From positions 1 to 41,317 of the forward strand of contig JBAYVE010000011.1 in the NCBI GenBank assembly GCA_041674765.1: a stretch of 41,317 bases of DNA. Reading direction: 5' to 3'. Made by a program: the position numbers and the translations under genes. This document shows positions 1 to 41,317 of this stretch, piece after piece (the first letter of the stretch is position 1; each line of letters opens with the position of its first letter). Origin of the DNA: Patescibacteria group bacterium. Its GTDB lineage: Bacteria; Patescibacteriota; UBA1384; XYA2-FULL-43-10; 1-14-0-10-43-13. Under the pieces are notes generated by a model. That model saw nothing but the letters and a program-made list of their open reading frames with translations. It ran no database searches and was not told where the DNA came from.

Positions 1-372
1 AGATACCCAATGAGACATTTTTAGGAGTAATTTTAACGAATAAAAATAGAAATTGCCACCATATCTAAGTTAGGTCTAACATGAAGAGACATTCCATGTA
101 AAGATGCTGAGTATTTTTGTAACAACTCTTTTTGCGAGCTACTTATTGTCTTATAAATCATTTCGGTTATACTATACCTGATAAATGAATTCAGAAAAAA
201 AGAAAATTGATTACTCAAAACTGATTACCAAAATCATCGTATGGTTCATTCTGCTAACGATGGTTTTGTCAGGTATCATGATTTTTTAAACAAAATTGGA
301 GGAAGATCATTGAAATATTCTCTCAAATGAGGATATTTTTGGTAAAATAAATACAACAATAGGAGGATTAAT

Positions 373-2991
373 ATGACAAAGATATCTGGGCTAACTAGTG
401 CCCAAGCTAATGAAAAATTGAAAAAATATGGTTTTAATAAGCTAAACGAAAAAGCTGGTATCTCGCTAATACGGTTATTGGTCAATCAGTTAAAGAAGAA
501 CTACCTAATATATCTCTTTGTATTTACATCCGTCTTATCTTTTATCGTTGGCAAAAACGTTACGGGATGGGCGATCTTATTTATTGTCTTAATGGTTATT
601 GGCACAACCTTCATACAAGAATATCGGGCAGAAAAAGCGATTAGCTCCTTGAAGAATATGATATTACCTTTATCGATTGTTATTAGGAACGGCAGAGAAA
701 GAAGGACGGATTCATCTCTTATCGTCCCAGGAGATATTGTTATTTTGCATTCAGGCGAGAGAATACCGGCAGATGGAGTTATACTTCACGAGACTGAGCT
801 TCGAGTGAATGAATCAGTCTTAACCGGTGAATCTAAAGACATCGCCAAAACAGATAACAAAGATGCGCTCAATAACTTGAATAAAGTTTTTATGGGCACA
901 TTTGTAACTAGTGGGAAAGCAACGTTACAAATTACCCACACTGGAATGAATACAGAATTTGGAAAAATTGCCGGATTAATATCGGAAACCCAAAAAGAGC
1001 TACCGCTTCAAGAAAAGGTAAATAAGATTGTTCAATATATGGCAACTATCGCAATAATTGCCGGAATCTTAGTCGGGGTAATCTCACTCCTAAGAAATGC
1101 TCCTATTACAAACGAGGTGCTTGTTGAGACGATGCTTATCGTGATAGCTATAGTTATTTCTTCCTTTCCAGAGGGGTTCCCCGTTGTCCTCACTTCAACC
1201 CTTGCCTCGGGCGCATATCGTATGGCTCAAAAAAATGCTGTGGTGAACCGAATGTCGACGATTGAAACATTGGGAGAAACAACTGTAATTTGCTCTGACA
1301 AAACAGGAACGATCACCATGGGGGAAATGACTGTAGGCAAAATTATCACAAAAGATCATGAATATAATGTTAGCGGAACTGGTTTTAGCCCAGATGGACA
1401 AATAACTTTAGGTGAAAAAGTACAGGACAAAGAGAGCAATTCTGTGTTATTCGAGCTCCTTAAATGTGGCGTCGTTTGTAATGATGCCAGGATAAGCAAA
1501 GAGGAGGCTGATACTGATTTTCATATCGCTGGCACTCCAACAGAAGCATCGCTCCTTTTCCTTGGCGAAAAAGGAAATATTTATCAAGATGATTTTGACG
1601 CCGAAAGGATTAGTGAAATTCCGTTTAGTTCTGAGCGTAAGATGATGGCTATTTTGATCAACGAAGAGTCCGGCAAAAAAATTTATACCAAAGGAGCACC
1701 GGAAGTAATATTGAAGAAAACAACACATGTTTTAACAATCCACGGAGAAATAGAACTAACCAAAGACCAAAAACAAGAATTCGAAGACAAACTTGACTCA
1801 CTTGCAAAGAACGGTTTTCGAACATTGGCTTTAGCATATAAAAGTACGGACGGGAATAAAATCGAGGGCGAAGAAGGCGGGCTGACATTAATTGGAATCT
1901 TAGGTATTGATGATCCTCCAAGAAGTGATGTAGCAGAAGCGATCGCTGATGCAAACAGAGCAGGCATTAAAGTCAAAATGATTACTGGTGATAGTAAACA
2001 TACCGCAATAGCCATTGCACAACAAATTGGTATATCCAATAGTGTCCTATCCGGATCAGATCTAGATGGAATGAGTGATGATGAGCTAAGGCGAATAATC
2101 GCCGATATCTCAATCTTCGCCAGGGTAAAGCCTGAGCACAAACTTAGAATCGTTGACGCTTTGAAGGATAACGGTGAAATTGTAACCATGACGGGCGACG
2201 GGGTTAACGATGCTCCTGCACTAAAAGAGGCACACATTGGTGTTGCGATGGGAAAGAATGGCACTGATGCGACAAGAGAGGTTGCCGACTTAACACTTAG
2301 AGATGATAACTTTTCGACGATTGTTGAGGCAATCAAAGAAGGTAGGACAATATTTGATAATATTCAAAAGTTTGTTACTTATCAGCTTTCCTGCAACATG
2401 GCTGAACTGACGTTAATTATTCTAGCCGTAGTGCTAGGACTACCTTTGCCCCTGGTGGCATTGCAAATATTATTCATGAATTTAATTACCGATGATCTGC
2501 CGGCGATTAGCTTAGGATTTACTCCCTCGGCTAAGAATATTATGAGAATCAAACCTCGAAAACAATCTGACGTTTTGACAAAGAAACTAATCACATTGAT
2601 TGTTTCACTGGGGCTATCTGCCGGACTGGTGATTCTAGGTGTTTTCGCTTTTTCTTACAAAATTCTTCATCTTGATCTAGATACGTCAAGAACAGCAACG
2701 CTTTTGACTTTAATATTCATCGAAATTACCGCCGCATTTAGTTTTAGGTCATTGAAACAGAGAACCAAACAACTTCCATTTTTTGCTAATAAGTTTTTGG
2801 TTATTGCTTCCGCTATCTCGTTTCTCGCAACCTTAGCAATCGTTTATACGCCATTAAATGCAGTTTTTAATACGAGACCAATACATTTTCTCTGGTGGCC
2901 AATCTTCTTTGTACTTTCGCTGCCTGCGATTTGGCTGATTGATTATATTAAAATCAAGAAAGGCATAATAATCCCAATCGAACAGAAGTAA
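373..2991 (+). CDS. P-type cation-transporting ATPase (P2-like, Ca2+/Mg2+-type)
   Basis: 872 aa. Phosphorylation motif CSDKTGTITM, hinge MTGDGVNDAPALK, PEGFP in a TM helix and about 10 TM segments. RBS AGGAGG lies 8 nt upstream of the ATG. Confidence 0.9.
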   Translation: MTKISGLTSAQANEKLKKYGFNKLNEKAGISLIRLLVNQLKKNYLIYLFVFTSVLSFIVGKNVTGWAILFIVLMVIGTTFIQEYRAEKAISSLKNMILPLSIVIRNGRERRTDSSLIVPGDIVILHSGERIPADGVILHETELRVNESVLTGESKDIAKTDNKDALNNLNKVFMGTFVTSGKATLQITHTGMNTEFGKIAGLISETQKELPLQEKVNKIVQYMATIAIIAGILVGVISLLRNAPITNEVLVETMLIVIAIVISSFPEGFPVVLTSTLASGAYRMAQKNAVVNRMSTIETLGETTVICSDKTGTITMGEMTVGKIITKDHEYNVSGTGFSPDGQITLGEKVQDKESNSVLFELLKCGVVCNDARISKEEADTDFHIAGTPTEASLLFLGEKGNIYQDDFDAERISEIPFSSERKMMAILINEESGKKIYTKGAPEVILKKTTHVLTIHGEIELTKDQKQEFEDKLDSLAKNGFRTLALAYKSTDGNKIEGEEGGLTLIGILGIDDPPRSDVAEAIADANRAGIKVKMITGDSKHTAIAIAQQIGISNSVLSGSDLDGMSDDELRRIIADISIFARVKPEHKLRIVDALKDNGEIVTMTGDGVNDAPALKEAHIGVAMGKNGTDATREVADLTLRDDNFSTIVEAIKEGRTIFDNIQKFVTYQLSCNMAELTLIILAVVLGLPLPLVALQILFMNLITDDLPAISLGFTPSAKNIMRIKPRKQSDVLTKKLITLIVSLGLSAGLVILGVFAFSYKILHLDLDTSRTATLLTLIFIEITAAFSFRSLKQRTKQLPFFANKFLVIASAISFLATLAIVYTPLNAVFNTRPIHFLWWPIFFVLSLPAIWLIDYIKIKKGIIIPIEQK

Positions 2992-3005
2992 ATTCTCAAC
3001 CAATA

Positions 3006-4403
3006 TCAGAAAAATAAGAATGAAATTATAGTAGCAAGTCCTGCTAAAATCATTATTGCAGTGATAATCCAACCAAGAAAAGTAGTTACTGAATGATTAG
3101 TCCATTCACCCATAATTTTTTTATCGCTACTCAACTTAATGATCAAAATGAGAACTATTGGTGCCACTAGGCCATTTATGATTGCGGAATAGATCAGAGC
3201 TTTGATCGGATCAAGGCCGATAAAATTCATCCCCAAGCCGACAAGCATGGAAATAATGATTACGCCATAGAAAGCTGATGCCGTTTTCAGTTTATGGGAC
3301 AACCCTTCTCGCCAACCAAAACTCTCTGAAATAGCATAAGCAGAGGACCCCGCCAATACAGGTACGCCTAGTAAACCTGTTCCAATAATCCCGATAGCAA
3401 AAAGCCAAAAGGCACCGTCCCCAGCGAGCGGTCTTAAAGCCATGGCTGCATCAGACGCAGTATTTATATTTGTTATTCCTTGTTTGTAGAGGGTGGCAGC
3501 ACAGACTGCGATAATAAAGAACATAACGAGATTTGACAGGAACATGCCTGACCAGACGTCTATTCGCATCTTTTTTACTGCAGTCATATCAGTACCCTGT
3601 CTAGAGGCCAAGGTAACCTTTCCTTGAGCGATCTGATCTTCGACCTCCTGTGATGTTTGCCAAAAAAATAAATAGGGCGAAATTGTAGTGCCGAGAATGG
3701 CACAAATAAGCAAAATTTGATCTTTTGAGAAAGTAATGGAAGGTATAACTCCATGCCTAAACGCCTGAGTCCAAGAAAAATCTTGAACAGCGAAAGCTGT
3801 GAATATATAAGCCAACAAAACTAATGCTAGATATTTTAGATATTTAGCATACTTTGTGTAATTTATAAAAATTTGCATTAGTAATGTAACGAGAGTAAAG
3901 GCTACGACTAAAAATATGAATGGTATGTTTGGAGCTAAAAGTTGCACTCCTTTAGCCATTGCGCCTAGATTAGCTCCAATATTGAAAACATTTGAAAAAA
4001 AGAGCAATGCAGCACATACCAATAGTACTCGTCGTGAATAGTGACGACGAATATTTGCTGCAAGACCTCGCCCTGTGACCAACCCTAATCTGGCGCACAT
4101 TTCTTGCACTACGGCCATTAGCGGAAAGGTTAGAGCCGATAACCAAAGCAATTGATTTCCATATTGTGCACCAGTCTGTGAATATGTTGCAATTCCAGAT
4201 GGATCGTCACCAGAGGCACCTGTCGTAAGTCCTGGCCCGAGCCCATGCCAAAAATCCCTGGCATCTTTTAGTGGTCTTTGTTTAGTAACATTCTCGGCGA
4301 ATTTCTGCGTAGCGTTTGTAGCAGCATCTAGGGCTTCTGCAGGTTTGGATATAACATTTTTTATGAACTTATCTGTTTCTTTGTCATTTAGCATATGCTC
4401 CAA
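3006..4403 (-). CDS. Nramp-family divalent metal (Mn2+/Fe2+) transporter, MntH-like
   Basis: 465 aa polytopic membrane protein. N-terminal signature GDDPSGIATYSQTGAQYGNQLLWLSAL matches the Nramp DPGN...QAGAQYGYxLLW block. Confidence 0.8.
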   Translation of the reverse strand: MEHMLNDKETDKFIKNVISKPAEALDAATNATQKFAENVTKQRPLKDARDFWHGLGPGLTTGASGDDPSGIATYSQTGAQYGNQLLWLSALTFPLMAVVQEMCARLGLVTGRGLAANIRRHYSRRVLLVCAALLFFSNVFNIGANLGAMAKGVQLLAPNIPFIFLVVAFTLVTLLMQIFINYTKYAKYLKYLALVLLAYIFTAFAVQDFSWTQAFRHGVIPSITFSKDQILLICAILGTTISPYLFFWQTSQEVEDQIAQGKVTLASRQGTDMTAVKKMRIDVWSGMFLSNLVMFFIIAVCAATLYKQGITNINTASDAAMALRPLAGDGAFWLFAIGIIGTGLLGVPVLAGSSAYAISESFGWREGLSHKLKTASAFYGVIIISMLVGLGMNFIGLDPIKALIYSAIINGLVAPIVLILIIKLSSDKKIMGEWTNHSVTTFLGWIITAIMILAGLATIISFLFF

Positions 4404-4410
4404 TCTATAC

Positions 4411-4436
4411 TACTGTTGATAACAGTATAGTTGGTC
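4411..4436. promoter_or_regulatory. Imperfect palindrome TACTGTTGATAACAGTA just upstream of the Nramp start; candidate operator
   Basis: Inverted repeat ACTGTT-GAT-AACAGT seen directly, 10-35 bp upstream of the start codon at 4403. The regulator is unknown. Confidence 0.25.
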
Positions 4437-4465
4437 TGAAACATATAGTAAATTACTTCTAGTTA

Positions 4466-4945
4466 TTAGCTTCTAACGATCAGATAAAGAAAAATTATAA
4501 ACAAGAGAGCACATAATGATATCGTTAAATATCGGTTGGTACTTGTGGTTTTTTTATTCCCGGTACTATTACTGGCTAGATCTTTTAGCTGCCGAATGCG
4601 ATACAAGTCATTTTTTGCATGAATCCTATAGAAAATTGCTTCTTCGGCAAGATCTTTATTCTTTGGCTCAATTTCTTGTCCGTGCTCTTCAAATGCTCTT
4701 TTTACCAAATCTCTTACTCTTGATTCAGTATTAGTTTCTAGCTCATCCATTAGCTGTTGTTTTCCGATATTATCTCTGGCAAATTGAGTATAGATTGAGT
4801 CGATATATTCTTTCTCTTTTTTTTGAACCACATCAAAGCACTTTATCTCAATTTTCTTCAGCTTATCTGATTCCTCTTTTGATAAAATCTCAGAAAGTTT
4901 ATGTTCGATTGCAAACATTTTAGGCAGCATGTTAGACCGTTCCAT
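4466..4945 (-). CDS. hypothetical coiled-coil protein with C-terminal TM anchor
   Basis: 159 aa. Overlaps the upstream antiporter stop by 14 nt (operon-like coupling). Charged helical body and a hydrophobic C-terminal tail (LTISLCALLFIIFLYLIV). Confidence 0.45.
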   Translation of the reverse strand: MERSNMLPKMFAIEHKLSEILSKEESDKLKKIEIKCFDVVQKKEKEYIDSIYTQFARDNIGKQQLMDELETNTESRVRDLVKRAFEEHGQEIEPKNKDLAEEAIFYRIHAKNDLYRIRQLKDLASNSTGNKKTTSTNRYLTISLCALLFIIFLYLIVRS

Positions 4946-6641
4946 CAGTGCCCCATTGATTAGCTTCTACCTTTTTAAGCAAGTAAGCGATATGACGATC
5001 TCTCTCTTTGGTAAATGCACTTAAATCAAAGCCATGTTTGCTTATCAGAGTACAAGTATGATTTGTTCCAAGATAGTGAGGCATCATAACATAACTTGCC
5101 CCGTCTTTATATAATTCAGTGGCTTCGTCGATTCTCTCAGATTTAACAATAATTATTGCATCACGACTGTTTGCCCTCGCATGCCTCACAATTAAGCTCG
5201 TTGTCTCGAAATCTGTAATGGTCGATATCACCATTTTGGCTTGCTCAAAATTTAAATTATCTAAGAATTCATTATCATCAGCATCGCCATAGTGGCAATT
5301 AACTCCTCGCTCTGATAAGTCATTAACAACCTCAGGATTGAAATCCACAACAAGAAATTTTTTGCCCATTTTTTCAAACGAATCGATAAACTCATGTCCG
5401 ACATGATCAAAACCAAAAAGTATAATCTCGTAGTTTTCACTACTTTTCCGACGGCTGTTTCTGATGCTTTTGCGCTCAAAAATACCCAGGATTGGAGACA
5501 AAAACTTAAATATTTGATCAGAGTATGTAATGTAATAAGTTGATACACCCATAGTAACAAGGCCAACCATAGTTATTAGGGCAACATGATCCAGCGCTAG
5601 ATGTTTATTTTGCAAGCCTAATATCACCAATAAATGAGAAAATTCACTAATTTGAGCAACAGTTACGCCAGCCTTGAAGCTATTCTTTTTATTATGCCCC
5701 AGCAAGCCCATTATAGTCATTATAATTAGCGGACTTGCAATTAAGACAAATAGTGAGAATATCACAACTGGAACGAGCATAGTAGAAAAGCTACCTAGAG
5801 TAATATGAGTTCCGAGGATAACGAACCACAGTATAATAAAGAAATCTCTTAACGGCTTCAGTTTTGAACTAATTTCAAAACTATATGGTGACCCTGCCAA
5901 AGCAATACCAGCAAACAATGCGCCAATTTCGATAGAAAACCCAAATCCTTTGAAAAGTATGGCTATACCTAATCCCCAACTCAGTGAGAAAACAAAAAGA
6001 AGTTCTGTCGATTTTGCAAAGTAAGGAATAATTTTAGGTAAGAGGTATTTGCTAATCAACAGGAGTGGTGCAACGAGAACAGCACCTTTTGTTATGGTTT
6101 TAAGAGCTAATACGGGGATGGTATCATTAGTATTCGCCAAGGCAGCTATACCAATGATAATAAGCATGGCAATAATATCCTGAGTTAAAAGAAAACCAGT
6201 CGTGATCTTACCATATAACCTACCCAGATCTTTTTTATCTGAGAGAAGTTTTAAAATTATAATAGTGCTGCTAAATGTCAGAGCCAAGGCAATATATAAT
6301 GATACGACATTTGAAAATCCTATCGCTTTACCGATTAGGAATCCGAGGCCAGAGGTGAGCAGTACTTTTCCTATACCCGTGATTAAGGAGACCTTCCCGA
6401 CTTCTTTTATAATTTTTGGTGAGAGACTTAGACCTATAATAAAGATAAGCAATGCAATGCCTAATTGAGAAAATGTCTCAATTTCCTTTTGTGATTTCAA
6501 AATATTAAGGAAATAAGGCCCGGCTATAAGACCAGTAACAATATGTCCAATAATTAGCGGCTGTTTCAATAAAAACATTATTCCTGATACAATAGTAGCA
6601 ACAACGAGAACTAATCCTAGTTCAATGAAAATATTTTCCAT
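4932..6641 (-). CDS. CPA2-family cation:proton antiporter with C-terminal RCK/TrkA-N domain (KefB-like)
   Basis: 569 aa. N-terminal region of about 380 aa has multiple TM helices typical of a Na+/H+ exchanger. C-terminal ILFGFDHVGHEFIDSFEKMGKKFLVVDFNPEVV is a Rossmann TrkA-N fold. Confidence 0.85.
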   Translation of the reverse strand: MENIFIELGLVLVVATIVSGIMFLLKQPLIIGHIVTGLIAGPYFLNILKSQKEIETFSQLGIALLIFIIGLSLSPKIIKEVGKVSLITGIGKVLLTSGLGFLIGKAIGFSNVVSLYIALALTFSSTIIILKLLSDKKDLGRLYGKITTGFLLTQDIIAMLIIIGIAALANTNDTIPVLALKTITKGAVLVAPLLLISKYLLPKIIPYFAKSTELLFVFSLSWGLGIAILFKGFGFSIEIGALFAGIALAGSPYSFEISSKLKPLRDFFIILWFVILGTHITLGSFSTMLVPVVIFSLFVLIASPLIIMTIMGLLGHNKKNSFKAGVTVAQISEFSHLLVILGLQNKHLALDHVALITMVGLVTMGVSTYYITYSDQIFKFLSPILGIFERKSIRNSRRKSSENYEIILFGFDHVGHEFIDSFEKMGKKFLVVDFNPEVVNDLSERGVNCHYGDADDNEFLDNLNFEQAKMVISTITDFETTSLIVRHARANSRDAIIIVKSERIDEATELYKDGASYVMMPHYLGTNHTCTLISKHGFDLSAFTKERDRHIAYLLKKVEANQWGTDGTV

Positions 6642-6701
6642 TTAATTATTCCTTTCATAAGTCATTATAGAGCAAAAATAACAAACGATAAAGGAGCAAT
6701 A

Positions 6702-6851
6702 ATGTACTATATATTGGCAATATTTATTGCCTTCGGTAAATATTTCAAAAGATTGATTAAAATCGATTCTCAACTTGACGAGCTTGAGAAAAGGCTTGAT
6801 AAAAGAGAGGCAAAAATAAAATCTCTTGAGAAACGTCAAAAAAGTTAAATA
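6702..6851 (+). CDS. small membrane-anchored coiled-coil peptide (49 aa)
   Basis: ATG preceded by AAGGAG at a 5-nt spacer. Sequence MYYILAIFIAFGKYF + KRLIKIDSQLDELEKRLDKREAKIKSLEKRQKS. Competes with the antisense ORF 6642..6839, which looks spurious. Confidence 0.35.
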
Positions 6852-6968
6852 TTTGAATGAAGTGCAGTGAATCTAAAACATTGTTTTGTAATCGTTTCTT
6901 GATCCATGCAGTGAATGATCGTCTCAAACATTGTCTTTGAGGTAAATTATGTTATATTATGCATATAT

Positions 6969-7187
6969 ATGAATAGTCAAAATACCGATAAAATTTTAAA
7001 AGATCTAGGTGATAGATTAAAAAAAGCCCGAGAAGAAGCCAAGCTTACGCAGTCAGAAGTTGCCAAAGCGACCGGTATGAATGTCAATTACTATGCTCAA
7101 ATCGAACGAGGCGAGATTAATACTTCGTATGTGAAAGTGCATGCTATCGGCAAAGCCCTAAATATCAAACTGCTCGACATTTCTTAA
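6969..7187 (+). CDS. XRE-family helix-turn-helix transcriptional regulator
   Basis: LTQSEVAKATGMNVNYYAQIERGE is a Cro/C1-type HTH. The internal Met at 6969 is preferred over the ORF-track start at 6915. Operator-like repeats lie upstream. Confidence 0.7.
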   Translation: MNSQNTDKILKDLGDRLKKAREEAKLTQSEVAKATGMNVNYYAQIERGEINTSYVKVHAIGKALNIKLLDIS

Positions 7188-7217
7188 TATCATAGCGGTG
7201 TATGCCAAAGGAAAATA

Positions 7218-7850
7218 ATGATTGAGATAAAATATTCGCTAAATACATTTATTCCTTCCGATAATCCTGATGATTATGTCTATGATATCAAGGGAGATAT
7301 TTTTTGGTCGGAAATTACTGATTCAGGCAAAGAAATAAATCAAAAAGTCGGGACTTTGACGGCCTACTTGGTGGATATTGTTTCAGCTATGAATGATAGG
7401 GTGTCTCTACTGGATGTAATGGATGAACATAGTGATAACGTTTACCGATATTACGAGCTTCTTATTGATAAAAAAGAAAATGACTTCAAAGAAGATTTAA
7501 TTGAAGGACAGGAAAGACCGACAAACTTTAATCTGTTAATTATCGATCGCATAGAAATAGCTCCAAAATATCGAGGCAGGAATATCGGTTTTGCTGCAAT
7601 TAGTGACTTAATCAGAGTATTCGGTCATAGTTGCGGATATGTTGCAGCCGAATCATTTCCACTGCAGTTTGAGGCAGGAAATGAAAATAATGAATCCACT
7701 GACAAGGAATTAGCTACACTAAAACTAAAAAACTATTACTCTAAACTAGGCTTCAAAAACATCAAAGGCACCGATTTTATGCTTCTCAATCTTGATTATT
7801 TCAACCCACCAAAAGTTGAATTGGTTGATGGGAAGTTTGAGCTCGTATAA
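7218..7850 (+). CDS. GNAT-like acetyltransferase-fold protein
   Basis: 210 aa. IDRIEIAPKYRGRNIGFAAISDLI resembles GNAT motif A (R/Q-x-x-G-x-G/A). Starts 30 nt after the XRE gene. Confidence 0.55.
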   Translation: MIEIKYSLNTFIPSDNPDDYVYDIKGDIFWSEITDSGKEINQKVGTLTAYLVDIVSAMNDRVSLLDVMDEHSDNVYRYYELLIDKKENDFKEDLIEGQERPTNFNLLIIDRIEIAPKYRGRNIGFAAISDLIRVFGHSCGYVAAESFPLQFEAGNENNESTDKELATLKLKNYYSKLGFKNIKGTDFMLLNLDYFNPPKVELVDGKFELV

Positions 7851-7885
7851 TTTATAGATTACGGATTCTGGAGATATCGTCAAAT

Positions 7886-7924
7886 ACAAAAAAGCAGGTA
7901 GTCAACGCCCTCCTGCTTTTTTGT
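7886..7924. terminator. bidirectional hairpin terminator (AGCAGG...CCTGCT + T-run, with an A-run on the other side)
   Basis: Seen directly in AAAAAAGCAGGTAGTCAACGCCCTCCTGCTTTTTTG, downstream of the GNAT gene. Confidence 0.4.
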
Positions 7925-8197
7925 ATTTCTTGCTCTTTTGAACTATGAGTATTTTTTACGATTGCAAAGAGTCGAGCCAGCCAATTTTTTTGTAGTCTTG
8001 CTTGTGCTTCCGCTCTTGAGAGCTGCTGACGCCTTTGTTGCAATTTTTTTAGTTGTTCGCACCGAGTTAATTTTAGCCATTGTTGTGCCTTTAGCGATAT
8101 TATACTGATAACCGAGGATCGACCGTACGCTGCCGCCTCCATGCTAGCTTTTCGCCAGCACAGCGACCACTCAATTCCATTTTATTTCTGACTTTAC

Positions 8198-8263
8198 ATT
8201 TTGTCAATATTAATTACATTTAGTGTAAAAACTATTGACAAAGTCGAACTAATTGGATATATT
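8198..8263 (+). promoter_or_regulatory. sigma70-like promoter TTGACA-N17-TATATT overlapped by a 9-bp inverted repeat (operator-like)
   Basis: TTGACA at 8235-8240 and TATATT at 8258-8263. TTGTCAATA (8198-8206) and TATTGACAA (8233-8241) are exact reverse complements. Confidence 0.5.
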
Positions 8264-8297
8264 TAGATTAATAAAAATAATCCGGAGGTGTTTTTTC

Positions 8298-8993
8298 ATG
8301 AACACTTTTGCAGAAAAAATTAAAAATTTGAGACAGCAAAGAGGACTTAATCAGGCTCAAGTTGCTGATCAGATTAATATTTCCAGACCATCATATATTG
8401 ATGTAGAGAAAGGTGAAAAAGAGTTAACTTTTTCACAATTAAAACAATTGTCTGGTATTTTTCAAATTTCCCTAGAAGAATTAATTTTTGATACTGCTCA
8501 GGTTTCGGCAAATGACTTTAATTTAGAAAAATATAAACAAATTGTTTTAAATTGCTTACAGTATGGAGCTGCTGAGGATGGTAAAATCACAAAAACTAAA
8601 CTTGCAAAATTAGCATATCTAGCTGATTTCGCCTGGTTTTACAATCATCTTCAGCCAATGAGTGGGCTTGCTTACCGGAGAATTCAGCAGGGACCAGTTC
8701 CAGATCAATACTTTCGAATAATTGATGAATTATATGAAGACGGAACCATTGCCATTGAACACAAAGGTACGGCACACCTAATTAAGCTTGAACTAATTGA
8801 AACTCCTTCAACAGATAAATTGGATTCGGAAGAATTAACTCTAATTAAAAAAATTGCTAAAAATTGGAGAGAGAAGAGCACGCAGGAAATTGTAAACTTT
8901 ACTCATAGCCAATTACCATGGAAGATCTGCCGTCAAGGCGAGATTATTCCTTATGAATTGATAACTCAGGAAGAACCGGAGCATGTCTACTAG
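8298..8993 (+). CDS. XRE-HTH + Panacea (DUF4065) domain protein, antitoxin-like
   Basis: N-terminal LNQAQVADQINISRPSYIDVEKGE is an HTH. C-terminal KLAKLAYLADFAW...RRIQQGPVPDQYF matches the DUF4065/Panacea signature. Start taken at the Met with a GGAGG RBS, because the ORF-track start at 8253 overlaps the promoter. Confidence 0.7.
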   Translation: MNTFAEKIKNLRQQRGLNQAQVADQINISRPSYIDVEKGEKELTFSQLKQLSGIFQISLEELIFDTAQVSANDFNLEKYKQIVLNCLQYGAAEDGKITKTKLAKLAYLADFAWFYNHLQPMSGLAYRRIQQGPVPDQYFRIIDELYEDGTIAIEHKGTAHLIKLELIETPSTDKLDSEELTLIKKIAKNWREKSTQEIVNFTHSQLPWKICRQGEIIPYELITQEEPEHVY

Positions 8994-9390
8994 TGGTGGG
9001 GAAAATTTTGAGGTGACTATTGAAGAATTTGCTGGTAGGCATTTTGTTAAGCAGTTTCATAAAAAATATAAAAAGGCTTGGGATATTACAGAAAATGCTA
9101 TAATCGCCGAGCTTAAAAGAGTCGATAATATCATCGGTTGCAACGATTATGTTGAAATTATCAAAAGCAATTGCGAGACAGTTCTTATTAAACTCTATTT
9201 TAAAATCGCAGGCACCAACGAATCAAAGAAGAGTTCTGGAAATAGGGCTATTGTTCTTGCAGACATGAAAAACAGAAACTGTAAGATTTTATTAGTATAT
9301 TCAAAGAACAATATCTGTCCACCAAACGAGACGCAAAAATGGCAAACGCTAGTTAGAGAGAATTACCAAGATCTGCAGAATTATCTTTAG
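8983..9390 (+). CDS. putative toxin partner of the Panacea protein (family unassigned)
   Basis: 135 aa. Overlaps the upstream stop by 11 nt. Basic, with GNRAIVLADMKNRNCKILLVYSK reminiscent of a RelE/ParE-fold C-terminus. Assignment rests on gene context only. Confidence 0.45.
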   Translation: MSTSGGENFEVTIEEFAGRHFVKQFHKKYKKAWDITENAIIAELKRVDNIIGCNDYVEIIKSNCETVLIKLYFKIAGTNESKKSSGNRAIVLADMKNRNCKILLVYSKNNICPPNETQKWQTLVRENYQDLQNYL

Positions 9391-9468
9391 CCTCGAACCC
9401 AAGCATAAATCGGTTCAGCCAGTCCAAAAGGTGTTCGATAGAAAGTGCGTTGAGGCTACCAAAATAAG

Positions 9469-9496
9469 AACTTCACTTCGGTGGAGTTTTTATTTT
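9469..9496 (+). terminator. rho-independent terminator (8-bp stem, UUCG loop, T-run)
   Basis: AACTTCAC-TTCG-GTGGAGTT followed by TTTATTTT. Confidence 0.6.
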
Positions 9497-9677
9497 GACA
9501 ATCGGCAACTCCATTTTCGTGATTCACAGGACTCCGCAACTCACTTTAGCTGAAATTCGGACGCGAGATCGCGATTGTTGAAAATGACCTGTTTTTTAAA
9601 TTTCTCCAAAGATTTTTTATTCGGAGCACGTATGATAAGGACGGAATAAAAAATAATGAACATAGGAAAGGAGAAAC

Positions 9678-10025
9678 ATGAGTTGGCTATTAGCAATAGT
9701 AGTAGGCGGCGTAGTTGGGTGGCTGTATAGCTATGCGGTTCGGCCTGAACGAAGAATTATTTGGGCCGACATTGTTGCAGGAGCTGTAGGCGGCTTGTTA
9801 GGAGTTTGGTTTTTCGCAAATCTCTTGGGAATTGGTTTCCCTCTGACAACGGCAGTTGGCACTTTTACTTTGCTCGGTATGATTTGGGCAATCGTTGGAA
9901 GTATTATTGTAGCTGCAATCGTGCAGGCTTTGATTCCTGAAAGAAGCGTACAGACGGGACGTGCTTATTACGAAGAAACTGAAAGAAGACGCAAAGACGA
10001 AGAAGATCGTCTTCACCGCCGATAA
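9678..10025 (+). CDS. GlsB/YeaQ/YmgE-family small stress membrane protein with charged C-tail
   Basis: 115 aa. Gly-rich TM helices (LLAIVVGGVVGWL..., IVAGAVGGLLGVWFF). RBS GGAAAGGAG upstream. Confidence 0.65.
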   Translation: MSWLLAIVVGGVVGWLYSYAVRPERRIIWADIVAGAVGGLLGVWFFANLLGIGFPLTTAVGTFTLLGMIWAIVGSIIVAAIVQALIPERSVQTGRAYYEETERRRKDEEDRLHRR

Positions 10026-10033
10026 CTAGAAAA

Positions 10034-10063
10034 TTAACGCCCCGCCAGGGGCGTTAATTTTCT
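10034..10063. terminator. bidirectional GC hairpin TTAACGCCCC-GCCA-GGGGCGTTAA + TTTT
   Basis: 10-bp perfect stem overlapping the stops of the convergent genes. The core AACGCCCC...GGGGCGTT recurs at 35992-36031. Confidence 0.7.
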
Positions 10064-11721
10064 ACCGGTAGAGAATTCACCGCAAAAAGAAGCATTTTTA
10101 ACTCTTTGACAGGTTCGCTTCTGTTACTTGAAACATTGCCATCAGGGGATAGCTCCCATTCATCATAAATAGGACTCTCGCCCTGAGCTCGAATTTTCAA
10201 AGTATTTTCCGGGCTCCAGAAGATCGAAATCTTAAATAACTGATCCTTGAATTCCATCTGTAATTTCATATCATGTTTGAATATTTTTAGATCCTCAAAA
10301 AGCCGGGCCAAAACCGTTCTATCTAATTCATTTGGAAGTGTATCTGCTTTGATCAATTTGATAAAGGGCCGGAGGATTTTAATAAATCTAATAGCAGCTG
10401 TGTTGGCCTTGAACTTTTCTGCCGAAGTTTGGCTTTTGTTGCTATCGTCTGTGCTGCTCTCTCCACTATCTGTTTCTTTTGTTGTTTTTTTCTCATGTTC
10501 GCCCTCGGACTCCAGATCTGGCCCCTCGTCTTCCTCCTCATCTTCTACAGATGTAACGATCTGATCGATATTTTGCAGTATCTCTCTACAGATTTCATCC
10601 CATAAAGGCTTAGAACCCGGAATCAAGGACACTTGATTTGCAAGATAGATAGTATTTAGGAAATCAACCAAACCCTCCCGATAATCAACTTCGCCATCTT
10701 CGTCAACCCGAAGTAACAGATCATTTGCACTTTCTATAAAAATTGAGAGAAAGCCTTCATAAACTTGACTCTTTTCTGGAAATCTTTGGTGAAAATCATT
10801 GAAAACAGTCTCCTCTATCCTTTCGGCTGCCAGTTCTGAATTTTCTGGATTTAATATCGCTGCTAATATATCTTGCATATACTGTTTGATAGCAGGATCA
10901 AAGATAACTTCCTGATAAATAGCCCTATCTTCGATCATTCCAATTCTCTCTTCCTCTTCTGGAAAATTTAAATAAAATAATTTCTCTGCCCTTTCATAGA
11001 GAGATTCCCTGCTTCCTTTTGGAGCGAGGGGATTTCCATTCAGGAAGAGCTCATACTCCTCAACAAGACCAGGATGCTCGGATTGATTCGATTCGCTATA
11101 AATATCGTCATCAGGCCCTAAGCCATGCTCTTCCCGCCAATCACCTACCAATTTCTCTACCAAAGCACGAAACCTAGGATTATTGATAATAGTCGGACAC
11201 TCCAAATCGTTCAGCAAAGACAGCGGAATGTCTCCGTCTTTTTTGAGGATAAATAGACTTGGCGGCTCGTTCACGATATATGGATTTTCTTCGGGATCTT
11301 TTATCTCTCTACGAGATCCCCTTTCTTCACGCTCCACAGCCGCGAAGGTTTTATCAACACGTCCTCCAAAAAGCCGCATTGTTTCTTCAAGGGACGGCAA
11401 TTCAAAATGTTCAGCTAAAAGGCGATCGGACGAAAGACCTTGCCGGCCCGAAACATCTCCTCTCGGCTTCGAATACGTCATCCGCAAATATTCTTCTGGC
11501 TGACATCCGTATTTTTCACGGATTTTCTCCCTGATTTTTTGATTTTCTTTGGCCGTCAATTGGCTGGCAAACCGTTCCCATGCCGCAGCAAAGTTGATTT
11601 GATCAGAAGGCAAATTGGGTAAATCGGTATATTGCGAGAGATCTGTCTCATCCTGACTTACAAATCCATCATCTTGGCCGGGCGGTCCCTGCAATGAGCC
11701 ACTCTCCCTAAATGCTGACAT
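10054..11721 (-). CDS. hypothetical acidic protein (555 aa), compositionally GC-richer than its neighbours
   Basis: Long ORF with an E/D-rich stretch (EDEEEDEGPDLESEGEHEKK). No recognisable motif. Confidence 0.55.
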   Translation of the reverse strand: MSAFRESGSLQGPPGQDDGFVSQDETDLSQYTDLPNLPSDQINFAAAWERFASQLTAKENQKIREKIREKYGCQPEEYLRMTYSKPRGDVSGRQGLSSDRLLAEHFELPSLEETMRLFGGRVDKTFAAVEREERGSRREIKDPEENPYIVNEPPSLFILKKDGDIPLSLLNDLECPTIINNPRFRALVEKLVGDWREEHGLGPDDDIYSESNQSEHPGLVEEYELFLNGNPLAPKGSRESLYERAEKLFYLNFPEEEERIGMIEDRAIYQEVIFDPAIKQYMQDILAAILNPENSELAAERIEETVFNDFHQRFPEKSQVYEGFLSIFIESANDLLLRVDEDGEVDYREGLVDFLNTIYLANQVSLIPGSKPLWDEICREILQNIDQIVTSVEDEEEDEGPDLESEGEHEKKTTKETDSGESSTDDSNKSQTSAEKFKANTAAIRFIKILRPFIKLIKADTLPNELDRTVLARLFEDLKIFKHDMKLQMEFKDQLFKISIFWSPENTLKIRAQGESPIYDEWELSPDGNVSSNRSEPVKELKMLLFAVNSLPVEN

Positions 11722-11860
11722 ATCCCTCCTACTAACTTATTGAGTTTCAAGTTCATTGTACTCTTCCTGGGAGAGCTTATCAAAGTTAGATCCTTGCTAT
11801 GTGCCGTTGAAAAAATCAAAAAAGTAGACAAAAAATATTCTCACAAGAGCCTCCTTACCG

Positions 11861-11889
11861 TTTACTAATGAACAGGTTTATGCTAAAAT
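11861..11889 (+). promoter_or_regulatory. candidate promoter TTTACT-N17-(TGc)TAAAAT upstream of the tRNA-Gly complex
   Basis: -35 at 11861-11866. Extended -10 TGCTAAAAT at 11881-11889. Confidence 0.4.
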
Positions 11890-11920
11890 ATCTTTTGTTG
11901 AGAGGATATTGTCCTGACGT

Positions 11921-11948
11921 TCGTATAGCGGCTATTATGCGACCCTTC
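11921..11948 (+). pseudogene. 5' fragment of tRNA-Gly (equivalent to nt 8-35), lacking the acceptor 5' strand
   Basis: 28/28 identity to 11985-12012 of the intact tRNA. The match ends exactly between anticodon nt 35 and 36. Confidence 0.7.
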
Positions 11949-11971
11949 TCCATCCTCCGTAGCAGTAGTAG
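11949..11971 (+). repeat. left arm of the inverted repeat flanking the intact tRNA-Gly
   Basis: TCCATCCTCCGTAGCAGTAGTAG. Reverse complement of 12053-12074 with a 3-nt insertion. Confidence 0.7.
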
Positions 11972-11977
11972 AAATTG

Positions 11978-12052
11978 GCGGGTATCGTATAGCGGCTATT
12001 ATGCGACCCTTCCAAGGTTGAGATGCGGGTTCGACTCCCGCTACCCGCTCCA
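11978..12052 (+). tRNA. tRNA-Gly (anticodon UCC), CCA encoded
   Basis: Acceptor GCGGGTA/TACCCGC. Anticodon stem CGACC/GGTTG with loop CTTCCAA. T-arm GCGGG-TTCGACT-CCCGC. Near-identical in layout to the E. coli glyT-type tRNA. Confidence 0.9.
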
Positions 12053-12074
12053 TACTACTACTGCGGAGGACGGG
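12053..12074 (+). repeat. right arm of the inverted repeat flanking the intact tRNA-Gly
   Basis: TACTACTACTGCGGAGGACGGG pairs with 11949-11971. Confidence 0.7.
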
Positions 12075-12115
12075 CAAGGTTCTAGATGCGGGTTCGACTC
12101 CCGCTACCCGCTCCA
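12075..12115 (+). pseudogene. 3' fragment of tRNA-Gly (equivalent to nt 36-76 incl. CCA), with a 1-nt indel in the anticodon stem
   Basis: CAAGGTT(CT)AGATGCGGGTTCGACTCCCGCTACCCGCTCCA is a direct copy of 12013-12052. It starts exactly where the 5' fragment ends. Confidence 0.7.
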
Positions 12116-12314
12116 AAGAAAAAAAGTTGTCATCCGACCCGTTAGGGTTATGACAATAAACGAGTGCTACAAAGGAAAAACTGGCTTAAGTTCCAAGAAA
12201 CATAATTGGACTTTAGGCCAGTTTTTTTGTTGTCTTAGCCTTTCACCCTTAGAAAAATTGGGAACCTTTTACGCTCGTCAAACACAAAATACCTTATATT
12301 ATCGGTTTAATTCC

Positions 12315-13673
12315 TTACCTCAAGCTGATTTTTCTGTCATTCAGGATGATCTTAGCGTTCAGGCAGGATAATAGCTCTCGTTTTTCTTCTTTTGTTCCAT
12401 TTTTGAGCAGATATTTGGCGAACTCTCGGGGATTGATCTGAGGTAGCATCATGTCTTTGCTGATCGCCGAATTCAGCACTCCTTGGGTAAAGTTCTGATA
12501 TCTATAGACCTCCTGCCTAATTCTCTCATGGGCTTCGATCCTCTCAATCGGTATATGGTCAATAATTTCGAGCAATTGTCCGAGGAGTTCGTCTTCTCTT
12601 ATGTATGGGTTCTTGCAAACCAGGTTCCTCGCTTGGGTGCAGTGATAGTAGATATATACCCTCGAAGTTCCATTCTTGAACTTTTTGATCTTTCTCTCTG
12701 CTGTCACCCCAGAGCCGCAATAGCCGCAAGTTAGTAGTCGATTAAAGTTGAATTCGATCGTTCCTGGCTGTGATTTCGGAACAACCGCCAATCTTTCCTG
12801 AACATCCTCGAAGAGTTGCCTTGAAATGATCGGCTCGTGATGGGCGGTATACCAGACACCGCTATTCTTGGGATATTCATATATTCCGCAATAATAAGGA
12901 TTGTTTAATGTCCGATAAATCGAGCTTAAGGTCATAATTTTGCCCGATCTTGTCTGAAAACCCTTGTCTATAAGCCAGTGATAGATATCTCTTCCGCTCC
13001 AGCCGTTAAAATATACCTTTTCAAACACCTCTTTGATTACAGGGGCTCGTACGGGGTCGAGAACTATCGTTCTCATGCCCCTTGGGGAAGTTAAATCCGG
13101 TTCATAGCCAAGAGGTGCTTTTGTTGGTCGATAACCCATCTCGCATTTGGCTTTCATGCCCCTTTTTACATTTTCCCCTCGGTGGTCGTTTTCCAGCTTG
13201 GCTTGCGAGCAAAGAATCATCAGAAGGAACTTTTCGTTCGGTGAATTTGAGAATCTTTGTCCGTGAGTCCGTATCTCTCTTAGGCACCCATTGTCCATTA
13301 GATCTACGACCGACCCAAGGTCGCCGGCATTTCTGCTCAACCTGTCGGGAGCCCAAGACAAGATACCATCAAACTTTTTGGCAGCAAGATCCTTGATGAG
13401 CTGGTTAAAAACTGGCCTCTGGCTCGACTGCTTGGCCGAGTGGCTCTCTTTTCGAATGTCGGCGATCAGCAGGTTCTCTTTCTGTGCCTGTTCGAGCATC
13501 TCCTTTATCTGGGAATCAATCGAAAGTGCCTGCCTTTCGTCATCCTCGCTCGATTTTCTAGCGTAAAGGCAATACCGGACCGGAAGCTCCTTGGCCTCAG
13601 CTTTGTTCACTGGTTTACCACCAATCACCTGTGGTAATACGATCGGTGTTGTATTAGTGTAGCTTACATCCAT
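12315..13673 (-). CDS. large serine recombinase (resolvase-type catalytic domain + recombinase domain + zinc ribbon)
   Basis: N-terminal RYCLYARKSSEDDERQALSIDSQ is a serine-recombinase catalytic motif. C-terminal CGYCGS...CTQARNLVCKNPY is a Cys-rich Zn ribbon. 452 aa. Confidence 0.85.
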   Translation of the reverse strand: MDVSYTNTTPIVLPQVIGGKPVNKAEAKELPVRYCLYARKSSEDDERQALSIDSQIKEMLEQAQKENLLIADIRKESHSAKQSSQRPVFNQLIKDLAAKKFDGILSWAPDRLSRNAGDLGSVVDLMDNGCLREIRTHGQRFSNSPNEKFLLMILCSQAKLENDHRGENVKRGMKAKCEMGYRPTKAPLGYEPDLTSPRGMRTIVLDPVRAPVIKEVFEKVYFNGWSGRDIYHWLIDKGFQTRSGKIMTLSSIYRTLNNPYYCGIYEYPKNSGVWYTAHHEPIISRQLFEDVQERLAVVPKSQPGTIEFNFNRLLTCGYCGSGVTAERKIKKFKNGTSRVYIYYHCTQARNLVCKNPYIREDELLGQLLEIIDHIPIERIEAHERIRQEVYRYQNFTQGVLNSAISKDMMLPQINPREFAKYLLKNGTKEEKRELLSCLNAKIILNDRKISLR

Positions 13674-13760
13674 TTGTCCCTCCTCCCTCGGTTAGCTAGT
13701 TAAGCAAGAGGGACAATACCGCCAAACCCATCTAAAGTCCAGCGATTTTTCGACGTAAAT

Positions 13761-14901
<1,141 letters not shown>

Positions 14902-15225
14902 AAAACATATGATTTATATAAGGGTTTTTACGAGCTGATTGATCACTTTCCCAAAAAGTCTCGGGAAGTACTTATAAATAAAATAGAGGTGCTAATTCTT
15001 GAGCTTCTGGAATTACTTTCATCAGCCGAATTTTCTCCTGCAAGCACTAAAATCCAGTCGCTGAGTCAGGCTAGTATCAAGCTTGATTTCTTAAAGCTGC
15101 TCTTCCGGATGACGTATGAATTCAAAATTATTAACCAGCCAAAATATTTGGAACTAGAAAAGCATCTCCAAGAAATTGGAAAGATGCTTGGTGGCTGGAT
15201 CAAGTCCCTTAGAGGATAAAGCGAT

Positions 15226-15350
15226 ACTACCACGGGACACCGAGACGGAGCCGAAGTTCGGATTGGCATTGTCGGGATTGTTGTTGTCGAGCTTCGGATC
15301 GTCGTCGTTGAGGTTCAGGTACGGAACGTTGCCGTTCTCGGTGACCGCAC
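15226..15350 (-). repeat. DGR template repeat (TR), sense on the minus strand
   Basis: 125 bp matching 15707-15831. At the mismatches this copy carries A on the minus strand, mostly in AAC codons. The 3' segment CGGCTCCGTCTCGGTGTCCCGTGG is adenine-free and identical in both copies. Confidence 0.85.
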
Positions 15351-15685
15351 AATTTTTGCTGATCTTCTTCTGTTTCTTCGGATGGTTTTAAATCAAAACA
15401 TCCTGTAGCCCGACTTCGGGCAATTTTTTAAGCGAGCGATATTATTCTCGACATAAAAATCAGCAAGGAGTATCTGCTTTATCCTTTTTCTTGACAAGCC
15501 ATAGCCGGTCAAGGAAATGCAGGGAAACAGAGATTTCTCTCGCTTAAGCCGTAGCCGAAGGCAAGGTACTCTCATATTCTAAAGAACATATTATTGGTAA
15601 AAAGAAAAGCGGCCGCTGCGAGAATTCGCAACGACCGCCTGACGGCGGGTAACCAAGGGGACAATGATCCGATAGGACCAAAGCC

Positions 15686-16330
15686 TCAAGAACCCCAGGG
15701 TAATTGACTCCCACGGGACACCGAGACGGAGCCGTAGCCCGGATTGGCATAGACGGGATTGTCGTCGTCGAGCTCCGGATCGCCGTCGCCGAGGCGCAGG
15801 TACGGAACGTTGCCGTACTCGGTGACCGCACCGGGGAAGTCCATGTAGGATTTCTGCAACTGCGGTTTGCCCCAGTAGAGGAAGGCAGTGAGGCCATCCT
15901 TGGGGATCCCGAGCTGCTCGAGCGGGTCGTGGCTGGCACGGATATCCTTGGGAGCACGGCCTTTGTATTTCTGACCGAGCTGGCCCTGCACGATGCAGAG
16001 CCCTTCCGGAGTCGTCACGCCCTCGAAGAGAGTGAAAGTATCCGGATCGGCCCAGATGTTGACGCCACCGGCCTCGCAGAGGAAGCGATCTCGTACGCCG
16101 TAGTGTACGAGCCAGACTTCATTGAGACCGATGCCGGCCAGTTCGACCGAATAGCCGAACTGCTGTACCAGGTTCATGGCGTCATCGAGGAACTTGGCCT
16201 CTTCGACGCCGACCTCTCCGTGGATGCCGTAGGCGATCAGGCAACGCGCCTGCGCTTCGAGCACTTCGGACAGGTTCACCGGCAGAGCCGGCGGAAACTG
16301 CAGAGCAGGGATCACAACCTGTGTACCCAT
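15686..16330 (-). CDS. DGR target protein with C-terminal variable region (C-type-lectin/FGE-like fold suspected)
   Basis: GC-rich ORF. Start taken at MGTQVV (AAGGAG 6 nt upstream) rather than the ORF-track 16375. The VR encodes ...EYGNVPYLRLGDGDPELDDDNPVYANPGYGSVSVSRGS at the extreme C-terminus. Confidence 0.75.
   Translation of the reverse strand: MGTQVVIPALQFPPALPVNLSEVLEAQARCLIAYGIHGEVGVEEAKFLDDAMNLVQQFGYSVELAGIGLNEVWLVHYGVRDRFLCEAGGVNIWADPDTFTLFEGVTTPEGLCIVQGQLGQKYKGRAPKDIRASHDPLEQLGIPKDGLTAFLYWGKPQLQKSYMDFPGAVTEYGNVPYLRLGDGDPELDDDNPVYANPGYGSVSVSRGSQLPWGS
15707..15831 (-). repeat. DGR variable repeat (VR) at the 3' end of the target gene
   Basis: Differs from the TR at 13 TR-adenine positions (to C/G/T), plus one non-A difference (15254/15735) and one at the repeat edge (15229/15710). 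Confidence 0.85.
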
Positions 16331-16543
16331 GGTGACTCCTTTTGGTGCCCACCGGCTCAATGTCCTTTTGGGCATAGCTGGTTACCTTATTGAAAGATAA
16401 ACAAGTATGCCCAAAGCAAACTACAGTTCCATAATTATGAAACGCTAATTATTATACCATAATGATAAAAATAAATCAATAGTTTGAGCGTATTTATGAT
16501 CAGTAATCTTTTAATAGTACACCTATTATGCTAAAGTATAAGT

Positions 16544-16681
16544 GTCTGGATCTACAACAAGTTAATGGACACTTCTGTGCATTGCAGAGTGATTATGCCC
16601 GAAAATAAGGGCAATCACTCGAAAGACAACGGGCATAACCTGTTGTAGGTCCAGACAACCTAGAGTGGTTGTCCTTTTTGT
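16544..16681 (+). ncRNA. structured RNA-like element (three nested stems) ending in an intrinsic terminator
   Basis: 16-bp outer stem 16544-16559/16641-16656. Inner stems CACTTCTG/CAGAGTG and TTATGCCCG/CGGGCATAA. Then GACAACC-TAGAGT-GGTTGTC + CTTTTT. Identity unknown. Confidence 0.3.
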
Positions 16682-16787
16682 TACTGCAGGATTGACTAAT
16701 TCTAGGCCAAGAAAGCTTTACTTAATTCCGAATGTAAGCTAAAACACCAAGGATCCATAGAAATAATAGTAATTAAAAGGAGACATC

Positions 16788-17402
16788 ATGAAAAAATGTC
16801 CTAAGTGCAAAGAGGAGATTGCAGACGGAGCAATCAAGTGCAAGCATTGCGGTGCAGATCTTAGAAACTGGTTTGCGAGACACAAATTCCTGACGGGATT
16901 TATGGTCTTGATCGTCCTTATTATCATTATCTCAGTTGCTTCAAGCGGAGGAAAGGGAAAGGATAACACAAACACTTCCGGATCGTCCTCCACTGCGACA
17001 GCTGATACAAACAAAGAGTATAAAGTTGGTGATACTATCCAGCTCAATAACCATTCGCTTAAAGTGAATAGCGCAAATAAAAACTACAAGAGTGGTAATC
17101 AGTTCGAGAAGCCACAAGATTCCAATAATTCTTTCGTCGTTGTAAATATTACTCTCGCTAACACGGGAAACGACGACCTATCTGCTAATCAATTTGGCTT
17201 CAAACTGGAAGATGAAACTGGAACTCAACGAAATACTACATTTCTGAGTACTGTCGATAACGAACTACAATCAGTGACATTATCGAAGGGCGGTACAACG
17301 TCAGGGAACTTGGTATTTGAGGCGAAATCTGGTAGTTCGACACTTAAGCTACACTATCAGGGAGGAATCTTCGGGGGACAGGAGATAATTATTGCTCTCT
17401 AG
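16788..17402 (+). CDS. zinc-ribbon / TM / DUF4352-like surface protein
   Basis: N-terminal CPKCKEEIADGAIKCKHCG is a zinc ribbon, followed by one TM helix, an S/T-rich linker and a beta-rich C-terminal domain. RBS AAAAGGAG upstream. Confidence 0.65.
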   Translation: MKKCPKCKEEIADGAIKCKHCGADLRNWFARHKFLTGFMVLIVLIIIISVASSGGKGKDNTNTSGSSSTATADTNKEYKVGDTIQLNNHSLKVNSANKNYKSGNQFEKPQDSNNSFVVVNITLANTGNDDLSANQFGFKLEDETGTQRNTTFLSTVDNELQSVTLSKGGTTSGNLVFEAKSGSSTLKLHYQGGIFGGQEIIIAL

Positions 17403-17411
17403 ATAACCAAA

Positions 17412-17439
17412 AGGCAGGCGAGATTTTTATTGCCTGCCT
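17412..17439. terminator. hairpin AGGCAGGC...GCCTGCCT between convergent genes
   Basis: 8-bp perfect stem with a 12-nt loop. A T-run follows on the minus strand. Confidence 0.5.
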
Positions 17440-17446
17440 ATGGTTG

Positions 17447-19006
17447 TTAAGAGAACTCACTTTTCGTTTCCTCATCAATAAACTTTGCCCAGTCTCTGCG
17501 AGATCGGCACTCGCTTGGAGATTGCGGAGTCCTGTTTCCGGTATTCATAGCAAAAGCACTTTCTGCTTTGATGATCATACAGCCATAATTATTATCCCTT
17601 TTGTCGATTAACATCATTATCAAGGTGGTAAAAGCGTCAACAAGGTCGTCATGGGTTGTTGTACCAAATTCGGTGATCTGCTCTATTAGCTCTTTGCAGC
17701 CGTTGACGGGGAATAAAACCTCACCAGAATGAATTAAACTTGAGCAGATATTTAATCGTGACCGTTTATCCATACTTCCGACCTTCATACCTTCGGCTCG
17801 GTAGTGGTCATTGTGAAGTAATTGTGTCAGCCATCCCTGCAACATAACATCCTCAACAAATATTCTGGTTGAATATCGGCCCCCATAACTGCCAATTAAT
17901 CCCTTGATAACATCCTGTGTCTCGTTAATTTTCATTCGTTCATTGACCGTATTAGGAAGAATATATATTCGGCGTTTCTCTCCATACCCATAGATTTTGG
18001 CACTGACAAGTGCCGTATAGTCGGCCGCATCTTTCTGAGAGATTGCCAAATCCACGCCAATTGCATACTCGATTGGTTCATTACGGAGAGATGTCGGCAA
18101 CGGATCGTAATATTTTATTGCATCCTTACTGACGACTGGCTCTGAATCGTCGATTATTCTGAGCAAATATTCCCGATACCAAGCAAACTTGTCGCCAACG
18201 CTCATCCTCTCCTGCTCGATTGCTTTCATATCTGGGTATTTTCCTGGCCAGGCAATCTCATTATTCTCGCTAAGAAGAGGAAACATTTTGATTACTCCTG
18301 ATCTTTTGCCGTTTTCGATATCATGCTTCATCGACATGATAAGCGAGTCCTGATGAAGAAGATTCCCGACAATTACGAATTTGGTATCTCGATCACCCAG
18401 GGGTAGGACTTCGCTAGTAAACCATTCTCTCGTATTTTTTCTCGATTCAGCAGTTTTGACCGAAGCCATATTTTCGATATCATCAGCGATAATCAAGTCG
18501 GGGCGATATCTGCCAAACCGTATACCACGAATAGCTTGTTCTCGGGAAACCGCAATAATTTTGGCGTTGTATTTGGGAAGAATCAAACTACAAGAATTCC
18601 ACTCATCCTGTTCTTTGAACGGGCCTAGATCCCTTTTTAACAATTCATTTGTTTCAAGCTCAGTCTTCAGATTTTTAAAATGAACGCCAGCTTGTTCCTG
18701 GGTTTGACTAATAATAACGACAAACTTCTTCTGCAATCTGCCTAGTATTGCCCAGATCGGATAACTTAGAGTCATCAAAGTACTTTTGCCTGACCCTCGA
18801 AAACTGCAAATAACAGCTAATTTGATCCTTTGATCTTCGGTAATTCCAAACATTTCTCGCTGGAAATTTGCCATCGCATACTGAACAAAACTATGAAAGT
18901 AAGTATGGAAAAACCAGATATGGCTGGTTCTTGTCGTTTCAATTCTGGTTGATTGCTTCTTAATTATTTTGTCGACCAAATCCTTATTTCCCATCTTGGC
19001 CTCCAT
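17447..19006 (-). CDS. phage terminase large subunit (TerL)
   Basis: 519 aa. Walker A SFRGSGKSTLMT in the N-terminal ATPase domain and a C-terminal nuclease-like region with conserved acidic residues. Typical length and layout. Confidence 0.85.
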   Translation of the reverse strand: MEAKMGNKDLVDKIIKKQSTRIETTRTSHIWFFHTYFHSFVQYAMANFQREMFGITEDQRIKLAVICSFRGSGKSTLMTLSYPIWAILGRLQKKFVVIISQTQEQAGVHFKNLKTELETNELLKRDLGPFKEQDEWNSCSLILPKYNAKIIAVSREQAIRGIRFGRYRPDLIIADDIENMASVKTAESRKNTREWFTSEVLPLGDRDTKFVIVGNLLHQDSLIMSMKHDIENGKRSGVIKMFPLLSENNEIAWPGKYPDMKAIEQERMSVGDKFAWYREYLLRIIDDSEPVVSKDAIKYYDPLPTSLRNEPIEYAIGVDLAISQKDAADYTALVSAKIYGYGEKRRIYILPNTVNERMKINETQDVIKGLIGSYGGRYSTRIFVEDVMLQGWLTQLLHNDHYRAEGMKVGSMDKRSRLNICSSLIHSGEVLFPVNGCKELIEQITEFGTTTHDDLVDAFTTLIMMLIDKRDNNYGCMIIKAESAFAMNTGNRTPQSPSECRSRRDWAKFIDEETKSEFS

Positions 19007-19415
19007 CCCTAGTGATTAAGGAGGCCAGTTCCAGTGCTTTTCTGATATTTTTCTCCTCTTCTTTACTCAGTTTGTCCTGTTTGATCTCCAGATTTCCACT
19101 GACCTCAAGCTTGTTTTTATAGCTATCGTGTCTGTGATTGAGCCAATACATGCAGGCAGTCAAATTTTGTTCCTTCATGGCTGTAATTAAGGTGCTTTCG
19201 GCTAGATCGTTAATAAGCAAGCATCCTTCCTGGATTGCCCGATCACATTTCTCGGTGAATTTTTTACTCTCTCGCCGCCAACGATAATAGCTGTTTCTCC
19301 CAACCCCAACTCTATTGCAGGTAACCTCAATAATCGGTGTCCGTTTCAGTTGTTCAATTATTTGTTCCTGAGTTTTCGCTTTTCTGAGCTTGATTGCATC
19401 ATCTTTATTCGCCAT
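18984..19415 (-). CDS. putative terminase small subunit / HTH DNA-binding protein
   Basis: 143 aa, immediately upstream of and overlapping TerL. Basic N-terminus with an HTH-like segment (RVGVGRNSYYRWRRE). Confidence 0.5.
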   Translation of the reverse strand: MANKDDAIKLRKAKTQEQIIEQLKRTPIIEVTCNRVGVGRNSYYRWRRESKKFTEKCDRAIQEGCLLINDLAESTLITAMKEQNLTACMYWLNHRHDSYKNKLEVSGNLEIKQDKLSKEEEKNIRKALELASLITRDGGQDGK

Positions 19416-20763
19416 CTCCCTCCTTGATCAGCTTGGCCTTCTTGCCAAATGTTTTTTCCCAGCGGTTTTTGATTACCTCGGCATAAATAGGGCATTTTTC
19501 CATAAGGTAGCAACGTCTTTGGAGCTTATTCGAGGCAATTAATGTACTCCCACTGCCTCCAAATGGCTCGACTACCAGGTCGCCTCTTTCGGTGAGAACT
19601 TTAACGTACGGTATCAAAATCTCCAACGGTTTAGTGCCAAAGATAATGCCTTGGCCGGAACTTTTTTCATCGGCTGCGTTGAATTCTATGAAGTCAGTTG
19701 GCTGTATCTTCTTGCCCTTTTCATAGCCCTCCCACTGCGGTTTTCCGGAAATCGCATAAAGTGCGGTTTCGTACTCTTCCTGTAAACCGTCCTTTTCCGG
19801 CTCCATATTATATTCAATATCAACGTCGGGTGATGCACCAACCACGGCGATGTCGTGTTTAGAGAAGAATTTGTGCTTGGCAACAAAGCCCTGGTTTCTA
19901 TTGGGAAGATGCCAAACGATCATGTTTTTAACCTTCCAATACTTTTCCATTTCATTCCAGATCGTGCGTATATTTTTCCAGTTTTCGTAAACAATGATTG
20001 AGAAAGATTCCTTTTGAACCTTAGCAATGTTGGCCATCCAAAGTTCCGTAAAATTTTCAGGTAACTCATCAGTACCGATATATTTTCGATTCTTCTTGGC
20101 TCCAAAACCGTCGGTTGGGTTTCCGTGCCTTTTTCCTTGGAGGTAGTTTAAAATGTAGGGTGGGTCAGTCAGGCAGAGGTCTGCCTTTTCACCATCCATC
20201 AGTCTGAGCATATCTTCTTCGATCGTACTGTCACCGCACATTATTCGACTACCATCCAGGTCATAGATATCGCCCTTTTTGAAATTAATTTGATCAATCT
20301 TTAATTTCTTCAGCTCTTTGTCGATGTCAAAGGGCTGATCTTTCATCTCGACTTCAAAAATATCGTCCAGCTCTTCACTGTCGAATCCAATGTCGACCAG
20401 GAAGTTCTCGTCAAAACTGGCCAGAAGATTAAAATCAAATTCACCAGTGTTCTTATTGAGCCGAAGATTAAGCTCTTTTTCTTTCTCAATCTCTGGGATA
20501 TTTACAAAGACGCAGGGTATCTCTTTGATCCCCAATGCCTTGGCTGCGGTAATCCGCATATGTGCCCCAATGACGATGTTTTTTCGATTTGACGCACAGT
20601 TTACAATCGCCGGATCAACAAATCCAAAGCGTGTTAAGCTTTCTTTCAAATCTGAAAGCTGTTTCTCGTTCCATTTTCTCGGGTTATAATCGGCCGGAAT
20701 TAGCTTCCCAACCGAAACATACTCGATCTTGTAGTTTTCTTTAGACATAAAGTCTCCTTTCAA
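19405..20763 (-). CDS. ParB-like nuclease domain fused to DNA (N6-adenine/N4-cytosine) methyltransferase
   Basis: The N-terminus has a ParB-like N-domain (IPADYNPRKW...). The central region has TDPPY (motif IV). C-terminal FGGSGST (motif I) comes after DPPY, giving the beta-class permuted order. Confidence 0.85.
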   Translation of the reverse strand: MKGDFMSKENYKIEYVSVGKLIPADYNPRKWNEKQLSDLKESLTRFGFVDPAIVNCASNRKNIVIGAHMRITAAKALGIKEIPCVFVNIPEIEKEKELNLRLNKNTGEFDFNLLASFDENFLVDIGFDSEELDDIFEVEMKDQPFDIDKELKKLKIDQINFKKGDIYDLDGSRIMCGDSTIEEDMLRLMDGEKADLCLTDPPYILNYLQGKRHGNPTDGFGAKKNRKYIGTDELPENFTELWMANIAKVQKESFSIIVYENWKNIRTIWNEMEKYWKVKNMIVWHLPNRNQGFVAKHKFFSKHDIAVVGASPDVDIEYNMEPEKDGLQEEYETALYAISGKPQWEGYEKGKKIQPTDFIEFNAADEKSSGQGIIFGTKPLEILIPYVKVLTERGDLVVEPFGGSGSTLIASNKLQRRCYLMEKCPIYAEVIKNRWEKTFGKKAKLIKEGDGE

Positions 20764-20961
20764 TTAATTTGCGTTAAATAACAAAAAATCCGCACCATGT
20801 ATGTGCAGATTATCTCTGAGTTCGACCCTTCTCAAATCAAAAAACACATACATTTACCACAACCTTAAAAAGGTTGATCGATTTACGTGTTTTTGATTTT
20901 CTGGGGTTATTCCGTACTCAGCAAAAACGATTTTCTATTAAATTGTAATTTCATTTTACTC

Positions 20962-20990
20962 TTGCCAACTTACTTGTCAAGCAATTATAA
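20962..20990 (+). promoter_or_regulatory. candidate promoter TTGCCA-N17-TTATAA for the NACHT gene
   Basis: Spacing counted directly: 20962-20967 and 20985-20990. Confidence 0.4.
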
Positions 20991-21049
20991 CTTTATCAAT
21001 CGAGCACGAAGTGTTAGGATTAGAATGAGATCTAAATAGGATTTTACGA

Positions 21050-24000
21050 ATGGAAGATCGGTATATAAAACCAAACTTGATGTTATTCAAATCGTTTGAA
21101 GAGTCGGTCAAAGGAGATCTTCTTTTATATTCTCTAACACATGATGACGAGCGAGAAGCAGAATCAGAGAATTTTATTAACTGTCCTCGACGATCATTTA
21201 TTTTAGCCGACCCGGGGTATGGTAAATCTCGCTTTCTAAAAGAAGCCCTATCGAAAAAAAAGAACTCTGGTGGTAGCGGTTTGCTCATGGAACTCAAAAA
21301 TCTTTTACCAGGAGAGATAATTGTTGATGGTCTTACTCGTGTTGCTGGCAGAGAAGGATTAAATACTAATATTGAGAACGATAGCAATTTTTTAGTCTGT
21401 TTAGATGGATTAGACGAAGTTAAACAAGACGATTTGTCGCTATATGTAGAAAAAATTAAGGATTTTGTGGCAACATATGATAAGACGATAATTCTGATTT
21501 CTTGTCGTCAGCTTTTCTTTAAAAAATATGCTGATTTATTTTCTAGCCTCAGTTTCGAGTTCGCTCGTATTTTCCCGTTCACTATTTCCCAAGTAAAAGA
21601 ATACTTAACAGGATATCCGCTCGATAAAAGAATGCTCGATAGGTTAATAAATACCCTGAAATTTGGAGGGAGAGATTTAGTGATTCAGGTTCCGCGATAC
21701 CTTGAGTTGCTTGCCAAATACATTGTAAATAAAAGGTTGGGTGATGTTAATTCAATAACTCGATGCGATCTTTTTGAGTATTTTATATATGGAAAACTTA
21801 GTCTCGAGGATAGAGAAACTAAAGAAATAATCAAAAGGGTGTTAGAAAAATTAGCTCTAATTATGGAAATGTATCAGACTAGCAGCATAACCAAAGACGA
21901 GCTGATGACTTTCTTCGACGATATTAAGTCAGACCTCAAGGTGAACGCTATCCAAAAAATTCCACTCAACACTTTTTATAATAGAACTTTACTAAAAGAC
22001 AATGGCGAGACTATTGAATTTGACAATACCGAGTTCCAAGAATATTTAGCAGCAAAAGAAATCACGAGATTGGGTCATTTCCCGCATACGGTATTTGATC
22101 TTGTTGTAGATCCTAATCTTGGAACTATCCACCCGAGTTGGTTTAATACTCTTACCTTTTTAATCGAGTTACAGCCGAAGATACTAAAGAATGTTCTTAA
22201 TTACGGCCAGGGAAAAGATCCTGATGGCCTACAAGACGAGGACTATCATCGGCTAATTACCAAGGTTAATCTGAACCTTATTCCGACGCAAGATAAGAAA
22301 AAAATTTTTGAAAATGTCCTAGAGTATTATCAGAAGGTCCAACATTGGATAAACTTTGATATTGCTGAAAACTTATCATATTATTACGATGATTCGCACC
22401 AACAGATGCTAAAAAAATATGTAGAGAAGATGCGATATAGTTCAGAAACTCAGAAACTTGTTCAGCGAGGCAATATTGCTCTGATTGTCGGCTTTTTGTT
22501 AGGCGCAAAGCGATTATCGGTAGTTGATATTGGTTACTGGAAAGAGAAATTAATATTTTTTGCCAAGGACAAAAATAAAATTGGCGTACTCCAAAGGCAC
22601 TCATTATTTGCTCTTGAAAAACTAGAAGATGACTCGATTATTAGCAAAGTAAAAAGCGTATGGAGAAGTGGTGATGAGCTAGTCAGTCAAAGATTTCTTG
22701 ATTTTTGTGGTTCTGTAAATCCAAACCATCCCTTGTCTCTAAAAATTTTTATAGATGGCACTAAGAGAAAAATAATTCAAGCGAGATATGGGCTCTACGA
22801 GGTTCGAGAAAGAAAGGCGATATCTAAAGTTATTGGCGCTTTGACGAAGGATGATGTGTTTTTATACCAGTTTCTTGACCAAGAAAGCATTTTTCATGAT
22901 CGTGACCACTTGCTAATCGATAATATTAAAAATGTTCTTGATCGACGGCTATCACAAAAAATTGAGCAGGCAATTCTTGCTTCCTATAAATCAAAATATT
23001 GGTATGAAGCAGAAAAATCAGTTTTTATTTCTAACTTAGCGAAGCTTGTGCTTGAACAGGATAATCAATATTTACATCGACTTACAAAGCAGATCTTTAG
23101 TGATTCAGATTTGCTTAAACATGCTCCTTTTAGTTTCGATCTTCTTTTTTCAATTTTACTCACTGAAAATGATATCAAGGGATTCATAGATGAGGCGTCA
23201 AAATATGAACATGGCAAATGGTTTGCTTGCAGAGTTATGCAACTGATCAAGTTTTCAAAACGAACAGATGCAACCATTCTTTGGGAAGAAGGCAGGGGGT
23301 ATTTAGCGGAGGAATATAAAGAAGTAGAGAAACTCTGGCAAAAAGAAAAGTCTAAGCCGGCAGAAAGTCAAACTATTTATCAAGGATTCTTGACTAAGCT
23401 GGAACCAAAACCAAAAACCTATGATCCTGGTGTATTCGAATTCTATACTAATAATCAAGACCAGATAGATAGAAGCATCACTCAAGATGATAAAAAACGT
23501 CTCACGAAATTAATCACGGGCAGTATTTTTGAAAAATTCGATCCTGCAGACCAATCATTGACTATTACAAAACGAGAGGGTGGGTCAACGTCATATACTA
23601 CTCATTCATGGATATCAGTATTTGGTGATGCAATCGAGGTTGCAGCGAAACTCAATTTAGATGCTGAGAGATATACGAGTAAATTGATCAGCTATATTCC
23701 ATTTTCTTATCATAGTCATTTGGAGGCAATTTTTAGCTTGATCGGAACAAATGAAATAGATAAAAATTCTATCAACCGTTTGCTAAAAGTTTACAAGGAA
23801 AAGAAATCTGATCTCTGGCAACACATGCCCTCCAGCTTTATCCAATTTGTAAGTCGTTATAAAATAGCGCAAAGTGAACCAATTCTAAAAGAATTCATCG
23901 AAAACAAAGAACTCTCAATAAATGATCGAGTATCAGCCCTTGAAGCTCGAGAGTTAGTTTGTCCCGATTGTCCCTATTTAGAAAAAGTTTTCACGGAGAA

Positions 24001-25060
24001 CTTGTCTGCAAATAAAGAACTTGCATATAAGAGTAATGCTCTTTTGATAGAGCGGTATAACAATAAGGATGCAATAAATTGGCTGTTTACTCTTTTAAAA
24101 GATAACGCTAAGACTTTCATTGAGCCAAAAGGGGCTCATTCAGTTGGAGATTTTGAAGATGAGCTGCACCATATGAAATTAGCAAAGCCTCTAATTAACC
24201 TAAAAAGCGAAGAATACATAAATAATTTCTTAGATTTACTAAGCTTTTCCTTTGACCTCAATGACCAAGATCCACAGTATTCGGCATACAGCAATTATAT
24301 TTGGCAAATAGTCAGCAAGTTTTTTGATGGTCTAAAAGAACTGAAATCATATCAGCCGATAAGAACCTTGGAGCAATTTACCAATAAGAACCTGTCTCGA
24401 GGTGGGGCAAATTGGTTCCTAGTAACCGTAGAGGATATAAAGCGTACATTTCTTACCTATTTAGGGAGACCAGAGAACATATCTGATTGCATAAATACCT
24501 ACAATAGCATGAAAGTTAAGCAATATTTAGCAATCACATCGGTTCAGGAATTACATCAAGTAGTTAAGAGTATAATTGAGACCGATCTAAGGGGATGGCT
24601 AGATGGAGAAGGCCGTAAAACTTTTCAGGATGATGGATCTTTTGATAAGGACGGGAAACCAAAAAGACGCAATTTTGAAACAACCGTTCAAAAACTTATT
24701 CTGCCTCAGCTTAAATTATCTTTCCTGCAAAGAGGGATAATGTTAAAGGAGATAAATATTGCTAGAGAACCGCAAATACAGGATGATAGCCGAGTAGATT
24801 TTCTAATCTCATACGGATTCATTGGTCATATGATTCTTGAGGTAAAATTGAGAAGTAATCCTGACTTGCTTGGAAAAATGCATCTGAATCCTTCGTTTAA
24901 GAAATTAAAATTGTACGTAAATTCATATGATGCGAGTTCCGGTATCTTCCTTGTAATAAACGACAAAGAAGATAAACGTCCTGATACATGGGGAAAACAT
25001 CTAGCGAGAATAATCGACTGCTATAACAAAATCGAGAGGATCGAGGTAGTCGGCTTATAA
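21050..25060 (+). CDS. NACHT-type STAND NTPase (1336 aa) with a long helical-repeat C-terminal region; possible C-terminal PD-(D/E)xK-like motif
   Basis: Walker A ADPGYGKSRF and Walker B FLVCLDGLDEV, then ILISCR (sensor 1). The C-terminal VDFLISYG...ILEVKL resembles a D...ExK nuclease core (speculative). Confidence 0.8.
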   Translation: MEDRYIKPNLMLFKSFEESVKGDLLLYSLTHDDEREAESENFINCPRRSFILADPGYGKSRFLKEALSKKKNSGGSGLLMELKNLLPGEIIVDGLTRVAGREGLNTNIENDSNFLVCLDGLDEVKQDDLSLYVEKIKDFVATYDKTIILISCRQLFFKKYADLFSSLSFEFARIFPFTISQVKEYLTGYPLDKRMLDRLINTLKFGGRDLVIQVPRYLELLAKYIVNKRLGDVNSITRCDLFEYFIYGKLSLEDRETKEIIKRVLEKLALIMEMYQTSSITKDELMTFFDDIKSDLKVNAIQKIPLNTFYNRTLLKDNGETIEFDNTEFQEYLAAKEITRLGHFPHTVFDLVVDPNLGTIHPSWFNTLTFLIELQPKILKNVLNYGQGKDPDGLQDEDYHRLITKVNLNLIPTQDKKKIFENVLEYYQKVQHWINFDIAENLSYYYDDSHQQMLKKYVEKMRYSSETQKLVQRGNIALIVGFLLGAKRLSVVDIGYWKEKLIFFAKDKNKIGVLQRHSLFALEKLEDDSIISKVKSVWRSGDELVSQRFLDFCGSVNPNHPLSLKIFIDGTKRKIIQARYGLYEVRERKAISKVIGALTKDDVFLYQFLDQESIFHDRDHLLIDNIKNVLDRRLSQKIEQAILASYKSKYWYEAEKSVFISNLAKLVLEQDNQYLHRLTKQIFSDSDLLKHAPFSFDLLFSILLTENDIKGFIDEASKYEHGKWFACRVMQLIKFSKRTDATILWEEGRGYLAEEYKEVEKLWQKEKSKPAESQTIYQGFLTKLEPKPKTYDPGVFEFYTNNQDQIDRSITQDDKKRLTKLITGSIFEKFDPADQSLTITKREGGSTSYTTHSWISVFGDAIEVAAKLNLDAERYTSKLISYIPFSYHSHLEAIFSLIGTNEIDKNSINRLLKVYKEKKSDLWQHMPSSFIQFVSRYKIAQSEPILKEFIENKELSINDRVSALEARELVCPDCPYLEKVFTENLSANKELAYKSNALLIERYNNKDAINWLFTLLKDNAKTFIEPKGAHSVGDFEDELHHMKLAKPLINLKSEEYINNFLDLLSFSFDLNDQDPQYSAYSNYIWQIVSKFFDGLKELKSYQPIRTLEQFTNKNLSRGGANWFLVTVEDIKRTFLTYLGRPENISDCINTYNSMKVKQYLAITSVQELHQVVKSIIETDLRGWLDGEGRKTFQDDGSFDKDGKPKRRNFETTVQKLILPQLKLSFLQRGIMLKEINIAREPQIQDDSRVDFLISYGFIGHMILEVKLRSNPDLLGKMHLNPSFKKLKLYVNSYDASSGIFLVINDKEDKRPDTWGKHLARIIDCYNKIERIEVVGL

Positions 25061-25074
25061 TTAATGGGAATATT

Positions 25075-25554
25075 ATGAAAGAAGCTGAATTTTTAAGTCA
25101 TGAATTAGAAAGACAACATCAATTATCCTTTCAAACATCGGATTCACTAGATCACAAGGCAGAACAGGCAGTTGTATTTATTGTGGTAATTGTTGGTTAT
25201 CTTCTCAATTTGGGCACAATAAGTTTTCTAAGGAGACCGGAAGGATGGGTCCAGTTTTTTTATGCGTTTGCCCTGCTTGTAATGATCGTTGCCTTTACTT
25301 TGTTAGTGATCGCTTATAGGATTCAAAAAGTTCATATAGGATCAAAACAAGACTATTTGCTCAATACCCTGAAGAATAAAAGTAGTTTTCTTGTTCCGGC
25401 TGTAATATTAGGAATTAAAAACAGCAATGAAAAAATTAAGCAAACAAATGATAAAAAAGCATTGCTAATAAGATGGTCTCATCTTTTTATTATAATCGGT
25501 GTTTCAATAATAGCAGTTTGCGAATTTATATTAAGGAGTCAAAATGCCAAATGA
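25075..25554 (+). CDS. small 3-TM membrane protein co-operonic with the NACHT NTPase (candidate effector)
   Basis: 159 aa, starting 15 nt after the NACHT stop. Three hydrophobic helices (VVFIVVIVGYLLNLGTI, FFYAFALLVMIVAFTLLVIAY, LFIIIGVSIIAV). Confidence 0.6.
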   Translation: MKEAEFLSHELERQHQLSFQTSDSLDHKAEQAVVFIVVIVGYLLNLGTISFLRRPEGWVQFFYAFALLVMIVAFTLLVIAYRIQKVHIGSKQDYLLNTLKNKSSFLVPAVILGIKNSNEKIKQTNDKKALLIRWSHLFIIIGVSIIAVCEFILRSQNAK

Positions 25555-25639
25555 TCAGGAAGATCAGAGCGCAGAGGATGGAAATAATGATCCATGGGAA
25601 CAAAATCCACCCCTGGAAACTATAGAGAAGGGCAACTGA
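25544..25639 (+). CDS. tiny acidic ORF (31 aa) with a strong RBS, overlapping the end of the TM-protein gene
   Basis: AAGGAG 5 nt before the ATG. Sequence MPNDQEDQSAEDGNNDPWEQNPPLETIEKGN. Coding status uncertain. Confidence 0.25.
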   Translation: MPNDQEDQSAEDGNNDPWEQNPPLETIEKGN

Positions 25640-25785
25640 GTAATAGATTGACCAACCAGGGATTTTAGCGGTAATTACACAGGGATTACACTTTCTCCTC
25701 TACTGGCTGTTGATATATTAATACTATCCACAATGGAATGTATTAATATAAGTTGTTATACTGTGATTACGTTATAAAAACGAAA

Positions 25786-25803
25786 AGAGCCCCGTAGGGC
25801 TCT
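25786..25803 (-). terminator. hairpin AGAGCCC-CGTA-GGGCTCT followed by a T-run on the minus strand
   Basis: Downstream of the HNH gene. Confidence 0.55.
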
Positions 25804-25835
25804 AATCGCTTCTTTTTCAGAGAGTTATGGCTGTG

Positions 25836-26087
25836 TTAACCGCCGTAGCTTTCTGTGTTTTTGTGACACTCTACACACAGAATTTGGCAATTCTGCAATG
25901 TATCAGGACCACCTGCCTCTTGTGAGACAACATGGTGAGCGTGCCATTGTTTTCCGGCTTCACGATTTCTAGGGTCTAAGACCTTATTACATCGGTATCC
26001 GGAATGACCAGAGCAACGTCGTGCGCATTCGCACTTACCGCCAGCTCTCTCCCATGCGTCATTGATGACGCTTTGTGGAAAGGACAT
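25836..26087 (-). CDS. HNH endonuclease
   Basis: 83 aa. Cys pairs plus HAHHVV...GGPDTLQNCQILCVECH, the HNH/Zn-finger nuclease core. Confidence 0.8.
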   Translation of the reverse strand: MSFPQSVINDAWERAGGKCECARRCSGHSGYRCNKVLDPRNREAGKQWHAHHVVSQEAGGPDTLQNCQILCVECHKNTESYGG

Positions 26088-26559
26088 GGTTACTCCAAAA
26101 ACAGATAAGTTTAGGAAGTTGGACTAGGCTTCCTGTCGCTTTCACGACCGTGTCCGTTGCAGTCATTTCTAGCCCAAGATTTACCTAGCGTTACTCCAGT
26201 TGTAAATTATATTGTAAGGTTTACTTTACATTTTGTCAACCTAGAAATAGGGGCAAATTGTGGATATGTTCGGGGTATGTTCGCCAAGGGGGAGGTCTCT
26301 TTTTATACTGTATCATTCTGTATCATTTACTCTCAAAATTCCTACAAAGCAGTTACTGGAAATGGTATCTTGGGTGAGCTATATGGTCTTGCTTTGGCCT
26401 CGTTTTAGCTCAAAGTAGGTTGAAAATGAGGTGAATGTATAGTAGTATAGGTTCCAGAGCATGTAGTTGCTCCAAAATGGTATTTAGGAATTGGTATTTA
26501 GTATTATAGTGCTCACGAATCTTATGCTATATACTGTTACCTAGGTACTATTTATTTAT

Positions 26560-26637
26560 GGCGGCCATAGCTCAGTTGGTTAGAGCGCCAGTTTGTGGCA
26601 CTGGAGGTCGCGGGTTCGAGACCCACTGGCCGCCCCA
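26560..26637 (+). tRNA. tRNA-His (GUG) with encoded G-1 and CCA
   Basis: Acceptor GCGGCCA/TGGCCGC. Anticodon arm CCAGT-TTGTGGC-ACTGG. Extra G at -1 opposite discriminator C. Confidence 0.85.
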
Positions 26638-26719
26638 AAAATCGAATAGTACCTATCCTCTGAGCCGGTAGAATAGAGCGCTAGCCGATGTTCATCGGGC
26701 TCGGTCGAGGACAAAACAT

Positions 26720-26795
26720 GCCTCGGTAGCTCAATGGATAGAGCGCTTGCCTTCGAAGCAAGAGGTTACAGGTTCGACTCCTGTCCGAGGTACCA
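26720..26795 (+). tRNA. tRNA-Arg (UCG), CCA encoded
   Basis: Acceptor GCCTCGG/CCGAGGT. Anticodon arm CTTGC-CTTCGAA-GCAAG. T-arm ACAGG-TTCGACT-CCTGT. Confidence 0.85.
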
Positions 26796-26822
26796 CCTCA
26801 TATTCATTCGGTGTAAACTTGT

Positions 26823-27062
26823 ATGAATAATTTCCATCTGTACATAATCAAATGCAAAGATAATTATCTTTATGTAGGTATTACTGATGATATTGAAAAG
26901 AGAATTAGTCAACACAAAGATGGTTTTTGTCGTAATACCAAGAACAGAGGAATTATTCAATTAGCATATACGGAATCATTCAAAGAAAGATCGGAAGCAG
27001 CTAAGAGAGAGAAAGAAATTAAAGGGTGGAGAAGAGAGAAAAAAGAGCAATTATTGAAATAA
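26823..27062 (+). CDS. GIY-YIG nuclease-family small protein
   Basis: 79 aa. HLYIIKCKDNYLYVGITDDIEKRISQH...RG...EKEIKGWRR is a GIY-YIG (UPF0213-like) domain. Confidence 0.8.
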   Translation: MNNFHLYIIKCKDNYLYVGITDDIEKRISQHKDGFCRNTKNRGIIQLAYTESFKERSEAAKREKEIKGWRREKKEQLLK

Positions 27063-27087
27063 TAGCTTGCTCTGAATGAAATGAAGA

Positions 27088-27163
<76 letters not shown>

Positions 27164-27243
27164 ACAACTTTTTTTCTACGCGACCGGAAGGCAGTAAGTT
27201 CGGTCAATGTACGTGCGTAGATTGATATAGAGCATGAAATGAT

Positions 27244-27270
27244 AAGACGGCTTTAAAACCGTTTTTTTAT
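27244..27270 (+). terminator. rho-independent terminator AAGACGG-CTTTAAAA-CCGT + T7; sequence-similar to 32752-32776
   Basis: Seen directly. See the finding on repeated terminator modules. Confidence 0.6.
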
Positions 27271-27421
27271 TTGACCCCGACTGTAATCGAACCTCAAAAT
27301 ATTATGTTATTTCATTCAGCTTTAATTTCTGAACAAATTTTTAGAATATTTGACATTTTTATTATATGGGTATATATTCATAATATAAACATAAGAATAT
27401 AGAGAGAGGAGGTGAGAAAAA

Positions 27422-27661
27422 ATGCCAGGATTAGATCAAACAGGACCCCAAGGACTTGGTCCGAAGACAGGACGGGGAATGGGACCATGCAGTGGTGGAA
27501 TGCGCCGAGGAATGGGTTGCGGACGAGGCTTCGGCCGATTTGCAGGCCGTGCATATCTGTCAAAATCTGAAGAAGTGGACGAGTTGGAAGATGAGACTAG
27601 AGCTATGGAAGCCGATCTAAAAGCTCTCAAGGAAAGAATTTCGGAGATCAAGGGAGAATAA
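27422..27661 (+). CDS. DUF5320-like glycine-rich small protein with C-terminal coiled coil
   Basis: MPGLDQTGPQGLGPKTGRGMGPCSGGMRRGMGCGRGFG... followed by an acidic helical tail. RBS GGAGGTGAG upstream. Confidence 0.55.
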   Translation: MPGLDQTGPQGLGPKTGRGMGPCSGGMRRGMGCGRGFGRFAGRAYLSKSEEVDELEDETRAMEADLKALKERISEIKGE

Positions 27662-27765
27662 AAAAGCCGTCCCGATGCTCCGGAAATTCATCCGGAGATC
27701 GGGGCGACCCGCAATTATATTATTATCAAAATATTATCTTTTATCAATATTAAAGCGAGGAAGAA

Positions 27766-28497
27766 ATGAGATTGAAAAATAAGGTTGCAATTGTGACTGG
27801 TGCTTCATCTGGTATTGGCAAAGCCATAGCAGAGGATTTTATCAAAGAAGGCGCAAAAGTCGTCTACTCGGATATCAATGATCCAAAAGACTTTACGGGA
27901 ACCGATAAGGCCCTGTTTATAAAATGCGATGTTTCGAATTCCGGTGAGATAAAAGATTTGATTAAGAGCACAGCCGATAAATTCGGAAGAATTGATATAA
28001 TCGTCAACAATGCTGGAATTGGCAGTTTGGGCGGTATATTAGATACTGATGATGAGACTTGGCATAAAACTATTGAGATTAACCTCTCCGGTGTTTTCTA
28101 CGGCATGAGAGAAGCGGCAAAGTATATGAAGGAGAATAAAGTCAAAGGTTCAATTATTAATATGAGTTCAATACTTGGAAAAGTTGGTTTTGCCGGATCA
28201 ATCTCATACTGCGCTTCAAAGGGCGGTATAGTTCAGCTTACGCATGCCGGTGCACTCGATTTAGCTCCATTTGAAATCAGAGTAAATGCAATTGCACCTG
28301 GGTTTATAGAAACGAATATGACAAAGGGAGTTTTAGAAAACGATCAATTTAATCAGTTAATAAAAAGCTCAACGCCGCTCGGACACGTCGGCAATGTCGA
28401 GGATATTGCCAACGCAGCAATTTATCTTGCTTCAGACGAATCAGAATATACAACCGGCGAGATAATTTATGTTGATGGCGGTTGGACAGCGAAATAG
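27766..28497 (+). CDS. SDR-family oxidoreductase (3-oxoacyl-ACP reductase-like)
   Basis: TGASSGIGKA (NAD(P)-binding), NNAG, and the S...YxxxK catalytic set (YCASK). Confidence 0.9.
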   Translation: MRLKNKVAIVTGASSGIGKAIAEDFIKEGAKVVYSDINDPKDFTGTDKALFIKCDVSNSGEIKDLIKSTADKFGRIDIIVNNAGIGSLGGILDTDDETWHKTIEINLSGVFYGMREAAKYMKENKVKGSIINMSSILGKVGFAGSISYCASKGGIVQLTHAGALDLAPFEIRVNAIAPGFIETNMTKGVLENDQFNQLIKSSTPLGHVGNVEDIANAAIYLASDESEYTTGEIIYVDGGWTAK

Positions 28498-28506
28498 AAA
28501 GGAAAT

Positions 28507-28965
28507 ATGAGACCAAGAAAATTCAGGCATGTTTGTACGAATCCTGAAATAAAATTTTTTAAACCTCAGGGTGTTCCAATGAGTCAATTGGAAATTATTG
28601 ATTTAACCGATGAAGAGCTTGAGGCTTTAAGACTAAAGAATATTGAGGATTTAGACCAAATAATTGCCGCCGAAAAAATGGGCACCTCCCAAAGCACATT
28701 TCAGCGCATTTTAACTTCGGCTTACAAAAAAATTTCCGATGCTTTGGTAAACGGTAAGGCGATCAAAATCACAGAAATTGACAGGCCGATGAAAAAGTTT
28801 GAATGCTGGAAATGCAAACATATATGGGAAGAGCCTTTTGGCAACGGCAAGCGCGGCATCGATATGAACTGCCCGGAGTGCCAAAGCGAGGAAATCCACC
28901 GATGTGATAACAACGGTCATGGTTTTGGCAATCAAATTTGGGGTCACAAAGGAAACAAAGAATAG
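28507..28965 (+). CDS. DUF134 (UPF0251) predicted DNA-binding protein fused to a C-terminal zinc ribbon
   Basis: The N-terminal RPRKFRHVC...FKPQGVP is the DUF134 signature. The C-terminus has CWKC...CPEC. Confidence 0.65.
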   Translation: MRPRKFRHVCTNPEIKFFKPQGVPMSQLEIIDLTDEELEALRLKNIEDLDQIIAAEKMGTSQSTFQRILTSAYKKISDALVNGKAIKITEIDRPMKKFECWKCKHIWEEPFGNGKRGIDMNCPECQSEEIHRCDNNGHGFGNQIWGHKGNKE

Positions 28966-28982
28966 TTTTTGAGGAGGGATAA

Positions 28983-29252
28983 ATGAAGGTGTTAAAATTT
29001 GGTGCCTTATGGTGTCCTGGCTGTCTTGTTATGAAGCCGATGTGGCAGGAAATTGAGAATGAAAATAGTTGGCTTAAGAATGAATACTATGACTGGGATG
29101 AAAACAGAGAGATTGCTGATAAATGGAAGGTTAGAGATACTCTGCCCACCTTTATCTTTGTCGATAAAGACGATAAAGAAATTTTTCGCCTGCAGGGCGA
29201 GCGTTCAAAAACAGAACTCTTAAAGCTTATTGAAGAATATAAGGATAAGTAA
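28983..29252 (+). CDS. thioredoxin-like small protein
   Basis: 89 aa. WCPGC active-site-like motif near the N-terminus. Confidence 0.7.
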   Translation: MKVLKFGALWCPGCLVMKPMWQEIENENSWLKNEYYDWDENREIADKWKVRDTLPTFIFVDKDDKEIFRLQGERSKTELLKLIEEYKDK

Positions 29253-30421
29253 TGAAGAAGATTGCAGCTATACTATTTGCGTCATTTTTTGCCGTAACAC
29301 TATTTTTACCTCTGAAGTCTTTTGCAGTTGAACAAAAGATCATTTTTTTCTGGGCAGAGAGTTGTCCCCATTGTGCAGATGAAAACGTATTTTTGGAAAA
29401 GATGGTCTCGGACAATCCTGGGCTTTCAGTAGAAAAGTATGAGGTGTCCAAGAGCAAAGAAAACCAGCAACTTCTGCTCGATTGGAGCAAAAAATTAAAT
29501 TTTGAGCCCAATGGTGTTCCAGTGACGATAATCGGAGAAGAATATGTATTGGGATACATGGATAGTATTACCGATTTGAAGATTGAAAGTTTCTTTGCTT
29601 TCTCTGCTGACACTATAAGTAATGGCGAAGTTTGCGCAATCGATCGGCCATGTGATGACAAAGAGGCAAACAATCACAAGATAAAACTGCCTTTTTTTGG
29701 TGAGATTGAGACGAAAAATTTCTCACTTCCAATTCTCTCAATCGTTACCGGTACACTTGATGGCTTCAATCCTTGTGCTATGTGGACTTTGCTTTTTTTG
29801 ATTAGCTTACTTCTCGGCATGAAGAACAGAAAGAGAATGTGGATTTTGGGATCTGCCTTTATCGTCGCCTCTGCCGCAGTTTACTTTGTTTTCATGTCTG
29901 CCTGGCTCAATCTTCTGCTCTTCATCGGATTAATCGCAACAGTTCGCATAATCATCGGTCTTGTCTCCCTTGGCGGCGGAATTTTCAGCCTTAAAGACTT
30001 TTGGACAAACAAAGAGGGCGGCTGCAAAGTTACGAATAATGAAAAAAGGCAAGCAACTTTTGATAAAATAAAGCACATAGTTCACGAAAGAAGCTTCATC
30101 TTGGCACTTCTCGGGATCATCATATTAGCCTTTGCCGTTAATCTTGTGGAACTTATCTGTTCAGCCGGACTTCCAGCCGTATATACTCAAATCCTAGCGA
30201 TGAGCGACTTGCCTGTTTGGCAGTATTATCTCTACATTTTGATCTATGTTTTCTTCTTCATGCTTGACGATCTGATTATCTTTTTCATAGCGATGCTTAC
30301 TTTGCAATTGACAGGAATAACAACCAGATACTCTCGAATTTCTAGGCTGGTTGGTGGTATATTAATGTTGGCGATTGGATTGATATTAATATTTAAGCCT
30401 TCTTGGCTAATGTTTGGCTAA
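29252..30421 (+). CDS. thioredoxin-fold domain fused to DsbD/CcdA-type transmembrane thiol-disulfide transporter
   Basis: Signal/TM, then CPHC and a multi-TM region with conserved Cys in TM helices (NPCAMW, ...LICSAG). Confidence 0.8.
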   Translation: MKKIAAILFASFFAVTLFLPLKSFAVEQKIIFFWAESCPHCADENVFLEKMVSDNPGLSVEKYEVSKSKENQQLLLDWSKKLNFEPNGVPVTIIGEEYVLGYMDSITDLKIESFFAFSADTISNGEVCAIDRPCDDKEANNHKIKLPFFGEIETKNFSLPILSIVTGTLDGFNPCAMWTLLFLISLLLGMKNRKRMWILGSAFIVASAAVYFVFMSAWLNLLLFIGLIATVRIIIGLVSLGGGIFSLKDFWTNKEGGCKVTNNEKRQATFDKIKHIVHERSFILALLGIIILAFAVNLVELICSAGLPAVYTQILAMSDLPVWQYYLYILIYVFFFMLDDLIIFFIAMLTLQLTGITTRYSRISRLVGGILMLAIGLILIFKPSWLMFG

Positions 30422-30433
30422 ATAAAGGAGAAT

Positions 30434-31180
30434 ATGACGTTTCTTTACATTTTTATTGCTTCGTTGCTAATCAGCTTGTGCGCTCTTGTTGGTGTATTTA
30501 CTATGAGTATGAAAGAGAAATTTTTAAATAAGATTTTGCTGAAACTGGTGGCTCTTTCATCCGGCGCTCTTTTGGGCGGTGCTTTCATCCATTTGATGCC
30601 TGAAGGAATCGAGAAATTTGGCAACAACGAGAAGTTCTTCTTTATAATTCTGATCTCGCTGATGGTTTATCTGCTTATCGAGAAAATACTGCACTGGCGG
30701 CATTGCCATGCTGGCGGTAAATGTCCAATCCATTCCTTTGGTTATATGAATCTTTTGGGTGACGGAGTTCATAATTTCATTGACGGTCTTATCATCGCAT
30801 CGTCTTTCATGGTAAGCATTCCACTCGGTATCACCACCACAATTGCGATAGCCCTTCATGAAATTCCCCAAGAGGTTGGCGACTTTGGCGTGTTGCTTTA
30901 CGCCGGCATAGAGAAAAAGAAAGCTTTATTACTAAATTTTTTAGTCGCCCTTACTGTTGTTGCCGGAGCAATCACGGGATGGTTTTTGCTATCTCTTATT
31001 GAGAATATTACCAGTTTCCTTTTGCCTGTTGCGGCAGGCGGATTTATCTACATTGCACTTAGTGATATGATTCCGGAGCTTCGCAAAGAGCATAATATAA
31101 AACAATTCTTTGTCACTTTTGCATTTATCCTATTGGGAATATTGCTTATGCTCGCAACAAAAATGCTGGGGGGAGAATAG
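30434..31180 (+). CDS. ZIP-family metal transporter (ZupT-like)
   Basis: HEIPQEVGDFGVLLYAG is the ZIP signature. About 8 TM segments and a His-rich loop (HWRHCHAGGKCPIH). Confidence 0.85.
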   Translation: MTFLYIFIASLLISLCALVGVFTMSMKEKFLNKILLKLVALSSGALLGGAFIHLMPEGIEKFGNNEKFFFIILISLMVYLLIEKILHWRHCHAGGKCPIHSFGYMNLLGDGVHNFIDGLIIASSFMVSIPLGITTTIAIALHEIPQEVGDFGVLLYAGIEKKKALLLNFLVALTVVAGAITGWFLLSLIENITSFLLPVAAGGFIYIALSDMIPELRKEHNIKQFFVTFAFILLGILLMLATKMLGGE

Positions 31181-31273
31181 AAAATAGCAACAGCACTATG
31201 CTGTTCGACGTATTGTAAATTACCATTTCCCGGCCTATACTATTTAAAAGACTATTCAATTATCGGAGGGGAA

Positions 31274-31906
31274 ATGAACTCGAATAAAAAGGTGTTGCTT
31301 TGGACATTGGGGATTGTCTTGTTTTTGGCTTTGGCGGCAGTTTCTGTTTATGCATATAGTCAGAGTGAAGACCTTAAAAACAAAGATGATGAAATTGGCA
31401 CTCTCGAGAGCCAAGCACAAACACAGACTCAACCTGAAACGGCAACAGCTGAAAACTGTACTGGAGATAGTTGTCTGTCTGTTGAGGGTCTCGAATATCC
31501 TGCCGGACAATTACCAATCGAAGTATCCAACGCGGTTAAGTCGGCACTTGATGATGAATATAAAGCGTATTCTGTCTATGATGCCGTCATTGCAAAAATT
31601 GGATCAGTAAGACCATTTTCTATGATTATCCGTGCAGAAGAAAGCCATATTGCCTCATTGAAATCAGTATTGGACAAGTACGGCGAGACTATTCCTGATA
31701 ATCCATATGCCGGGAAAGTTACTGTTAAAAGCACGCTAAAAGAAAACTGCCAGATCGGTGTCGATGCAGAAATTGCTAATGTTGCTTTATACAACGACCA
31801 GCTCCTGCCAAAAGTTACGGCATACTCTGATATTACTTCAGTCTTTAACAATTTGATGAATGCTTCTAATGATAAGCACTTGCCGTCTTTCGAAAAATGC
31901 AATTAG
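31274..31906 (+). CDS. secreted ferritin-like (DUF2202-like) protein
   Basis: N-terminal TM/signal. Paired helical segments with E...Y / EESH motifs (DDEYKAYSVYD, RAEESHIASL). Confidence 0.5.
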   Translation: MNSNKKVLLWTLGIVLFLALAAVSVYAYSQSEDLKNKDDEIGTLESQAQTQTQPETATAENCTGDSCLSVEGLEYPAGQLPIEVSNAVKSALDDEYKAYSVYDAVIAKIGSVRPFSMIIRAEESHIASLKSVLDKYGETIPDNPYAGKVTVKSTLKENCQIGVDAEIANVALYNDQLLPKVTAYSDITSVFNNLMNASNDKHLPSFEKCN

Positions 31907-31913
31907 GAGGTAG

Positions 31914-32555
31914 ATGAATAAATGGATAAAAATTGACCGATTCTTTGCCTGGATTTTATTTGGCGGAATGCTTCTTTATTTTGTCTCCGGCTATGGCATG
32001 ACAAAAGGAATCATAGACTCTTCGCTCGCAACCAAATTACATCTCAATCTTCTGACTTATATAATTTTGATCGCTTTTACTGTTCACACCTCTTTTGCTA
32101 TTCATCTTGCTTTTAAGAGGTGGCAGATCTGGAATACGCCGATGAAAATTTTGCTTGTTGCCTTTTTTACCGCTTTCTTTGGCACGTTTGTGTATATAGA
32201 CCGGTATTATCAATCAGAAACAGATAAAGCAGTGAACTTGACTGACAATGCAACAGAGCAGAATACTGCATTAGAAGAAACTGAAGCGAGCACAAGCACA
32301 ACACAATCATCTATTTCGAAAGAGCCTGAACAAGTTAAGACTTTCTCTTTGAGTGAATTGGCCAAATATAACGGAAAAAATGGCAATGAAGCATATGTTG
32401 CAGTTGATGGCAGCGTCTATGATTTGACTACTGTTTTTCAAAACGGCAGTCATTTTTCTCATTATGCGGGAACAGAGTTGACTAATGCCTTCTACACACG
32501 TCATGCCAGAAGCGCTCTATCTAAATATCCAATCGTTGGAAAGCTAGCTCAATAG
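31914..32555 (+). CDS. membrane protein with C-terminal cytochrome b5-like heme/steroid-binding domain
   Basis: Three N-terminal TM helices. C-terminal FSLSELAKYNGKNGNEAYVAVDGSVYDLT...HYAGTEL fits a cytochrome b5-like fold. Confidence 0.6.
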   Translation: MNKWIKIDRFFAWILFGGMLLYFVSGYGMTKGIIDSSLATKLHLNLLTYIILIAFTVHTSFAIHLAFKRWQIWNTPMKILLVAFFTAFFGTFVYIDRYYQSETDKAVNLTDNATEQNTALEETEASTSTTQSSISKEPEQVKTFSLSELAKYNGKNGNEAYVAVDGSVYDLTTVFQNGSHFSHYAGTELTNAFYTRHARSALSKYPIVGKLAQ

Positions 32556-32751
32556 TGCCTAATCTCGACCCCCGGATGGGCAGAGGCGCCAATTCATTCT
32601 CAATAAGTTTGATAAGAGTGAAATTCCAGTTGGGGGTACGGTTCGGCTTCATCTTGACAAATCGAGACTTCGCTCATGGCTATAGACGACATAAGGAATT
32701 TGATTCTATTCTCAATCAAAATAAAGGGTAAGTATGATTGATCCTATAACA

Positions 32752-32776
32752 AGACGGCGTTAAAGCCGTTTTTTAT
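32752..32776 (+). terminator. rho-independent terminator ACGGC-GTTAAA-GCCGT + T6; near-copy of 27244-27270
   Basis: Seen directly. Confidence 0.5.
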
Positions 32777-32907
32777 TTGGCTCTAAACGAGTACCTTGAA
32801 AAAATATCTTTGAGCAGTGCGACCGTTTGAAATAGAATATGGGCCCGTTCTTAGCTTTCTGATCTCGAATCTGTTATAGTAAGGTCACTTAAGAAGAAGG
32901 AGATTCT

Positions 32908-34233
32908 ATGATAAATCAAAAGTACGCTGTTTTTTCAGCAGTTGTACCAGCCTATAATGAAGCAAAAAGATTTCCGAAAGTTCTCAAAGAGTTATTGAAA
33001 ATAAATAATCTTGGAGAACTGATCTTCGTTGATGATGGAAGTACAGACGAGACGGAGGCAACAATCAAAAAATTTTCGGATCCCCGGTTGAAATATATTC
33101 GGCATTCCCAAAACAAAGGCAAAGGCGCAGCCTTGAAAACTGGGGTCCATGCAGCGAAAAATAAGGTAATTCTATTTCTAGACGCCGACCTTAGAAATAT
33201 TACTGCCACCAAGATCATGAAAATAACGAAGCCAGTTTTATTGGAAGCGGTAGACTTATCAAGAGGCAAATTCCATCGCACAAGGGGCAGAGTAACTGAA
33301 TATGCAGTTAAGCCATTAATGAAAATCCTATTCCCAGAGGTGTATTTTGAACAGCCGATAAGCGGCCAGATTTGCGGGAAAAGAGATTTCCTAAAGGGTT
33401 TAGATTATGAAAGCAAGTATGGGGTAGACATCGGAATTTTATTCGATGCAATCGAATCAGGCCAGCGTATCATTGAGGTGGACATAGGCAAAATTGAGCA
33501 TCGTGCCAACTCCGAAGAGGATATTGCCGAGATGTCCAGACAAGTTCTAGAAACTATGATCAAAAAGGCGGGTTTAATCCAGCATAAATACAAATTGGTT
33601 GTGTTTACTCTTGATAATACCCTGGTTCGAAAGGATACTCTCGAGTATGTCTTCGAGAAGCAAGGAAGACTCTCCCAATATTCACAATTAAAGTCAAAAT
33701 TTTTAGATAGCAAATTAAGCTTTGCGGAATATGCTGATTCCATTGCTAAACTTTTTACCGGACTCTCTGACGATACAATAGTCAGTATTTGTAATTCTAT
33801 TCCACTTGTAGACTATGCCCCAGAAGTGATCAATGCCTTGAAAAAGAGAAAATATCAAGTGGCAATCGTAAGCTCAAGTTTTTCTCCAATCGTTGTCGCC
33901 ATCGCCAATCGGCTAGGTATTGATATTTTAGATTGCATATATTTAGATCGGGATGAAGGAGGTAAATACTTGGGTTCGATTTCTGTTGCATCACGAGAAC
34001 GATGGCTTGATCATCCTTTGGAAGAATCATTTAAAAAGGGTTTTATTGGTATCACTCGAAAAATAGGAGCGAAGTCTTCTGAGACAATTATGGTTGCGAA
34101 TAGTCCAAAGGCGCTACCTCTTATTAATAGCGCCGGGTTAGGAGTAGCATTTTCGCCTGACGGCGGAGTTCTGAAAGACGAGGCCGATAAAACAATCAAT
34201 GTTCTTGCTGAGCTATTAGCTATTGTCGAGTAA
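32908..34233 (+). CDS. family-2 glycosyltransferase fused to a HAD-like (SerB-like) domain with degenerate catalytic motifs
   Basis: The N-terminus (AVVPAYNEAKRF...FVDDGSTDET...LDAD) is GT2 (DPM synthase-like). The C-terminal HAD-like fold has FTLDNTL (first Asp replaced) and no GDGxND. Confidence 0.75.
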   Translation: MINQKYAVFSAVVPAYNEAKRFPKVLKELLKINNLGELIFVDDGSTDETEATIKKFSDPRLKYIRHSQNKGKGAALKTGVHAAKNKVILFLDADLRNITATKIMKITKPVLLEAVDLSRGKFHRTRGRVTEYAVKPLMKILFPEVYFEQPISGQICGKRDFLKGLDYESKYGVDIGILFDAIESGQRIIEVDIGKIEHRANSEEDIAEMSRQVLETMIKKAGLIQHKYKLVVFTLDNTLVRKDTLEYVFEKQGRLSQYSQLKSKFLDSKLSFAEYADSIAKLFTGLSDDTIVSICNSIPLVDYAPEVINALKKRKYQVAIVSSSFSPIVVAIANRLGIDILDCIYLDRDEGGKYLGSISVASRERWLDHPLEESFKKGFIGITRKIGAKSSETIMVANSPKALPLINSAGLGVAFSPDGGVLKDEADKTINVLAELLAIVE

Positions 34234-34241
34234 GGGAAATA

Positions 34242-34892
34242 ATGGAAATAAAAAAAATAAATTCAAAGAGAAATTTTACGGAGTCTATGAAAAGAATATG
34301 GCTTGGACGTCATGGCAAAGCCCCACATAACAGAGGAGATGCAGATGCGACATTTGGAGGCGGGCGGCTGGATAATAATCTTACTCAACAAGGCGTCGAT
34401 GCAACAAATATATTAGCAAATGAAATCTATAAGCATTGTGGAGTCGATATTATTCTATGTAGCAAGATGAAGCGGTCACATCAAACAGCAGAGATTATTG
34501 CCAACAAACTAGGAGAGCTTGGGCATGATGTTCCAATTATCGAGATTGACGACCTTCAGGAAGTCGATGTCGGAGATTTTACTGAATGTACCGAACGGGA
34601 AGCAAGGAAAATAAATTTTCATGCAGCAGAAGCATTCTATCAAGGAAAAATAGATGGATGGGATTTTCCCAATGGAGAGAACTATAAAGATTTGAGCCTT
34701 CGTGTCAGTTCGGTAATAGTTCAGATTCTGGAATTAACGAAAAAGTATAACAACATTTTTGTTGTCGGCCATGGAATGTTCAATCGAGTTATTTGCTTCG
34801 AGCTATTTCCAGACAGGGACGATCTTTGGAAGGATCGTACTTACCCTCACGATCGTGTAATAATGCTAGATTTAGAGAACTGTAACCTATGA
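34242..34892 (+). CDS. histidine phosphatase family protein (phosphoglycerate-mutase-like)
   Basis: The RHG motif (LGRHGKAPHN) and a downstream H in VVGHGM. Confidence 0.8.
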   Translation: MEIKKINSKRNFTESMKRIWLGRHGKAPHNRGDADATFGGGRLDNNLTQQGVDATNILANEIYKHCGVDIILCSKMKRSHQTAEIIANKLGELGHDVPIIEIDDLQEVDVGDFTECTEREARKINFHAAEAFYQGKIDGWDFPNGENYKDLSLRVSSVIVQILELTKKYNNIFVVGHGMFNRVICFELFPDRDDLWKDRTYPHDRVIMLDLENCNL

Positions 34893-35956
34893 ACCTCTTA
34901 ATAATCACAATGAGTCCTGGCGAGACCAGCCAGTTTATCGCCCTCGCAAAAGAATTAATAGATAAAAAACACAAGATCTTTTTTGGTTATCTTAAAAATG
35001 TAAACCCTATAATCTTAAATGCTCTCGAATGTGAAAAACAACTTATTAATTCTCCTGAGCAGGCGAGGGATTTGATTAACAGCGGAATTTATCAGGCAGT
35101 AATGTTGGGAAACTCAAAGATCTTTAGAAATTCACAGCAATTTCAAAACAAAAAGCCTGATAGTGCTCCTTTTTGTGTTTCATTGGACTCTAACTGGCTT
35201 TTTAATCAGCCGGAATCTTTCCCATTTATCAAATGGCTGGATATTATTTATCTGAATTTTCCAGAAGATGTTTATAAGAACGGTTTGGTTGAATATGGCG
35301 GAAGCTATCATATCCCCGATGAAATCAAGAAAAAGATTAAGACAGTTGGTTTGATTCCCTCATACAAACCTATAAGCGACTCTGCAAAAAAGGAGACGAG
35401 GGAAAAATTAGGCATAAAGGAAGATGAAAAATTAATTTTTTGTTATATCGGCAGCGGAAACGGCTATACATTAAGGCATGAGTTCCGCCCGATATTAATT
35501 GAAATATTTAACCAGTATTGGCAAAATAATCGCAAGTTTAAAATCATTTATATGAGTGGTGAAGAGCCGGTCGGAGCACCTTGGTTGGTCCCAACAGGTG
35601 GACAGGCCGACAGCAAAATATTTTTTGAATATTTATCCGCGTCTGATCTTGTTTTTCAACATCAAGGTATGGGAACTCTTCAGCAATCAATATCTGCGTG
35701 TGTGCCTGCTATAGCTAATGTCCCGCCGGTCGATCCGAACAAAGATCACAATACTGCTTGGGAAATAGGTCCTTTCGAAAAGGCCGGCCTGTGCAAGATG
35801 CATTTTTATGATGATAAAATTGATAAAATAATTTCCTCCGTTAACGATTTATTATACACGGATTCAGGAAATTTGATGAGAAGAATACAAAAAGACCATT
35901 ACTCATATGGCGAAGAAAATCTCTGCTCAGATTTACTTCGGCGCATCTCGAAATAG
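34889..35956 (+). CDS. putative GT-B-fold glycosyltransferase
   Basis: 355 aa. Two Rossmann-like halves. The C-terminal half (...YIGSGNGYT...VFQHQGMGTLQQSISACVPAIANVP) resembles the GT28/GT1 C-domain. Confidence 0.5.
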   Translation: MNLLIITMSPGETSQFIALAKELIDKKHKIFFGYLKNVNPIILNALECEKQLINSPEQARDLINSGIYQAVMLGNSKIFRNSQQFQNKKPDSAPFCVSLDSNWLFNQPESFPFIKWLDIIYLNFPEDVYKNGLVEYGGSYHIPDEIKKKIKTVGLIPSYKPISDSAKKETREKLGIKEDEKLIFCYIGSGNGYTLRHEFRPILIEIFNQYWQNNRKFKIIYMSGEEPVGAPWLVPTGGQADSKIFFEYLSASDLVFQHQGMGTLQQSISACVPAIANVPPVDPNKDHNTAWEIGPFEKAGLCKMHFYDDKIDKIISSVNDLLYTDSGNLMRRIQKDHYSYGEENLCSDLLRRISK

Positions 35957-38179
35957 AGAATGCGGCAAATTACAAGGCAACTCTGGGACGGTTATTTCAA
36001 ACGCCCCACTCCCCTGGGGCGTTTGAAATAAGTAACACTTATGCGATCGGGATATATTTTGCGCATTATGAGAGATGATTTTCAGATACACTAAAAATAT
36101 TCCCAAGCCGATCAACAGATAATAAAATAGCTCCGGCCCAGCCTTCGGGAGTTCATCTCCGGAGAATGGTTTGACATCTCCCTGCTTGAAAGGAAGAATT
36201 CGAAATTCATCTTTGTAGGTCGATAAAATTCCGGCGATTGTGAAACGATCCCCTTTTCTCATCTTTGGTTTATCGATACCCGTAGACTGTCGAATTATCA
36301 CCTTAATTTCATTCTCGTCATTGTCCCCAAGATAAAAGGTATCACCGGAGGTACTGGAGATGGTTCCGGAAACGCTAATATATGTCCCCTCTAGACCGGT
36401 ACCGATATCTGAAATGACGGTTTCCTTCGGCGGAAGTGGTTGACCTTTTGAGACGATTTTTATCTCGCTAAAGCTATCCGTCTTCAACCTTTTTTCGCCG
36501 TTGATTTCAGATATAATGCCATCAACAGTTACCGTATCCCCTTCTGCCAAATCAGGAGGAAAATTCTTGGCGTAACTATAAACCTGGATTCCTCCGGTCC
36601 CATCTTCGATATAAAAATATTGAGACGACAAAATTCCCGGCAGGACAGTGACCTTTCCCGAGATCAACACTCTTTTCTCTGAAAATACTTTAGCTTGAGC
36701 TGTACTAATGATTTCTAATTGATCATCTTCATCTGTTTCATCATTGATTAAGACCACAACAATAGTAGAAATAATATTTTTGGACCCAGGAGTCGGCGTC
36801 GAAGTCCATTGCCAAGCGTCAGCCGGTCCTCGGGCCCAGGCTGTCCCTGTCTTGAAAGCACCTCTGTATTCTGCGCTATCGGCAACTGAGCCGTTTGGAT
36901 AATAGAGGGAAACCATTTCGTCCGTCGTTTTGTTGAGAAAGCTGGCGCCATATATTACAAATATTCCATTAGCCGGCAGAACATACTCATCAAGATATTT
37001 TTTTTGACCTGACCGGTCGGAAATTTTCCAGCCATTGAACGGAATGTCAAAATTAGCTTTGTTTTCGATTTCGATCCATTTATCGTTATCGTCGCCACCT
37101 TCAGGATTAGCTAGGATTTCCGAAAGTATGATTTTTTCATAATAATTATTTACGGTCAATTTGATTGTCGAGGTGGCGCAGTTTTGATAATCGCAAACTT
37201 TCAGGATGACTGAATAATTACCTTCTTTACCATAGGCATGCTCAACTTCACCACCATTTGCACTGACACCATCGCCAAAATCCCATAAAAACGAAAGTAA
37301 ATCATTATCTTCGTCAAACGAATCAGAAGAACTAAAAAGATTATTCTCTTCGATAAAAAGAGTATTTTTCTCGATATCAATTTGGGCTGCCGGCGGGCTG
37401 TTGCCGCTAATATTTATTATTTCTCCGGTCGATAAATTTAGACTGCCTGATTCCCAAAGAGGCACCATTCCGGCCAGGAGCGCCTCAATATTTTCATACA
37501 CTTTCATACTTATTTCCCGGCCAGACGGAACGGCTAAATTAAAAAACCCGAGTCTTGTAGAGAAATTTCCCTCATCTACACTGTTATTTTCGGTAACATT
37601 GAGACCAAGAATTGCTCCGGTTATACCATCAAAAATGGCGATTGGTTTTTCTGATAATGGAAAATTTGAGCTATCGCTCGCTATACCTTTTACATGTGCT
37701 AAATTTTCGGCCGGAATCATAGAAATATTTTTTTGAACTGTCTTCGCGCTTGGCACGGGAAGTTTCTTCTCTCTATACCGGACCCGAAGAATAGCATCAA
37801 GAAACAAAACAGACGGCTCATTCAAAACCGTCTTGATAAATATGTAGCCTCTCCAATTGCCGTCGCTATCTAGAACAACACTTTGATGCTTGGCATATTC
37901 GGCCGAATATTTTATCCAATTGCTCGCTTGCGGGTTCCAGGTATAGCCGCTTTTACTAGTTGAACCAGCTTTTTCGATCTCCGGCTTTATCTCGTAAACG
38001 GCATTCGGCGACTCCCCGGTGATTTCAAAATAGGCAGCAAAAGTGGAGCTATCGCTTGGCACAAGATCGCCGCTAGTCAAAGTGGCTGCAGCTGCAGCGG
38101 CGGCCGGTCGAAACAGGAAAAAGACTGCGAATAATAGTACTATCACAATTATAAATATTTTCCTTTTTTGATAAGTCAT
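35933..38179 (-). CDS. cell-surface protein with PKD-like and lamin-tail (LTD) domains, N-terminal signal and C-terminal TM anchor
   Basis: The PKD-like segment is LSFLWDFGDGVSANGGEVEHAYGKEGNYSVILKVCD. The LTD-like segment is ILSEILANPEGGDDNDKWIEIENKANFDIPFNGWKISD. Hydrophobic N- and C-terminal segments. Confidence 0.7.
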   Translation of the reverse strand: MTYQKRKIFIIVIVLLFAVFFLFRPAAAAAAATLTSGDLVPSDSSTFAAYFEITGESPNAVYEIKPEIEKAGSTSKSGYTWNPQASNWIKYSAEYAKHQSVVLDSDGNWRGYIFIKTVLNEPSVLFLDAILRVRYREKKLPVPSAKTVQKNISMIPAENLAHVKGIASDSSNFPLSEKPIAIFDGITGAILGLNVTENNSVDEGNFSTRLGFFNLAVPSGREISMKVYENIEALLAGMVPLWESGSLNLSTGEIINISGNSPPAAQIDIEKNTLFIEENNLFSSSDSFDEDNDLLSFLWDFGDGVSANGGEVEHAYGKEGNYSVILKVCDYQNCATSTIKLTVNNYYEKIILSEILANPEGGDDNDKWIEIENKANFDIPFNGWKISDRSGQKKYLDEYVLPANGIFVIYGASFLNKTTDEMVSLYYPNGSVADSAEYRGAFKTGTAWARGPADAWQWTSTPTPGSKNIISTIVVVLINDETDEDDQLEIISTAQAKVFSEKRVLISGKVTVLPGILSSQYFYIEDGTGGIQVYSYAKNFPPDLAEGDTVTVDGIISEINGEKRLKTDSFSEIKIVSKGQPLPPKETVISDIGTGLEGTYISVSGTISSTSGDTFYLGDNDENEIKVIIRQSTGIDKPKMRKGDRFTIAGILSTYKDEFRILPFKQGDVKPFSGDELPKAGPELFYYLLIGLGIFLVYLKIISHNAQNISRSHKCYLFQTPQGSGAFEITVPELPCNLPHSLFRDAPK
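35992..36031. repeat. 16-17-bp perfect hairpin TTATTTCAAACGCCCC...GGGGCGTTTGAAATAA without a U-tract
   Basis: Shares the core AACGCCCC/GGGGCGTT with the terminator at 10034-10063. Lies inside the 3' end of ORF 35933..38179. Confidence 0.6.
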
Positions 38180-38374
38180 GTCCGGAAACTTCCCTAAGCT
38201 TCTTGCCCATAACTCTACAATTATAGCAATTCACCAAGCTTTGCCAAGCGTTTTTGGGAATGACCTTGTGGCTTACAGTTTAAAATTGTAATAATAGTTA
38301 ATGTTTCAAAAAAGTCCCTTGAAAAGATTATTTTTAAATGATTAGATAGATGCATATTAAACGAAAGGAGCTAA

Positions 38375-39148
38375 ATGTATGTTCTGATCGGTATTGTGGT
38401 ATTTATTGTTTTGATTAGCATTCGACAGGTAAACCAGTTTGAACGTGGAGTAAAATTTCGTCTAGGTAAATTTATTGCCATCAAGGAACCGGGCTGGCAG
38501 ATCATTTTACCCATATTCGAGTCGATGTCCAAAGTTGATATCCGCGTCAAAGCTGTCGATGTCCCAAATCAAGAAGCGATCACCAAGGACAATATTTCAG
38601 TTGGGATCAATGCCGTAATTTATTACAAAGTTGTCGATGTTAGCCGAGCTATTCTGGAAGTGGAAAACTTCTTCTATGCCATTTCGCAACTGGCTCAAAC
38701 AACGATGAGAAATATTGTGGGTTCAGTTGATCTAGACACGCTGTTGTCTGAGCGCGATATGGTTTCGAATCAGATTAAAACTATCGTCGATAAACTCACT
38801 GATCCATGGGGAATCAAAGTGGATAATGTCGACCTAAAGGACGTTGTGCTCCCGGAGGATATGAAGCGCGTTATTGCTCGTCAAGCCGAAGCAGAGAGGG
38901 AAAAGAGAGCAGTCATTACAAAAGCAGAGGGCGAAGTCATTGCCTCGACCAATTTAGCCAAAGCAGCCAAAACCTTGTCGGAATCAAGTGGCGCTTTGCA
39001 CCTTCGAACCTTGAATACATTAAATGATTTATCATCAGACCAATCAAACACAGTCATTTTTGCAATTCCAATCGAAGTCTTAAGAGCCTTTGAGGGCAAT
39101 AGCAAAAATACGCTCGAACAGCTGGCAGAGAAGTTTTTGAAGAAATAG
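38375..39148 (+). CDS. SPFH/band-7 (stomatin/prohibitin-like) membrane protein
   Basis: N-terminal TM helix, then a typical SPFH core (RQVNQFERGVKFRLGK...IRVKAVDVP...) and a C-terminal coiled coil. Confidence 0.9.
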   Translation: MYVLIGIVVFIVLISIRQVNQFERGVKFRLGKFIAIKEPGWQIILPIFESMSKVDIRVKAVDVPNQEAITKDNISVGINAVIYYKVVDVSRAILEVENFFYAISQLAQTTMRNIVGSVDLDTLLSERDMVSNQIKTIVDKLTDPWGIKVDNVDLKDVVLPEDMKRVIARQAEAEREKRAVITKAEGEVIASTNLAKAAKTLSESSGALHLRTLNTLNDLSSDQSNTVIFAIPIEVLRAFEGNSKNTLEQLAEKFLKK

Positions 39149-39223
39149 ATAATCTAAAAGAAAAATCCCCGAACCAAGTGGCCCAGGGAGCTGATGTAAT
39201 TGCGTCAACGCTTGCGAAGTGTC

Positions 39224-41026
39224 TCACCTTCGCTTAAACAATCCCTTCTTCACTATTGGAGAAGAGAGAGCACCCGGGCTTGCATTCTTCAGCGATCTGA
39301 GAATCGAGAAGTTAATATCGCCGGTCGGTACGAGATCTCCATAAACTTGTGAAAGCCTCGTCTCGATCGCAACAGGCGAGTAATTGCCCTCCTTATAAAC
39401 TATTGCTACTACACAAATCGTGCGGGCTTGATATTCTGACAGGACGTTTTGGATGGCTTCTCCATTCCAACCCACCAGAGAAATGATCGGGATCTCGATC
39501 ACTTGACCGGGATAAATGGATTGGTTCCACTCATGATATGAGTTGGGGAAGAATTCCCCAACTTGAGTATGCGGATCATACCACGAAGCGCCCAAATCGA
39601 CGCCTGTCATGCCAAACCCCGCCATGGCTAAGGACTGAAACCAGATCGAGACGTTCCCGTCATTTCTGGCTTTAATCGTCCAAAGCCATCTTGTATCGCC
39701 GAAGTTGGCCCGCGCCGGATTTGGCTCAGTCCAGAGAGTTAAGCTGGGCAGATTCTCATTGACCCCCCATACCCTCTGGATTTCCTGTATATACCGGTTC
39801 AGGCCGGCATCCGTTTGAATCAACGAGCTATGGCTAAAGCCACTCATGCCGCTCATATCTAACCGCCAAACCGGACCTAAAGTAAAGCTTTCCAGCGAAG
39901 TGCTAGTAGCCAGTGCACTAGTCCAGTCAACTGTTGAATCCCCGGCTCCTCCAAACAAAACCGTGCCATAGCGTCCACGGTGAATTACGTTTGAAGAATT
40001 ATTGAGTTTACTTAAAAACTCGCTATCCGTCATCAACTGCCTAACTGCTTTTGATGTGACCAGCGGCCACCAATCGCTGTCATTGTTCAGGAAAGCATTA
40101 TGGATGTTTCTCACCGTCCCGGCAAGATCGGCTTGGCCAGATCCCTCGTTTGGCGTGCAAATCATGAATAAATCATGAACGGCGTTTGTCACCGTCTTGT
40201 CCTGAATAGCCGACCTCATAACTAAGCCGCCCATTGAGTGACAGTGGAAATCCGATTTGACTCCTCTGAAGTTGTCGTCCATCAATTTATAGGTGATCAG
40301 ATCTGCAGTCGCTTCAATATCGTCAGGCCAGGGATATGTCACATAGTCAATCTGACGATAGTGATGAGTATCATAGAGCTTGCGGGCCAGCTTTTCCATG
40401 GTTTGCTTGTTGCTGATAAAACCATGGAACAATCTAGCCTTGGTGTTTGTTTCTGCATTTGGATCAGACGCAAAAGCAGGCACAAAGTCCACCTCACTAT
40501 CTGGTTCTGGAATCCGTATACGGCCGATAATTCCCTTTATCGTACTCACTAGCCCCCGCCGGACACCCAAACTGCTACCATCGAGATAGACCGTATCGCT
40601 ACTATAACGCTCCACGGAACTGACTTCGTGCCATTTGCCGTCGATGAAGAGCTGTGCAACAGCCTTCCAATCGCCATCAGCCCTCGTTTGACCAATCTTG
40701 ACTTCGATGTACTTTCCAGGACGTACCCCTTCCCCATTCATCGTTACCTCAAGCTCAGCAGATCCGGCGATCGGCTCGACCCTGCCTGTATTCCCGTTCC
40801 AAGGCCTCAGAACAAAGTCCACTCGCGTTCCGGAGGAGATGGCCCCTACCGGAATGCTAATTGTCAAATCGGCAATTTGTGCCGAAACAGCAGACTGATC
40901 TGCTGGTACAGTAATGTGCGCCGTCGCAGTTGCAGTTGAATCAGCAGGGATGTTATTTCCGCCGCCGCCGCCGCAACCTGCAAATAGACAGACAGATAAC
41001 CACAGATACCAAAAAGATCCTTTCAT
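39224..41026 (-). CDS. lipoprotein with alpha/beta-hydrolase (lipase-like GHSMG) domain
   Basis: Start placed at MKGSFWYLWLSVCLFAGC (GGAGG RBS 10 nt upstream; lipobox LFAGC). GxSxG-type CHSMGGLVMRSA in the middle. Confidence 0.7.
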   Translation of the reverse strand: MKGSFWYLWLSVCLFAGCGGGGGNNIPADSTATATAHITVPADQSAVSAQIADLTISIPVGAISSGTRVDFVLRPWNGNTGRVEPIAGSAELEVTMNGEGVRPGKYIEVKIGQTRADGDWKAVAQLFIDGKWHEVSSVERYSSDTVYLDGSSLGVRRGLVSTIKGIIGRIRIPEPDSEVDFVPAFASDPNAETNTKARLFHGFISNKQTMEKLARKLYDTHHYRQIDYVTYPWPDDIEATADLITYKLMDDNFRGVKSDFHCHSMGGLVMRSAIQDKTVTNAVHDLFMICTPNEGSGQADLAGTVRNIHNAFLNNDSDWWPLVTSKAVRQLMTDSEFLSKLNNSSNVIHRGRYGTVLFGGAGDSTVDWTSALATSTSLESFTLGPVWRLDMSGMSGFSHSSLIQTDAGLNRYIQEIQRVWGVNENLPSLTLWTEPNPARANFGDTRWLWTIKARNDGNVSIWFQSLAMAGFGMTGVDLGASWYDPHTQVGEFFPNSYHEWNQSIYPGQVIEIPIISLVGWNGEAIQNVLSEYQARTICVVAIVYKEGNYSPVAIETRLSQVYGDLVPTGDINFSILRSLKNASPGALSSPIVKKGLFKRR

Positions 41027-41317
41027 CTTCTTGTTCCTCCTTGTCAAAAATACGGTTTGCACCATGACAATTCTAGCACCAATTGCTTGAAATTTTTAGT
41101 AAAGAATGATCAAATATCTAAAAAAACACAAATTATTTTTTAACTTGCTGTCAAAAAAATAACAATCATCTTTTTAACTACTTTTGGAATTTCAAACGTT
41201 CACTTTTCAAGACCTTGGAAACACTTAGGCTGTTTGAAGGGCTAGTTTCTGCATCGGAGTGATCAGTTTGATCCCCATGTGAAGTCTCTTGTTGTTGTAA
41301 TGAATTATGTACTCTTC

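Follow-up and report, generated by a model that had tools for sequence, protein, structure and literature searches.

How does a complete tRNA gene come to lie inside the loop of a second gene for the same tRNA, and which of the two copies serves the cell? The question is raised by a stretch of 41,317 nucleotides (hereafter the window, meaning the whole of the DNA analysed) of a Patescibacteria (CPR) chromosome, in which a 126-bp unit with an intact tRNA-Gly(UCC) between inverted repeats interrupts an outer tRNA-Gly between nt 35 and 36. An earlier note on this DNA had pointed out the arrangement and had attributed it either to a MITE-like cassette carrying its own replacement tRNA or to the att-site scar of a tRNA-targeting integrative element. 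In literature searches, a tRNA nested in its cognate tRNA was not found described in bacteria.

Layout of the nested locus

Prediction of tRNAs over the locus, which the earlier note had proposed as a check, returned the inner tRNA-Gly only. ARAGORN called a single tRNA-Gly(UCC) at 11978-12052 on the forward strand, intact and with an encoded CCA, and the Rfam tRNA model RF00005 scored 58.7 bits at the same place; a second tRNA at the locus was detected neither by ARAGORN nor by Rfam even at E<=10. The pairs G1-C72, C2-G71 and G3-C70 can be read from the sequence of this copy, and U73 is present.

The other elements of the arrangement lie around the inner copy on the same strand, each where it had originally been placed. 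The outer tRNA-Gly starts with a 5' fragment at 11921-11948, corresponding to nt 8-35 (the D-arm, the 5' strand of the anticodon stem and C32-C35) and identical to 11985-12012 of the inner copy at 28/28 positions. It is followed by the left hairpin arm IR-L at 11949-11971, TCCATCCTCCGTAGCAGTAGTAG, with a 3-nt bulge TAG at 11960-11962, and by a 6-nt spacer AAATTG at 11972-11977, which by sequence and fold is unpaired on the 5' side of the inner tRNA. Downstream of the inner tRNA, a spacer TA and the right hairpin arm IR-R, CTACTACTGCGGAGGACGGG, take up 12053-12074 (IR-R itself 12055-12074), and the outer 3' fragment, nt 36-76, extends over 12075-12115, where its CCA end adjoins a phage-like island. 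The fragment similarities on which the initial description was built were reproduced on alignment: 12084-12115 equals 12021-12052, the last 32 nt of the inner copy, at 32/32 nt, and local alignment carries the 3' fragment over the whole of 12075-12115, up to nt 36, with one lesion (GGTTCTAGAT vs GGTTGAGAT). Apart from the junction, inner and outer copies are thus identical at 60/60 nt, and the 31-mer from the T-arm to the CCA occurs twice where 0 occurrences are expected.

Upstream of the unit, a promoter-like site (TTTACT-17-TAAAAT with a TG-extended -10) at 11861-11889 on the forward strand could, as a match to the consensus, drive transcription of the whole nested unit. Downstream of it, a 28-nt inverted repeat followed by a T-run at 12169-12233 is conserved in L083 and L084, two other CPR loci with a related recombinase; it looks like a terminator separating the tRNA unit from the convergent recombinase gene and received no score from a simple terminator scan.

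Two independent Logan contigs match 54-12006 and 12087-14295 with 100% identity and end only within the repeats. The nested structure is not an assembly artefact, since these contigs match both sides of it, the arms are imperfect and analogues occur in unrelated assemblies.

The outer tRNA-Gly copy

The outer copy lacks nt 1-7, with a clean break at nt 7/8, and the 7 nt preceding 11921 (CTGACGT) are unable to pair with TACCCGC of the acceptor 3' strand, which bears out the earlier statement that a matching 5' acceptor strand is missing. The displaced strand GCGGGTA was found nowhere else in the window, so that an insertion of the left-hand region as an island at nt 7/8 gained no support. The anticodon stem of the outer copy is damaged as well, G43 being replaced by CT, and its halves, when joined in silico, were not recognized as a tRNA by ARAGORN. 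In intron mode, ARAGORN yielded only chimeras of the inner 5' half and the outer 3' half at this locus. The window contains no further tRNA-Gly fragment, and none was found in the 10-kb flanks of L083 and of L088, a third locus with a related recombinase. Judged by these lesions, the outer tRNA-Gly copy is to be regarded as a dead, non-functional pseudogene.

Hairpin arms and their fold

The terminal inverted repeats at 11949-11971 and 12055-12074 extend to both junctions of the insert. Read from the sequence, TCCATCCTCCG(TAG)CAGTAGTAG pairs with CTACTACTGCGGAGGACGGG in about 20 pairs, interrupted by the 3-nt bulge and one A.C mismatch and ending in a terminal U.G, so that inverted repeats of the originally proposed length of ~20 bp are present in imperfect form. 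A search with the arm motif gave 3 matches at <=3 mismatches against 0.32 expected. The 126-nt unit is predicted to fold into a stem capped by the cloverleaf, with -59.4 kcal/mol (z = -4.9) as RNA and -27.9 kcal/mol (z = -3.8) as DNA, and a larger transcript is also predicted to fold in the nested manner. The arms are not continuous with the acceptor stem, a 6x6-nt internal loop lying between the two. An origin of the arms as a quasi-palindromic (fold-back) extension of the acceptor stem was considered and dismissed, as unpaired spacers separate arms and stem and the discriminator is bulged.

Relatives of the cassette were sought in several collections. Other copies of the Gly arms were found neither in the 41-kb window nor in 1.5 Mb of DNA from CPR loci nor in viral contigs; an arm 15-mer gave 23 matches in the viral contigs, all of them by chance, in coding sequence and with no tRNA near. 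Pairs of T-arms 30-60 nt apart in the viral contigs proved to be ordinary tandem tRNA genes. In metagenome contigs, a scan keyed on the tRNA-Gly 3'-end sequence rather than on the arms, followed by a second T-arm within 20-50 nt, gave 8 matches, none of them a homologue of the cassette; all were ordinary tRNA-Gly genes with 3' remnants on GC-rich, apparently non-CPR contigs. A homologous nested tRNA-Gly cassette, and with it a pair of filled and empty alleles, was thus not found in these searches.

Recurrence in other CPR loci

The pairing of leader and trailer was scored for 116 distinct tRNAs in ~1.5 Mb of CPR DNA, where the median helix reached -9.5 kcal/mol. The strongest helices were those of tRNA-Arg(TCG) in L066 (-38.1 kcal/mol), of tRNA-Gly in the window (-36.7) and of tRNA-Cys in L065 (-31.7), followed by tRNA-Lys in L066 (-24.6); lower values were obtained for tRNA-Leu(TAA) in L084 (-18.6) and for tRNA-His in the window (-18.1). 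Cognate tRNA halves stand outside the helix in four instances (window Gly, L066 Arg, L065 Cys and L084 Leu), a small set subject to ascertainment bias in that all its loci were chosen for carrying a recombinase. Extension to 70 recombinase loci of viral contigs contributed 26 more tRNAs and no new hairpin-nested case. One viral-contig recombinase locus has tRNA-Ser remnants on both sides.

The clearest analogue is that of L066, in which an intact tRNA-Arg(TCG) is bordered by a perfect 13-bp repeat and the unit lies within the D-loop of a second tRNA-Arg(TCG). Removal of the D-loop insert in silico restores the outer gene to a perfect ARAGORN tRNA, which makes an insertion into an intact gene directly apparent at this locus. 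The outer tRNA-Cys of L065 is interrupted in its anticodon loop, at 34/35, and its 3' half has decayed; in L084, the outer tRNA-Leu is split in the D-arm, at the boundary of D-loop and stem, the copy has decayed and further tRNA shells seem to be present. The outer copies therefore range from intact to heavily decayed, as expected of pseudogenes, and the split positions vary. In all three loci, inner and outer copies have dissimilar acceptor stems; the inner ones are therefore not local duplicates there and, going by these stems, are probably foreign. Common to the nested cases is an arm, a complete tRNA and a second arm within a loop of the resident cognate gene, and the resident genes are dead or going to die. 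The three similar nestings elsewhere in CPR suggest a recurrent, undescribed way of tRNA-gene replacement.

A true MITE, in which the terminal inverted repeats of a non-autonomous transposon serve as binding sites for a transposase from elsewhere and the tRNA is carried by chance, would account for repeats that reach the junctions, for the typical size of 126 bp and for the finding that all cassette helices start with CC(C) and finish with (G)GG. It would also suit the arms of the L065 Cys and L066 Lys units, which are identical at 13/15 positions although they come from different genomes, a likeness that fits poorly with a purely structural role of the arms. The flanks of the Gly unit (...CCCTTC before the insert, CAAGG... 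after it) show no direct repeat, however, and target-site duplications are absent in 4/4 nested cases. No second copy of the arms turned up in the window, the 1.5 Mb of CPR DNA or the viral contigs, and no transposase was found among the annotated ORFs of the 41-kb window, which together with a further 10 kb is the part of the genome that was covered. Furthermore, arm sequences are unrelated among most cassettes, including the two hairpin-flanked tRNAs (Gly and His) of the window itself, for which reason the arms appear to count as structure and not as protein-binding sequence. On these grounds the label MITE-like is not supported, and a MITE is considered distinctly unlikely.

An action at the RNA level was weighed in the same light, by which the insert would be intron-like or part of a split-tRNA design, with the helix bringing the outer halves together as a further usable tRNA once the inner one has been excised. 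The transcript is predicted to fold in exactly nested form, as such a design would have it, and several non-Watson-Crick positions of the helices are G.U on the tRNA-sense strand, a count that is biased because the helices were defined by RNA pairing rules. Moreover, Patescibacteria carry tRNA introns at 35/36 (PMC13011429), and the outer tRNA of L066 is otherwise intact. Against this, the outer copy in the window has no 5' acceptor strand and a broken anticodon stem, and its halves, like those of the decayed copies in L065 and L084, do not assemble into a complete cloverleaf, which is possible only in the L066 analogue. No ribozyme is evident, as no Rfam intron family was detected at E<=10 in 11800-12300 and only 51 nt of the insert are non-tRNA; the split is preceded by C35 and not by the U of a group I 5' splice site; and no bulge-helix-bulge is formed, 3-nt bulges 4 bp apart being absent and the anticodon loop becoming a 4x3 internal loop. 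A conserved intron-like precursor in related genomes, which the earlier note itself had named as an outcome that would overturn its reading, did not appear. A function of this kind is regarded as extremely unlikely.

The serine recombinase and the CCA-end junction

The large serine recombinase that had been reported about 200 bp downstream is indeed present: the gene int (452 aa) at 12315-13673 on the reverse strand is convergent with the tRNA, and the Pfam domains Resolvase, Recombinase and Zn_ribbon_recom were confirmed in its product. It belongs to a phage-like island of ~8.8 kb at 12116-20930, delimited by synteny with L083 and L088 and with an approximate right end, since homology with L088 fades near 20917-20932. 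The island encodes the recombinase, a diversity-generating retroelement (DGR), a DUF4352 protein, large and small terminases and a ParB-methylase, and the same module adjoins the closest recombinases, which are 78-80% identical. Its conserved left end at 12116-12160, read on the forward strand, consists of AAGAAAAAAAG and a hairpin TTGTCAT..ATGACAA at 12127-12156, in which compensatory changes are seen in L083. An 11-mer, CGACCCTTCTC, occurring at 11940 and 20823 was rejected as a direct repeat bracketing cassette and island, the right copy lying inside island sequence that is conserved in L088.

The window makes up the right 41 kb of a 94.6-kb contig that belongs to a Patescibacteria (CPR) MAG. 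Left of the tRNA, it contains ORFans together with a toxin-antitoxin-like pair. When the empty site was sought by way of the left neighbour, a 555-aa protein, this proved to be an ORFan with no homologue except itself, and no record was found for a 613-aa protein at the window end.

The recombinase family is very large, with at least 8000 homologues in a protein search and at least 591 confirmed stretches in species-representative genomes. In total, 80 recombinase loci were kept, most of them with Patescibacteria or CPR names and some with generic or other names, and among these a tRNA gene for Ser, Asp, Asn, Arg, Gly or Trp lies very often on the opposite strand, 75-360 bp past the stop codon of the recombinase. 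Downstream of the CCA, the island sequence is conserved irrespective of the tRNA, as expected of targeting of the CCA end at 12115/12116: one island-end motif follows three tRNA-Ser isoacceptors, another follows tRNAs for Ser, Asp and Arg, and the Gly-group islands, the window included, share AAGAAAAA.AGTTG.CAT..GACCCGTTAGGGT. The tRNA 3' strands at the island ends differ among loci and still match their own 5' strands, which places the crossover at the CCA end or no more than a few bases away from it and implies that integration leaves the tRNA undisrupted. Homology of the window to L083 and L084 runs unbroken from int to 12084-12089, inside the outer 3' fragment, and the tRNA at that place in L083, L084 and L088, whose recombinases are 78-80% identical to that of the window, is an ordinary uninterrupted tRNA-Gly(GCC). 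It is thus at the outer tRNA-Gly copy that the island is located.

These findings bear on the second origin offered in the earlier note. As an att scar of the serine recombinase, IR-R and IR-L would be the P and P' halves of a palindromic attP, the tRNA halves would be B and B', and the 126 bp would be a minimal element or a remnant. Such a scar has in its favour that arms of ~22 bp meet the tRNA halves exactly at the palindrome centre, the anticodon stem itself being a dyad, that a large serine recombinase lies 200 bp away, and that a recombinase abuts 2/4 nested cases. The recombinase gene, however, lies outside 11949-12074 and beyond the outer 3' fragment; no central dinucleotide is common to both junctions in register (left C35|TC, right GG|C36); and a circle of 126 bp is an implausible substrate. 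The junction of the family itself is at the CCA end, island ends begin after the CCA with motifs unrelated to the arms, and islands with 78-80% identical recombinases have no such arms. Split positions also vary between anticodon loop and D-loop, and the units of L065 and L084 lie 5-9 kb from the recombinase. The att-scar claim for the 35/36 junctions is accordingly not supported and is held to be very unlikely. The recombinase accounts for the junction at 12115/12116; it does not account for the 35/36 split, since its gene is outside the cassette, no dinucleotide is shared and the arms are unlike related island ends. Some link may nevertheless exist, as 2/4 nested tRNAs lie beside the recombinase.

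Proposed replacement of a resident tRNA gene

We consider it somewhat probable that the locus is the scar of a tRNA-gene replacement, in which a hairpin-flanked tRNA unit was inserted in a loop of the cognate gene already present and assumed its function. An intact tRNA-Gly(UCC) between the ~20-bp helix arms would have entered as DNA between nt 35 and 36 of a resident tRNA-Gly, the same gene whose CCA end is the attachment point of the serine-recombinase island. The inner copy would now be the source of tRNA-Gly(UCC) and the outer copy a pseudogene, whose 5' acceptor strand would have gone later, at a second breakpoint (nt 7/8). The arms would pair in the transcript as a leader-trailer helix and keep the inner cloverleaf apart from the identical flanking half-copies, with which chimeras threaten, as shown by the ease with which ARAGORN builds them in intron mode. 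RNase P and 3' trimming would then free the inner tRNA, on the assumption of transcription of the unit, its termination at 12169-12233 and processing of the transcript. A leader-trailer helix seems the simplest present-day role for the arms. The matching identities of inner and outer tRNAs would be explained, since an insertion into an essential tRNA gene survives only when a replacement is supplied, and most tRNA genes of the reduced CPR genomes are presumably essential and present in one copy.

Alternatively, replication or repair could have rearranged the DNA locally: in a locus prone to recombination and highly transcribed, template switching or a partial duplication would have copied the outer fragments from the single resident tRNA-Gly, with the arms formed in situ and no mobile cassette involved. 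The 100% identity of inner and outer copies over 28 + 32 nt is what such an event would leave, and the 60/60 identity in the window is as compatible with local duplication or gene conversion as with recent import. Local events do take place nearby, as a tandem pseudo-copy of tRNA-Lys(CTT) on the same contig, with its upstream flank copied too, is a clear local duplication, and tRNA remnants are common around these loci. A local rearrangement nevertheless leaves unexplained the 20-bp inverted repeat that exactly bridges the junctions to the inner tRNA; fold-back priming needs arms contiguous with the acceptor stem, where a 6x6-nt internal loop is found instead; and the differing acceptor stems of inner and outer copies in L065, L066 and L084 speak against it. 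We therefore hold it to be unlikely.

The replacement reading can be extended to an undescribed class of horizontally moving CPR tRNA cassettes, for which the pairing of the helix matters and not its sequence, and which enter the D-loops or anticodon loops of a cognate gene, replace its function and leave decaying shells, without a classical transposase or an adjacent serine recombinase. This extension is offered tentatively and with a small probability; structured single-stranded DNA or RNA is one possibility for the moving intermediate.

A hairpin-clamped tRNA in its own cognate gene, seen in four cases with four different tRNAs, suggests horizontal tRNA-gene replacement in CPR, and such loci leave datable shells of the old tRNA genes. 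Should such units be capable of moving by themselves, they would be a new kind of selfish element needing no coding capacity. Nested loci also have practical consequences: they break short-read assemblies, as in the Logan contigs, they give chimeric tRNA predictions in intron mode, and their pseudo-halves may be counted in error as genes or att sites. The targeting of the CCA end of many tRNA genes by a very large CPR serine-recombinase family may in turn help in the mining of recombinases.

Comparison with known systems

At classical tRNA att sites, islands and prophages restore the tRNA gene from their own end, and the sublocations used are the anticodon loop, the T-loop and the 3' end. The locus resembles these islands in being a mobile-element hot spot with partial tRNA copies nearby, in that function is kept by incoming sequence, and in the position of the island at the 3' end of the outer tRNA. 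Classical islands supply only the 3' part of the tRNA, have a direct repeat at both island ends and employ tyrosine integrases, whereas here a complete tRNA with hairpin arms sits in the loop of the old gene, a large serine recombinase acts at the CCA end, and the far island end has no tRNA fragment.

The Dada DNA transposons of fishes insert specifically in tRNA and snRNA genes, with insertions concentrated around the anticodon and at the boundary of acceptor and D-arm, nt 8-13 (PMC8869645). The hot regions of Dada are those broken here, namely 35/36, 7/8 and the D-loop in L066 and L084. In contrast, Dada elements are eukaryotic, encode a transposase, produce target-site duplications of 6-7 bp, have multicopy targets and bring no replacement tRNA, none of which is seen at the nested loci.

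Among archaeal split and intron-containing tRNAs, the halves of Nanoarchaeum carry complementary leaders, introns are bounded by bulge-helix-bulge motifs, and a box C/D RNA resides in the tRNA-Trp intron. The likeness lies in a 5' half followed by sequence complementary to that before the 3' half, and in a functional RNA nested in a tRNA interruption. Here, in contrast, a bulge-helix-bulge is missing, no tRNA can be assembled from the outer halves, and decay of the outer copies is seen in other genomes; the host is a bacterium, for which no splicing endonuclease is known.

Group I introns at 35/36, inserted after U35, interrupt tRNA-Asn and tRNA-Asp of Patescibacteria (PMC13011429). They share with the present locus the phylum and the same unusual site in the anticodon loop. 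They differ from it in that the insert here has 126 nt, of which 75 nt are tRNA, lacks a ribozyme core, follows a C and splits an outer gene that cannot be reconstituted.

RNase III leader-trailer helices are processing stems that flank rRNAs and some tRNAs in polycistronic precursors. As with the rRNA-type stems, a leader-trailer helix of ~20 bp surrounds a stable RNA, its sequence being idiosyncratic and its pairing conserved; such stems are known from rRNA operons, but not around a single tRNA gene that sits in a pseudogene of its own kind. None of the compared systems brings together a full replacement tRNA, hairpin arms of idiosyncratic sequence and insertion in a cognate loop. The structure of the locus is both real and unusual, and it is best classed as a tRNA-gene disruption with a self-supplied replacement at a mobile-element hot spot.

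Hairpin arms around other tRNA genes

Enclosure by a leader-trailer helix is not confined to the nested tRNA-Gly(UCC). The tRNA-His gene of the window (26561-26637, within 26542-26663) lies inside one as well, in which TAGGTACTATT pairs with AATAGTACCTA and the pairing extends to some 16 pairs. No outer tRNA halves were recognisable around this tRNA-His in 26542-26663, and the gene is followed by a long hairpin (~26660-26705) and then by tRNA-Arg(TCG). All of the cassette helices begin with CC(C) and end with (G)GG. The arms of the nested tRNA-Cys of one CPR locus (CCCGCACAAAAATCT, L065 16343-16453) and those of the hairpin-flanked tRNA-Lys of another (CCCGCACCAAAATTT, L066 5196-5320) are identical at 13 of 15 positions in two different genomes, a likeness that no other arm pair shows.

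Large serine recombinases and their islands

The recombinase encoded at 12315-13673 (minus strand) belongs to a very large family of large serine recombinases spread across CPR lineages and well conserved, with 50-60% identity, represented here by loci from species-representative genomes (L003-L082) and from viral contigs (L138-L207), several of the latter carrying two copies of the gene. The tRNA genes at whose CCA end the islands of this family have their junction are of many kinds, and a module of ParB-methylase, small and large terminase and DUF4352 recurs with the recombinase. Directly 3' of the island junction in the window lies the hairpin TTGTCAT...ATGACAA (12127-12156), which shows compensatory changes in the related island L083 (TGCCAT...ATGGCA). 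Its structure is conserved between the window, L083 and L084, and it is a candidate for either a terminator or a part of the recombinase site.

The island of the window also harbours a diversity-generating retroelement (13761-16375), all parts of which lie on the minus strand: the reverse transcriptase (13761-14901), the TR (15226-15350), the VR (15707-15831) and a target gene of 229 aa (15686-16375) with the variable copy at its 3' end. Between the two 125-nt repeats there are 15 differences, and at 13 of these the copy proximal to the reverse transcriptase has an adenine. The reverse transcriptase is read as two overlapping ORFs, a split attributable to either a frameshift or a sequencing error.

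To the left of the nested tRNA, in a stretch with many ORFans and slightly higher GC, an antitoxin-like gene of the HTH-SocA/Panacea type precedes an ORF of 135 aa (8253-9390); this may be a further mobile or defence segment. The same contig encodes a second large serine recombinase, of 529 aa, some 3 kb to the left of the window (L208 6590-8179), the 3' end of its gene overlapping tRNA-Glu(TTC).

tRNA pseudo-copies, scars and interruptions

Just upstream of this recombinase/tRNA-Glu(TTC) pair, in L208 6300-6660, a pseudo-copy of tRNA-Lys(CTT) stands in tandem before the gene itself; it consists of nt 1-26, a foreign hairpin and part of the T-arm, and includes a copy of the gene's upstream flank. 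Upstream of the tRNA-Gly(GCC) abutted by the related island L088, the sequence GCGGGTATCGTAagcGGTTACCCGC (11560-11605, minus strand) has tRNA nt 1-12 and the 3' strand of the acceptor stem with next to nothing between them, a mini-helix-like scar left by a tRNA-Gly copy that has lost its middle. A tRNA-linked scar of a different kind is seen in four metagenome contigs that are not CPR (L131, L132, L134 and L136), where behind the tRNA-Gly genes stands a 3' remnant with a T-loop insert of about 30 nt (GCGGGTTCGA...tCCCCGCTACCCGCTCCA). Finally, ARAGORN in intron mode predicted tRNAs with anticodon-loop interruptions of 240-270 nt in four of the recombinase loci (L005, L060, L073 and L075), which probably correspond to the group I introns that have been reported from tRNA genes of Patescibacteria.

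Follow-up and report, generated by a model that had tools for sequence, protein, structure and literature searches.

A candidate NACHT-nuclease and a PycTM-like membrane protein with an acidic microprotein share one cassette of a phage-like element in Patescibacteria

Bacterial NACHT proteins defend against phage, and a minority of them have the effector at the extreme C-terminus, after the repeats; the definition of NACHT includes the Walker B signature D[GAS]hDE (10.1101/2022.07.19.500537). For PycTM, the membrane protein of Pycsar (PF18967), we take the function from PMC11224242. We compared such systems with a locus in a 41,317-nt stretch of DNA from the MAG of an uncultured Patescibacteria group bacterium (contig JBAYVE010000011.1 of assembly GCA_041674765.1), which is called the window below and to which all positions refer. 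Patescibacteria (CPR) are episymbionts with tiny genomes, and their antiviral repertoire is poorly known. The reading that we favour, by a modest degree of confidence, is that the locus holds two separable defence-type units, co-inherited as one cassette of a Patescibacteria integrative phage-like element; an antiphage function of the locus is inferred.

According to the ORF listing, the NACHT-nuclease gene (21050-25060, forward strand; 1336 aa), recorded at NCBI as hypothetical protein WC107_05970 of a Patescibacteria group bacterium, is followed on the same strand by a TM protein gene (25075-25554; 159 aa) and an acidic microprotein ORF (25544-25639; 31 aa, MPNDQEDQSAEDGNNDPWEQNPPLETIEKGN), which overlaps the TM gene by 11 nt. 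A preliminary description made from the sequence had these ORFs and the overlap right, but gave the gap between the NACHT and TM genes as 15 nt, whereas it is 14 nt. Upstream of the NACHT gene, a divergent intergenic region of 286 nt contains a promoter-like TTGCCA-18-TATAAC (20962-20991, forward strand), a consensus match only, and sigma-70-like sites in the region are no commoner than in shuffles (19 found against 18.5 expected). The scan list of sigma-70-like sites does not hold this one, which was read directly from the sequence. The three genes are very likely co-transcribed. Compared with the homologous locus L005, the cassette has 80% nucleotide identity that ends exactly at the stop codon of the microprotein ORF, and this codon is the apparent cassette boundary.

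The NACHT module comprises residues 1-440 (21050-22369, forward strand). Its Walker A, PGYGKS at 55-60 with D54 before it (DPGYGKS, 54-60), conforms to GxxxxGK[ST], and its Walker B, LVCLDGLDEV at 115-124, shows the D[GAS]hDE signature as D119-G-L-D122-E123. ILISCR at 148-153 provides the sensor arginine, R153, and a winged-helix motif, EFQEYLAAKE, lies at 328-337. Across 52 homologues, the columns of G56, G58, K59, D119, D122, E123, R153, D1250, E1264 and K1266 are invariant, and every motif quoted in the preliminary description (GYGKS at 56-60, LVCLDGLDEV, ILISCR and VDFLISYG...ILEVKL) is present in columns with such residues. No Pfam model matches the 1336-aa query, NACHT included (PF05729, E<=0.1), but homologues P0047 (38.1 bits) and P0118 (28.7 bits) exceed the PF05729 gathering cutoff of 26.7 bits; P0069 (26.5), P0005 (26.2) and P0075 (25.5) fall below it. 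The NBD-helical-winged-helix fold of the module is nearer to NACHT proteins than to other AAA+/STAND clades. By motif, family-level Pfam matches and fold, the protein is a NACHT-clade STAND NTPase, as it had been described.

The helical middle region of about 750 aa, the presumed sensor, contains HEAT-type repeats at residues ~510-614 (22577-22891, forward strand); in the PDB, alphaRep/HEAT designs are matched by the profile of the family (E 6e-8), and homologues have HEAT_2 matches. The C-terminus (residues ~1205-1336; 24662-25057, forward strand) is a predicted PD-(D/E)xK nuclease domain with its catalytic motifs intact. Its model is confident and has the restriction-endonuclease alpha/beta core fold, with candidate catalytic residues E1210 in helix 1209-1227, D1250 just before strand 1251-1255, and E1264 and K1266 (E1264-V-K1266) within strand 1260-1267. 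The VDFLISYG...ILEVKL stretch, in which the preliminary description had recognised such a core, is at 1249-1267; the fold model and an E...D...ExK pattern invariant in 52 sequences bear that suggestion out. The first unit would then be a single-polypeptide NLR-like sensor-effector. Its helical/HEAT region would bind a trigger, probably a phage protein, the NACHT NTPase would oligomerise in a nucleotide-dependent way, as its family membership suggests, and the C-terminal PD-(D/E)xK domains thus brought together would cut DNA, so that the phage is stopped or the cell killed.

This protein belongs to the Pfam family DUF8371, whose full-length homologues are ~1340 aa long with 34-47% identity (372 matches at E<=1e-3). 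The spread is patchy, over 71 genomes of many phyla; the family is strongly represented in Patescibacteria, and its hundreds of members include proteins of cultured Pedobacter, Mucilaginibacter and Chitinophaga. Among the neighbours of the homologues are R-M genes, SIR2, AbiEii-like ATPases, AAA_21/AAA_15, DUF4276, HEPN/NTase pairs, DUF499/DUF1156, transposases and recombinases. Many housekeeping genes are mixed into the same neighbourhoods, and the defence-island signal around the family, on raw counts, is only moderate. With its patchy spread and its defence and mobile neighbours, the family behaves as an accessory gene. In about 55 other loci of the family there is no conserved downstream partner; since the downstream genes there are unrelated to each other, we regard the NACHT-nuclease as a stand-alone unit.

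The most frequent neighbour family is N6_N4_Mtase (6/143). A ParB-N6/N4 DNA methyltransferase gene (19405-20763, reverse strand; Pfam) lies divergent to the NACHT gene here, and homologues of it adjoin NACHT-family genes in seven CPR loci. Together with PADLOC matches to mad2, mad1 and mad8, these neighbours would suit a restriction-modification-like pair, MADS-like or type-IV-like, with the ParB-MTase marking self DNA and the NACHT nuclease restricting unmethylated DNA. Such a pairing is nevertheless very improbable in our view. Most loci have no methyltransferase, and ParB-MTases are ordinary phage genes, the present one being part of a packaging block. Moreover, the authors of MADS make MAD6-8 a requirement and describe MAD1/2/5 as generic components that readily give false positives (10.1101/2023.03.30.534895). 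The mandatory MAD6, MAD7, MAD8 set is missing here: matches are limited to mad1/mad2, where they are generic, and to mad8, where they are weak and reflect P-loop similarity (E 1e-3 to 4e-6). PADLOC returned no family for the 1336-aa query, and in its homologues only the generic mad8/mad1 models, weakly.

The methyltransferase stands next to other genes of the same phage-like element, all identified by Pfam and all on the reverse strand: a TerS-like HTH gene (18984-19415), TerL (17447-19006) and a large serine recombinase (12315-13673), which lies beside tRNA-Gly, where the element presumably has its left end. An HNH gene (25836-26087, reverse strand), tRNA-His, two tRNA-Arg and a GIY-YIG gene are further neighbours, and a DGR is also present. 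The phage-gene setting reported in the preliminary description, between terminase/methylase and HNH/tRNA genes, was thus recovered as a cargo position in a mobile element. TerL has 42-53% and the TerS-like HTH 30-45% identity to genes adjoining NACHT homologues in CPR loci, and the recombinase 48-51% to recombinases abutting NACHT homologues in L017, L023, L032 and L034; identity of the terminase to Mu-like phage terminases is ~25%. As judged from this gene content, the cassette is cargo of a conserved CPR integrative phage-like element, located at its cargo end. The block arrangements across CPR genomes resemble circular permutations.

Such a carrier raises the question of whom the nuclease serves. 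In CPR genomes the NACHT gene is always beside the same block (serine recombinase, TerL, TerS-like HTH, ParB-MTase), and none of the genes between 12.3 and 26.1 kb, where several ORFs are without annotation, was recognised as coding for a capsid, portal or tail protein. These features would agree with a satellite-like element, with a terminase but no virion genes, that uses the nuclease for itself, whether to compete with other elements or with a helper phage or to maintain itself. We think this distinctly unlikely, because outside CPR the family is found in Bacteroidota chromosomes, Arcobacter plasmids and defence islands without this element, because it is absent from the phage genomes searched, and because defence genes carried as prophage or satellite cargo usually protect the host too.

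The 159-aa protein has three TM helices by hydropathy (33-51, 61-79 and 135-153), in agreement with its first description as a three-helix membrane protein. At the N-terminus, a helix that bears an LDxKA motif is followed by TM1-TM2, then by a linker and an NxKA motif, and finally by TM3. PADLOC, which had nothing to offer for the NACHT protein, matches this one to PycTM at 9.4e-5 over residues 10-81, a type of score that membrane-protein composition can inflate. The query itself has no Pfam match, PF18967 included. A profile search of 1.8 billion proteins gave 33 remote full-length relatives, and the PADLOC PycTM model matches 24 of the 34 members of this TM-protein family. P0124, P0125 and P0153, which the query profile finds at E 1.3e-9, 4.6e-9 and 8.4e-4, carry PF18967. 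The protein is therefore probably a divergent relative of PycTM (PF18967), by a transitive link. The resemblance to SLATT proteins that had been raised earlier gave way to this assignment, as no Pfam SLATT family was found in the query or the 34 members (E<=0.01). No PycC cyclase was seen among the annotated window neighbours, nor in any related locus that has a Pfam listing.

Nine residues of the microprotein are acidic and one is basic, which gives a net charge of about -8, and its ATG is preceded at 6 nt by AAGGAG, so that the acidic ORF with a strong ribosome-binding site reported at the outset is confirmed. A micro-ORF with a D-W-[DES] core follows PycTM-like genes in 8/9 loci examined, and a Shine-Dalgarno sequence precedes every DW micro-ORF checked for one. 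Homologous DW micro-ORFs are found in L005, L079, L080, L081, L082 (two copies), L093 and L094. The N-terminal half of the microprotein changes quickly, with 14 non-synonymous and 7 synonymous codon changes relative to L005. The tiny acidic ORF is, on the basis of nine loci, a real conserved gene. Five of the DW micro-ORF loci are tight operons with unrelated nucleases or, once, a caspase-like protease: the TM/microprotein pair starts 3 nt after a helicase-REase gene in L080 and 36 nt after an Mrr-type nuclease gene in L082, and it overlaps the caspase-like gene in L079. It also occurs beside a TPR-CHAT gene, and in L093 and L094 without an obvious large partner. These arrangements suggest that TM protein and microprotein form a previously undescribed two-gene module of their own.

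The second unit would consist of this bicistronic pair, in which the three-helix membrane protein is PycTM-like and the acidic DW microprotein has 31 aa. If it acts as PycTM does, the membrane protein would damage the membrane on activation, and because there is no cyclase, the microprotein would be the likeliest regulator, either antitoxin-like or activating. The preliminary description had instead made the TM protein the partner of the NACHT protein, possibly as an abortive-infection effector. As a single three-gene system, the NACHT protein would sense infection and activate the TM protein as abortive-infection effector, the microprotein would be an adaptor or inhibitor, and the nuclease a second arm or a DNA-sensing domain. 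The 14-nt gap, the overlapping genes and a joint inheritance in which homology stops at the microprotein stop codon all fit, and the equally tight operons with other large enzymes (L080, L082, L079) suggest that the pair plugs into sensors. However, the TM protein is present in 0 of the ~55 other NACHT-family loci, which likewise have no other conserved partner, and the pair can stand without an obvious large partner. Since the NACHT protein already has an intact effector domain of its own, nothing requires the TM protein to serve as "the" effector. We therefore hold the three-gene system to be unlikely and retain the two-unit reading, with the counterpoint that joint action of the three genes could explain the short spacing and the co-inheritance just as well.

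A broader idea can be put forward tentatively and with low confidence. The pair may be a cyclase-free membrane-effector module that attaches to many sensors and enzymes (NACHT nuclease, helicase-REase, Mrr-type REase, caspase-like protease, TPR-CHAT), with the microprotein as the switch, and here it may be a second, membrane-directed arm of the NLR-like nuclease. The microprotein could, for example, work as an antitoxin-like plug until firing of the neighbouring enzyme leads to its release, degradation or cleavage.

A 4-kb NLR-type nuclease on a conserved phage-like integrative element in many CPR lineages suggests that CPR, for all their reduced genomes, repeatedly invest in NLR-like immunity and exchange it horizontally. 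DUF8371 is uncharacterised, and its uncommon NACHT-first, nuclease-last order makes it a tractable test of effector position in NLR-like activation. The more original point is probably the TM/microprotein pair, which would place PycTM-type effectors outside cyclic-nucleotide signalling and ties PycTM-type genes to a conserved acidic peptide of 30-60 aa that gene callers often miss. If functional, the pair extends the defence toolkit by a membrane effector that a microprotein regulates.

Among known systems, the 1336-aa protein resembles bNACHT (Kibby et al., 10.1101/2022.07.19.500537) in its D[GAS]hDE Walker B, its NLR-like fold and its union of NACHT module, repeat-type sensor region and nuclease effector in one polypeptide. 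Unlike the usual effector-NACHT-sensor order, its NACHT is at the very N-terminus and its REase C-terminal, and no close relative is detectable among the tested bNACHT proteins. In the solved examples Avs3 and Avs4, the nuclease is N-terminal and the sensors TPR-like, and these proteins belong to other sequence families; the NTPase domain matches NACHT NLRs better than Avs3/Avs4. NCBIfam NF058535 "antiphage_EruA" (1318 aa) and NF058534 "antiphage_HyoA" (1430 aa) are similar in length and share the overall architecture, and family members match them in register at both termini, NACHT and nuclease. The EruA/HyoA profiles give 24.4 bits for the query and 24.6-48.3 bits for 13 homologues, including cultured Bacteroidota, although P0047, counted among those 13, shows no match to either model. 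Since the equivalog cutoffs are 1000 (EruA) and 1200 (HyoA) bits, the family differs from both.

The TM protein shares with PycTM a length of ~160 aa, an N-terminal cytosolic helix and TM helices. Unlike in Pycsar, there is no PycC here or in the related loci examined, the neighbours are nucleases or proteases and not cyclases, and a DW-motif micro-ORF follows the TM gene, a feature that we did not find described for Pycsar. In combining a small membrane-active protein with a tiny regulator, the pair would be comparable, in logic only, to membrane-toxin/antitoxin pairs and to bacterial gasdermin systems; there is no sequence or fold evidence for a gasdermin. Like protease-associated pore formers, the TM gene sometimes adjoins a caspase-like or CHAT protease gene (L079, L078).

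The three open reading frames named in the preliminary description were all found at their places in the window: the NACHT nuclease gene (21050-25060, +, 1336 aa), the gene for a transmembrane (TM) protein (25075-25554, +, 159 aa) and a micro-ORF for an acidic microprotein (25544-25639, +, 31 aa). The third overlaps the second as described, by 11 nt, but the gap between the first two is 14 nt and not 15 nt. The neighbouring genes also agreed, with the large terminase (TerL, 17447-19006, -), a TerS-like HTH protein (18984-19415, -) and a ParB-N6/N4 methyltransferase (ParB-MTase, 19405-20763, -) upstream of the NACHT gene, and an HNH gene (25836-26087, -), tRNA-His, two tRNA-Arg and a GIY-YIG gene downstream of the cassette. 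Promoter and terminator scans of the region gave no excess over chance. The large protein is identical to the NCBI record 'hypothetical protein WC107_05970 [Patescibacteria group bacterium]', which makes the host an uncultured CPR bacterium. On the whole the observation was confirmed, and its interpretation as an anti-phage module was partly supported; the reading best supported by the sequence is that one cassette holds two separable units, the NACHT nuclease alone (unit 1) and the TM protein with its micro-ORF (unit 2).

The large protein itself gave no Pfam match, and PADLOC, which had been proposed as a check, was run and gave none either. The NACHT domain assigned earlier was thus not recovered from the query by profile, but it was recovered from homologues, of which 372 were detectable, nearly all full length (about 1310-1450 aa) and 34-47% identical. 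Many of them bear precomputed matches to NACHT (PF05729) and PF28130 (DUF8371), and five that we rescanned scored 25.5-38.1 bits for NACHT against a cutoff of 26.7. An alignment of 52 sequences showed G56, G58 and K59 (Walker A), D119, D122, E123 and R153 to be invariant. The Walker B sequence, D-G-L-D-E, corresponds to the D[GAS]hDE signature that sets NACHT apart from other STAND clades (10.1101/2022.07.19.500537). Residues about 510-614 gave a match of the family profile to designed HEAT repeats, and the remaining middle region (roughly 750 aa in all) is helical with no recognised domain. A PDB sequence search with the single sequence found no match, and one with the family profile found HEAT and generic P-loop matches only. 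The C-terminal PD-(D/E)xK core, tentatively suggested before, proved real: E1210 in the first core helix, D1250 just ahead of a core strand and E1264-x-K1266 within the next strand are invariant across the family, and the window copy retains all catalytic residues. Six homologues (P0042, P0054, P0064, P0075, P0081 and P0109) carry an extra N-terminal MerR/excisionase-type HTH (PF12728) before the NACHT module, which suggests DNA binding or autoregulation in that subgroup.

Scanning one genome per species, we found the NACHT-nuclease family at 71 loci. Many belong to Patescibacteria (Saccharibacteria, Paceibacterota, Microgenomates, Uhrbacteria, Nomurabacteria, Peribacteria and Levyibacteriota), and others to Nitrospirota, Planctomycetota, Acidobacteriota, Gammaproteobacteria and cultured Bacteroidota (Pedobacter, Mucilaginibacter, Chitinophaga and Pontibacter; among them Pedobacter gandavensis at L053, Mucilaginibacter at L056 and Chitinophaga arvensicola at L059); a full-length, 24%-identical copy lies on two Arcobacter plasmids. 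A phage origin of the gene was rejected, with no match in 50,697 phage genomes and one weak partial match in IMG/VR. For the defence-island setting claimed earlier, the picture is mixed. Neighbours of the homologues include defence and mobile genes (DUF1156/DUF499/SNF2, HEPN-NTase pairs, a type I S subunit, SIR2, AbiEii-like ATPases, DUF4276, transposases and recombinases), but housekeeping genes are found among them as well.

The TM protein had been regarded as a partner of the NACHT protein. About 55 loci hold an intact NACHT gene, and at 23 of them an ORF on the same strand lies no more than 120 nt downstream. None of these closely coupled ORFs is related to the 159-aa protein, and they are also unrelated to each other, except for one sister-genome pair, a single frameshifted NACHT fragment and a single tandem paralogue. 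A conserved partner gene was therefore rejected, and the NACHT family behaves as a single-gene unit. Some downstream genes were recorded in their own right. A 177-aa soluble helical protein with an RNxxxH motif reminiscent of HEPN (L012:10284-10814, also L003:11856-12389) and a 268-aa soluble helical protein (L009:10014-10817, also L001:12032-12838) each follow NACHT homologues and may be alternative accessory genes, and a Lewinellaceae genome carries two tandem NACHT-nuclease paralogues of 1444 and 1379 aa separated by 12 nt (L054:1612-10133). Unit 1 would combine NLR-like sensor and effector in a single protein: if it works as Avs and bNACHT proteins do, binding of a ligand at the helical region would lead to NACHT oligomerisation, and the clustered PD-(D/E)xK domains would then be activated to cut DNA.

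The TM protein has three predicted TM helices. Its sole relative in a word-indexed search of 5.8 billion sequences, at 73% identity, lies on L005, a 2-kb contig on which a NACHT C-terminus is followed after 14 nt by the TM gene, then by a 30-aa ORF that overlaps it and by a serine recombinase gene. Nucleotide identity between L005 and the window is about 80% and stops exactly at the micro-ORF stop codon; with the shared layout, this indicates that the three genes move as one cassette. A further 33 remote full-length relatives (136-240 aa) came from an exhaustive HMMER search. In their common layout, an N-terminal helix bearing LDxKA precedes two TM helices, and a linker then leads to an NxKA motif and the last of the three TM helices. 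PADLOC PycTM models match 24 and 19 of the 34 family members, and PF18967 (PycTM) was precomputed on several relatives, three at normal or weak confidence. The SLATT likeness raised earlier did not hold, as neither the query nor the 34 relatives matched Pfam SLATT. Local Pfam matches of the family (Anthrone_oxy, Bestrophin-like, DUF2207_C, DUF2721 and others) were scattered over unrelated TM families and were dismissed as composition noise. PycTM is the Pycsar membrane effector: the cyclase PycC supplies cCMP or cUMP, which activates it to disrupt the membrane (PMC11224242; PMC13069673). No cyclase was found at the window locus or at any related locus examined.

A small ORF (29-66 aa) lies directly 3' of the PycTM-like gene in eight of the nine loci with DNA, often overlapping it, and encodes an acidic or polar N-terminal stretch and a D-W-[DES] core. 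The motif reads DPWEQNPP in the window, DPWDQDPP in L005, EDWSDNPPP in L079, TDWDQPAG in L080, KDWDAVQ in L081, SDWDRPAG and SDWDKPAG in two tandem copies in L082, YDWDNAPG in an uncalled ORF in L093 and DDWKQPD in L094; the neighbouring TM proteins share just 20-27% identity with that of the window. The tandem micro-ORFs of L082 (2999-3401) encode 62 and 66 aa after one PycTM-like gene. At L078 the TM gene is followed by a different, Cys-rich/acidic ORF of 63 aa. The ribosome-binding site claimed for the micro-ORF was found, a Shine-Dalgarno sequence preceding the ATG in the window and in L005, L079, L080, L081 and L082 (first copy). None was seen at L094, where the 25 nt upstream are AT-rich and hold no G-rich motif, or at L093, whose uncalled ORF lacks an obvious ATG. 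A comparison of the window micro-ORF with that of L005 gave 9 identical, 7 synonymous and 14 non-synonymous codons, with the changes mostly in the N-terminal half and conservative near the motif. Degenerate DNA patterns for the motif, searched in metagenome and viral collections, gave only chance matches inside unrelated ORFs.

The large neighbour of this pair varies. It is the NACHT nuclease in the window and L005, a ResIII/DEAD helicase fused to RE_endonuc at a 3-nt gap in L080, an N6/N4 MTase with a DUF8426-Mrr_cat nuclease upstream in L082 and an overlapping Peptidase_C14 caspase-like protein in L079, while L093 and L094 have no obvious large partner. The TM gene of L078 adjoins a TPR-CHAT protein, for which a STAND NTPase was ruled out, its domains being TPR and CHAT/caspase-like. 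The tight operons speak for unit 2 being triggered by the neighbouring enzyme; that the pair is absent from all other NACHT-family loci and also occurs without a partner speaks for independence. One integrated three-gene system is unlikely. As a separate unit 2, the TM protein would be a PycTM-type membrane effector whose cyclic-nucleotide control was lost or never present, and the conserved acidic microprotein would be its likeliest regulator. The combination of a cyclase-less PycTM-like protein and a DW microprotein is new.

In CPR genomes the NACHT gene accompanies a recognisable element (window 12315-26100; L007, L012, L016-L018, L021, L023, L026 and L032-L034). TerL relatives 42-53% identical to that of the window adjoin the NACHT homologue in 11 loci; a TerS-like HTH protein (30-45%), a ParB-MTase (27-30%) and a large serine recombinase (48-51%) also lie beside homologues, and a 53%-identical reverse transcriptase was found at one locus. 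The element contains a serine recombinase, sometimes a diversity-generating retroelement (DGR) reverse transcriptase, a DUF4352 protein, TerL, the TerS-like HTH protein, one or two MTases including the ParB-MTase, and the NACHT nuclease, in gene orders that resemble circular permutations of the order in the window. A role of the NACHT nuclease in serving the mobile element was considered but appears quite improbable, and a restriction-modification-like pairing with the ParB-MTase is very doubtful indeed.

In the window the element appears to span from the large serine recombinase (12315-13673, -), next to tRNA-Gly (11978-12052), up to the cassette. Between recombinase and cassette we recognised no capsid, portal or tail gene, and the element may be satellite-like or decayed. 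Its TerL shares about 25% identity with Mu-like terminases. No direct repeat pair brackets it, and no right-hand att site was found; only exact partial tRNA-Gly copies occur on either side of the tRNA (11921-11948 equals 11985-12012; 12084-12115 equals 12021-12052), and these could be integration scars. A DGR occupies 13761-16393. Its reverse transcriptase is distributed over a pair of overlapping ORFs (13761-14342 and 14248-14901, -), which points to a frameshift or sequencing error, and bAvd follows at 14869-15219 (+). The TR/VR pair (15226-15350 and 15707-15831) is 125 nt long and 88% identical, with 13 of 15 mismatches at T of the + strand (A of the - strand); the VR lies at the 3' end of a 229-aa ORF (15686-16375, -) within a GC-rich patch (0.50-0.55 versus about 0.40 around). 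Between the DGR and TerL lies a zinc-ribbon and DUF4352 protein (16788-17402), with a DUF4352 protein in the equivalent place of the Microgenomates element (L003/L012). The flanking GIY-YIG endonuclease gene (26823-27062, +) has tRNA-Arg(tcg) on one side and tRNA-Arg(tct) on the other, close to tRNA-His (26561-27163); a 49%-identical gene lies near the NACHT homologue of L051, and another GIY-YIG gene on the contig of the TM relative P0153.

Among known systems, a MADS identity was rejected. EruA and HyoA, two NCBIfam 'NACHT domain-containing antiphage protein' equivalogs of similar length, match family members in register in two regions, NACHT and the C-terminal nuclease. The scores of 24-48 bits, likewise for distant members from cultured Bacteroidota, fall far under the cutoffs of 1000-1200, which excludes membership and indicates a separate family with a shared overall plan. 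In the bNACHT survey, effectors are mostly N-terminal, with some at the extreme C-terminus behind repeats (10.1101/2022.07.19.500537), so the architecture of the large protein is uncommon yet anticipated. For such C-terminal effectors, Kibby et al. proposed a folding back towards the NACHT ring. The NACHT nuclease is a new, uncharacterised member among a known kind of protein.
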